Source: Haliscomenobacter hydrossis DSM 1100 (GTDB lineage Bacteria; Bacteroidota; Bacteroidia; Chitinophagales; Saprospiraceae). From it: a stretch of DNA of 32,000 bases. Where the stretch lies: contig NC_015510.1 of the NCBI RefSeq assembly GCF_000212735.1, positions 2,536,315 through 2,568,314 on the forward strand, in the 5' to 3' direction. Under the pieces are notes generated by a model. It searched no databases and had not been told where the DNA came from. It saw only the letters and a program-made list of their open reading frames with translations. Shown here piece by piece: positions 1-32,000 of this stretch; position 1 is the first letter of the stretch; each line of letters opens with the position of its first letter. A program made the translations under genes and the position numbers.

Positions 1-2
1 AT

Positions 3-338
3 TTGCGCGCCGTGGCCGAGTTTGTCAAAGGCAAACAAAAAGCCGACAACATCACCGCCTGGATCGTACCGGGTTCCAAACAAGTAGAAAAACAAGCGCA
101 AGAAGAAGGCCTGGTGGCCATTTTTGAAGCGGCTGGTTTCCAATTGCGTCAACCTGGCTGTTCGGCATGTTTGGGCATGAACGAGGATAAAATCCCCAAA
201 GGCAAATACGCGGTGTCTACGTCCAACCGCAACTTTGAAGGCCGTCAAGGCCCCGGCGCACGCACCATGCTGGCCAGCCCCATTACGGCTGCTGCGGTGG
301 CAGTAACGGGGAAAATTGTTGATCCACGAGACCTGTAG
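3..338 (+). CDS. leuC: 3-isopropylmalate dehydratase large subunit, C-terminal fragment (gene continues upstream of the window)
   Basis: The ORF is open to the 5' edge. The 111 aa tail carries the aconitase-family signatures [14 protein letters not shown] and [12 protein letters not shown]. leuD follows directly. Confidence 0.93.
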
Positions 339-466
339 GGGCAACCCTACGTGGTTGCCCCTACGTGGTTGCCCCTGCGTGGTTGCCCATACGTGGTTGC
401 CCTTGATCACAGGGGCGGCCACATAGAGGGGCGGCCACAGAGGGGGGCGGCCACAGAGGGCCGCCC
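336..466. repeat. Cluster of GC-rich hairpin repeats with unequal arm copy numbers
   Basis: Read directly. GGGGCAACC is followed by four tandem 14-nt copies of its partner (CTACGTGGTTGCCC, 347-402). Then come three tandem copies of about 16 nt (AGGGGCGGCCACAGAG, 411-457), followed by a single partner GGCCGCCC. The cluster starts on the leuC TAG stop codon. Confidence 0.85.
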
Positions 467-504
467 TTACGGTAACATTTTTTTCTATCATCATATCATT
501 GATT

Positions 505-1098
505 ATGGCACGCGAAAAATTCCATTTGGTACACTCCTCAGCGGTACCCGTTCATATAGAAAACGTCGACACCGACCAGATCATCCCTGCCCGCTTCTTA
601 AAAGCAACCACTCGGGATGGCTTCGGTGAAAACCTCTTCCGCGATTGGCGGTACGATTCCAACAACCAGCCGATTGCTGATTTTGTGCTCAACAACCCAC
701 GGTACAGTGGTGATATTTTGGTGAGTGGCAAAAACTTCGGCTGCGGTTCCAGTCGTGAACACGCCGCCTGGGCCATCACCGATTATGGTTTCAAAGTGGT
801 GGTGAGCAGTTTTTTTGCAGATATTTTCAAAAACAACGCCTTGAACAACGGTCTTTTACCCGTACAGGTGTCGGATGAGTTTTTGGCACACATTTTTTCT
901 GCCATCGAACTGGATCACCAAACCACCTTCACCGTAAACCTGGAGACACAAACCTTCACGATCGATGCAACAGGCGCATCTTTTAACTTCGAAATCAATT
1001 CTTACAAAAAAGAGTGCATGCTCAACGGATACGATGACATCGATTATCTGTTGAACATGAAAGATAAAATCGCGAAGTTCGAACAAAGCAGAGCATAA
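505..1098 (+). CDS. leuD: 3-isopropylmalate dehydratase small subunit
   Basis: LeuD/aconitase swivel-domain motifs are present: [13 protein letters not shown] and [17 protein letters not shown] prefer the ATG at 505 over the TTG at 499 used by the ORF track. The gene follows leuC. Confidence 0.93.
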
Positions 1099-1101
1099 CT
1101 T

Positions 1102-1248
1102 AAGCGAAAAGCGAATAGCGAAAAGCGAAAAGCGAAAGCGAACATGAATAGGATAGGCTTATTAAAGTTTCAAATCTTTTAATAAGTCTTCTGCTTTTCA
1201 GACCCGCCTCCGGTTTTGTTTTTCGCTTTTCGCTTTTCGTTATTCGCT
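1102..1248. repeat. Periodic-arm hairpin element, AGCGAAA (7-nt) unit type
   Basis: The left arm (AGCGAAA/AGCGAAT)x6 at 1102-1142 is the reverse complement of the right arm TTTCGCTTTTCGCTTTTCGTTATTCGCT at 1221-1248, with 1 mismatch over 28 nt. The loop contains a second small hairpin, CTTATTAAAG...CTTTTAATAAG. The element fills the leuD to leuA-like gap. Confidence 0.88.
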
Positions 1249-1255
1249 AAAAAAA

Positions 1256-2779
1256 ATGGGAAGGAAGATCGAGATCATGGACACCACCCTCCGGGATGGT
1301 GAACAAACCTCCGGCGTATCGTTTACCGATCAGGAGAAATTGAAGATAGCTCGTTTGTTGCTGGAAGAGCTCAAGGTCGACCGCATTGAAATTGCTTCTG
1401 CGCACGTCTCGGAAGGAGAATTCACGGCGGTGAAAAAGATCATGGACTGGGCCAAAGAAAAAGGCTTCATCGATCGGATCGAGATCCTGGGTTTTGTGGA
1501 TGGCGATCGTTCCCTCAACTGGATGCGCGATACCGGTGCCAAGGTGCTCAACCTGCTCACCAAAGGCTCGGAGCGCCACTGCATCCAACAGTTGCGCAAA
1601 ACCAAAGAAGAACACCTCGCCGACATTCTCGATGTGCTGACACGGGCCGAAAAACTGGGCATTCGTTCCAATGTATACCTCGAAGATTGGTCCAACGGCA
1701 TGCGTACTTCGCCCGAATACGTTTATTTTATCCTCGCAGGTTTGAGCAAAGCCGCGGTTCACCGCGTGCTTTTGCCCGATACCCTGGGCATCCTCAATCC
1801 CGACGAGACCTTCACCTATTGCGCCGATGTGCAGCAACGTTTTCCCAACCTGAGTTTTGATTTTCACGCTCACAACGACTACGACCTGGCCACCGCCAAC
1901 GTCATGGCTGCCGTAAAGGCTGGGGTGTCGGGTATTCACGTTACCCTCAATGGCCTGGGCGAACGCGCGGGCAACGTTTCCCTGTCCAGCGTGGTGGGGG
2001 TATTGAAAGACCACCTGCACTGCGAGGTTTCGGTGGACGAGAAAAAACTGTACTCCGTGAGCAAACTCGTGGAGTCCTACTCCGGCGTGCGGATTCCGAC
2101 CAACAAGCCGATCATTGGCGAGTTTGTCTTTACCCAAACCAGCGGCATCCACGCCGATGGCGACCAAAAGGGCAACCTCTACCACAACGACCTGAGCCCC
2201 GAGCGCTTCAACCGCAAGCACTCTTACGCCCTGGGTAAAATGGCGGGCAAATCCAGCATCCGCAAAAACCTGGAAGAACTGGGCATCGAACTCGACCAAG
2301 AATCGATGCGCCTGGTGACCAAAGCCGTCAACGAACTGGGCGACCGCAAAGAGGTCGTCACGCAAGAAGACCTGCCCTACATCATCGCCGATGTACTGGA
2401 CAAACAAACCCTCGCCCAGCGGGTGCGCATCAAAAACTATGCACTGTCAGTAGCCGCAGGTCTGCGTTCGGTAGCGACCCTCAGCATCGAGATTGATGGC
2501 AAAACCTACGAGCGTACCGCCGATGGCGATGGCCAATACGATGCCTTCATGAGCGCCCTGCGCCAGATTTATCAATCTTTGGGCAAAAACCTGCCCCGCC
2601 TGACGGATTACGTAGTCACCATTCCTCCGGGCGGAAAAACGGACGCCTTGTGCCAAACCGCCATCACCTGGCAACAGGATGAAGGCCGGCCCTTTAAAAC
2701 CAGCGGCCTTGACTCTGATCAGGCCATCGCGGCGATTAAGGCGACAATCAAAATGTTGAATCTTATCGAAAATCAATAA
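1256..2779 (+). CDS. LeuA/CimA-family synthase (2-isopropylmalate synthase or (R)-citramalate synthase type)
   Basis: 507 aa. It has the HMGL-like N-terminal signature [16 protein letters not shown], the metal-site motif [13 protein letters not shown], and a C-terminal LeuA-dimer-like regulatory region of about 100 aa. From memory, the N-terminus resembles the short CimA-type enzymes. It sits between leuD and leuB. Confidence 0.88.
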
Positions 2780-2780
2780 A

Positions 2781-2900
2781 GAAGGTTCGGGGGTTCGAAG
2801 GTTCGGGAGTTCGGGGGTTCAAAACGGTCACCGAGCGAAGTCGAGGTGCAGTTTTGAACCCTCGAACCCTCGAACCTTCGAACCCCCGAACCCTAAAACC
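2781..2900. repeat. Periodic-arm hairpin element, GGTTCGRR (8-nt) unit type
   Basis: The left arm at 2781-2824 is five GGTTCGRR octamers plus AAAAC. The right arm at 2851-2900 is its reverse complement, differing only by A/G transitions. The loop at 2826-2850 is GGTCACCGAGCGAAGTCGAGGTGCA. The element starts 1 nt after the stop of the upstream gene and ends 7 nt before the leuB ATG. Confidence 0.92.
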
Positions 2901-2907
2901 TTTACAA

Positions 2908-3978
2908 ATGAAATTCACTATCGCAAAACTTCCCGGCGACGGTATTGGCCCGGAAGTAGTGGCGCAAGCAGTAAAAGTACTGGAAGCCATTGGCAAAAAG
3001 TACGGTCATGAATTTGATTTTACCTTTGGCATCACTGGCGCTCACGCCATCGATGAAGTAGGTGAGCCTTACCCGGAATCGACCCACCAGATTTGTATGG
3101 ATGCCGATGCGGTACTCTTTGGGGCCATCGGTGATCCCAAGTACGACAACGATCCGAAGGCGAAAGTACGCCCTGAGCAAGGCCTCCTGGCCATGCGCAA
3201 AAAACTGGGTTTGTACGCCAACATTCGCCCCATCAATACTTTTCCTTCCCTGATCCATAAATCTCCCTTGCGCCCTGATCTGGTGGAAGGTGCCGACTTT
3301 GTGGTGATCCGTGAATTGACTGGCGGGATTTATTTTGGCGAACCCCGTGGCCGCAGCGAAAATGGCGAAAAAGCTTACGATACCTGCGTGTACACCAAAG
3401 AGGAAGTGACGCGCATCACCAAACTTGGCTTCGAATACGCCCGCCTACGCAACAAACGCATGACCGTAGTGGACAAAGCCAACGTACTGGCTACTTCCCG
3501 CTTGTGGCGCGAGACGGTGCAAGGTATGGTGGCCGATTATCCCGATGTGGAAGTGGATTACATGTTCGTCGACAACGCGGCCATGCAAATCATCCAGTGG
3601 CCTAAGAAATTTGACGTGATGCTGACCGAAAACATGTTCGGCGACATCCTTTCCGACGAGGCGAGTGTGATCACCGGGTCTTTGGGCTTGTTGCCTTCGG
3701 CTTCGGTGGGGATTCACACCTCGGTGTTTGAACCGATCCACGGCTCGTATCCCCAAGCGGCGGGTAAAGACATTGCCAACCCGATTGGCACGGTGCTTTC
3801 GGCTGCATTGCTCCTGGAGTTGGGCCTCAAACTGCCCGCCGAAGCAAAAGCGGTACGTGATGCGGTAGATGCCTCCCTGGCTGCCGATGCGGTGACGGAA
3901 GACATTGCTACGGATAAAGCCAAAGCCTTCAAAACCTCAGCGGTGGGGGATTGGTTGGCGGAGTATATTTTGAAGTAA
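2908..3978 (+). CDS. leuB: 3-isopropylmalate dehydrogenase
   Basis: The product starts [17 protein letters not shown] and carries [12 protein letters not shown], the isocitrate/isopropylmalate dehydrogenase signature. The ORF-track start at 2854 only translates the hairpin arm ([12 protein letters not shown]), so I prefer the ATG at 2908. Confidence 0.93.
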
Positions 3979-3996
3979 AATAACCATCTCGAACTC

Positions 3997-4025
3997 CTCT
4001 CCGAAAGTTTCAGACTTTCGGAGAG
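3997..4025 (+). terminator. Perfect 12-bp stem hairpin downstream of leuB (possible terminator or 3' stabiliser)
   Basis: CTCTCCGAAAGT-TTCAG-ACTTTCGGAGAG lies 19 nt after the leuB stop. No U-tract follows, so a terminator function is uncertain. The CCGAAAGT/ACTTTCGG core recurs at 4607-4636. Confidence 0.45.
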
Positions 4026-4076
4026 ATTAAGTCCGTACAACTCTTGCTCGGAGCCTTCGGCTCTGTCGCATTAGTT

Positions 4077-4169
4077 ACAATGGGAACGCGGATGACGCGG
4101 ATTAAGCGGATTTTCGCTGATCAAATCCGTCTAAATCCGCTTAATCCGCGTCATCCGCGTTCCCATTGT
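4077..4169. repeat. Perfect 36-bp-stem hairpin (GCGGAT-rich family)
   Basis: ACAATGGGAACGCGGATGACGCGGATTAAGCGGATT at 4077-4112 has its exact reverse complement ending at 4169, around a loop of about 20 nt. Confidence 0.9.
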
Positions 4170-4210
4170 TGTCGCTTTTATGCATTGGGAGTTCACGGAG
4201 TGGGAGGTAA

Positions 4211-4542
4211 TACGTCAAGCGTAAAGGAAAATCCTGGTTGTGTTGAACCACTTACTCGCCACTTCGTGGGGCGCTCGTCGATCCCAAATTGCTCGCTGTC
4301 GCGAGCGGGCTCGACGATCGCAACAGCCTTAGATCCTACTCCTGGTCGAACCAGCGTAAAAAGCTTGACCTGCCGTAGGCCCTAGAACCATGAAAAATAA
4401 TTCTTTATTTTTTGAGCTAAGGCAAACCTCAACGGCCACGCAGGATCCCAAACCCGCGATCGTCGAGCCCGCTCGCGACAGCGAGCATTTTGGGATCGAC
4501 GAGCGCTCACGGAGTGACGCGTAAAATCTTCATTTGAAACGC
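4211..4542. repeat. Structured ~330 bp element, copy 1 (internal 51-bp inverted repeat)
   Basis: This segment aligns with 4692-5022 at roughly 90 percent identity by eye. Arms at 4271-4321 and 4456-4506 are reverse complements, with 1 mismatch. Imperfect pairing extends the stem outward to about 4252-4525. The central loop is A+T-rich. Confidence 0.85.
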
Positions 4543-4606
4543 GCAATCTGCGACGTATTTGCTCCGCACCATCTCCCGCTGCTCCGAAAAATCTACCGCG
4601 CTTGAA

Positions 4607-4636
4607 CATCCCGAAAGTCTTGAAACTTTCGGGATG
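4607..4636. repeat. Perfect 12-bp stem hairpin, CCGAAAGT/ACTTTCGG core
   Basis: CATCCCGAAAGT-CTTGAA-ACTTTCGGGATG. It shares its 8-nt core with the hairpin at 3997-4025. Confidence 0.75.
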
Positions 4637-4691
4637 GGACTCTTGGTTTTGCGACAACTGATTGTTGTTCGCTTTTCCAAAAAGATAGGGT

Positions 4692-5022
4692 TACGTCAAA
4701 TGTAAAGGAGAATCCCGGTTGTGTTGAACCAATTACTCGCCACTACGTGGGGCGCTCGTCGATCCCAAAATGCTCGCTGGCGCGAGCGGGCTCGACGATC
4801 GCGGGGCCTTAGACCCTACTCCTGGTCGAACCAGCGTAAAAACTTGACCTGCCCTAGGCCCTAGAGCCATGAAAAATAATTCTTTACTTTTTTTTACCTA
4901 AAGCAAACCCCAACAGCCACGCAGGATCTCAAAACCCGCGATCGTCGAGCCCGCTCGCGACAGCGAGCATTTTGGGATAGAGCGCTCACGGAGTGACGTG
5001 TAAAATCTTCAGTTGAAACGCC
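4692..5022. repeat. Structured ~330 bp element, copy 2
   Basis: This is a direct repeat of 4211-4542, offset by 481 nt. It has the same internal inverted repeat (GCGCTCGTCGATCCCAAAATGCTCGCTGGCGCGAGCGGGCTCGACGATCGC and its partner), with a few substitutions and small indels. Confidence 0.85.
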
Positions 5023-5150
5023 CCACCACATCCGCCCACGCCATAGCCCTGCTACAGGCCATTACTCGCTCCCGCTCGCTGATGGCCTGAGCGGGCTATT
5101 TGCGAACATTTTTTTAGCTCACAGGAAAGCCGGAAGGGTCACCGCAGTAA

Positions 5151-8100
5151 CTAGAGGGCCAAACGAAACCCCAAGTGGTCGTCGCGGTACGTGGGCGCGT
5201 AGCCGCTGCGAGCGGACACGCGGCAGTTCCCCGCGCTGAGGCTCCAGCTACCGCCACGAGTCACACGGTAAGAGCCCGAGTTTGCCCCTCCAGGATTCGT
5301 CTGTTTATTGCTGGAATAATCTCCATACCTATCCTCACACCATTCCCACACATTGCCACTCATATCATAGATCCCCAATTGATTGGCCTTTTTCCGCCCC
5401 ACCGGATTGGTGCCTTTTGAATTATCGCCGTACCAGGCCACCTCATCAATCCGATCACTCCCGGCGTATTTAAACTTAACTTTCTGACCATTCTCCCCAC
5501 CCCGTGCCGCATACTCCCATTCCGCCTCGGTAGGTAAGCGGTACTGCTGTCCGGTTTTATTGCTCAACCAGCGGCAATAGGCCACCGCACCATCCCAATT
5601 CACCATGATCACCGGATATTTTTCATACCCTTTGGCGGGCTGCCAGCGGGTTTGACCATTTACGGTCGTTTTTTGCAGGCCCCATTCATTTTCCTCGATG
5701 TACCGATCCAGGTTATCTACCCGGTTGGGGTTTACGGTTACATCATTCAAAAATGCGGCATACTCCGCATTGGTTACTTCGTGTTTTCCAATCGAATAGG
5801 TACCCAAAGTCACCTCATGCGCAGGTTTTTCACTCTCGAAACAATCCTTATCTCGTTTATCCTCACAGCCCATCACAAAAGTCCCGCCATTTACCCGAAT
5901 CATTTCCGGCGCAATGGGTTTATAGGTCGTTTGCTCAATGTTCGGGCGTTGTTCATTCTGAGGTGGAGGGCTGGTCTGTTCAGGTACCCGCTGCAGGCGG
6001 ATGTCCTCAAAGCGTTCATTGCTCAAGCCACGCAATTGCGACTGGGTAAAGCTGCGCTCAAAGGGCAGATACCCCTCCATGTTTACCTTGACGGTCAAAC
6101 CCGTGATGCGCCGCAAATCGCGCCGCAAGGTGAAGGCACCGCGGGCAGTGCTCTGTCCACGGGTACTGCGGATTTCACTACCTGTATTCCACTCATAGAT
6201 CATCGTGGCCCCAGAGACAAGTTCTCCCGTGCGGTCATCCAATACTCGCCCGTTCAGAATGGCCACGGTATCCTCCGGTACTGGAGGAACGGCTACAGGG
6301 GGCAAGCCCCAGCGCTGGGGGTGGGCAATGGCCAGACGGGCCACCACCTTAATCGCATTGGGATTGGGGTTGATCTGGATCAACTCCGCCACCAAGCTAT
6401 CGGTACGGCGGAGATCACCGGGGCGATTGAGGTTGCTGCGCAAGGTAAACAAAGCAGTCCCATCCCGTGCCTTGGCCGGAAGTTCTTGAGCAAGAACAAA
6501 GCTTGGGGCGCGGGTACGGGCATTGCGCTGGGCAGGGTTGTTGGGCTGCGCGCGTTCCACGGCCAGTACCCGCAAGCGCAAACTCTTGTCGCGATTGGGG
6601 TTGGTGTAATAATTCACCTGTACTTCCAAACTCAGGTTTTGGGCTTTGCCCGGAAAAATATCAATGAGCCGCGAAGGTTCTTTTTGCAAAAGCGTCGCCA
6701 GATTGGGGCGGATACGGGTCGTATCAAAAAAGCCCAGGGTATCCAGCTCATAGTGAATGCCCTCGGCCAGGGAGGGGTCATTGGTGGTATTGGTCAGGAA
6801 ATAGATGACTCCTTCGGCGTGTTTGCTGGCGAGGGCCAGAGCTTGGAAGGCTTCCTGTTCAACCGCACGGATATTGCTTCCAGTGAAATATTGGTCCGCC
6901 AGATCGCGGTTGGCTCGGAACTGCTCGATGCTTCTATCGGTAGGTTCTGGCAAGTTAGTTCCCCGGCGCCAGGCATTGTAAAACATGACACCCCGGTTGT
7001 AGTTCAGCCGTGCCAGATTCAGCGCAGCCGTGCGTTGTGGGAGTACCAACCGATTTTTTTCCTCATATCGCTGCGCCTGCTCCAGCTTTTGGCTTACTGT
7101 TGGCCAATGCTCAACGGTTATGGGTACATTGCTACCCCCCTGGATGTTTTTGAGCATTTCCGGAAATGCCTGTTCCTTGTACACCTGCACCGCCTGGTTG
7201 TTTAAAATAACCGCACTATCTACCGCGATGATTTCTTTTATGAAAATGTTGCTGCGCAATTTGGTTTTGGGGTCAAACTGTTGCTGGCCGGGGTCTTTGC
7301 CAAAAGCCAAGCGATAAAGTTTGTCGTTATCCGTCAAGAGCAGACTGAATACCAAGACCAGGAAGGCCACAAAAAAAGCCAGCAGCCGCCAAAACGCTGC
7401 ATTGATGAGCGGTGGTTTGGGTGGCTTTGCCACTTCCGGTGTTTCTTGCTGGGGAATTTCTTCATTTCCCTCCAAAAAGCGCCGCAAGGTCGGTTCATCC
7501 GGGTTGAGCGGAAAATCGGGCTGCTGGAAAAAAGTATTGCTTTGGCTGATGTTTTGCTCATAACTTTGTTCATAAGCTTCCTCCGCTTGTGGCGCTTGTT
7601 TGGTAAATCCACCCTTTGTCGCCGGGCCCGAGCGTCGTTTGGGCGTCAATTCACGCACGGCTACACCGCCCAGATCTTCAATGTGCAAGCGATTGAACCA
7701 GCCTTGGTCCAGCAACAATTTTACCTGTGCTTTAGATTCAGGACTAGAGGGAGTCAAGGCAAAGCGTTGCACGGCCAGATTCGTTTGTAGCGCCCGATTG
7801 GCAAAACCCGGAGCAGCCTCGGCCAGCGAGGCTTCCAGTTCGTTGGCGATGGCGGTACGGGCGAGTTCTTCGTCGTACAATTGCAAATCAGCCAACAATT
7901 CTTTGCGCAAACGTGGGTTGATTTTACCCTCCTGCAAACTGGGAATCCGCGCCAGCACCAGCAGGCTATCGGCATTCAGCGGGATGTCCAGTGCTGCGCC
8001 GACGGCCAGGGTAATTTCCCAGGTTGGTGAGGGATACAAGGCCAGCGCACAAAACCAGCGGTACAAATCCGAGCCGTAGCCCAGGTATTCGGCGTGGTCG

Positions 8101-10019
8101 GAGGCACTGCGCCAGCGGCGATTGACGTCGGGTTCGGTACGGGCGGTAGCCAGGCGTTCGCGCCAGGTGCTAAAGGCCGAGGGCAGGTCATCGGGTTCCA
8201 TGCCGTTGTCGATGAAGTTGGCGGCGGCCATTTGTCCTTCCAGATCGGCGGGAAAAACGGGGAGTACCGCGTGCAAACTGGCCTCGCGGTAGTCCCAACT
8301 CTGCGGTGGGCGGGGACTGAGCAAGAGGCGGCGTTTCCAGCGCTGCAAGTCGGCTACGGGTTCGCTGCGCAGTACTTTGTTGCCCTGCGCAAAGGGGTCG
8401 AGTATGCCGTGGGCGTCCCCGAAGACGATCACCCGGTGTTCGGGGCAAAGTCGACTGACTTGCTCCAGCGTAATGCCTTGCGGATATTGGGGATTCCAAA
8501 AATGGAAAAATTCACTGCGGTAATAAAACACTTCAGCGTGTACGTCCTGATCGTGCAGCACCTTGACCAAATGGCGCAACAGTCGGCCCTGGTGGCTGGT
8601 TTCGTTTTGTTCATCCACCAAAAACAGGTAGTCGGCTGGCTTGGTGCTGCTGCGGAATTGCAAACGCGGGAATCCTCCGCTGGCAATGGTTACATCCACC
8701 GTTTTGGGTACGTCCACCTCTTGGCGCTGGCCTTCCTGGCGACGACGCAGGGCATCGGCGAGGCGAAATTGTCCGGCAAAATTGCGGATCAAGCCGTTCA
8801 GCGGGCGGAAGGGGATTTCGTAGGGCGGGCGGTCCGGCGAGGAAGTTAAGGGTTCGGGGGTTCGGGGGTTCGGGGGTTCGGGAGTTGGAGGGCGTTGCGT
8901 TTTTGCCCAAAGAAATAAAGAATAAAAAATGGCGGCAGCCAACAAGCCGACAAGCACCCAAAGGCCCCAGTTGTAGTTGGCAGTTAATCGGACGGGGGCG
9001 TATTGCAAATCGTACCAGGGCAAATACACCTGATCTTCCCCTACCCGCATGGTGGCGGAGGTGCTTGTGCTACAAAAACCACTTAAGCCTGGGCGGGTGA
9101 CCTTGAGTTCAACGCTGTAGCTCCCTTCTTCCAAATAGCGGTGCGTGGGGCTGCGCAGGGTGCTGGAGTCTCCATCGCCAAAATCCCAGTGGTATTGTAA
9201 GTCGGGCGTTGCTTCGATGACATTGGGGGTAAACGTATATGTTTCGCCGGGCGGTAAATTGGCGGGAAAATCCAATCCATCCAATTCTGGTGGATTAACA
9301 CAGTCTATCCTCAGGATGCTATCGAAATGGAAGGTGCTGTCGCGGCGTTTTTCGTATATGTCAACCGCAATGATTTTTTCGGAGCTGCCTTGTAAAGTGG
9401 TGAAAGGTACCTGCCAGCTTCGGAGGCCATCTGATTCCGCTTCGATGTTCCCGCTTACTTTATCTTTTAGACTCCAGTGGATATTGACATCAAGGGTATC
9501 AATGTTTTTGGTGTTGAGTGTAAAAACTGCGGTATCTCCCACCCGAATGGGCGTGATGTACGAAATCCCGATGGAAGTGGTTTGGGTTTCAGGTTTAAGC
9601 AGGGGATAAATGAAGTAGCCCAGGAGCGCCAATCCAAGCAGTGCCGGAAAGGTACTCCACCATTTGCGCAGCCAGGTACGCAGGTTTTTTAGCCAGATGC
9701 CTTTGGCTTCAGCTTTGTCTGCTTCGGTCGCGTTGGCGAGGATTTCGGCGTAATATTGGTCAAAAATGATGTAAAAGCGCTCTTGCTCGGCCTTGCTGTG
9801 CGCAATGACGGGCGCCAGCAGGTAGCGCAACTTCTGGGGTTCGTCCCAATGTACGCTGGCCGGGCCGCTGATGACTTGCAACAGGCGTACTTTCTCGGCG
9901 GGGCTGAGGTTGAATCCCCCGAGTTCAAGGCGGGTGAGCAGGCCGGCTAAGGGTAGGTCGATATGTGGGATTTCAGTGTCGATGGTCTTGATTGCTTTGT
10001 AGATTCCAAATTTACTCAA
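5151..10019 (-). CDS. Giant multi-domain membrane protein: PKD, degenerate CoxE-type vWA-like module, CarboxypepD_reg-like domain and C-terminal FGE-sulfatase (SUMF1) domain
   Basis: A continuous 1648-codon ORF runs from 10097 down to 5151. Three hydrophobic helices are visible: FPALLGLALLGYFIYPLL, WGLWVLVGLLAAAIFYSLFLW and FWRLLAFFVAFLVLVFSLLL. There is a PKD signature (YHWDFGDGDSSTLRSPTHRY) and a RRRQ..VDVPKTVDVTIASGGFPRLQFR..DYLFLVDEQNETS block. A GRVLDDRTGELVSGATM block suggests a carboxypeptidase-regulatory-like fold. The C-terminus has FGE-sulfatase motifs: GGTFVMG, LPTEAEWEYAARGG, NVWEWCEDRY, RGGSW and HLGFRLAL. There is no ATG or GTG in the first ~100 codons. The first 26 codons translate the arm of hairpin E, so I suggest the TTG at 10019. 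The start remains uncertain (10019 to 10097). Confidence 0.85.
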   Translation of the reverse strand: MSKFGIYKAIKTIDTEIPHIDLPLAGLLTRLELGGFNLSPAEKVRLLQVISGPASVHWDEPQKLRYLLAPVIAHSKAEQERFYIIFDQYYAEILANATEADKAEAKGIWLKNLRTWLRKWWSTFPALLGLALLGYFIYPLLKPETQTTSIGISYITPIRVGDTAVFTLNTKNIDTLDVNIHWSLKDKVSGNIEAESDGLRSWQVPFTTLQGSSEKIIAVDIYEKRRDSTFHFDSILRIDCVNPPELDGLDFPANLPPGETYTFTPNVIEATPDLQYHWDFGDGDSSTLRSPTHRYLEEGSYSVELKVTRPGLSGFCSTSTSATMRVGEDQVYLPWYDLQYAPVRLTANYNWGLWVLVGLLAAAIFYSLFLWAKTQRPPTPEPPNPRTPEPLTSSPDRPPYEIPFRPLNGLIRNFAGQFRLADALRRRQEGQRQEVDVPKTVDVTIASGGFPRLQFRSSTKPADYLFLVDEQNETSHQGRLLRHLVKVLHDQDVHAEVFYYRSEFFHFWNPQYPQGITLEQVSRLCPEHRVIVFGDAHGILDPFAQGNKVLRSEPVADLQRWKRRLLLSPRPPQSWDYREASLHAVLPVFPADLEGQMAAANFIDNGMEPDDLPSAFSTWRERLATARTEPDVNRRWRSASDHAEYLGYGSDLYRWFCALALYPSPTWEITLAVGAALDIPLNADSLLVLARIPSLQEGKINPRLRKELLADLQLYDEELARTAIANELEASLAEAAPGFANRALQTNLAVQRFALTPSSPESKAQVKLLLDQGWFNRLHIEDLGGVAVRELTPKRRSGPATKGGFTKQAPQAEEAYEQSYEQNISQSNTFFQQPDFPLNPDEPTLRRFLEGNEEIPQQETPEVAKPPKPPLINAAFWRLLAFFVAFLVLVFSLLLTDNDKLYRLAFGKDPGQQQFDPKTKLRSNIFIKEIIAVDSAVILNNQAVQVYKEQAFPEMLKNIQGGSNVPITVEHWPTVSQKLEQAQRYEEKNRLVLPQRTAALNLARLNYNRGVMFYNAWRRGTNLPEPTDRSIEQFRANRDLADQYFTGSNIRAVEQEAFQALALASKHAEGVIYFLTNTTNDPSLAEGIHYELDTLGFFDTTRIRPNLATLLQKEPSRLIDIFPGKAQNLSLEVQVNYYTNPNRDKSLRLRVLAVERAQPNNPAQRNARTRAPSFVLAQELPAKARDGTALFTLRSNLNRPGDLRRTDSLVAELIQINPNPNAIKVVARLAIAHPQRWGLPPVAVPPVPEDTVAILNGRVLDDRTGELVSGATMIYEWNTGSEIRSTRGQSTARGAFTLRRDLRRITGLTVKVNMEGYLPFERSFTQSQLRGLSNERFEDIRLQRVPEQTSPPPQNEQRPNIEQTTYKPIAPEMIRVNGGTFVMGCEDKRDKDCFESEKPAHEVTLGTYSIGKHEVTNAEYAAFLNDVTVNPNRVDNLDRYIEENEWGLQKTTVNGQTRWQPAKGYEKYPVIMVNWDGAVAYCRWLSNKTGQQYRLPTEAEWEYAARGGENGQKVKFKYAGSDRIDEVAWYGDNSKGTNPVGRKKANQLGIYDMSGNVWEWCEDRYGDYSSNKQTNPGGANSGSYRVTRGGSWSLSAGNCRVSARSGYAPTYRDDHLGFRLAL
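8846..8888. repeat. Half-arm of the GGTTCGRR element inside a CDS (four perfect GGTTCGGG octamers)
   Basis: TTAAG-(GGTTCGGG)x4-AGTTGG, with the octamers at 8851-8882. No complementary arm lies nearby. On the minus strand it is read in frame as PTPEPPNPRTPEPLT, immediately after the second TM helix of the giant protein. Confidence 0.9.
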
Positions 10020-10043
10020 TAATCTACAATGCAGTCTTAAAAA

Positions 10044-10231
10044 GTTGAGGAAGTTGAGAAGGTTGAGGAGGTTGAGGCTACCGCGAGCGACATTCAAAAG
10101 CGGCTCAATTTTTTGAACAGTCTCAAAAAGCGTTTGTCGCTTTCGTTTGTCGCTTTCGTTTGTCGCTTTCGTTTGTCGCTCGCGGTAGCCTCAACCTTCT
10201 CAACCTCCTCAACTTCCTAAACCTTCTCAAC
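10044..10231. repeat. Periodic-arm hairpin element, GTTGAGGA unit type, with a 13-nt tandem repeat in its loop
   Basis: The left arm at 10044-10092 is GTTGAGRA-type octamers plus GGCTACCGCGAGCGACA. The right arm at 10174-10231 is TGTCGCTCGCGGTAGCC plus TCAACYTY-type octamers. The loop carries about 3.8 copies of CGTTTGTCGCTTT (10131-10180). The element lies between the divergent giant gene and hmgA. Confidence 0.9.
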
Positions 10232-10276
10232 TTCTCCAAAAACCCTTAACTTGCCTCACCAAATAAAACCAACATT

Positions 10277-11434
10277 ATGCCGATCTACCACAAGCTGGGG
10301 AAAATCCCTCCCAAGCGCCATACCATTTTTGAAAAACCTGGCGGCGGCCTGTATTACGAGCAACTTTTTGGCACCGTGGGTTTCGATGGCATGTCCTCCT
10401 TGCTGTACCAGATCAATCGGCCCACGATGATCCAGTCCAGTGGGGAGTCCGTTGATGTCAGTCCCAAAATTGCAATCGCCAAAAACATCCACCCCCGCAA
10501 GCTGATTGGTTTTGATATTCCCGCCAAAGCCGATTATTTGGAGAGCCGCACTCCCCTACTCGTCAATACCGACATCCACATTGGTTTGGCTGCCCCGCAG
10601 CAATCCTTGCGCGATTATTTTTACAAAAACGCCGATGCCGATGAGTTGCTGTTCATCCACCGCGGCACGGGTACTTTGCGCACCCTGCTGGGCAATATCC
10701 CCTTCGAATATGGCGACTACTTGCTGATTCCACGGGGCATGATTTATCAAATCGACTTTGATACCACCGACAATCGGCTCTTGTACGCGGAGTCTTTTCA
10801 CCCCATTTATACGCCCAAGCGCTACCGCAACTGGTTTGGGCAACTACTGGAACATTCACCATTTTGCGAGCGCGATTACAAATTGCCCCGTGACCTGGAA
10901 ACCCACGATGAAAAGGGAGAATTTGTACTTAAGGTCAAAAAACAAGGCATGTTGCACACCTTGACGTATACATCGCACCCCTTTGACGTGGTGGGCTGGG
11001 ATGGCTACAACTTCCCCTACGGTTTTTCCATCCACAATTTTGAGCCGATCACCGGGCGGGTACACCAGCCGCCGCCCGTGCACCAAACTTTTGAGACCAA
11101 AGCTTTTGTGGTGTGTTCATTTTGCCCGCGTTTGTACGACTACCACCCGCAGGCCATTCCTGCGCCGTACAACCATTCCAACATCGACAGCGACGAGATG
11201 CTGTACTACGTGGATGGCGACTTCATGAGCCGCAACAACATCGCCGCCGGGCACATTTCCCTGCACCCCGGCGGGATTCCCCATGGCCCGCACCCCGGCG
11301 CATACGAACGCAGCATCGGCAAACAAAAAACCGATGAGTTGGCCGTGATGATTGATACTTTTAAACCACTAATGATCACCGAGGCGGCCCTGCGGATTGA
11401 TGATGGGGTGTATTTTCAGTCTTGGCTGGAATAA
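10277..11434 (+). CDS. hmgA: Homogentisate 1,2-dioxygenase
   Basis: 385 aa. From memory, the N-terminus MPIYHKLGKIPPKRHT and the C-terminal block HISLHPGGIPHGPHPG match the short bacterial HmgA form. A fumarylacetoacetase gene follows directly. Confidence 0.88.
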   Translation: MPIYHKLGKIPPKRHTIFEKPGGGLYYEQLFGTVGFDGMSSLLYQINRPTMIQSSGESVDVSPKIAIAKNIHPRKLIGFDIPAKADYLESRTPLLVNTDIHIGLAAPQQSLRDYFYKNADADELLFIHRGTGTLRTLLGNIPFEYGDYLLIPRGMIYQIDFDTTDNRLLYAESFHPIYTPKRYRNWFGQLLEHSPFCERDYKLPRDLETHDEKGEFVLKVKKQGMLHTLTYTSHPFDVVGWDGYNFPYGFSIHNFEPITGRVHQPPPVHQTFETKAFVVCSFCPRLYDYHPQAIPAPYNHSNIDSDEMLYYVDGDFMSRNNIAAGHISLHPGGIPHGPHPGAYERSIGKQKTDELAVMIDTFKPLMITEAALRIDDGVYFQSWLE

Positions 11435-11491
11435 TTTGTAGCAAAAGATTAGTACTGAATACCCACCTGCGGTGGCTATATTTTTCTATTT

Positions 11492-11572
11492 TCTCCCGCA
11501 GATCACACAGATTTACGCAGATTTTTTCCAAAAAGGACAGTATCTGCGTAAATCTGCGCGATCCGCGGGAGA
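11492..11572. repeat. 31-bp-stem hairpin (CGCAGAT family)
   Basis: TCTCCCGCAGATCACACAGATTTACGCAGAT pairs with ATCTGCGTAAATCTGCGCGATCCGCGGGAGA at 28 of 31 positions. All three mismatches are A.C on the plus strand, which would be U.G wobbles on the minus strand. The ORF-track extension of fahA (QITQIYADFF..RKSARSAGE) is just a translation of this hairpin. Confidence 0.88.
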
Positions 11573-11618
11573 ATTATGTAAAGATGCATCTGCCGTAGGC
11601 GGGTGCTATTTCAAATTG

Positions 11619-12851
11619 ATGATCATGATCTTTGAGATAAAAAGGGATTCCGATTTTTCCATCCACAATCTGCCTTTTGGCATTTTTTCCAGCGCGGGGC
11701 GTAGTCCTCGGGTGGGTGTAGCCATTGGTGAATCTATCCTCGATTTGCAGGCTCTCGCAGACTTGGGCATGTTTCCGCAGATTGATAAAGCCGTTTTTGC
11801 CCAAAACAGCTTGAATGCTTTTATTGCACTGGGTAAAACCTCAACCTCAAAGCTGCGCCTTGATTTGCAGCGTTGGTTACTGGAAGAACATCCTATTTTG
11901 CGCGAAAATCCGGCGGTATTGGTTTCCCAAAACGAGGCGACCATGCACCTGCCCATTCACATTGGCGACTACACCGATTTTTACTCCAGCATCGAACACG
12001 CCACCAATGTGGGTAAAATGTTCCGCGATCCGGCCAATGCCTTGCTACCCAATTGGCGGCACATTCCGGTGGGGTACCACGGGCGGGCTTCTTCGGTAGT
12101 GCTGAGCGGCACTCCGGTGCAAAGACCCTGGGGGCAAGCCAAAGGGAAGGACGATGTTTTGCCCAAATTTCAGCCCAGTGCCCGGCTCGACTTTGAGTTG
12201 GAAACGGGTTTCATCATTGGCAAGGATACCCACTTGGGGCAAGGAATCAATACAGCTGAGGCGGATGAATATATTTTTGGCAAGGTGTTACTAAACGATT
12301 GGTCGGCGCGGGACATCCAGGCTTGGGAGTACGTGCCACTGGGGCCGTTTTTAGCCAAAAACTTCGCCACTTCCATTTCGCCGTGGGTGGTTACGCTGGA
12401 GGCATTGGCGCCTTTCCGGGTAGCCGGGCCGGTACAAGAACCCGCCGTGTTGCCCTACCTGGAATATGCAGGCGACCAAAACCTGGACATTCAGCTAAAC
12501 GTTGTTTTGGAAACAGCCGTTGGAGTAAGCACCGAAATTTGCCGCTCCAACTTCAAATACATGTACTGGAACATGGCGCAGCAATTGGCGCACCATACCG
12601 TTAACGGCTGCAATGTACGGGTGGGTGACCTGATGGGCTCGGGGACGATCAGCGGGCCGACGCCGGATTCTTATGGGTCATTGCTGGAGCTGGCCTGGTC
12701 GGGTACGCAGCCGATTACACTGGCCGATGGCAGTCAACGGAGTTTCATCGAGAATGGAGATACGGTGGTGATGCGGGGTTTTGGGGAAAAGGATGGTGTG
12801 CGGGTTGGATTTGGGGAAGTACGGGGAAAAATACTTCCGGCACACAAATAA
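11619..12851 (+). CDS. fahA: Fumarylacetoacetase
   Basis: Family motifs are present: FSIHNLPFGIFS, GDYTDFYSSIEHATNVG, VGYHGRASS and NDWSARDIQAWEYVPLGPFLAKNF. I prefer the ATG at 11619 (or 11625) over the ORF-track start at 11472. Confidence 0.92.
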   Translation: MIMIFEIKRDSDFSIHNLPFGIFSSAGRSPRVGVAIGESILDLQALADLGMFPQIDKAVFAQNSLNAFIALGKTSTSKLRLDLQRWLLEEHPILRENPAVLVSQNEATMHLPIHIGDYTDFYSSIEHATNVGKMFRDPANALLPNWRHIPVGYHGRASSVVLSGTPVQRPWGQAKGKDDVLPKFQPSARLDFELETGFIIGKDTHLGQGINTAEADEYIFGKVLLNDWSARDIQAWEYVPLGPFLAKNFATSISPWVVTLEALAPFRVAGPVQEPAVLPYLEYAGDQNLDIQLNVVLETAVGVSTEICRSNFKYMYWNMAQQLAHHTVNGCNVRVGDLMGSGTISGPTPDSYGSLLELAWSGTQPITLADGSQRSFIENGDTVVMRGFGEKDGVRVGFGEVRGKILPAHK

Positions 12852-12956
12852 CCATATGCTAATTTCGCGCAGATGTTACACAGATTTTCTGCGTGACATC
12901 TGTGTGAACCAAAATTATACTCAGTAGTTTCATCAAAAACTTCTACGCTACCAACC

Positions 12957-13832
12957 ATGGCCATTAAAACCATCGACCCAAACAACATCAGCATTCCAGA
13001 ACTACAAGGCTACTTGCAAGCCGCCGTAGCGCCACGTCCCATTGCCTTTGCCAGCACGGTAGATAAAGACGGGCAGGTGAACCTCAGCCCTTTCAGTTTT
13101 TTCAACATGTTCAGCACCAATCCGCCGATTTTGATTTTTTCCCCTTCGCGGCGGGTCAGGGGAAATACGACCAAACACTCACTGGACAATGTGTTGGAAA
13201 TAGCCGAAGTATGCATCAACGTAGTCAATTACCCGATGGTGGAACAGATGTCACTGGCCAGTACCGAATACGAAAAGGGGGTAAATGAGTTTGTCAAGGC
13301 GGGTTTTACGCAAGTCCCTTCAACCCTCATCCAAGCGCCTCGGGTGGGTGAAGCCCCGGTTGCCTTTGAGTGCAAGGTGTTGCAAGTACTGCCCCTCGGC
13401 ACCGAAGGAGGCGCAGGGAATTTAGTGATCTGCCAGGTCATCCTCATCCACGTTCAGGAGCAATACCTGGATGAAGCCGGAAGGTTGGATACTACCAAAA
13501 TCGATTTGGTGGCGCGGATGGGTGGCAATTGGTATGCTCGGGCTTTTGGTGATGCCCTGTTTGAAATCCCGAAACCACTCTTCACCAGAGGAATTGGCAT
13601 CGATGCACTTCCTGAAGCCATCCGCAACAGCACGGTGTTGACCGGAAACAACCTGGGCCGTTTGGGGAATATCGAAGTATTGCCAGGGTCCCCAGAAATT
13701 GAATTGATGAAAAACGATGCGGAAGTGGCCGAGGCTTTGACAAAAGGCACCGACGCTTTACACCGACTCGCCCAACTGCGCTTGGAAGCAGGAAATACGG
13801 AAGAAGCATTAAAAATACTCCTGCTTAAGTAA
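12957..13832 (+). CDS. Flavin reductase-like (FMN-binding split-barrel) domain protein with a C-terminal extension
   Basis: The N-terminal ~200 aa carry RPIAFASTVDKDGQVNLSPFSFFN, typical of the flavin reductase-like domain. The C-terminal ~90 aa are unassigned. Confidence 0.8.
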   Translation: MAIKTIDPNNISIPELQGYLQAAVAPRPIAFASTVDKDGQVNLSPFSFFNMFSTNPPILIFSPSRRVRGNTTKHSLDNVLEIAEVCINVVNYPMVEQMSLASTEYEKGVNEFVKAGFTQVPSTLIQAPRVGEAPVAFECKVLQVLPLGTEGGAGNLVICQVILIHVQEQYLDEAGRLDTTKIDLVARMGGNWYARAFGDALFEIPKPLFTRGIGIDALPEAIRNSTVLTGNNLGRLGNIEVLPGSPEIELMKNDAEVAEALTKGTDALHRLAQLRLEAGNTEEALKILLLK

Positions 13833-13865
13833 GTCTTCTTAATTTCGCCCAAATTTTTGGACACG

Positions 13866-14720
13866 ATGAACAACAAGATATGTGTGGTGACCGGAGCAAA
13901 TTCCGGTTTGGGTTTTGAAACCGCCAAAGCCCTGGCTGCCCAGGGTGCGCGAGTGGTTTTGCTCAGCCGCAGCGCCGATAAGGGTCAGGAAGCACTCGAC
14001 AAGATATTTACCGCTACGCAAAACGATCAACTCGAATTGATGACGGTGGACCTGAGCTCGCAGGCTTCAATTCGGGAAACCGGGCAAAAAATTCTGACCA
14101 AATACCCCGTCATCGATACCCTGGTGAACAATGCCGGAACCTGGATTTCGAAACATTCACTGACTGAAGATGGCGTCGAAACCATGTTTGCGGTCAATCA
14201 CCTGGCCTACGTGCTGATGACGCACGTGCTGTATCCCGCCCTGCGCCAGGCGCCCGATGGCCGGATTGTATGTGTGGCCTCGGATTCACATTTCCAGTTC
14301 AAGATCAACTACGAGGACCTCAATCTGACGGATAAATACCACGGATTGCGGGCTTATGCTCAATCCAAGGGGGCCAATGTAATGTTCGTTTCAGAGTTGC
14401 ACAAGCGCAAACTGGAAGAGAACGTCTCCGCTTACGCCATCCAGCCCGGTTTGGTCAAAACCGATATTGGCGTAAAACGCACCAACTGGCTGCATGCCCT
14501 GGCCTGGAAAATCCGCCGCAGTGGTGGGGTAAGTCCGGCAGAAGGGGCACAATGCCAGATCTTTTGCGCCAGCGCAGCTGAGGCTCAGGGGCAAAGTGGA
14601 TTGTATTGGGACAAATGTAAGCCCAAACCTTCGGCGAAATACACGTATGTTGAAGAGGAGCGGGCCAGACTGTGGGAGATGTGTATGGAGATGTGTGGGA
14701 TTGAGAAATTTTTTGGTTGA
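13866..14720 (+). CDS. Short-chain dehydrogenase/reductase (SDR)
   Basis: Contains the cofactor motif VVTGANSGLGFETA (TGxxxGxG), NNAG, and the catalytic YAQSK (YxxxK). I prefer the ATG at 13866 over the TTG at 13857. Confidence 0.88.
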   Translation: MNNKICVVTGANSGLGFETAKALAAQGARVVLLSRSADKGQEALDKIFTATQNDQLELMTVDLSSQASIRETGQKILTKYPVIDTLVNNAGTWISKHSLTEDGVETMFAVNHLAYVLMTHVLYPALRQAPDGRIVCVASDSHFQFKINYEDLNLTDKYHGLRAYAQSKGANVMFVSELHKRKLEENVSAYAIQPGLVKTDIGVKRTNWLHALAWKIRRSGGVSPAEGAQCQIFCASAAEAQGQSGLYWDKCKPKPSAKYTYVEEERARLWEMCMEMCGIEKFFG

Positions 14721-14800
14721 TAAAGTTGATATGAGTTGATGCTACCGCAGTGACATGTCGCTGCGGCAGCATCAACTTCATCAACCTATCAACTTTATCA
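14718..14800. repeat. Periodic-arm hairpin element, GTTGATNN unit type
   Basis: TGATAAAGTTGATATGAGTTGATGCTACCGCAG - TGACATGTCG - CTGCGGCAGCATCAACTTCATCAACCTATCAACTTTATCA. Its first three nt are the SDR TGA stop codon. The inner stem GCTACCGCAG/CTGCGGCAGC resembles the inner stem of the element at 10044-10231. A perfect 16-nt palindrome, CACGATTTAAATCGTG, follows at 14804-14819. Confidence 0.88.
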
Positions 14801-14873
14801 ACCCACGATTTAAATCGTGAGCTAAACAAAAAAGGCCTCCTAATCGATTGACTAGAAGACCTTTGTGTTTTTG

Positions 14874-14947
14874 CGCCTCAGGTAGGGCTCGAACCTACGA
14901 CCTACGGATTAACAGTCCGCCGCTCTAACCGGCTGAGCTACTGAGGC
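14874..14947 (-). tRNA. tRNA-Asn(GTT): tRNA-Asn (anticodon GTT)
   Basis: I folded the minus-strand sequence by hand as a cloverleaf: GCCTCAG TA GCTC AGCCGGTTA GAGC G GCGGA CTGTTAA TCCGT AGGTC GTAGG TTCGAGC CCTAC CTGAGGC G. It is 74 nt with all four stems paired. The anticodon loop is CU-GUU-AA. The 3' CCA is not encoded. Confidence 0.93.
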
Positions 14948-15045
14948 ACTTGCCGGTGCAATTATCGAATTGCGTGTGCAAATGTATGCCAACTCGAAAT
15001 AATGTGCAATATTTGCGGCGTAAATTTTCAAAAAATATTTTCATC

Positions 15046-15972
15046 ATGAGTTTACTCGCGGTAGGTACCGTCGCATTTGACGATATCGAAACGCCTTGGG
15101 GCCGGGCAGAAATGGCCATTGGAGGCGCAGCTACATACATCACTTTGGCAGCGTCTCACTTTTTGAATGACCTGCGCCTAGTGTCGGTTATCGGTGACGA
15201 TTTCCCTCAAGACATGTTGAGTTTTATGCGTCAGCGGGGCATCAACCTCGAAGGCTTACAAGTGAAGGAGAATGAAAAATCCTTCTTTTGGGCCGGTCGT
15301 TACCATAATAATATGAACTCCCGGGATACCCTGGATACGCAGTTGAACGTACTGGCTACCTTTGATCCGGTATTGCCAGAATCCTACAAGGACACGGAGT
15401 ACCTCATGTTGGGCAACCTCACTCCGGCAGTACAACTGCGGGTCATTGAGCAAATGAACAAACGCCCCAAACTGATCGCCCTGGATACGATGAACTTCTG
15501 GATGGACATTGCCTGGGACAGCTTGATGGAAGTTTTGGGCAAAATCGACATGCTCATCATCAACGATGAAGAAGCCCGCCAACTTTCGGGTGAACATTCT
15601 CTGGTGAAAGCCGCGCACAAAATCCATGCCCTGGGTCCACGTTTTTTGGTGATCAAAAAAGGCGAACATGGTGCCCTGTTGTTTGAAGGAGATAAATTGT
15701 TCTTTGCTCCGGCTTTGCCACTGCAAGAAGTAATTGATCCAACGGGCGCTGGAGATACCTTTGCGGGTGGTTTCATGGGTTACATCGCCAAAACCGAGGA
15801 CATCTCTTTTGAAAACATGAAGCGGGCCATTATTTATGGCTCGGCGATGGCGTCTTTCTGTGTGGAGCAATTCAGTGTAGAAGCCCTCAAATCGCTGAAC
15901 GCTGCTCAAATCAATGAGCGGGTGCAGCGTTTTGTGGAATTGGTGAATTTTGATTTGGTAATGGAAATCTAA
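15046..15972 (+). CDS. PfkB-family carbohydrate/nucleoside kinase (ribokinase-like)
   Basis: Contains the ribokinase-family signature DPTGAGDTFAGGF near the C-terminus. The ATG at 15046 gives MSLLAVGTVAFDDIETPWG. The upstream extension from 14950 overlaps the tRNA region. Confidence 0.85.
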   Translation: MSLLAVGTVAFDDIETPWGRAEMAIGGAATYITLAASHFLNDLRLVSVIGDDFPQDMLSFMRQRGINLEGLQVKENEKSFFWAGRYHNNMNSRDTLDTQLNVLATFDPVLPESYKDTEYLMLGNLTPAVQLRVIEQMNKRPKLIALDTMNFWMDIAWDSLMEVLGKIDMLIINDEEARQLSGEHSLVKAAHKIHALGPRFLVIKKGEHGALLFEGDKLFFAPALPLQEVIDPTGAGDTFAGGFMGYIAKTEDISFENMKRAIIYGSAMASFCVEQFSVEALKSLNAAQINERVQRFVELVNFDLVMEI

Positions 15973-15973
15973 A

Positions 15974-16089
15974 TAGGGTTCGGGGGGTCGAGGGTTCGGG
16001 AGTTCGAAGGTTGGGTTCAAGGGTTATGCAAAACTCTACCCAACCCTCGAACTCCCGAACCTTCGAACCCTCGAACCCCCGAACCCTAA
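15974..16089. repeat. Periodic-arm hairpin element, GGTTCGRR type
   Basis: TAGGGTTCGGGGGGTCGAGGGTTCGGGAGTTCGAAGGTTGGGT ... ACCCAACCCTCGAACTCCCGAACCTTCGAACCCTCGAACCCCCGAACCCTAA. It starts 1 nt after the pfkB-family stop and ends 5 nt before the AAA gene ATG. The right arm has one more unit than the left. Confidence 0.9.
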
Positions 16090-16094
16090 GAGAA

Positions 16095-17171
16095 ATGGAC
16101 ATCCTCCGCCCACATGCCGAAAACGTCTTTGCCGCTGAACTGGTGGCACTGGCGGCCAGTGACCAACATGTACGGCCACGCAACTGGAAGCTGTCGCCCT
16201 GGGCGGTGGTGACCTACCTGATGGGCGGAAAGTTGGATACGGGTGAAGAAATCAGCCCCAAATATTTCGGTCAGCGCCGTTTGATTGAAGTGGCGGTGGC
16301 TACACTGGCTACCGATCGTGCTTTGTTGCTGATGGGGGTTCCGGGAACAGCCAAAACCTGGGTCTCGGAGCATTTGGCAGCAGCCATTAGTGGAAATTCA
16401 ACTTTATTGGTGCAAGGTACGGCGGGCATGAGCGAAGACGCTTTGCGTTACGGCTGGAATTACGCCCGCCTTTTGGCCGAAGGACCTTCCGAGAGAGCCT
16501 TGGTGGCCAGTCCGGTGATGCACGGCATGCAACACGGGCAGTTGGTGCGCATTGAAGAACTGACCCGCATCCCCTCGGATGTGCAGGATGCCCTGATTAC
16601 GATTCTTTCCGAAAAAACCTTACCCATTCCCGAACTCAATACCGAGGTGCAAGCTACCCGGGGTTTCAACATCATTGCCACAGCCAACGACCGCGATCGC
16701 GGGGTAAATGAACTCTCCAGCGCTTTGCAGCGCCGCTTCAACACCGTGGTTTTGCCCCTGCCCAGCAGCCTGGAGGAGGAAGTAGAAATTGTACAAACTC
16801 GGGTAAACCAATTGGGCAAAGCCCTTGAATTGGCCGAGGCCAAAGTACCCAGTGAAGAAATTCGCCGATTGGTGACCATCTTCCGTGAGCTGCGCTCGGG
16901 ACGCACCGAAGACGGTAAACTCAAACTCAAATCCCCTACGGCTACCCTCAGCACTGCCGAAGTCATCTCCGTCATCAACAGTGGGCAGTCGCTTTGTCTG
17001 CATTTTGGCGATGGCCAACTGCGGGCCCGCGATTTGGCGTCCAGCTTAACCGGTGCCATCATCAAAGATACTTCGCTGGATGCCGAAGTTTGGCAGGAAT
17101 ACCTGGAAACGGTAATCAAGGGCCGGGAAGGCTGGGGGGATTTGTATCGGGCGTGTAAGGAAGGAGTTTAG
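16095..17171 (+). CDS. MoxR/AAA_5-like AAA+ ATPase (no adjacent partner gene)
   Basis: Walker A is GVPGTAKT and the Walker B region is QLVRIEELTR. NIIATAN looks like sensor 1 and SALQRRF like the arginine-finger region. The ATG at 16095 gives MDILRPHAENVF. The ORF-track extension from 16011 translates the hairpin arm. Confidence 0.82.
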   Translation: MDILRPHAENVFAAELVALAASDQHVRPRNWKLSPWAVVTYLMGGKLDTGEEISPKYFGQRRLIEVAVATLATDRALLLMGVPGTAKTWVSEHLAAAISGNSTLLVQGTAGMSEDALRYGWNYARLLAEGPSERALVASPVMHGMQHGQLVRIEELTRIPSDVQDALITILSEKTLPIPELNTEVQATRGFNIIATANDRDRGVNELSSALQRRFNTVVLPLPSSLEEEVEIVQTRVNQLGKALELAEAKVPSEEIRRLVTIFRELRSGRTEDGKLKLKSPTATLSTAEVISVINSGQSLCLHFGDGQLRARDLASSLTGAIIKDTSLDAEVWQEYLETVIKGREGWGDLYRACKEGV

Positions 17172-17300
17172 GGTTCGAAAGTTCGGGGGTTCGGGGGTTC
17201 CAACGGGCAACTCGACTCCTCTTCGACTTCGCTCAGCGACCAGCTCGGCAACCCTTGGAACCCTCGAACTTTCGAACCCCCGAACTTTCGAACCCTAAAA
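17169..17300. repeat. Periodic-arm hairpin element, GGTTCGRR type
   Basis: TAGGGTTCGAAAGTTCGGGGGTTCGGGGGTTCC ... GGAACCCTCGAACTTTCGAACCCCCGAACTTTCGAACCCTAAAA. Its first three nt are the TAG stop of the AAA gene, and it ends 8 nt before the MATE ATG. The loop contains CTTCGACTTCGCTCAGCGACC, the reverse complement of the loop core at 2826-2846. Confidence 0.9.
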
Positions 17301-17308
17301 CATAAAAC

Positions 17309-18634
17309 ATGTTAAGTTCCGAACTCCGTATCTTGATCAAACTCGGCCTCCCCATAGCCCTGGCGGAGCTCAGCGGCATGGTTTTGGCTACCCTGGGTAC
17401 CTATATGATTGGGCAAATTGGGGTAACGGATGTAGCAGCAGCCGGGGCCGCAAACCCGATATTCTGGCTGGTGGCGCTGATTGGCATTGGAGGTTTGTCC
17501 ATGACTTCTCCACTGGTGGCCGCAGCGGACGAACGTGACGAACCCGCCGAGGTCAAACGCATTTTATTTGCCAGCAGCATTACTTCGTTGCTTTTTGCCG
17601 GAGTTGAAATCTTATTCTTGGTTTTGCTCAATCTCAATTTTCACCTATTGGGTCATCAGGCCGATGTCGCAGCACTGGCACAACCTTACCTATGGCTGTT
17701 GATCGCCCAAATGCCGATGATGTCCCTGTATTTCAATTTGATCTATTTTACGGACGGCCTTTCGCTGACCAGAGTAGGCCTGGTTTTTTCCCTGCTTGGA
17801 TTTGTTTTTGGCGCACTTTTAAATTGGCTCTTTGTTTTTGGGCATTGGGGCTTTCCTCAACTGGGCCTTTATGGACTGGGGCTTTCCTCCATGTTGACCA
17901 TCATCCTGCAATTGGGTGCCATGGTCGTCTATTTGCGCAACAGCCGCCGTTTCCGGCACATCATGGCACCAAACATTACTTGGTCAGCGATTTGGAGCAA
18001 GACCAGAGATTATATTTCCGTAGCTCTCCCCGTCAGTGGGCAAGCCTTGATTGAATACTCTGCCTATGCCGTGGGGGCCATCTGGATTGGCCAACTGGGC
18101 AAATACCCATTGGCCGGGCACCAGGTCGCGATGACCCTGGTGGGAACAACTTTTGTGGTCTTAATGGCAATTGGTACGGCCGGATCGATTAGGATTGGGC
18201 AAGCCTTTGGGCAAAAAAATCCCGCACAGATTCGTTTATCGGGTTATGCCGCAATGCTTTTGGCCGTAGGTTTGGTATTGATTCCGGCCTTGTCGTTTAT
18301 GTTTGCTTCTGACGCGATTGCCCGGTTTTTTATTGACGATCCCAAGGTGTGGGACATCGCGGCTTCTTTAATCGTCATCGCCGGTTTTTTCCAGGTTTCT
18401 GACGCCATGCAATCGGTAGGCATTTCCTTGTTGCGGGGTATGGAGGATACACGGATGCCTTCGCTCATTTCTTTTGTAGCGTACTGGGCACTAGGTATGC
18501 CCATCGCCTATTGGCTGATTTTTCACTTGAATTGGGGCGTACAAGGGGTTTGGATCGGATTTTTAATTGCACTGACTACGCAGGCGGTTTGGTTTACCTG
18601 GCGTTTCAATGAGTTGAGCAGGAGGCAGGTTTGA
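17309..18634 (+). CDS. MATE-family efflux transporter
   Basis: 441 aa and about 12 predicted hydrophobic helices. Overall composition and length fit NorM/DinF-type MATE exporters. The assignment is by pattern recall, not alignment. Confidence 0.8.
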   Translation: MLSSELRILIKLGLPIALAELSGMVLATLGTYMIGQIGVTDVAAAGAANPIFWLVALIGIGGLSMTSPLVAAADERDEPAEVKRILFASSITSLLFAGVEILFLVLLNLNFHLLGHQADVAALAQPYLWLLIAQMPMMSLYFNLIYFTDGLSLTRVGLVFSLLGFVFGALLNWLFVFGHWGFPQLGLYGLGLSSMLTIILQLGAMVVYLRNSRRFRHIMAPNITWSAIWSKTRDYISVALPVSGQALIEYSAYAVGAIWIGQLGKYPLAGHQVAMTLVGTTFVVLMAIGTAGSIRIGQAFGQKNPAQIRLSGYAAMLLAVGLVLIPALSFMFASDAIARFFIDDPKVWDIAASLIVIAGFFQVSDAMQSVGISLLRGMEDTRMPSLISFVAYWALGMPIAYWLIFHLNWGVQGVWIGFLIALTTQAVWFTWRFNELSRRQV

Positions 18635-18666
18635 TATCATTTTGAGGGTGGAGACCTTGCATGCTG

Positions 18667-19035
18667 TTATTGTAAAGGATTAATGACCATCAATCCATTT
18701 ATCCCTGTAAAATCAGTGGTATTTCTTGTAATCAACACTTCTCCAAGTACCACTGCAGTAGCAGCAATAAGAGCATCACCTAAAGACATTTTCCTTGTTT
18801 TTCGGAGTTCAACTGCTGTATGGATTACCAAATCATCGACAGGCGCAATTTGCACAATCTTGAATAGGCTTTCAAAGTAGATGATTTGAGCAGGAGTAAT
18901 TCGGTGAAAACCTAGCGTTTCGACTATGCTGATGGCAGAGGCAAAATTCCTAACATCGGTAACGTAAGAAAGCAATTGTGGTGCAAATTGTGCTTCTCCT
19001 GAATAGATGAGAATATTTGTATCGAGCAATGGCAT
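18667..19035 (-). CDS. vapC: PIN-domain ribonuclease toxin (VapC-like)
   Basis: 122 aa. The conserved acidic residues of a PIN fold are in the expected places: MPLLDTNILIY (D5), SIVETLGF (E), LGDALIAATA (D) and TRNTTDF (D). A small upstream ORF lies 12 nt away. Confidence 0.85.
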   Translation of the reverse strand: MPLLDTNILIYSGEAQFAPQLLSYVTDVRNFASAISIVETLGFHRITPAQIIYFESLFKIVQIAPVDDLVIHTAVELRKTRKMSLGDALIAATAVVLGEVLITRNTTDFTGINGLMVINPLQ

Positions 19036-19047
19036 AGTCTAAGCTGA

Positions 19048-19278
19048 TTATCGAAAGGGTAAAGCCCGATCTTGACGGGATTCAATTTGATAACTTAGAG
19101 CATCTCCAAATGAATCCATGTCGCACCCCTTACTAACAACATCAATGGCAGCTTCGACCTCTTCTGGGCTAGTGGTTGTATTCTCTAAACTAGAAAAACG
19201 GATTTTGAGTTGCAGCAGCAAAGGCAACAAAATATCTAAATCACTTTGATTTGAAATTTCTAAAACCAGTTTTGTCAT
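19048..19278 (-). CDS. Putative antitoxin of the PIN toxin
   Basis: A 76 aa ORF lies immediately upstream of and co-oriented with the PIN gene. I recognise no DNA-binding fold. The C-terminal tail DALSYQIESRQDRALPFR resembles tails I recall from Bacteroidota PIN-associated antitoxins. Confidence 0.6.
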   Translation of the reverse strand: MTKLVLEISNQSDLDILLPLLLQLKIRFSSLENTTTSPEEVEAAIDVVSKGCDMDSFGDALSYQIESRQDRALPFR

Positions 19279-19302
19279 ATCAAATAGGCATATGTAATGC
19301 TA

Positions 19303-19310
19303 CAAAGTTA
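19303..19310 (-). promoter_or_regulatory. Candidate Bacteroidota-type -7 box (TAACTTTG) for the antitoxin/PIN operon
   Basis: The minus strand reads TAACTTTG, matching TAnnTTTG, 24 nt upstream of the antitoxin ATG in the 61-nt gap after rsgA. Confidence 0.3.
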
Positions 19311-19339
19311 TGCATTTTATTTTCTCCACACCAGTCCAT

Positions 19340-20287
19340 TTACATGTTTTTCTTCCGCTCCCAATGGTTCAAATCTTCAATTTCTTGTAAAATGTACAAG
19401 TAGTTTTCATAACGCAGTGGGCTGATCTCTTCTTTTTCGAGGGCGGCTTTGACGGCACAATTGGGCTCGTTGCGGTGCAGACAAGCCCCACCGAAACGAC
19501 ACTGACTGGAAAGCGCAAAAAATTCCCTAAAATTGTGGGCAATTTGATTCGGTTCCAAATGGATAAAACCAAGGGTTTTGATGCCTGGAGTATCGATGAT
19601 TTGACCACCAAAATCCAGCGGATGCATCTCCGCGAATGTGGTGGTGTGTTGACCTTTGCCGGAGTACTCCGAAATATCTCCTACCCGCAGATCCAGACTA
19701 GCTTGAATCTGGTTGAGTAAACTTGATTTGCCTACCCCCGATTGACCACTGAGCATGGTCACTTTGTCTTTGAGCAGAGCTTTCAATTCTTCTACTCCAT
19801 CCCCCGTTTTTGCCGAAGCGAGAATCACGGTATAACCCAGGCCTTGGTACAAGTCTTCCATGTAGGCAAACACCTCAAAATCCGCATCTTCGTACAAGTC
19901 CGCTTTGTTGAATACGATGATGGTGGGAATTTCGTACGGCTCAACCATGAGTAAAAAGCGGTCGATAAACCCTGGTTTCAAACGCGGATTGGTAATGGTG
20001 GTCACCAATAAGGCCTGGTCAATGTTGCTGGCCAGCAGGTGGAGTTCGTGCTTGCGGTGGGGGGATTGACGGACTACATAATTTTTGCGGGGAAGTACCC
20101 CTTTGATCAACCCATTTCCCGTTTCATTTTCCATTTCGAGGCTCACCTCGTCTCCTACGGCGATGGGGTTGGTGAGGGGAAGGTCATTCAGACGCAATTT
20201 GCCAACAACCCGGCAATCCAATACTTTTCCGTCTTCCAAGCGCACCTGGTACCAACTTCCCGTAGACTTAATGACAATTCCTTGCAT
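19340..20287 (-). CDS. rsgA: Ribosome small-subunit-dependent GTPase A
   Basis: The N-terminal OB-like block is MQGIVIKSTGSWYQVR. G motifs appear in circularly permuted order (VFNKADL ... GQSGVGKSSLLN ... DTPG). The C-terminal zinc knuckle is CRFGGACLHRNEPNCAV. Confidence 0.92.
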   Translation of the reverse strand: MQGIVIKSTGSWYQVRLEDGKVLDCRVVGKLRLNDLPLTNPIAVGDEVSLEMENETGNGLIKGVLPRKNYVVRQSPHRKHELHLLASNIDQALLVTTITNPRLKPGFIDRFLLMVEPYEIPTIIVFNKADLYEDADFEVFAYMEDLYQGLGYTVILASAKTGDGVEELKALLKDKVTMLSGQSGVGKSSLLNQIQASLDLRVGDISEYSGKGQHTTTFAEMHPLDFGGQIIDTPGIKTLGFIHLEPNQIAHNFREFFALSSQCRFGGACLHRNEPNCAVKAALEKEEISPLRYENYLYILQEIEDLNHWERKKNM

Positions 20288-20292
20288 TCTTT

Positions 20293-20416
20293 GACGTTGA
20301 AATGTTGAAGCGTTGAATGGTTGAAAAGAAGTTTAAAGGCTGTTGAGTTAAAAAGACCAGTTTACTTATACACTTTGAAACTTCTTTTCAACTCTTCAAC
20401 ATTTCAACTCTTCAAC
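20293..20416. repeat. Periodic-arm hairpin element, GTTGAANN unit type
   Basis: GACGTTGAAATGTTGAAGCGTTGAATGGTTGAAAAGAAGTTTAAAG ... CTTTGAAACTTCTTTTCAACTCTTCAACATTTCAACTCTTCAAC. It fills the gap between the GGGPS stop (20424) and the rsgA start (20287) on the minus strand. Confidence 0.88.
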
Positions 20417-20423
20417 TCTTTCT

Positions 20424-21173
20424 CTAAATATTTCCTGCCGCCCGAACAGCGGCGGCAATTTCAATCAACAAGGCTGGATCTTTCTCCAGCGCATTACCCA
20501 CTACCAGCAGATCTGCGCCCGCCCGTAGGTTCGTGTACGCTTTTTCGGGCGTGCGGATGCCGCCGCCCGTGATCAGGGGAATTTCCACTTCCTCCCGTAC
20601 CGCCGCAATCATTTCTGGGCTAACCGGTTTCTGTGCTCCACTGCCAGCGTCAAGGTACAACATCTTTAGGCCCAGCATGGTTCCCGCCATGGCTGTGCAC
20701 ACTGCAATTTCAATTTTTTCGGGGGGAATCGGCTGAGTACCACTCATATAGGCCGCGGTCGTACTTACGCCCCCATCGATCAACATGTATCCAGTGGGGA
20801 TGATTTCCAGGCCAGAAGCTTTTAAATAGGGTGCGGCGATGACGTGCTGACCGATTAACAGATCGGGGTTGCGGCCAGAGATCAAGGAAAGTAAAAGGAT
20901 GGCATCCGCTTGAGCTGATATTTGCAAAGGACTACCAGGAAAAATCACCAAGGGCTGAGGTACGGAGCGGCGGAGCAATTGTAAACATTCCTCCATTTTT
21001 TCATCCATGAGTAAACTGCCGCCGATGAAAAAAAAGTCGATGCCCTGCTCCGCCAAGGCAATAAGTGCTTCCAACGACTGGGTACGTAGTCGATCCGGGT
21101 CAATTAAAACCGCCAGTTGTTTCCGTCCCACTTCTTGAGACTTCACAATAGATGCATACACCGCTTGATTCAC
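20424..21173 (-). CDS. Geranylgeranylglyceryl/heptaprenylglyceryl phosphate synthase family protein (PcrB/GGGPS)
   Basis: 249 aa TIM-barrel type with the blocks DFFFIGGSLL, GGGIRTPEKA and LLVVGNALEKDP, characteristic of the GGGPS/PcrB family. Confidence 0.85.
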   Translation of the reverse strand: MNQAVYASIVKSQEVGRKQLAVLIDPDRLRTQSLEALIALAEQGIDFFFIGGSLLMDEKMEECLQLLRRSVPQPLVIFPGSPLQISAQADAILLLSLISGRNPDLLIGQHVIAAPYLKASGLEIIPTGYMLIDGGVSTTAAYMSGTQPIPPEKIEIAVCTAMAGTMLGLKMLYLDAGSGAQKPVSPEMIAAVREEVEIPLITGGGIRTPEKAYTNLRAGADLLVVGNALEKDPALLIEIAAAVRAAGNI

Positions 21174-21186
21174 ATTGTTGTTTTCC

Positions 21187-21990
21187 CTATTGGCATTGTG
21201 GGTTGATGCCTAAAACGTATTTTTCCACCACACTAATTTCAGGGGCTGTTTCTGACCCTGAAAACCCCGTAATCATCTTGTCTTTCATTTGACTGCGTGC
21301 CAAAGTAGTCAATTTTTGTGAAACTGGCAGGTAAGACCAATGCCACTTTTCTTCATTGTACCCATCAGGGCGCTGCTCGTTTTTGACGGAATAGGGTTGG
21401 CAAAATCCAAAATTACCGGCATTTTTCAGCAACCAGGCGTAGATTTTTTGCCCTTCTCCTTGTTGAAACCACTTATCCGAGAGGTTATTCAGGTCAATAT
21501 CGGTTCCCCAATGGTGGCGCGATGCGCCGGGCATGGCGCTGTATTCCAGAATTTTCAGGGCGCGATCTTTGGCTTTGGGATAAGCTTGAGCGGCATTTTG
21601 GCCATTGGACAAAATACGGCTACCGTTCCACTTGGCTTCCCAGATGCCCTTTTGCACCTGAAAATTGCGGGCAGCGGAGATGATTTTTAAGGAAATTCCT
21701 TCTTTTTGCGCAGCAGCAAACATGGCCTGGAAGGATTCGTAAGCGTCTTTGCGCAGGTACATGTCAGCCCGATCGGAAAAAGGAGGTGTGATTTTGGTAA
21801 AATCCGGGTGTTTGGCTGGATCAAAACGCCCCATCAGGTAGTCGAGGTCAAAACCTTCCGCATGCGGTTGGCCTGGTTCATTTTGGGCTGAAGTTTCAAG
21901 AGCCTTAGCAGCGTTGGCCTTCGCGGGCGCATCACTGCAACTGGCGCTCCAGAGGCCAAAAAACAGGATGGGGATTAACAATTTCATCAT
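21187..21990 (-). CDS. Peptidase M15 (VanY / D-alanyl-D-alanine carboxypeptidase-like) lipoprotein
   Basis: Has a lipoprotein-type signal peptide (MMKLLIPILFFGLWSASCSD) and a metal-binding block (SRHHWGTDIDLN). Its ATG overlaps the upstream gene's TGA, reading TGATG on the minus strand at 21992-21988. Confidence 0.82.
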   Translation of the reverse strand: MMKLLIPILFFGLWSASCSDAPAKANAAKALETSAQNEPGQPHAEGFDLDYLMGRFDPAKHPDFTKITPPFSDRADMYLRKDAYESFQAMFAAAQKEGISLKIISAARNFQVQKGIWEAKWNGSRILSNGQNAAQAYPKAKDRALKILEYSAMPGASRHHWGTDIDLNNLSDKWFQQGEGQKIYAWLLKNAGNFGFCQPYSVKNEQRPDGYNEEKWHWSYLPVSQKLTTLARSQMKDKMITGFSGSETAPEISVVEKYVLGINPQCQ

Positions 21991-23408
21991 CAGTATTCAA
22001 ATTCTTTTTGTTCGTAAGGAAACCCAAACAGGAATTTTTCCTTGATCAAGCTGGCCACTTTAACGGGTACCATCATCTCGAATCCGGCATTGCCGCTGCG
22101 CACCAGGGAAAGTACTTCTTTGGAAAAAATGTGTAAAATATCGGGGTCGTACCCTTCGATGTCAGCAATTTGTTGGTTGTCGATCAGGTGGCGGTACAGG
22201 AATTTTGCCCCTTCGGGTACTGGCGTATTTTGCGCGGTCATCAATTCTTCGCTGCCTTCCTGCATCGCGGGGTACACGTAAATTTTGACGTTTTTGGTGA
22301 ACAGCTCTCCAAATGCAGCCAATAAACGCCCGTCCATGTTCTCGTAGTACTTGCGGTTGACCAGTTCCAGCAAAAACTGTACCCCCAGTACCAATCCAAT
22401 TTTATTGATGCGGTAGTCGGCGAGGTAGTTGATCAGTTGGGCGTGTTCTTCACAGTTGGAGATGATCACCGTTTGGCCCAGAGCATTGAGCATCACCGCC
22501 CGGTCGAGGAAGTCTTTTTCATCCAGTTCGCCGTCCAGTTTGAGGTTGGACAAGGTGATTTCGGTGAGCAGGTAGGTCTTTTTGGCATCGACATCGGGTT
22601 CGTTGCGAAATTGCTGGTAGCCACTTTTCAGCATGTCCATATTGACCAAAGTGGGCGGGCGAAAACTGCCGCGCACCACACAGACGTCTTTTTTGTACAA
22701 AAACTCCGAAGCCTGCAAGTTGCGGCCATCGGGGCCAAACATGGCCACATCCGAAAGGCCGTGTTTGATGAGGTAAAGGCTGAGCAAACGATTGTCCACG
22801 TGTTCAAAATCGGGGCCGGTGAGGCGTACCATGTCAATTTTGACCCGGCCACGCAGGCTGTCAATCAGGGATTCGAGCAGTTCTTCGGGGTCGTCGTTGT
22901 GCCGGTAACAGGCATACAGGAGGTTGACCCCCAGGATGCCAATGGCTTGTTGCTGGAGTTTGTTGTCGTTGTCCAACATGCGTACGTGCAACACGAGGTC
23001 GTTGGGTTCGCCTTCAGGAGTCAATTGAAAACGGATGCCCAACCAGCCATCACCCGCGATGGTTTTGGAATAATTGATGGCGGCGATGGTATCGGCAAAG
23101 ACGAAGAAACTGCACTCGGGGCGCTCTTGCCGCAAGCGGGTATTCATCAGCTCGTACTCGTGGTCGAGCATTTTGTACAAACGGGATTCACACACGTAGC
23201 GGCCACTGGGCTCGGGGCCGTAAATGTGATCGGAATACACCTTGTCGTAAGCCGACATGGTTTTGGCGATGGTACCAGCAGCGGCACCCACCTGGAAAAA
23301 GTAGCGGGCTACCTCCTGTCCAGCGCCAATCTCGGCAAAGGTGCCATAAATCAGTGGATCAAGGTTGATCTCAAGTGCTTTCTGTTCGGTTTCGAGTAGT
23401 TTGCGCAT
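21990..23408 (-). CDS. Cytoplasmic protein of unknown function (472 aa)
   Basis: A long ORF with non-repetitive, globular-looking sequence (for example IYGTFAEIGAGQEVARYFFQVGAAAGTIAKTMSAYD). It has no signal peptide or TM segment. I cannot place it in a named family from the sequence alone. I prefer the ATG at 23408 (MRKLLETEQK) over the start at 23513. Confidence 0.75.
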   Translation of the reverse strand: MRKLLETEQKALEINLDPLIYGTFAEIGAGQEVARYFFQVGAAAGTIAKTMSAYDKVYSDHIYGPEPSGRYVCESRLYKMLDHEYELMNTRLRQERPECSFFVFADTIAAINYSKTIAGDGWLGIRFQLTPEGEPNDLVLHVRMLDNDNKLQQQAIGILGVNLLYACYRHNDDPEELLESLIDSLRGRVKIDMVRLTGPDFEHVDNRLLSLYLIKHGLSDVAMFGPDGRNLQASEFLYKKDVCVVRGSFRPPTLVNMDMLKSGYQQFRNEPDVDAKKTYLLTEITLSNLKLDGELDEKDFLDRAVMLNALGQTVIISNCEEHAQLINYLADYRINKIGLVLGVQFLLELVNRKYYENMDGRLLAAFGELFTKNVKIYVYPAMQEGSEELMTAQNTPVPEGAKFLYRHLIDNQQIADIEGYDPDILHIFSKEVLSLVRSGNAGFEMMVPVKVASLIKEKFLFGFPYEQKEFEY

Positions 23409-23522
23409 GGGGATGGATGTTGGGATGCAAGGTACGAAAGATGCGTGGGCTTGCGTAAGGGGCTGGTTTAAATTTTTAAGGCTAAGAATATGTTTAAATC
23501 TTACACCCAACATCCTTCTTTA

Positions 23523-25676
23523 CTACTGCATCCGAACTATTTTACCGCTAACCAATTCAATAGTGCCATTTTCCAGTTGAATGCGCGCCAAAGCCAGATA
23601 CAAACCATTTGCACTGGCCTGCCCATTCCAGCCCCGACTGAGGTCGTTGGCGGAAAAATCCTTGCCCCGCCATAGCACCCGCCCCCATTGATCAAAGACC
23701 TCCATTTCCAGCACCTTGGCATGGCTGTGGGTATGGCTGCGCAGATTGAGCACCTCACCCGGATGGAGTAAACCCGGGAAATAAAAATCGGATTCTTGAG
23801 TGATCTTGATGTCTCGACTGGAAGTAGTGGTGAATTTCACCTCCAGGCAATACGTAGAATCACAGGTGCCTGGCCGGGGAATGACCCGGCAAATGAGGGT
23901 GTCTTGCCTGATCACCTGGTTTTCCCATACATGTACTTCGCCCTTGCGCAAGGTAACTTTTTCCCGCTTGGCAGCTTTGCCCCCATTGGCGGCTAAAATG
24001 GTGATGCCTGCTACCCAGGTGCAGCCATTGTAATCCTCAATGTTGATGAAATGGCTCCCTGGCTGAGTGAAGGTACGGCGAGGAACGCGAGTCTGATTTT
24101 CCCATTGATACCGTTGAGCAGACAATAAACCTGCCGAAATATCCCAGGTGATGCTGTCCCCAGCACAAAGCTGGACAATCTGGGTCTGGCGTTCACGGAT
24201 CCCATTGATGCCGATAGCCGGGAAGGGCAAGGGGCGTTCCACCGTAACCTGGGCCGTATCGGCAGGGCAGTCTCCCGCTTTGACGATGTAGAAATAATGC
24301 GCTGCGGTATCCTGGTCGGGGCTCAGGAGGTTGTTGAGCCGCAAGGCAGGGTACCAGGTACCGCCCGGATAAGCTTTGGGACCCAGCGTTTTGTACAAAT
24401 CGATGAAGCTGCCATGTTCACAGCCTTGTACGGTGGCATCGTTGCCCGCGAAGGGACGGGCGTACGCGCGTACCCGCAGGTAGGTCATGGCCGGGTCACC
24501 TTTGATGCCGTTTTTGTAAATGTTGCACAACACGACCCGTTCGCCATCCTGCACCTCCGTAGCTTCGATGCGGTAACGAATGCTGCGCAGGGCATCCGTA
24601 AAAGCTTCATCGCTGGCAGTACCCAGATTGCGCAGCACGATTTTTTCCTTGCCAATAAAACTGGTGCTTATACCCGGAAAAATACCGCGCAGCTCCAATA
24701 TTTCCTGTCCAGGGTGTTTGATGCCGGATTGAATTTGGACCACCAACGAATCGATGCCGCCAATGTAGGATTTGATACTGGCGTCCCGATCGGCAATGGG
24801 CAGGGTAGTAAGACAGAGCGTATCGATCAGGTAATGATCCACAAGGCGGCCACTGCTGTTGTCAGGGTCCAGATCCATGCGGATGTTGAATTGGGTGCGG
24901 ACATCGTCGTCGCTGGTCATCCCCCAAATGATGGGATAGTTTAAGGGGCGCTTGTCACATATGGTGACAAGCCTTTTATTTTCCAAATCAATTTCAACTA
25001 AATCATTGATTCCCCGCTCTATGTTGTTGTAGCCATTGCCAAGTGTACCATATAAACGGCGCTTTTTAGCCGTATAATCCCATAAGGTTGCTAAGCCAAA
25101 AATTCTGTTTTCTTTGGGGAAAGCCATGATAGTATCTATACTTCCGGTTTTGAGGTCAATCTTAAAAATCCATTGTCCGGGCGGATTAGGAGTAATGCTC
25201 TCGGCCTGGGTGATCAAAACGCTGTCTTCGGGCATAAACTGGATATCCCCTGGGATGGAACCATAGAAGTTGATGGGTCTGATTTTTTGGGTAGCCAGGT
25301 CCATCGAAATGATTGCAAATGAAATCCCAAAATAACATACCCCTTGTGGGCTGATCGTCAAAGAAGAAGATCCATAATGGAAATTAATGAGGGTATCGAC
25401 AAGCGTATTCTTGCGAATATCCAATTCGCAAATGCGATAAGGTCGTTGCTCTTGAGAGGACGCAGTTCCAATGTGTCCTAACATGCGCCCATCAGGTGCA
25501 ATAGCAATTTCTGAAAAAGGTATCCGATATTTTCCCTTCACTGGGGTTAAGTAATTGTATTCACAAGTGTTGAGTTTAATTTCGCCCAAATAAAGTTCGC
25601 CACTTGTGTTGTAGTAAATTTGTCCACTGATTTTGACACTTAAAAATAGCAAAATGAAAAGAGTTAAAATTCTCAT
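23523..25676 (-). CDS. Secreted protein with a T9SS type-B (gliding-motility-associated) C-terminal domain
   Basis: The signal peptide MRILTLFILLFLSVKISGQ is read from the ATG at 25676. The N-terminal ~250 aa look like a repetitive beta-rich (propeller-like) region. The C-terminal ~90 aa (VFDQWGRVLWRG..WNGQ..NGLYLALARIQLENG..SGKIVRMQ) match the type-B CTD pattern. Confidence 0.78.
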   Translation of the reverse strand: MRILTLFILLFLSVKISGQIYYNTSGELYLGEIKLNTCEYNYLTPVKGKYRIPFSEIAIAPDGRMLGHIGTASSQEQRPYRICELDIRKNTLVDTLINFHYGSSSLTISPQGVCYFGISFAIISMDLATQKIRPINFYGSIPGDIQFMPEDSVLITQAESITPNPPGQWIFKIDLKTGSIDTIMAFPKENRIFGLATLWDYTAKKRRLYGTLGNGYNNIERGINDLVEIDLENKRLVTICDKRPLNYPIIWGMTSDDDVRTQFNIRMDLDPDNSSGRLVDHYLIDTLCLTTLPIADRDASIKSYIGGIDSLVVQIQSGIKHPGQEILELRGIFPGISTSFIGKEKIVLRNLGTASDEAFTDALRSIRYRIEATEVQDGERVVLCNIYKNGIKGDPAMTYLRVRAYARPFAGNDATVQGCEHGSFIDLYKTLGPKAYPGGTWYPALRLNNLLSPDQDTAAHYFYIVKAGDCPADTAQVTVERPLPFPAIGINGIRERQTQIVQLCAGDSITWDISAGLLSAQRYQWENQTRVPRRTFTQPGSHFINIEDYNGCTWVAGITILAANGGKAAKREKVTLRKGEVHVWENQVIRQDTLICRVIPRPGTCDSTYCLEVKFTTTSSRDIKITQESDFYFPGLLHPGEVLNLRSHTHSHAKVLEMEVFDQWGRVLWRGKDFSANDLSRGWNGQASANGLYLALARIQLENGTIELVSGKIVRMQ

Positions 25677-25751
25677 TGCTAGTTGATTTAAAAACACCTG
25701 TAGCAAGCAATCTGCTGCTTGCCACAGGTGCTGGTTCATGGGAAAAATGGT

Positions 25752-27491
25752 TTATTCTTTGATTAGCTTTCCACTGATGACTTTACCAGAAAGCACCAAT
25801 TGATAAAGGATAATCCCAGCTGGTAGGTCATCAAGTTGATCGATGCTGATGTTGTTTTGGCCGGACACTACCTCCATCTTGATGGTACGCAATAAACGTC
25901 CATCTTGTGACAATAAGCGCAAGTCAGCTTGACCAGTAGCTGTCGTAGTGATGTTCAAGCTCAGTTTATCCCTAAATGGATTGGGGTGAATACCTTCGCT
26001 TAATACCCGGGATGGTTGATTGGGTAGACCAAACAAATTATACCCACCCTCGGCCTCCTCGTATTCTAATCCAATCGCTTCGCCTCGGCTGTCTTTGGCA
26101 TTAAAAGCCAAGTTTTGCAACCGATCGTAACTGAGGGATACTGCCTTTTCGGAAATTTTGGTGCTTGCATTGAATAGGTTAGCGCGGACATAAAACAAGG
26201 GCTCATTGGATTTTACTGAAATACCCGCCTTACTTTTGGTATTCATCCAAAGCACGTTGACCAATCCCCTATTGTATTGGTCTAAAGCGTAACAACTGTC
26301 TGAAAACTCTGGAAGTGCTCCGGCCACCAGGCCAAGTACTTCAATCTTGTCAGCATCAAAATTAAGCCCCAGTGAAAACAACATTTCCTGATCAAACTGT
26401 TTGCCATACACCGGGATCAAAACGGTTTGGTCTTTTTGAATTTGTGCTTTACCCAGCTTGAATAGTTTGCTCGCTGTGTTTTCAGCAAAGGAAGCGGTGG
26501 CGCAACTGCTACCAGAGCCATCCACATCTCCATATTTGATTCCGTAAAAAGTATTGGTTGGAATTAACCCAATTTGCATCAGGGTGTTGTAAGAAGGAAC
26601 TTGAAGTGAATTGGAAGGCATTGCAATACCATTGTAATTGCTAGATGGGATAAATTCCCAATCTTTTACAAAGCTGCTTTGCCCCAAAATAATTTGCCGC
26701 ATTTTTGATAAATCAGAAGTACTTATTGCCCCATTTCGGTTGACATCAGCAGCAATAGGCTCGTATGGTTGGGAGAAGGTTGCATAATTTAGAATTACGC
26801 GTTGGGTTAAAGTTATATCATACTCACCAATGCCACATTGGGATGAAGCGTCGTCCCGACTAGCTTCTGCTGTGAAGCTTGGAACAGGAAGCATCAGCGC
26901 ACTGTACGTACCTTGGGAAGATGTTTGAACATAAGTAGGATCGCCAGTACTTGGGGTTATTATCACCGTGACATTATTCATCGAACTACTAGTTGGAATC
27001 TTAATGACGCTTCCAGTGACTGTCACACTGGGCATGGTATAATTCAAACAAGGGGTAAATAAATCCAAGGAAGAGCAGGTGATGGTTGGTGTTCTTTGCA
27101 CCCCACCACTAGCCGTAAAAAGGCAGATGTCGGTTGAATTTCCTGGTGGTAGCGAAAAAATAACATCACACAGTTTGAAAGTCCCAGAGGTATTTATAGG
27201 AATTGTTGGTAAGGTAGTTTTAATAATTCTTACTCCACCAGGTACCGTCTGGCTCGCGGCGGCTGAAAAATTCGCAACCGCTACAGCTGATACATACGTT
27301 GCGGAACCCAATGTAATGGTAACATCTAAGTTATAGATTGTAGTTGGTGGGTTGTTGTACCGTACTTCAAGGGTGACGTTACCGTTTACTACTACTGGAT
27401 TTGCAAAGCTAATTGTCCCACACTGGGCACCAAGCTTCGCTTTTACCAATACCAGCAGAAGCAAAACAAGAATGGTTTTGAAAAATTGCAT
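25752..27491 (-). CDS. Secreted protein with a dockerin-like Ca-binding loop, cohesin-like region and T9SS type-A C-terminal sorting domain
   Basis: Signal peptide: MQFFKTILVLLLLVLVKAKLGAQ. Dockerin/EF-hand-like loop: DVNRNGAISTSDLSKMRQIILG. The C-terminal ~80 aa (IHPNPFRDKLSLNI...LPAGIILYQLVLSGKVISGKLIKE) match the Por/T9SS sorting-domain pattern. Confidence 0.78.
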   Translation of the reverse strand: MQFFKTILVLLLLVLVKAKLGAQCGTISFANPVVVNGNVTLEVRYNNPPTTIYNLDVTITLGSATYVSAVAVANFSAAASQTVPGGVRIIKTTLPTIPINTSGTFKLCDVIFSLPPGNSTDICLFTASGGVQRTPTITCSSLDLFTPCLNYTMPSVTVTGSVIKIPTSSSMNNVTVIITPSTGDPTYVQTSSQGTYSALMLPVPSFTAEASRDDASSQCGIGEYDITLTQRVILNYATFSQPYEPIAADVNRNGAISTSDLSKMRQIILGQSSFVKDWEFIPSSNYNGIAMPSNSLQVPSYNTLMQIGLIPTNTFYGIKYGDVDGSGSSCATASFAENTASKLFKLGKAQIQKDQTVLIPVYGKQFDQEMLFSLGLNFDADKIEVLGLVAGALPEFSDSCYALDQYNRGLVNVLWMNTKSKAGISVKSNEPLFYVRANLFNASTKISEKAVSLSYDRLQNLAFNAKDSRGEAIGLEYEEAEGGYNLFGLPNQPSRVLSEGIHPNPFRDKLSLNITTTATGQADLRLLSQDGRLLRTIKMEVVSGQNNISIDQLDDLPAGIILYQLVLSGKVISGKLIKE

Positions 27492-27629
27492 AAGTGTTTA
27501 ATTTAGGTTGTTGACAAAACAACCCAGGCCTGGGAGTAGGGGGGCACGTTGCCGCACCATGAAATTTCGACCGTAAGTTAGCAGATTGCACAACATCCAA
27601 ACTGGACAAATTTGGACAAAATCGGACAC

Positions 27630-27929
27630 TCACTCGATTTCAAATCTTTTTTTTTCTTCTGGGTGAAATCCATTTTCGAGCGGATCAAAATGTTGATTTT
27701 GATCGCTTGACTTTTCAATACTAAGGTGCGTAAACTCTTCCTGACCATTGGGCTTAACGATGGGCATGTTGAGTAAAAACACCTTTATTTCTTGGGCATT
27801 TTTGGCGGATACCAAGCCTGATGGCAGGAGAAAACCTAATTTTTGCAGTTTTCGTTTCAGCGTTCTAGGATGACAGCCGATTTCGGTCGCGAGTTGTTCG
27901 CGAGTCATAAAGTTTTGGGAACTCATCAC
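27630..27929 (-). CDS. Small helix-turn-helix protein
   Basis: 99 aa. The block MTREQLATEIGCHPRTLKRKLQKLG has a classic HTH spacing. The C-terminal half is acidic and low in complexity. It lies upstream of and co-oriented with the two T9SS cargo genes. Confidence 0.55.
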   Translation of the reverse strand: MMSSQNFMTREQLATEIGCHPRTLKRKLQKLGFLLPSGLVSAKNAQEIKVFLLNMPIVKPNGQEEFTHLSIEKSSDQNQHFDPLENGFHPEEKKRFEIE

Positions 27930-28013
27930 AGTTGGGTCTTATTTTATCGCAACATACAACCAATTTAAAAATGAGGCAAGAAGCAAATTGTTAAGATTAT
28001 TGTTTTTTTGCGT

Positions 28014-29231
28014 TTACGCGCTTTTCTCCTTCATCCCCATCAACAAAAAGAAACACGCCAACGCCACCCCCATCGCGTTTTCCAAAGTCGCCTCCACCAA
28101 CAAAGACGCAAAAATGACCACATAACTGCCCAAAAACAACCAATCCTGATAATTGCGGCCATACAAAAGCGGCACAAAAATAGCGACGCAAAAGAGTGCA
28201 AGCCCCACCAGACCCGAGCCTGCCGCCACGTACAAAAACTGGTTGTGCGGCATCATCACCCTTGCGGCATTGGGGAAATGAGCCTGGTATTGGAAGGCTA
28301 CCGCCTGATCCAGATTACCCGCACCGACCCCCAGCAAAGGCGCTGCTTTGAAGATGTTCCAGCCTACTTTTAAGGTCGTCATACGTTCTGAATCGGACAA
28401 CATGGTGCCCTGTCCACTTTGGCGCATACGCAGATCGTAAAGGGCGTAGTCGATTTTCATTTTAAAACTCGGCAGTAAAAAATACCCCAGAACGGGTAGT
28501 GTGCACAATGCCACGATCACCGCCAAACCCAGCCAATAGCGCTTGCTCACCCAGGCATAGCGCAAACCCAATACAAAAATGGCCAGATACAACGCCGCAA
28601 TGCCGCTGCGCACCGACAGTACATGGATGAAGACAAACAAAAACAAGCCCATGCCCGCGATCCACTGCCTTTCCTGCTCTTTTTTCCAATAATATCCCTG
28701 GGTATACAAATAACCTGCCGCAATGATGCCAATGGCCAACAACAAACTAAAGCGGATGTGATTGGTGGGCATTGGCATCGATTGTCCTTGTTTGATCAAC
28801 AGTTGAATCTCCTCAAAATGCAGGTTGTAATTGATGAGAATGCCCAGACTGGTCAGGGACAAAACGATCACCAAAAGGTAAAGTAGCCCCATATATTGCC
28901 GTGGACTAAATTTTGGCATAAAAAAGAAAGCCAGGGGGAGCACCAAAAACGGTAGTTTGATGCGCAGACGCTCCTGCCAAAAATCCAGGTCTTGCACTGA
29001 CCAGGCACCCAACAACACAATGCCGAAATGTAAGCCAAAAACCCAAAAATCGGGTCGCTGCCAAAATGCCTTCCATTGCTCCTTTAACGTACTGCGGGTA
29101 GCCACTGCTTCCCATACTGCTGCGATGGCGAAGCCAAACAAGCTCATCGATTGCAGGTAAGGAGAAACCACTAGCCCGATCAGGAGCGCGAGGCAGGATA
29201 AGTAAGTAAAGTAGAGGCGGAGCTGTGACAT
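28014..29231 (-). CDS. O-antigen ligase/polymerase-like (Wzy_C) integral membrane protein
   Basis: 405 aa with about 10-12 hydrophobic helices. The block MMPHNQFLYVAAGSGLVGLALF resembles the conserved HN..L....G..G loop of the O-antigen ligase family. Confidence 0.75.
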   Translation of the reverse strand: MSQLRLYFTYLSCLALLIGLVVSPYLQSMSLFGFAIAAVWEAVATRSTLKEQWKAFWQRPDFWVFGLHFGIVLLGAWSVQDLDFWQERLRIKLPFLVLPLAFFFMPKFSPRQYMGLLYLLVIVLSLTSLGILINYNLHFEEIQLLIKQGQSMPMPTNHIRFSLLLAIGIIAAGYLYTQGYYWKKEQERQWIAGMGLFLFVFIHVLSVRSGIAALYLAIFVLGLRYAWVSKRYWLGLAVIVALCTLPVLGYFLLPSFKMKIDYALYDLRMRQSGQGTMLSDSERMTTLKVGWNIFKAAPLLGVGAGNLDQAVAFQYQAHFPNAARVMMPHNQFLYVAAGSGLVGLALFCVAIFVPLLYGRNYQDWLFLGSYVVIFASLLVEATLENAMGVALACFFLLMGMKEKSA

Positions 29232-29245
29232 TTAAGTTGAAAAGT

Positions 29246-29325
29246 TTAGGGTTCGAGGGTTCGAAAGTTCGGGGGTTCGAAGTTCGGTAACCCTCGAACC
29301 CCCGAACTTTCGAACCCTCGAACCC
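29246..29325. repeat. Periodic-arm hairpin element, GGTTCGRR type
   Basis: TTAGGGTTCGAGGGTTCGAAAGTTCGGGGGTTCGA - loop - TCGAACCCCCGAACTTTCGAACCCTCGAACCC, about 32 bp of perfect stem. It lies 14 nt upstream of the minus-strand start at 29231. Confidence 0.92.
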
Positions 29326-29382
29326 ATTAAAAATGGAACTCTGCGCAATATCGCCATTGTTATTGATTCCAGATGAAAGCAA

Positions 29383-29530
29383 GTTTAAAGTTTTTTGTTT
29401 TGCTGCAAATGGCCCAATTTAGGCTGCATTTCGCCACGAAAATGCTCATTTAGCGCTGCTAAACTCCGCTTTTCGCGTCTCATTCAGCCCAAATTGGCCT
29501 CATTTTCGCCTAAAACAAAAAAATTTAAAC
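29383..29530. repeat. Imperfect ~45-bp inverted repeat upstream of pheS
   Basis: GTTTAAAGTTTTTTGTTTTGCTGCAAATGGCCCAATTTAGGCTG (29383-29426) pairs with CAGCCCAAATTGGCCTCATTTTCGCCTAAAACAAAAAAATTTAAAC (29485-29530). The outer ~20 bp and inner ~13 bp pair well. The loop holds a small hairpin, GCATTTCG-CCA-CGAAAATGC. Confidence 0.75.
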
Positions 29531-29550
29531 ATGCTCGAAACGAAAATGCT

Positions 29551-29558
29551 TACTTTTG
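29551..29558 (+). promoter_or_regulatory. Candidate Bacteroidota-type -7 box (TACTTTTG) upstream of pheS
   Basis: Matches TAnnTTTG and ends 16 nt before the pheS ATG. No clear -33 TTTG partner was seen. This call conflicts with the alternative 15-codon uORF reading of the same region. Confidence 0.3.
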
Positions 29559-29574
29559 CCAGCGATTTTAAAAA

Positions 29575-30618
29575 ATGACTATGTCTGCCAACGCATTTCA
29601 ACAATTACAGGACTTGTTGCAGGAAATTGAGGCGGCCAATCCGGCCAACGCCGAGGCCATTGAGCAGTTTCGTTTGCGGTTCCTGGGGTCAAACAACGTG
29701 ATCAAACCCTTGATGGGCGAAATTCGGAACGTACCGAATGAGCAAAAAAAAGAGTTTGGCCAGTTGATCAACAAAGCCAAAGAGCAAGCTGAGGCCAAAT
29801 TTGATGCCCTCAAGGCGGTAGCAGAAGCTGCTGCGGAAAAATCACAGGCGGCAGGTTTGGACATTACCGCACCTGGCGAACCCATCGACCTGGGCTCACG
29901 CCATCCGGTAGCGGTGACGCTCAACCGCATCGTGCGCATTTTTGAACGCCTGGGTTTTGTGGTGGCCGAAGAGCGAGAGATTGAAGACGATTGGCACAAC
30001 TTCAGCGCCATGAACACGCCCGCAGACCACCCGGCGCGCGACATGCAAGATACGTACTACCTGCGCAACAGCACCGAAATGCTGCTGCGTACCCATACTT
30101 CCTCCGTACAAGCGCGGGTGATGACCTCGCAAAAACCGCCCATCCGCATCATTGCGCCGGGCCGGGTGTACCGCAACGAAACCATTTCGGCGCGTTCGCA
30201 TTGTCAGTTCCACCAAGTGGAAGGCTTGTACATTGACAAAGGGGTCTCTTTTGCCGACATGAAACAAACCCTGTACTATTTCGCTCGCGAAATGTACGGA
30301 CCCAATACCAAAATACGCCTCCGCCCCTCGTTTTTCCCCTTTACCGAACCCAGTGCAGAAATGGACGTTTCCTGTTTCATCTGCAACAGCAAAGGTTGCC
30401 GGGTCTGCAAATACAGCGGTTGGGTGGAAATTCTGGGCTGCGGCATGGTTGACCCTCAAGTGTTGATCAACTGTGGCATCGATCCTGAAGAGTATTCTGG
30501 CTTTGCCTTTGGCATGGGCATCGAACGCCAGGCGATGATGTTGTACACGATTACGGATATCCGCTTGTTGTTTGAAAACGATGTGCGGTTTTTGAAGCAA
30601 TTCTCGTCAGTCATTTAG
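29575..30618 (+). CDS. pheS: Phenylalanine--tRNA ligase alpha subunit
   Basis: Class II synthetase motifs of PheS are present: HPARDMQDTYY, LLRTHTSSVQAR, GRVYRNE, FHQVEGL and FGMGIERQAMM. The product is 347 aa. Confidence 0.94.
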   Translation: MTMSANAFQQLQDLLQEIEAANPANAEAIEQFRLRFLGSNNVIKPLMGEIRNVPNEQKKEFGQLINKAKEQAEAKFDALKAVAEAAAEKSQAAGLDITAPGEPIDLGSRHPVAVTLNRIVRIFERLGFVVAEEREIEDDWHNFSAMNTPADHPARDMQDTYYLRNSTEMLLRTHTSSVQARVMTSQKPPIRIIAPGRVYRNETISARSHCQFHQVEGLYIDKGVSFADMKQTLYYFAREMYGPNTKIRLRPSFFPFTEPSAEMDVSCFICNSKGCRVCKYSGWVEILGCGMVDPQVLINCGIDPEEYSGFAFGMGIERQAMMLYTITDIRLLFENDVRFLKQFSSVI

Positions 30619-30680
30619 GGTTCGAGGGTTCGGGGGTTCGTAGGTTCGAACCCCCGAACCCCCGAACCCTCGAACCCTAA
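30616..30680. repeat. Periodic-arm hairpin element, GGTTCGRR type
   Basis: TAGGGTTCGAGGGTTCGGGGGTTCGTAGGTTCG | CGAACCCCCGAACCCCCGAACCCTCGAACCCTAA, with almost no loop. Its first three nt are the pheS TAG stop, and it ends 6 nt before the hisS ATG. Confidence 0.92.
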
Positions 30681-30686
30681 AAAATA

Positions 30687-32000
30687 ATGAAACCATCTAC
30701 CGCCGAAGGCACCCGGGACTTCACCCCCGATCAGGTGCTCAAACGCAACTATATCTTCGATACCATCCGTTCGGTGTTTGTCAAATTCGGGTATTTGCCC
30801 ATTGAAACCCCGGCCATGGAGAACCTCAGCACTTTGTCGGGCAAGTACGGCGAAGAAGGTGACCGTTTGTTGTTCAAAATTTTGAACAACGGCGAGTACC
30901 TCAAAGGCATTAGTCCTGACGACATCAGTTCCAAGGCCTATAAGACTGTCACCCCGGCTTTGGCAAAGCGGGGCTTGCGCTACGACCTTACTGTGCCTTT
31001 TGCCCGTTTTGTGGTGATGCACCAGAACGAACTCACGTTTCCCTTTAAACGCTACCAGATCCAACCCGTTTGGCGGGCCGATCGGCCACAAAAAGGCCGT
31101 TACCGGGAGTTTTACCAATGCGATGTGGATGTAGTGGGTTCTACCTCTTTGGTGTACGAAGCGGAGTTGGTGCAGATATACGATGAGGTTTTTTCCAAAT
31201 TGAACCTGCCCGTGGTCATCAAATTCAACAACCGCAAAATTTTGGAGGGTATTGCCGAAGTAGCGGGCATTCCTGAGCGAATGGTGGAGATGACCGTGGC
31301 GATCGACAAGTTGGATAAAATTGGCCTGGATGGCATAAAAAAGGAAATGGGTGAACGTGGTATCGACGATGCTGCCATCGCAACCATCACCCAAATTTTG
31401 AGCATTCAATCCCTGGATGAGCTGCAAAGTGCACTGGAATCCAGTGAAAGGGGAAAATTGGGCATCCAGGAAGTACAAGCCCTATTGCAATACCTCGGCA
31501 CTGGCCAAACCCAGCAAGACATTCGTTTTGACATTACCCTCGCCCGTGGGCTCAACTACTACACAGGTTGTATTTTTGAAGTACAAGCCAAAGGTGTGGC
31601 CATGGGCAGCATTGGCGGCGGTGGCCGTTACGATAACCTCACTGGTGTATTTGGACTCAAGGATGTATCCGGAGTTGGGGTCTCTTTTGGCGCCGAGCGC
31701 ATTTACGATGTACTGGAAGAGTTGAAACTTTTCCCTGCCGACACCAGCAATTCGCTCAAGGTGCTGTTCATGGCTTTTGATGAAGCCGCACACCTGTATG
31801 CTTTTGCTGCCCTCGGCAAATTGCGTGCAGCCGGGGTGAACTCCGAAATCTATCCAGATCCGGGAAAGATCAAAAAGCAAATGAAATACGCCAATGACCG
31901 ACAGGTGCCTTTTGTAGTGTTGGTCGGCGAAGAAGAAATGAGCAGTGGCTTGCTTAGCTTCAAAAATATGCAAAGCGGAGAGCAGGAGAAACTGACCATT
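30687..32000 (+). CDS. hisS: Histidine--tRNA ligase (3' end beyond the window)
   Basis: This gene is not in the supplied ORF track. My translation from the ATG at 30687 gives MKPSTAEGTRDFTPDQVLKRNYIFDTIRSVFVKFGYLPIETPAMENL... It then gives LRYDLTVPFARFVVMHQNE..FKRYQIQPVWRADRPQKGRYREFYQCDVDVVG, and at the edge ...RQVPFVVLVGEEEMSSGLLSFKNMQSGEQEKLTI. These are classic HisRS motifs. Every stretch I translated in this frame was open, up to position 32000 (438 codons); the middle of the gene was not checked codon by codon. Confidence 0.92.
   Translation, partial: MKPSTAEGTRDFTPDQVLKRNYIFDTIRSVFVKFGYLPIETPAMENLSTLSGKYGEEGDRLLFKILNNGEYLKGISPDDISSKAYKTVTPALAKRGLRYDLTVPFARFVVMHQNELTFPFKRYQIQPVWRADRPQKGRYREFYQCDVDVVGSTSLVYEAELVQIYDEVFSKLNLPVVIKFNNRKILEGIAEVAGIPERMVEMTVAIDKLDKIGLDGIKKEMGERGIDDAAIATITQILSIQSLDELQSALESSERGKLGIQEVQALLQYLGTGQTQQDIRFDITLARGLNYYTGCIFEVQAKGVAMGSIGGGGRYDNLTGVFGLKDVSGVGVSFGAERIYDVLEELKLFPADTSNSLKVLFMAFDEAAHLYAFAALGKLRAAGVNSEIYPDPGKIKKQMKYANDRQVPFVVLVGEEEMSSGLLSFKNMQSGEQEKLTI

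Follow-up and report, generated by a model that had tools for sequence, protein, structure and literature searches.

Tandem-arm hairpins at gene boundaries of Haliscomenobacter hydrossis: probable palindromic repeat elements remodelled at the DNA level

Hairpins in the intergenic gaps of the window

The window, the whole 32,000-nt stretch of Haliscomenobacter hydrossis DSM 1100 DNA that was analysed, carries long hairpins in the gaps of several gene groups, including leuC-leuD-leuA-leuB, PfkB-MoxR-MATE, rsgA-pcrB and pheS-hisS (Table 1). The LeuA protein encoded there shows 100% identity to AEE49900.1 of this strain. A custom inverted-repeat finder identified 12 inverted repeats of at least 25 bp, against 0.0 in the 30 dinucleotide shuffles of the window used as control. 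In 11 of these 12 palindromes the arms are composed of 3-6 tandem units of 7-9 nt, with a period of 7 nt for AGCGAAA, 8 nt for GTTGAANN and GGTTCGRR, and 9 nt for GTTGAGGAA and GTTGATAWA; the stems are 27-60 bp long. Eight hairpins lie between co-directional genes, two between divergent genes and two between convergent ones, one of the latter preceding the tRNA-Asn gene. Many fill their gap almost exactly, beginning 0-5 nt past a stop codon and finishing 3-10 nt before the next start; the leuD-leuA hairpin, for example, starts 2 nt past the leuD stop and ends 5 nt short of the leuA ATG.

Table 1. Hairpins and repeat arrays of the window (positions in nt from the first letter of the window; z, folding z-score)
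Feature	Positions	Units, arms and loop	Further data
Arrays in the leuC-leuD gap	345-460	four tandem 14-nt copies of CCCTACGTGGTTGC and three 16-nt copies of GGGGCGGCCACAGAGG	Tandem Repeats Finder, folding
Hairpin in the leuD-leuA gap	1100-1251	arms of five to six AGCGAAA units, 7-nt period; 70-nt loop with its own inner hairpin	z -8.2
Hairpin in the leuA-leuB gap	2781-2903	GGTTCGRR arms at 2784-2825 and 2851-2892; loop core GGTCACCGAGCGAAGTCGAGGTGCA at 2826-2850	
Hairpin downstream of leuB	4077-4169	perfect 37-bp stem; three GCGGATKNN units in the arms, 9-nt period	z -14.7
Lone array, partner arm absent	8850-8886		- strand; GGGTTCGG, 4.6 copies, inside a 1648-aa FGE-sulfatase-domain gene
Hairpin in a divergent gap	10041-10236	outer arms of GTTGAGGAA-type 9-mers; inner stem GCTACCGCGAGCGACA	
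Hairpin in the HgmA-like/fumarylacetoacetase gap	11491-11573	CGCAGATNN units, 9-10-nt period	
Hairpin between a + strand gene end and tRNA-Asn (-)	14716-14806	GTTGATNNN units; inner stem GCTACCGCAGTGACA	
GGTTCGRR hairpin in the PfkB-family/MoxR gap	15974-16089		TA...TA at the bounds
GGTTCGRR hairpin	17167-17299	loop includes the 2826-2850 core, reversed	starts within the MoxR stop codon (GTT TAG GG...)
Hairpin in the rsgA/pcrB gap (both genes -)	20294-20420	GTTGAANN units, 8-nt period; inner segment AAGAAGTTTAAAGG	
GGTTCGRR hairpin in the divergent Wzy_C-family (-)/pheS (+) gap	29246-29325	perfect 32-bp stem	z -11.4
GGTTCGRR near-perfect palindrome filling the pheS-hisS gap	30614-30681	centre GGTTCGAACC	starts inside the pheS stop; z -10.2

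The hairpin at 2781-2900 had been described in the original prediction as having arms of tandem units around a 25-nt loop with transition differences only, and this description was borne out: the 42-nt arms enclose a loop of 25 nt with 93% complementarity, the three mismatches all being transitions, and in each arm Tandem Repeats Finder detects a period of 8 nt. Folded as RNA, the element reaches -86.5 kcal/mol on each strand (z about -11), an energy equalled by none of 200 shuffles. The eight further loci listed in that prediction were likewise recovered by the repeat finder, the inverted-repeat finder and folding, and the stability check it proposed gave z-scores from -8 to -15 for the stems folded. 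All nine listed loci are thus real, but the hairpins at 4077-4169 and 11491-11573 and the arrays at 345-460 had been overlooked, as had the lone GGGTTCGG array at 8850-8886, which falls inside a gene. The latter encodes PEPPNPRTPEPL in a linker, and in orthologs the position is occupied by a small hairpin, GGGCAACC-GCGA-GGGTTGCCC, of equal total length.

It had further been claimed that the purine-rich arm is always the 5' one. A strand-skew bias does exist, with G exceeding C in the 5' arm: when the units are loosely clustered into 25 families, 18 of these are G-first and 4 C-first, that is 18 of the 22 skewed clusters (sign test, p about 0.004, on clusters that may not be independent). By purine content the families divide only 13 to 8, so that the real signal is GC skew rather than a purine rule, and the bias is not absolute, with C-first hairpins present in the same genus, e.g. 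in L225 and L231.

Dispersed families and empty sites

The hairpins include dispersed families, in which one unit and one inner core occur together at non-orthologous sites. The core GGTCACCGAGCGAAGTCGAGG is present in the hairpin loop at 2826 and, in reversed form, at 17221. The inner stem GCTACCGCAGCG with GTTGA-type arms is shared by the hairpin at 14741, the contig L136 and, as a variant at 10074, the divergent-gap hairpin, the loop of which also contains a perfect 13-mer array at 10131-10180. In the rsgA-pcrB gap AAGAAGTTTAARGG is combined with GTTGAA arms at 20326, and the same family is found in the leuC-leuD gap of the congener L230, a non-orthologous site. The family of the hairpin at 11491-11573 recurs at 2575-2656 of L136 and at 2280-2349 of L171. 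L136, which is an activated-sludge contig, has the window's suite of families.

Orthologous leu loci were compared in the congeners L002, L229, L230 and L231, and MoxR loci in L225, L226 and L228; this comparison, which the original prediction had proposed, revealed both empty sites and turnover of units. With the hairpin and its 25-nt loop core, the leuA-leuB gap is 128 nt long in the window and 113 nt long in L230; in L229, L231 and L002, where the hairpin is absent, it measures 3 nt (TAA-NCA-ATG). Likewise, the PfkB-MoxR gap is 122 nt long in the window as opposed to 20 nt in L225, L226 and L228, and deletion of 113 nt (the element at 15974-16089 with one TA) restores the sequence of these relatives, giving GGAAATCTAAATA|AGAGAAATGG as compared with TTAAATCTAATAAGAATGG; the longer reconstruction, ...GGAAATCTAAATA|AGAGAAATGGAC, aligns with their ...TTAAATCTAATAAGAATGGAC. 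At leuA-leuB the reconstruction is not clean, about 8 extra bases being left unaccounted for. The MoxR gene ends in GTT TAA in L226 and in GTT TAG GGTTCG... in the window. Where window copies begin inside a stop codon, as at MoxR and pheS, the first G of the element therefore restores the stop.

Empty sites are thus seen in relatives at three junctions, and GGTTCGRR copies are flanked by TA on both sides. The Haliscomenobacter termini are typically TA-GG-GTTCG...CGAAC-CC-TA, with some ends degenerate; the terminal inverted repeats are TAGGGTTCG...CGAACCCTA, and the whole element is an inverted repeat, as in a MITE. The termini TTAGGGTTCG...CGAACCCTAA originally ascribed to this type are complete in two copies but partial in the other three. 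In its termini, flanks and empty sites the GGTTCGRR type fits a MITE-like insertion at TA, possibly with duplication of the target: TA is self-complementary, so that a duplicated TA looks the same as an inverted repeat longer by 2 bp, and a single filled and empty pair (H8) has both flanks readable.

Six GGTTCGRR copies are present in these 32 kb and two in L230, and none was found in about 110 kb of loci from the other congeners; such a distribution is typical of a recent burst confined to one lineage. A 21-nt loop core is common to two of five window copies, in opposite orientations, and missing from the other three. No transposase is found among the gene annotations of the 32-kb window, and BLAST of two elements against a plasmid collection gave no match. 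In metagenome contigs, pairs of GTTCG arrays 650-800 nt apart were considered as autonomous elements and rejected, the ORFs between them being ordinary-looking, with no recognisable transposase.

A purely local origin, in which a seed at the site slips and is then duplicated in inverted orientation, with no movement between loci, is quite improbable. It would agree with the differences in units between loci and between orthologous sites at a constant period, with the palindrome at 30614-30681, whose centre, the self-complementary TTCGAA within a unit, is a place where a strand would naturally fold back, and with the 14- and 16-nt arrays at 345-460, which are locally amplified forms of two small hairpins, each single-copy in L229 with compensatory stem changes relative to the window. 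However, the empty sites of relatives contain no GGTTCG seed, one unit and one 21-nt loop core are found at unrelated loci, the common TA-GGGTTCG termini point to one source, and families recur in the contig of another organism, L136. For the GGTTCGRR, GTTGA-core and GTTGAA-core families the shared cores and empty sites largely refute such an origin.

Unit turnover and the maintenance of pairing

The leuD-leuA gap is filled by a hairpin of 7-nt period in all five genomes, and what differs is the unit: AGCGAAW in the window and L230, GTGATGA/GTGATAG in L229, ATCAGCW in L231 and AATGAAA in L002. The unit consensus differs at 0 positions between the window and L230, at 2-3 of 7 between the window and the others, and at 2 of 7 between L229 and L002; the corresponding identities at four-fold-degenerate sites of leuA are 0.87, about 0.52 (window against the other three) and 69%. 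The divergence of the leuD-leuA units is about that expected at the neutral rate. Within each genome the arms are nevertheless 80-97% complementary, as against the decay to about 55% expected for unmaintained arms, and unit-to-unit identity within an arm is 72-100% where measured.

The number of units changes in both arms together, from three in the window to four in L002 for the hairpin at 4077-4169, which has another loop in L002, and from five in the window to four in L230 for that at 2781-2903. Between the window and L230, the hairpin at 4077-4169 has identical stem arms and a different loop, and at leuD-leuA the variant unit AGCGAAT has spread to adjacent units in a single arm only. Over 63 hairpins the mean arm-to-arm complementarity is 0.89 against a neighbouring-unit identity of 0.79, the former being higher in 47 of the 63; sliding an arm by one unit lowers the complementarity to 0.70, and this latter contrast is inflated by the finder's choice of register. 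From these patterns we infer concerted evolution, in which unit slippage would be combined with arm-to-arm copying (fold-back or template-switch correction), perhaps with a contribution from selection for pairing. Alternatively, repeated replacement at an insertion hot spot could have produced the four unit types at leuD-leuA, an origin against which the constant period argues only at about p<0.05.

The original prediction had allowed either a diversifying element family or a local generating mechanism, and both prove to contribute, the former in the TA-flanked GGTTCGRR insertions and the latter in the unit turnover at leuD-leuA. It was also right that a single REP/MITE consensus, by spreading alone, cannot account for the pattern, in which dispersed families and remodelling in place coexist.

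The conservation of the leuD-leuA hairpin in five of five genomes and the compensatory changes in the leuC-leuD hairpins are also compatible with selection on structure.

This brings in the reading of the hairpins as functional RNA structures selected for shape alone, their sequence being unconstrained provided that the arms still pair, with possible roles in operon-internal RNase III processing, mRNA stabilisation, unconventional Bacteroidota termination or the tethering of stop to start. It has in its favour the persistence of the leuD-leuA hairpin through complete unit turnover, the compensation between the window and L229 at leuC-leuD, the start of elements 0-5 nt past stops with several finishing a few nucleotides before starts, and the extreme stability of the stems (z from -8 to -15). 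On the other hand, both strands fold equally, two of the 12 hairpins lie between divergent genes, matching junctions in close relatives are 3-20 nt long and have no hairpin, and the expansion of one family is limited to one lineage. In co-directional gaps G·U does not outnumber A·C among the sense-strand mismatches (34 against 40), which gives no sign that the pairing of one transcript is protected; the test is weak, its gene calls being crude ORF calls and many mismatches being register effects. The gene context of the 59 classifiable hairpins in all fetched DNA (37 tandem, 12 convergent and 10 divergent, as compared with about 35, 10 and 14 predicted from gap lengths) rests likewise on crude ORF calls. 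Selection for RNA shape alone is considered unlikely.

No catalogued RNA family matches the hairpins: at the Rfam gathering threshold the window yields tRNA-Asn only and no hairpin family, and in E-value mode the hairpins resemble generic long-hairpin miRNA precursor models, far below threshold. Intrinsic terminators, which have a short GC-rich stem, a loop of 3-8 nt and a 3' U-tract and lie only downstream of genes, were rejected, since U-tracts are absent, the stems reach 27-60 bp, the 5' flanks are T-rich and the 3' flanks A-rich, the reverse of a terminator, and two hairpins occupy divergent gaps. A terminator scan of positions 1-20000 called none of the eight hairpins located there (eight of the 12 in the window).

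The arms could also be arrays of binding sites for a transposase, nucleoid protein or regulator, each unit consisting of a 5-6-nt core and a free spacer of 2-4 nt. The invariant cores with variable spacers, GTTCG+RRR, GTTGA+NNN(N), CGCAGAT+NN and GCGGAT+KNN, in which the spacer length varies too, would suit this proposal. It is nonetheless highly improbable: no candidate protein was found, the many unrelated cores would demand many proteins, the core itself turns over at leuD-leuA, and a period of 7-9 bp does not keep successive sites on one helix face.

Related repeats, distribution and proposed model

Literature searches by unit string gave no match for the unit sequences tried, and searches by topic retrieved direct TAACTGA heptamers and the Xanthomonas repeats, and nothing on the present elements; the H. 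hydrossis genome paper makes no mention of hairpin elements. REP and BIME sequences are imperfect palindromes of 20-40 nt with a GTAG/CGTC head and a single consensus, associated with RAYT transposases. The hairpins of the window are similarly abundant short extragenic palindromes at gene ends; however, their stems are far longer (27-60 bp), with tandem-repeat arms, and assignment to REP/BIME was rejected because the sequences read have several consensus types and no GTAG or CGTC head. A CRISPR array, in which unique spacers of similar length part the direct repeats, was rejected as well, since the units are contiguous and spacers are absent.

Correia (NEMIS) elements of Neisseria and similar MITEs are short, non-coding, high-copy elements that fold over their whole length through terminal inverted repeats. 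Correia elements insert at TA, with TA on both sides, in intergenic or operon-internal positions, and have a fixed consensus, non-repetitive inverted repeats and a conserved interior. The TA target, the whole-element hairpin and the placement are the same in the window. In contrast, the arms here are tandem arrays varying in unit number and sequence, the interior may be missing, as at 30614-30681, and elements may be as short as 56-70 nt.

The closest architecture is that of the GGGAATC heptamer repeats of Xanthomonas, which occur singly or in inverted pairs termed 'convergent' (Rehm et al. 2015, PLoS One, PMC4692102). Each genome contains 183-186 arrays, with 70-75 cases of convergent pairs; about 90% are intergenic, at a mean distance of 28 nt from the upstream stop codon or overlapping it, and between sister species the lengths vary and the repeat type is kept, with no association with transposases or mobile elements (PMC4692102). 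In the account given there of Mrazek et al. (2007), 'long SSRs' with 5-11-nt units are over-represented in bacteria, with an excess of heptamers. The window hairpins correspond to the long-unit SSR inverted pairs as defined in PMC4692102, having at least two tandem units of 5-11 nt, a nearby reverse complement and an intergenic position. Like the Xanthomonas repeats, they are built of tandem units with conserved and free positions, place a G-rich array before a C-rich one, can form stem-loops, and are intergenic and close to the upstream stop codon. Unlike Xanthomonas, with one unit type per genome, the window has many, with periods of 7, 8 and 9 nt, and most are incapable of forming G-quadruplexes; it also has family-specific cores, TA-bounded insertion, empty sites and unit turnover at orthologous sites, and belongs to a different taxon (Bacteroidota, Saprospiraceae). 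The original prediction recognised no described element class; the GGGAATC pairs show that the architecture is not entirely new.

Rehm et al. read their repeats as G-quadruplex motifs (PMC4692102), and a corresponding role of the window arms as G-quadruplexes or other non-B-DNA regulatory repeats is extremely unlikely, although GGTTCGGG units place runs of G3-5 every 8 nt, with at least four such runs at 8850-8886, and the G-first 'convergent' arrangement and the proximity to stop codons are as in Xanthomonas. Most unit types (AGCGAAA, GTTGAANN, GTTGATNNN, CGCAGATNN and AATGAAA) have no G-runs, most GGTTCGRR arms have only about three runs of G3 or more because R is often A, and C-first hairpins exist. 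As a general explanation it was rejected; a minimum of four G3 tracts is reached by some GGTTCGGG runs only.

The TAACTGA direct repeats of Beggiatoaceae, Cyanobacteria and Bacteroidetes, for which a single inverted case is reported (MacGregor 2015, PMC4679880), resemble the present elements, as do the cyanobacterial STRR heptamers, in being intergenic 7-nt arrays near start or stop codons with a patchy distribution across phyla that includes Bacteroidetes, but TAACTGA repeats are direct arrays with neither a paired arm nor a hairpin. Compared with these systems, what appears to be new is the number of unit types and periods per genome, the family cores, the demonstrated empty sites and the insertion into stop codons; also apparently new are the turnover of units at the neutral rate at an orthologous site with the architecture retained, and the spread across Bacteroidota.

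In 80 leuA neighbourhoods of other Bacteroidota (1.57 Mb), 17 of the 54 inverted repeats of at least 22 bp have tandem-periodic arms, as compared with control rates of 1.8% in random and 7.7% in intergenic segments. Their units include AATGTGCT in Parabacteroides and Paludibacter, TAGTGAT in Bacteroides, and AAAGGAT, GTCTTGCAG and CTAAGNNN (Flavobacterium), and the hairpin density is about 30 times below that of the window. This share of tandem arms suggests a general process, undescribed beyond one Xanthomonas unit type. Metagenome contigs contain many more hairpins; arms reach 141 nt in L177, and L204 and L210 carry five or six hairpins in every 10-14 kb. Periods of 7 and 8 nt account for 73 of 83 hairpins, 6 and 9 nt being rare.

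Taken together, the hairpins are probably DNA-level palindromic repeat elements that insert at TA-containing gene boundaries and are remodelled by slippage and arm-to-arm copying; as part of this explanation, which is the best available, they would act at the DNA level and be neither RNA genes nor terminators. The first step is shown for the GGTTCGRR family: a copy derived from another place in the genome enters a TA in an A/T-rich gene boundary, often the TAA stop itself, which the first G of the element remakes as TAG, so that the insertion is silent for both neighbouring genes. The comparisons show that the arms then gain or lose whole units of 7-9 nt, presumably by replication slippage, and stay complementary, probably because one arm is copied from the other when quasi-palindromes are corrected by fold-back or template switching; an altered unit could thereby spread through both arms. 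The unit consensus drifts at about the neutral rate, with the period, the arm length and the hairpin architecture persisting. Finally, a stem base-paired to its bottom would keep the upstream stop near the downstream start, which might be why the elements are tolerated in tight operon junctions, and the downstream start would stay in an A-rich, unpaired context. The G-first bias of the 5' arms does not follow from this model.

A bolder extension of this model, which is rather doubtful, regards tandem-arm hairpins as a distinct, self-maintaining class of bacterial elements, widespread in Bacteroidota and perhaps beyond. They would be miniature palindromic satellites, with arms kept complementary by DNA-level copying and a structure that outlives its sequence, and their persistence between the genes of operons would stem from a genuine function, for instance that of holding a stop and the next start together where initiation is not guided by a Shine-Dalgarno sequence.

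If the DNA-level model is true, the elements represent a natural case of concerted evolution acting on a structure of less than 150 nt, in which the hairpin is inherited together with its period and position and the sequence is replaced at the neutral rate. Homology searches would then miss such elements and split one class into many apparent 'families', and structure-conservation tests would score the hairpins as functional RNAs even if it is at the DNA level that their complementarity is maintained. The elements further illustrate how a stop codon or an operon junction of 3 nt can take up an insertion harmlessly. In addition, short-read assemblies break at the hairpins, and both Logan contigs of this strain stop inside hairpins.

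Probable in-frame replacement and strain-level turnover of repeats

The coding sequence at 5151-10097 carries on the minus strand a short tandem array that encodes part of a protein linker (Table). At the same position, five orthologs contain a different sequence with a small hairpin (GGGCAACC-GCGA-GGGTTGCCC). Four of the five align with the window here without gaps and the fifth, from the Saprospiraceae MAG L002, requires a single gap of one amino acid, so that one type of repeat seems to have been swapped for another in frame.

Among the MoxR loci of relatives, L225 carries a composite block of about 230 nt, which L226 and L228 (11080-11088), two strains at about 95% identity, lack. Gaps of this kind undergo turnover at the level of strains.

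Palindromic elements of the leu locus

The small palindromes of the leuC-leuD gap look like a separate REP-like family. They are tandemly amplified in the window, whereas the congener locus L229 contains a single copy, which has changes on both sides of the stem. In relatives, the same palindrome was found within a coding linker as well.

The convergent gap 3' of leuB harbours two copies of a large palindromic element of about 260 nt, which are 91% identical to each other. At the corresponding place the congener locus L230 contains only a single-arm version of 66 nt, flanked by CACTTCGTG...CACGAAGTG, and in L002 the element is absent.

The leuA gene of L002 carries at its 3' end an inserted palindrome of 19 nt, AAGTGATTGAATATCACTT. 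The insertion results in an earlier stop codon (...LNLK*), and the end of the old frame is still recognisable downstream. The unit of this palindrome is similar to the TAGTGAT arms of Bacteroides, and it could represent a seed-stage hairpin.

Nested repeats, assembly breaks and occurrence in other contigs

The loop of the 10041-10236 hairpin contains a perfect 13-nt tandem array (100% matches), which is a repeat nested within a repeat. The 29246-29325 hairpin is adjoined in the same divergent gap by a further inverted repeat.

Both ends of L001, a Logan contig of the same strain, lie within hairpins (window 415 and 4106); in this contig the hairpin elements break short-read assembly. A second such contig, L232, starts 17 nt upstream of the window and ends at 3654, within leuB, where there is no hairpin.

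Extreme hairpins occur in metagenome contigs, including one with 141-nt arms of about 17 AGGTTGGA units (L177), and over the whole loci of the homologous contigs L204 and L210, each of which contains five or six tandem-arm hairpins, with GCTTCCR and ACCAGCT among their units as C-first types. IMG/VR viral contigs matching the GTTCG pattern also contain tandem-arm hairpins, built of other units, so that phages or prophages may have hairpins of this architecture as well.

Table. Coordinates of the repeat features (window positions unless a locus or contig is named)
Feature	Position	Description
GGGTTCGG x4.6 array	8850-8886	encodes PEPPNPRTPEPL
Composite block	L225 11080-11312	small GC hairpin, CACAAATTN tandem-arm hairpin, another GC hairpin
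Small palindromes	345-460; L229 9225-9320; L231 9172-9290	GGGGCAACC-N6-GGTTGCCCC
Large palindromic element	4256-4520; 4741-5000	51-nt arms (GCGCTCGTCGATCCCAAATTGCTCGCTGTCGCGAGCGGGCTCGACGATCGC), interior ~134 nt
leuA palindrome	L002 11508-11530	
Nested array	10131-10180	CGTTTGTCGCTTT x3.8
Inverted repeat	29378-29535	A/T-rich 24-nt arms, 110 nt apart
Metagenome hairpin	L177 4662-5100	
Viral-contig tandem-arm hairpins	L092 5903-5993, 7450-7525; L097 6317-6482; L104 6000-6071

What the first reader, a model, noticed from the sequence alone, without database searches (positions are those of the whole stretch)
5151..10097. Giant three-pass membrane protein combining PKD, a cytoplasmic vWA-like block, and an outward-facing CarboxypepD_reg plus FGE-sulfatase module
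Seen directly. A ~1620-1648 aa ORF has three strong hydrophobic helices, at roughly residues 150, 380 and 900. Its recognisable pieces run in this order: an N-terminal soluble region of ~150 aa with no motif I recognise; TM1; a PKD-type domain (WDFGDG); and TM2. Next come the PEPPNPRTPEP linker, a ~110 aa CoxE-type vWA-like block, and ~330 aa of unassigned, partly helical sequence, followed by TM3. After that come ~450 aa unassigned, a carboxypeptidase-regulatory-like beta-sandwich, a Pro/Gln-rich linker and a full FGE-sulfatase domain. Inference from this topology: the PKD and FGE-sulfatase parts would be on the outside and the vWA-like part in the cytoplasm. That is a transmembrane sensor-like layout. 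Established knowledge: the FGE-sulfatase/SUMF1 fold is C-type-lectin-like, is widely used in bacteria as a ligand-binding module fused to signalling or conflict-system proteins, and is a common scaffold of diversity-generating-retroelement targets. I know of no characterised protein with this overall combination. More than half of the sequence carries no motif I can name.
Basis: partly seen in the sequence, partly recalled or inferred. Interest (0 to 1): 0.7.

Follow-up and report, generated by a model that had tools for sequence, protein, structure and literature searches.

The report
Membrane-spanning vWA sensor with hypervariable tip
The giant gene is real and encodes a three-pass membrane protein from a family already predicted by computation to act in a bacterial "immune-like" system, but here it sits apart from its usual partner genes, and its outward-facing tip carries the mutational fingerprint of a diversity-generating retroelement.

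Summary
The ORF (5151-10097, minus strand) is real. Its likely start is TTG 10019, giving 1622 aa. The three TM helices, the PKD domain and the C-terminal FGE-sulfatase domain are confirmed. The CoxE-type vWA block and the CarboxypepD_reg sandwich are supported more weakly.

It is not an unknown combination. It belongs to a large family (about 3500 clusters at 50% identity) centred on Saprospiria. In at least 22 distant relatives the gene directly follows an iSTAND gene and a MoxR-family AAA+ gene. That makes it the vWA component of the "iSTAND ternary conflict system" predicted by Kaur et al. 2020.

Two things go beyond that description:
- **Orphan locus.** The whole Haliscomenobacter clade, including this window, lacks iSTAND and MoxR within 10 kb. 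The gene lies beside the leu operon instead.
- **DGR signature.** The last ~100 nt (5170-5270) look like a DGR variable region. Against a syntenic relative, 27 of 28 differences fall on codon positions 1-2 between invariant blocks. A family member (L032) has a true template repeat with only A-to-N mismatches. No template repeat or reverse transcriptase lies in the window.

Verdict: a new variant of a known, computationally predicted, experimentally untested kind. Interest is moderate.

The parts
5151..10019 (-). Gene for the 1622-aa three-pass membrane protein. The likely start is TTG 10019; the mechanical ORF extends to 10097.
9705..9950 (-). Cytoplasmic N-terminal helical domain (residues 24-105), proposed to be the CoxE-type 4-helix domain
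   Evidence: AF2 helices 24-105. A conserved motif PL..L..RLELAGF.lSPA...LLAPViA.S.AEQERFY..FD.Y runs across the family. The identification as CoxE-type rests on Kaur et al. and on memory; it was not tested against a reference.
9597..9653 (-). TM1 (residues 123-141)
9042..9575 (-). Periplasmic loop: an Ig-like sandwich (149-239) followed by a PKD domain (243-326), with two family-invariant Cys residues (C240, C316)
   Evidence: Pfam PKD E 5e-12; AF2 strands; Foldseek hits to tandem Ig/PKD structures; invariant Cys
8910..8966 (-). TM2 (residues 352-370)
8835..8902 (-). Pro-rich linker PEPPNPRTPEP, encoded by a tandem 8-nt repeat (GGTTCGGG on the + strand)
   Evidence: the linker differs in P0002
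8184..8834 (-). Cytoplasmic divergent CoxE-type vWA domain (residues 396-612). It has Asp469 at the end of strand 1 and Asp535 after strand 4, and DEQxxxSH in place of the DxSxS MIDAS motif.
   Evidence: VWA_CoxE top hit in 18/30 members, window E 0.026; AF2 alternating beta/alpha pattern; alignment A4
7647..8174 (-). Conserved cytoplasmic all-helical domain (residues 616-791), family-specific and unassigned
   Evidence: AF2 pLDDT about 90; no meaningful PDB sequence match
7329..7385 (-). TM3 (residues 879-897)
6690..7217 (-). Periplasmic TPR-like helical repeat region (residues 935-1110)
   Evidence: TPR_1/TPR_2 hits in 12 of 29 members; AF2 helical hairpins
5994..6671 (-). Periplasmic beta-sandwich stalk (residues 1117-1342). 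Its last module (about 1254-1322) is CarboxypepD_reg-like.
   Evidence: AF2; Foldseek tandem-sandwich hits; PF13620 in homologues mapped onto the window protein
5157..5912 (-). Periplasmic FGE-sulfatase / C-type-lectin-fold domain (residues 1370-1621), non-catalytic and TvpA-like
   Evidence: Pfam E 2.5e-57. The best solved relative is the DGR variable protein TvpA, 2Y3C. The equivalent of human FGE Cys336 is Leu.
5170..5270 (-). DGR-type variable region at the extreme C-terminus
   Evidence: Against syntenic L007 there are 28 differences, 27 of them at codon positions 1-2 (Fisher p 8e-10 against the rest of the gene), with invariant blocks 100% identical.

Best explanation
The gene encodes an inner-membrane-spanning member of the vWA-component family of iSTAND-type MoxR-vWA ternary systems.

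**Shown: architecture.**
- Cytoplasmic face: a helical N-domain, a divergent CoxE-type vWA domain, and a family-specific helical domain.
- Periplasmic face: an Ig+PKD loop, then a long C-terminal arm made of TPR-like repeats, beta-sandwiches including a CarboxypepD_reg-like module, and a non-catalytic TvpA-like C-type-lectin (FGE-sulfatase) domain.

**Shown: context and variable region.**
- Distant orthologues are co-operonic with an iSTAND protein and a MoxR-family ATPase.
- The last ~34 codons carry a DGR variable-region signature.

**Inferred: mechanism.**
- The hypervariable lectin tip binds a foreign or changing ligand in the periplasm or envelope, such as a phage or other invader component.
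- The signal crosses the membrane to the vWA module.
- In complete systems the vWA module engages the MoxR ATPase and the iSTAND-linked effector.

**Shown for this locus; open for the genome.** In this Haliscomenobacter lineage the gene has been separated from iSTAND/MoxR and from any template repeat or reverse transcriptase. It therefore either works with partners encoded elsewhere or has become a stand-alone receptor.
For: - **Family and architecture.** There are 47 full-length relatives. A core profile finds 3498 representatives at E<=1e-3, and the top 150 share the layout. Among 29 of them, PKD occurs in 22, FGE-sulfatase in 19, CarboxypepD_reg in 10-11, and caspase, WD40, WG_beta_rep or TSP_3 in others.
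- **Operon context.** iSTAND (PF19995) and an AAA+ gene lie immediately upstream in L003 and L006. tblastn finds the same pair in 22 further loci. NCBI names the ATPase 'MoxR family ATPase'.
- **Literature.** The published description of iSTAND systems matches.
- **vWA.** Supported.
- **Topology.** Supported.
- **DGR signature.**
  - Window against L007.
  - Bona fide template repeat about 100 nt downstream of family member L032, with 15 TR-A to VR-N mismatches and none of another kind inside the repeat.
  - Best solved relative of the domain is TvpA.
  - A 27-nt core of the template repeat inferred from the two variable regions occurs exactly in a real template repeat next to an RVT_1 gene (L044).
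- **Purifying selection on the cytoplasmic core.** In the vWA plus helical region, 62 of 81 differences are at third codon positions. In the N-domain, 9 of 9 are.
Against: - **No partner or DGR genes here.** No iSTAND, cognate MoxR, template repeat or reverse transcriptase lies in the 32-kb window or within 10 kb in any Haliscomenobacter-clade locus.
- **No strain-level variation in the variable region.** It is identical in all 7 members of the P0001 cluster even though they differ elsewhere. Diversification may therefore be ancient or rare.
- **Cognate template repeat not found.** Scans of metagenome and viral contigs did not find it.
- **No experiments.** No member of this system class has experimental support, and PADLOC has no model for it.
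Confidence: 0.7

Rival explanations
1. It is a stand-alone envelope or periplasmic ligand receptor or adhesin-like protein. It evolved from the ternary-system component but no longer uses MoxR, iSTAND or a DGR. Its role would be in filament or sheath biology or in nutrient or surface sensing rather than in conflict.
For: - The whole Haliscomenobacter clade (at least 10 loci) lacks the partner genes within 10 kb, and the gene sits by housekeeping leu genes.
- The variable region is invariant among 7 close strains.
- Several sub-lineages have non-AAC-like, mutually conserved C-termini, for example P0008, P0010, P0014 and P0022.
- No Haliscomenobacter-labelled hit appears among the top 120 relatives of the partner ATPase.
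Against: - The cytoplasmic vWA and helical core is under strong purifying selection and keeps all family-invariant residues. That argues for a retained cytoplasmic partner.
- The difference between the window and L007 variable regions shows DGR-type rewriting after the clade had already lost local partners.
Confidence: 0.2
2. It is a gliding-motility or T9SS-related periplasmic scaffold, with a GldK/GldJ/PorK-like FGE-sulfatase domain on a GldM-like TM-plus-stalk.
For: - NCBIfam gives partial hits to GldK (E 2e-29) and GldJ.
- PorK structures appear among PDB sequence hits.
- Two family members gave weak GldM_1st hits.
- The host phylum is Bacteroidota.
Against: - Scores are far below the equivalog cutoffs (103 against 350 bits) and cover only the generic FGE fold.
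- The post-TM3 helical region is TPR-like, not GldM-like.
- The best solved relative is TvpA, not PorK.
- No gld or por genes neighbour the gene in any locus.
- The conserved neighbours are iSTAND and MoxR.
Confidence: 0.03
3. It is an annotation or assembly artefact, with several ordinary genes fused into one ORF.
For: In the closely related MAG L007, the source annotation splits the gene into fragments (P0092 577 aa, P0355 250 aa).
Against: - At least 25 independent full-length orthologues of 1545-1633 aa come from ENA, JGI, NCBI and Logan.
- P0001, P0357 and P0358 are intact versions of the L007 allele.
- The L007 alignment carries 70 gap positions, consistent with long-read indel errors.
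Confidence: 0.01

Closest known systems
vWA component of iSTAND-type MoxR-vWA ternary conflict systems (Kaur, Burroughs, Iyer & Aravind, eLife 2020, PMC7159879)
   Same: - CoxE-type vWA with an N-terminal helical domain and N-terminal TM segments.
- A highly variable C-terminal region in which FGS (FGE-sulfatase) is the commonest module.
- Envelope-facing domains preceded by a TM segment.
- Enrichment in Bacteroidetes and in filamentous or multicellular bacteria.
- Orthologues sit in iSTAND-MoxR-vWA operons.
   Different: - At this locus, and in the whole Haliscomenobacter clade, no iSTAND or MoxR gene is adjacent.
- A TM-Ig-PKD-TM loop lies between the N-terminal helical domain and the vWA domain. 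The text of that paper does not mention PKD.
- That paper ties DGRs to VMAP systems of cyanobacteria and gammaproteobacteria, not to iSTAND systems.
DGR-diversified C-type-lectin 'antigen sensor' targets in MoxR/vWA and STAND conflict systems (Dore et al., PNAS 2024, PMC10907252); TvpA of Treponema denticola (PDB 2Y3C)
   Same: - The variable region is C-terminal and sits on an FGE-sulfatase/CLec fold.
- Some of those targets carry vWA domains and some place the CLec domain in the periplasm through TM segments.
- TvpA is the best solved sequence relative.
   Different: - The described cases are Chromatiales and cyanobacteria with VMAP-type partners and a local DGR cassette. That paper does not mention Bacteroidota or iSTAND.
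- Here no template repeat or reverse transcriptase lies within 32 kb.
CoxE / CoxD (vWA plus MoxR maturation pair of CO dehydrogenase)
   Same: - Weak profile similarity to PF05762.
- The pre-vWA 'R..R...DVP.T..ATI..GGFP' segment, and pairing of family members with a MoxR-type ATPase.
   Different: - No cox genes.
- A giant membrane-spanning protein.
- The MIDAS motif DxSxS is replaced by DEQxxxSH.
- Hits fall below Pfam's gathering threshold.
Formylglycine-generating enzyme (SUMF1) and GldK/PorK lipoproteins
   Same: They share the FGE-sulfatase fold.
   Different: - One of the two catalytic cysteines is missing: the equivalent of human FGE Cys336 is Leu.
- Scores are far below the GldK, EgtB and PvdO equivalog cutoffs.
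- It is not a lipoprotein.

Membership tests
vWA component of iSTAND-type MoxR-vWA ternary systems | A vWA domain of the CoxE type | tested here: met
   The support is sub-threshold but consistent. VWA_CoxE is the only or top Pfam hit on the isolated segment in 18 of 30 family members (best E 1.3e-4; window E 0.026, 14.4 bits against a 26.4-bit cutoff). AF2 gives a six-strand alternating beta/alpha domain with Asp at the ends of strands 1 and 4. No fold-library confirmation was possible.
vWA component of iSTAND-type MoxR-vWA ternary systems | A 4-helical CoxE-type N-terminal domain | tested here: inconclusive
   AF2 predicts a helical domain at residues 24-105, and a strongly conserved motif is present. 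No reference CoxE sequence or profile was available to compare, and the PDB profile search found nothing.
vWA component of iSTAND-type MoxR-vWA ternary systems | Adjacent MoxR-family AAA+ gene | tested here: not met
   It is not met at this locus or in any Haliscomenobacter-clade locus within 10 kb. The MoxR-like gene at 16011-17171 is unrelated to the system's ATPase and is not a conserved neighbour. It is met for 22 or more distant orthologues.
vWA component of iSTAND-type MoxR-vWA ternary systems | Adjacent iSTAND (PF19995) third component | tested here: not met
   It is absent from the window and from the close clade. It is present immediately upstream in distant orthologues.
vWA component of iSTAND-type MoxR-vWA ternary systems | Variable C-terminal module downstream of a constant core | tested here: met
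   On the same core, the C-terminus is FGE-sulfatase, caspase, WG_beta_rep, SBP_bac_3 plus LysM, WD40, TSP_3, or nothing recognisable.
DGR target (variable) protein | Variable region at the C-terminal end of a CLec/FGE-sulfatase fold | tested here: met
   FGE-sulfatase matches at E 2.5e-57. The best solved relative is the DGR protein TvpA. Variation is confined to the last ~34 codons.
DGR target (variable) protein | A cognate template repeat differing from the variable region only at adenines | tested here: not met
   There is no second copy in the window or in metagenome and viral scans. The rest of the source genome could not be searched. It is met for family member L032.
DGR target (variable) protein | A DGR reverse transcriptase nearby | tested here: not met
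   No RVT hit appears among the window ORFs scanned. ORFs 30615-31973 and small ORFs were not scanned. A gene acting in trans cannot be excluded.
DGR target (variable) protein | Hypervariation between close relatives restricted to TR-adenine sites (codon positions 1-2) | tested here: met
   Of 28 differences, 27 are at codon positions 1-2, against 232 of 581 in the rest of the gene (p 8e-10). The caveat is that the variable region is identical among 7 members of the P0001 cluster.
Formylglycine-generating enzyme (catalytic) | Catalytic cysteine pair (human FGE Cys336/Cys341) | tested here: not met
   In the alignment to 2AII, the Cys336 position is Leu. Only the second Cys is kept, as in TvpA.
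GldK/PorK, GldJ | Score at or above the NCBIfam equivalog cutoff, plus lipoprotein and gld/por gene context | tested here: not met
   The scores are 103 against 350 bits for GldK and 51 against 458 bits for GldJ. No gld or por neighbours occur in any locus.

The most novel reading that the evidence does not exclude
In the filamentous genus Haliscomenobacter, the membrane-spanning vWA/lectin protein has been freed from its MoxR and iSTAND partners. It would then work as an autonomous, DGR-tuned transmembrane receptor: a periplasm-facing 'antibody-like' sensor rewritten in trans by a distant retroelement. Its conserved cytoplasmic vWA and helical module would signal through an as-yet unknown route.
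Probability: 0.2. Interest if true: 0.65.

Novelty: new variant of a known kind. Interest (0 to 1): 0.45.

Why it matters
MoxR-vWA ternary systems and DGR-diversified lectin 'antigen sensors' are among the most intriguing predicted bacterial immune-like systems, yet none has been tested experimentally.

This family gives an unusually clear physical layout. A hypervariable lectin sits on a long periplasmic stalk and is joined through the membrane to a cytoplasmic vWA module. That layout supports the view that the variable domain is the sensor rather than the effector.

The family also extends the DGR link to iSTAND-type systems of Bacteroidota. The orphaned Haliscomenobacter clade is a natural experiment: it asks whether the vWA component can work without adjacent partners and whether DGRs service remote targets in these genomes. 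Haliscomenobacter is a filamentous organism of activated sludge and has cultured isolates (my own knowledge), so the questions may be open to experiment.

Tried and rejected
- **MoxR-like AAA_5 gene at 16011-17171 as the partner.** Rejected. It shares only P-loop-level similarity with the system's ATPase and is syntenic only in the nearest relative.
- **GldM-like stalk, suggested by weak GldM_1st hits.** Rejected. The segment-wise scan gives TPR families.
- **Fusion artefact.** Rejected.
- **Local DGR.** There is no template repeat or reverse transcriptase in the window.
- **Foldseek against PDB on both AF2 models.** It returned only generic tandem Ig, PKD or pilin sandwiches and gave no information on the vWA domain.
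- **PDB profile searches** with the vWA, helical and N-domain alignments found nothing meaningful.
- **A protein search with the 416-aa core alone** returned one hit only, because of the word-index limit.
- **PADLOC** has no model for the protein or for iSTAND.
- **Rfam** found only a tRNA in the window.
- **Scans for the cognate template repeat.** They gave 0 hits with degenerate patterns. The 27-nt inferred core gave one hit, L044. That is a genuine DGR cassette but not the cognate one: it has 22-25 mismatches at non-A positions against the window and L007 variable regions.
- **Kaur et al. supplement.** It contains no Haliscomenobacter, Saprospira or Lewinella entries in the text held.
- **More distant relatives L041-L043.** They gave no stronger vWA signal.
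Full report
**1. The observation**

The ORF 5151..10097 on the minus strand is present. Its first 26 codons are the translation of an 8-nt tandem repeat that forms a hairpin at 10037-10239. Homologues begin at or near the TTG at 10019.

- Hydropathy gives three strong helices at reader-numbering 149-167, 378-396 and 905-923.
- On the whole protein, Pfam sees only PKD (E 5e-12) and FGE-sulfatase (E 2.5e-57).
- NCBIfam gives only sub-cutoff hits to FGE-fold families: PvdO, GldK and EgtB.

**2. Family**

The protein has 47 full-length relatives. The closest (57-86% identity, 1545-1633 aa) come from Haliscomenobacter and Saprospiraceae MAGs, so it is not a fusion artefact.

The constant part runs from the N-terminus to about residue 1300. 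The C-terminal module is exchangeable on that same core:
- FGE-sulfatase in most members.
- Caspase in P0026 and P0043.
- WG_beta_rep in P0027 and P0028.
- SBP_bac_3 plus LysM in P0044.
- Nothing recognisable in P0045-P0047.

A profile of the cytoplasmic core finds 3498 representatives at 50% clustering (1631 at E<=1e-30). The best 150 all carry the core at about residue 340-400 in proteins mostly of 1300-1800 aa. Among 29 of them:

| Pfam family | Members out of 29 |
|---|---|
| PKD | 22 |
| FGE-sulfatase | 19 |
| CarboxypepD_reg | 10-11 |
| TSP_3 | 6 |
| Caspase | 4 |
| WD40 | 3 |
| WG_beta_rep | 3 |

**3. Domain map**

AlphaFold2 (AF2) was run on family alignments.

Residues 1-880, mean pLDDT 77:
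- A helical domain at 24-105, then TM1.
- Two beta-sandwiches at 149-239 and 260-326, the second being the PKD domain, then TM2.
- An alternating beta/alpha domain at 415-604.
- A well-predicted all-helical domain at 616-791.
- A disordered stretch before TM3.

Residues 898-1375, mean pLDDT 83:
- Helical hairpins followed by beta-sandwiches.

Segment assignments:
- **vWA.** Pfam scans restricted to this segment give VWA_CoxE as the only or top hit in 18 of 30 family members. The best E is 1.3e-4, and the window scores E 0.026, below the gathering score.
- **vWA strand order.** Asp469 lies at the end of strand 1 (YLFLVD) and Asp535 after strand 4 (RVIVFGD). This is the arrangement of the two vWA metal-site aspartates. 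The DxSxS motif is replaced by a family-conserved DEQxxxSH.
- **TPR-like repeats.** The helical region after TM3 hits TPR families in 12 of 29 members. An earlier weak GldM_1st lead is therefore dropped.
- **CarboxypepD_reg.** Hits in P0030 and P0039 align to window residues 1254-1322.
- **Uninformative searches.** Foldseek against PDB returned only generic Ig, PKD or pilin sandwiches. The other fold libraries were not available.
- **Still unassigned.** The helical domain at 616-791 and the N-domain have no solved sequence relatives.

**4. Topology**

- Lys/Arg residues cluster before TM1 (4 against 1) and before TM3 (3 K/R and no acidic residues, against 3 K/R and 2 acidic residues after it).
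- The loop between TM1 and TM2 carries two family-invariant cysteines.

**5. Gene context**

In Neolewinella agarilytica (L003) and a Saprospirales MAG (L006), the homologue lies directly downstream of a gene with PF19995 iSTAND (one also with a weak EAD11 hit) and an AAA+ gene of about 315 aa. A scan of one genome per species returned 37 loci.

- tblastn finds the iSTAND plus AAA+ pair immediately upstream in 22 of them, all with 39% identity or less to the window protein.
- NCBI calls the ATPase 'MoxR family ATPase'.
- None of the Haliscomenobacter-clade loci has either gene within 10 kb. That clade comprises the window, L001, L002/L010, L005, L007-L009 and L011-L014, at 58% identity or more.
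- In most of that clade (the window and 8 of the 10 distinct loci, L002 and L010 being one contig) the gene neighbours the leu operon, in two different orientations.
- The MoxR-like gene at 16011-17171 is not the system's ATPase and is not a conserved neighbour.

**6. Literature**

Kaur et al. 2020 describe 'iSTAND ternary systems' made of MoxR, a vWA protein and an inactive STAND protein. Their description has these points:
- The vWA protein tends to have a CoxE-type 4-helix N-domain.
- About 28% have N-terminal TM segments.
- The C-terminal region is highly variable, with FGS (their name for the FGE-sulfatase-type domain) the commonest module at 22%.
- Peptidoglycan-associating domains (PEGA, OmpA, PASTA, Sel1) are typically preceded by a TM segment.

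The window protein fits this description. That paper's text does not mention PKD, and it links DGRs to VMAP systems rather than iSTAND systems. Dore et al. 2024 propose that DGR-diversified CLec domains on such proteins are antigen sensors. They note periplasmic cases, but in Chromatiales and cyanobacteria, and they do not mention Bacteroidota or iSTAND. PADLOC has no model.

**7. DGR signature**

The syntenic relative L007 is a Haliscomenobacter MAG with 87-95% nucleotide identity. It differs from the window at the 3' end of the gene in a striking way.

- Within 5170-5270 there are 28 differences, 27 of them at codon positions 1-2.
- These lie between blocks that are 100% identical, and 30 identical bases precede them.
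- Elsewhere in the gene most differences are at third positions (Fisher p 8e-10).
- Putting A at each variable site gives an Asn-rich template, SNRVNRGGSWNNSERNCRVSNRNNNTPTNRNNHLG. From my own knowledge this is typical of CLec-type DGR template repeats.
- Family member L032 has a real template repeat about 100 nt downstream of its stop codon. All 15 mismatches inside the repeat are TR-A to VR-N.
- The domain's best solved relative is the DGR protein TvpA. It lacks the first catalytic Cys of FGE.
- A 27-nt core of the inferred template occurs exactly in a metagenomic template repeat that sits beside an RVT_1 gene and a small FGE-sulfatase target (L044). That template is not the cognate one.

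Against current activity:
- No template repeat or reverse transcriptase lies in the window.
- The variable region is identical in all seven members of the P0001 cluster, although they differ elsewhere.
- Some sub-lineages have conserved C-termini that do not look AAC-derived.

**8. Interpretation**

Shown:
- The architecture and the probable topology.
- Family membership by homology.
- The operon context of distant orthologues.
- The orphan status of this clade.
- A DGR-type variable-region footprint.

Inferred:
- The protein couples ligand recognition by a diversifiable periplasmic lectin tip to a cytoplasmic vWA module.
- In complete systems that module works with MoxR and iSTAND-linked effectors.

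The cytoplasmic core is under strong purifying selection: 62 of 81 differences in the vWA plus helical region, and 9 of 9 in the N-domain, are at third positions. It therefore still does something on the inside. Whether its partners are encoded elsewhere, or the protein has become autonomous, cannot be decided from this window.

**9. Verdict**

It is wrong in calling the combination unknown. The protein is a new variant (orphaned, and an iSTAND-type member carrying a DGR footprint) of a kind that has been predicted computationally and never tested experimentally.

Noticed in passing
window 1100-1251, 2776-2892, 4077-4169, 10037-10239, 11491-11573; also 8835-8902 inside the gene: Intergenic hairpins whose arms are tandem arrays of 8-nt units. 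Each site uses its own octamer. The GGTTCGGG array also occurs inside the giant gene, where it encodes the Pro-rich linker after TM2, and the linker differs between close homologues. This looks like a genome-wide family of octamer-repeat palindromes that can be tolerated in a coding linker.
   Followed up: partly
window 4211-5021: A tandem duplication of about 480 nt lies just downstream of the gene's stop codon. It contains four ~50-nt copies in alternating orientation. Window 4322-4982 is absent from the syntenic relative L007. It gave no Rfam hit, and its nature (MITE-like or a recombination product) is unknown.
   Followed up: partly
window 21990-27491 (-): Three consecutive large ORFs (507, 738 and 579 aa) with no Pfam hit lie between a VanY-like carboxypeptidase gene and a Wzy_C O-antigen-ligase-like gene.
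   Followed up: no
window 16011-17171 (+): A MoxR-type AAA_5 ATPase (with a weak bpMoxR hit) has no adjacent vWA gene. It lies between a PfkB kinase gene and a MatE transporter gene. It is not related to the ternary-system ATPase.
   Followed up: yes
window 18667-19035 (-): A PIN-domain (VapC-like) ORF. A possible small antitoxin ORF upstream was not examined.
   Followed up: no
L044 1-4445 (JGI contig Ga0082212_10000744): A compact DGR cassette. It has a template repeat at 97-215, a short (211 aa) RVT_1 ORF at 378-1013, two NADAR-domain genes, and a 276-aa stand-alone FGE-sulfatase target at 2469-3299. The target's 3' end differs from the template repeat mostly at adenines.
   Followed up: partly
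L032 6543-6668: In a Lewinellaceae MAG, a complete iSTAND-MoxR-vWA operon is followed about 100 nt after the vWA gene's stop by its DGR template repeat. The contig ends there, so the reverse transcriptase is not seen. This is a direct iSTAND-DGR link.
   Followed up: yes
L007 9987-14859: The orthologue in the Haliscomenobacter MAG JADKCX01 is broken into fragments in its annotation (577 aa and 250 aa pieces). Intact alleles with the same variable region exist in ENA assemblies, so the breaks are probably long-read indel errors.
   Followed up: partly
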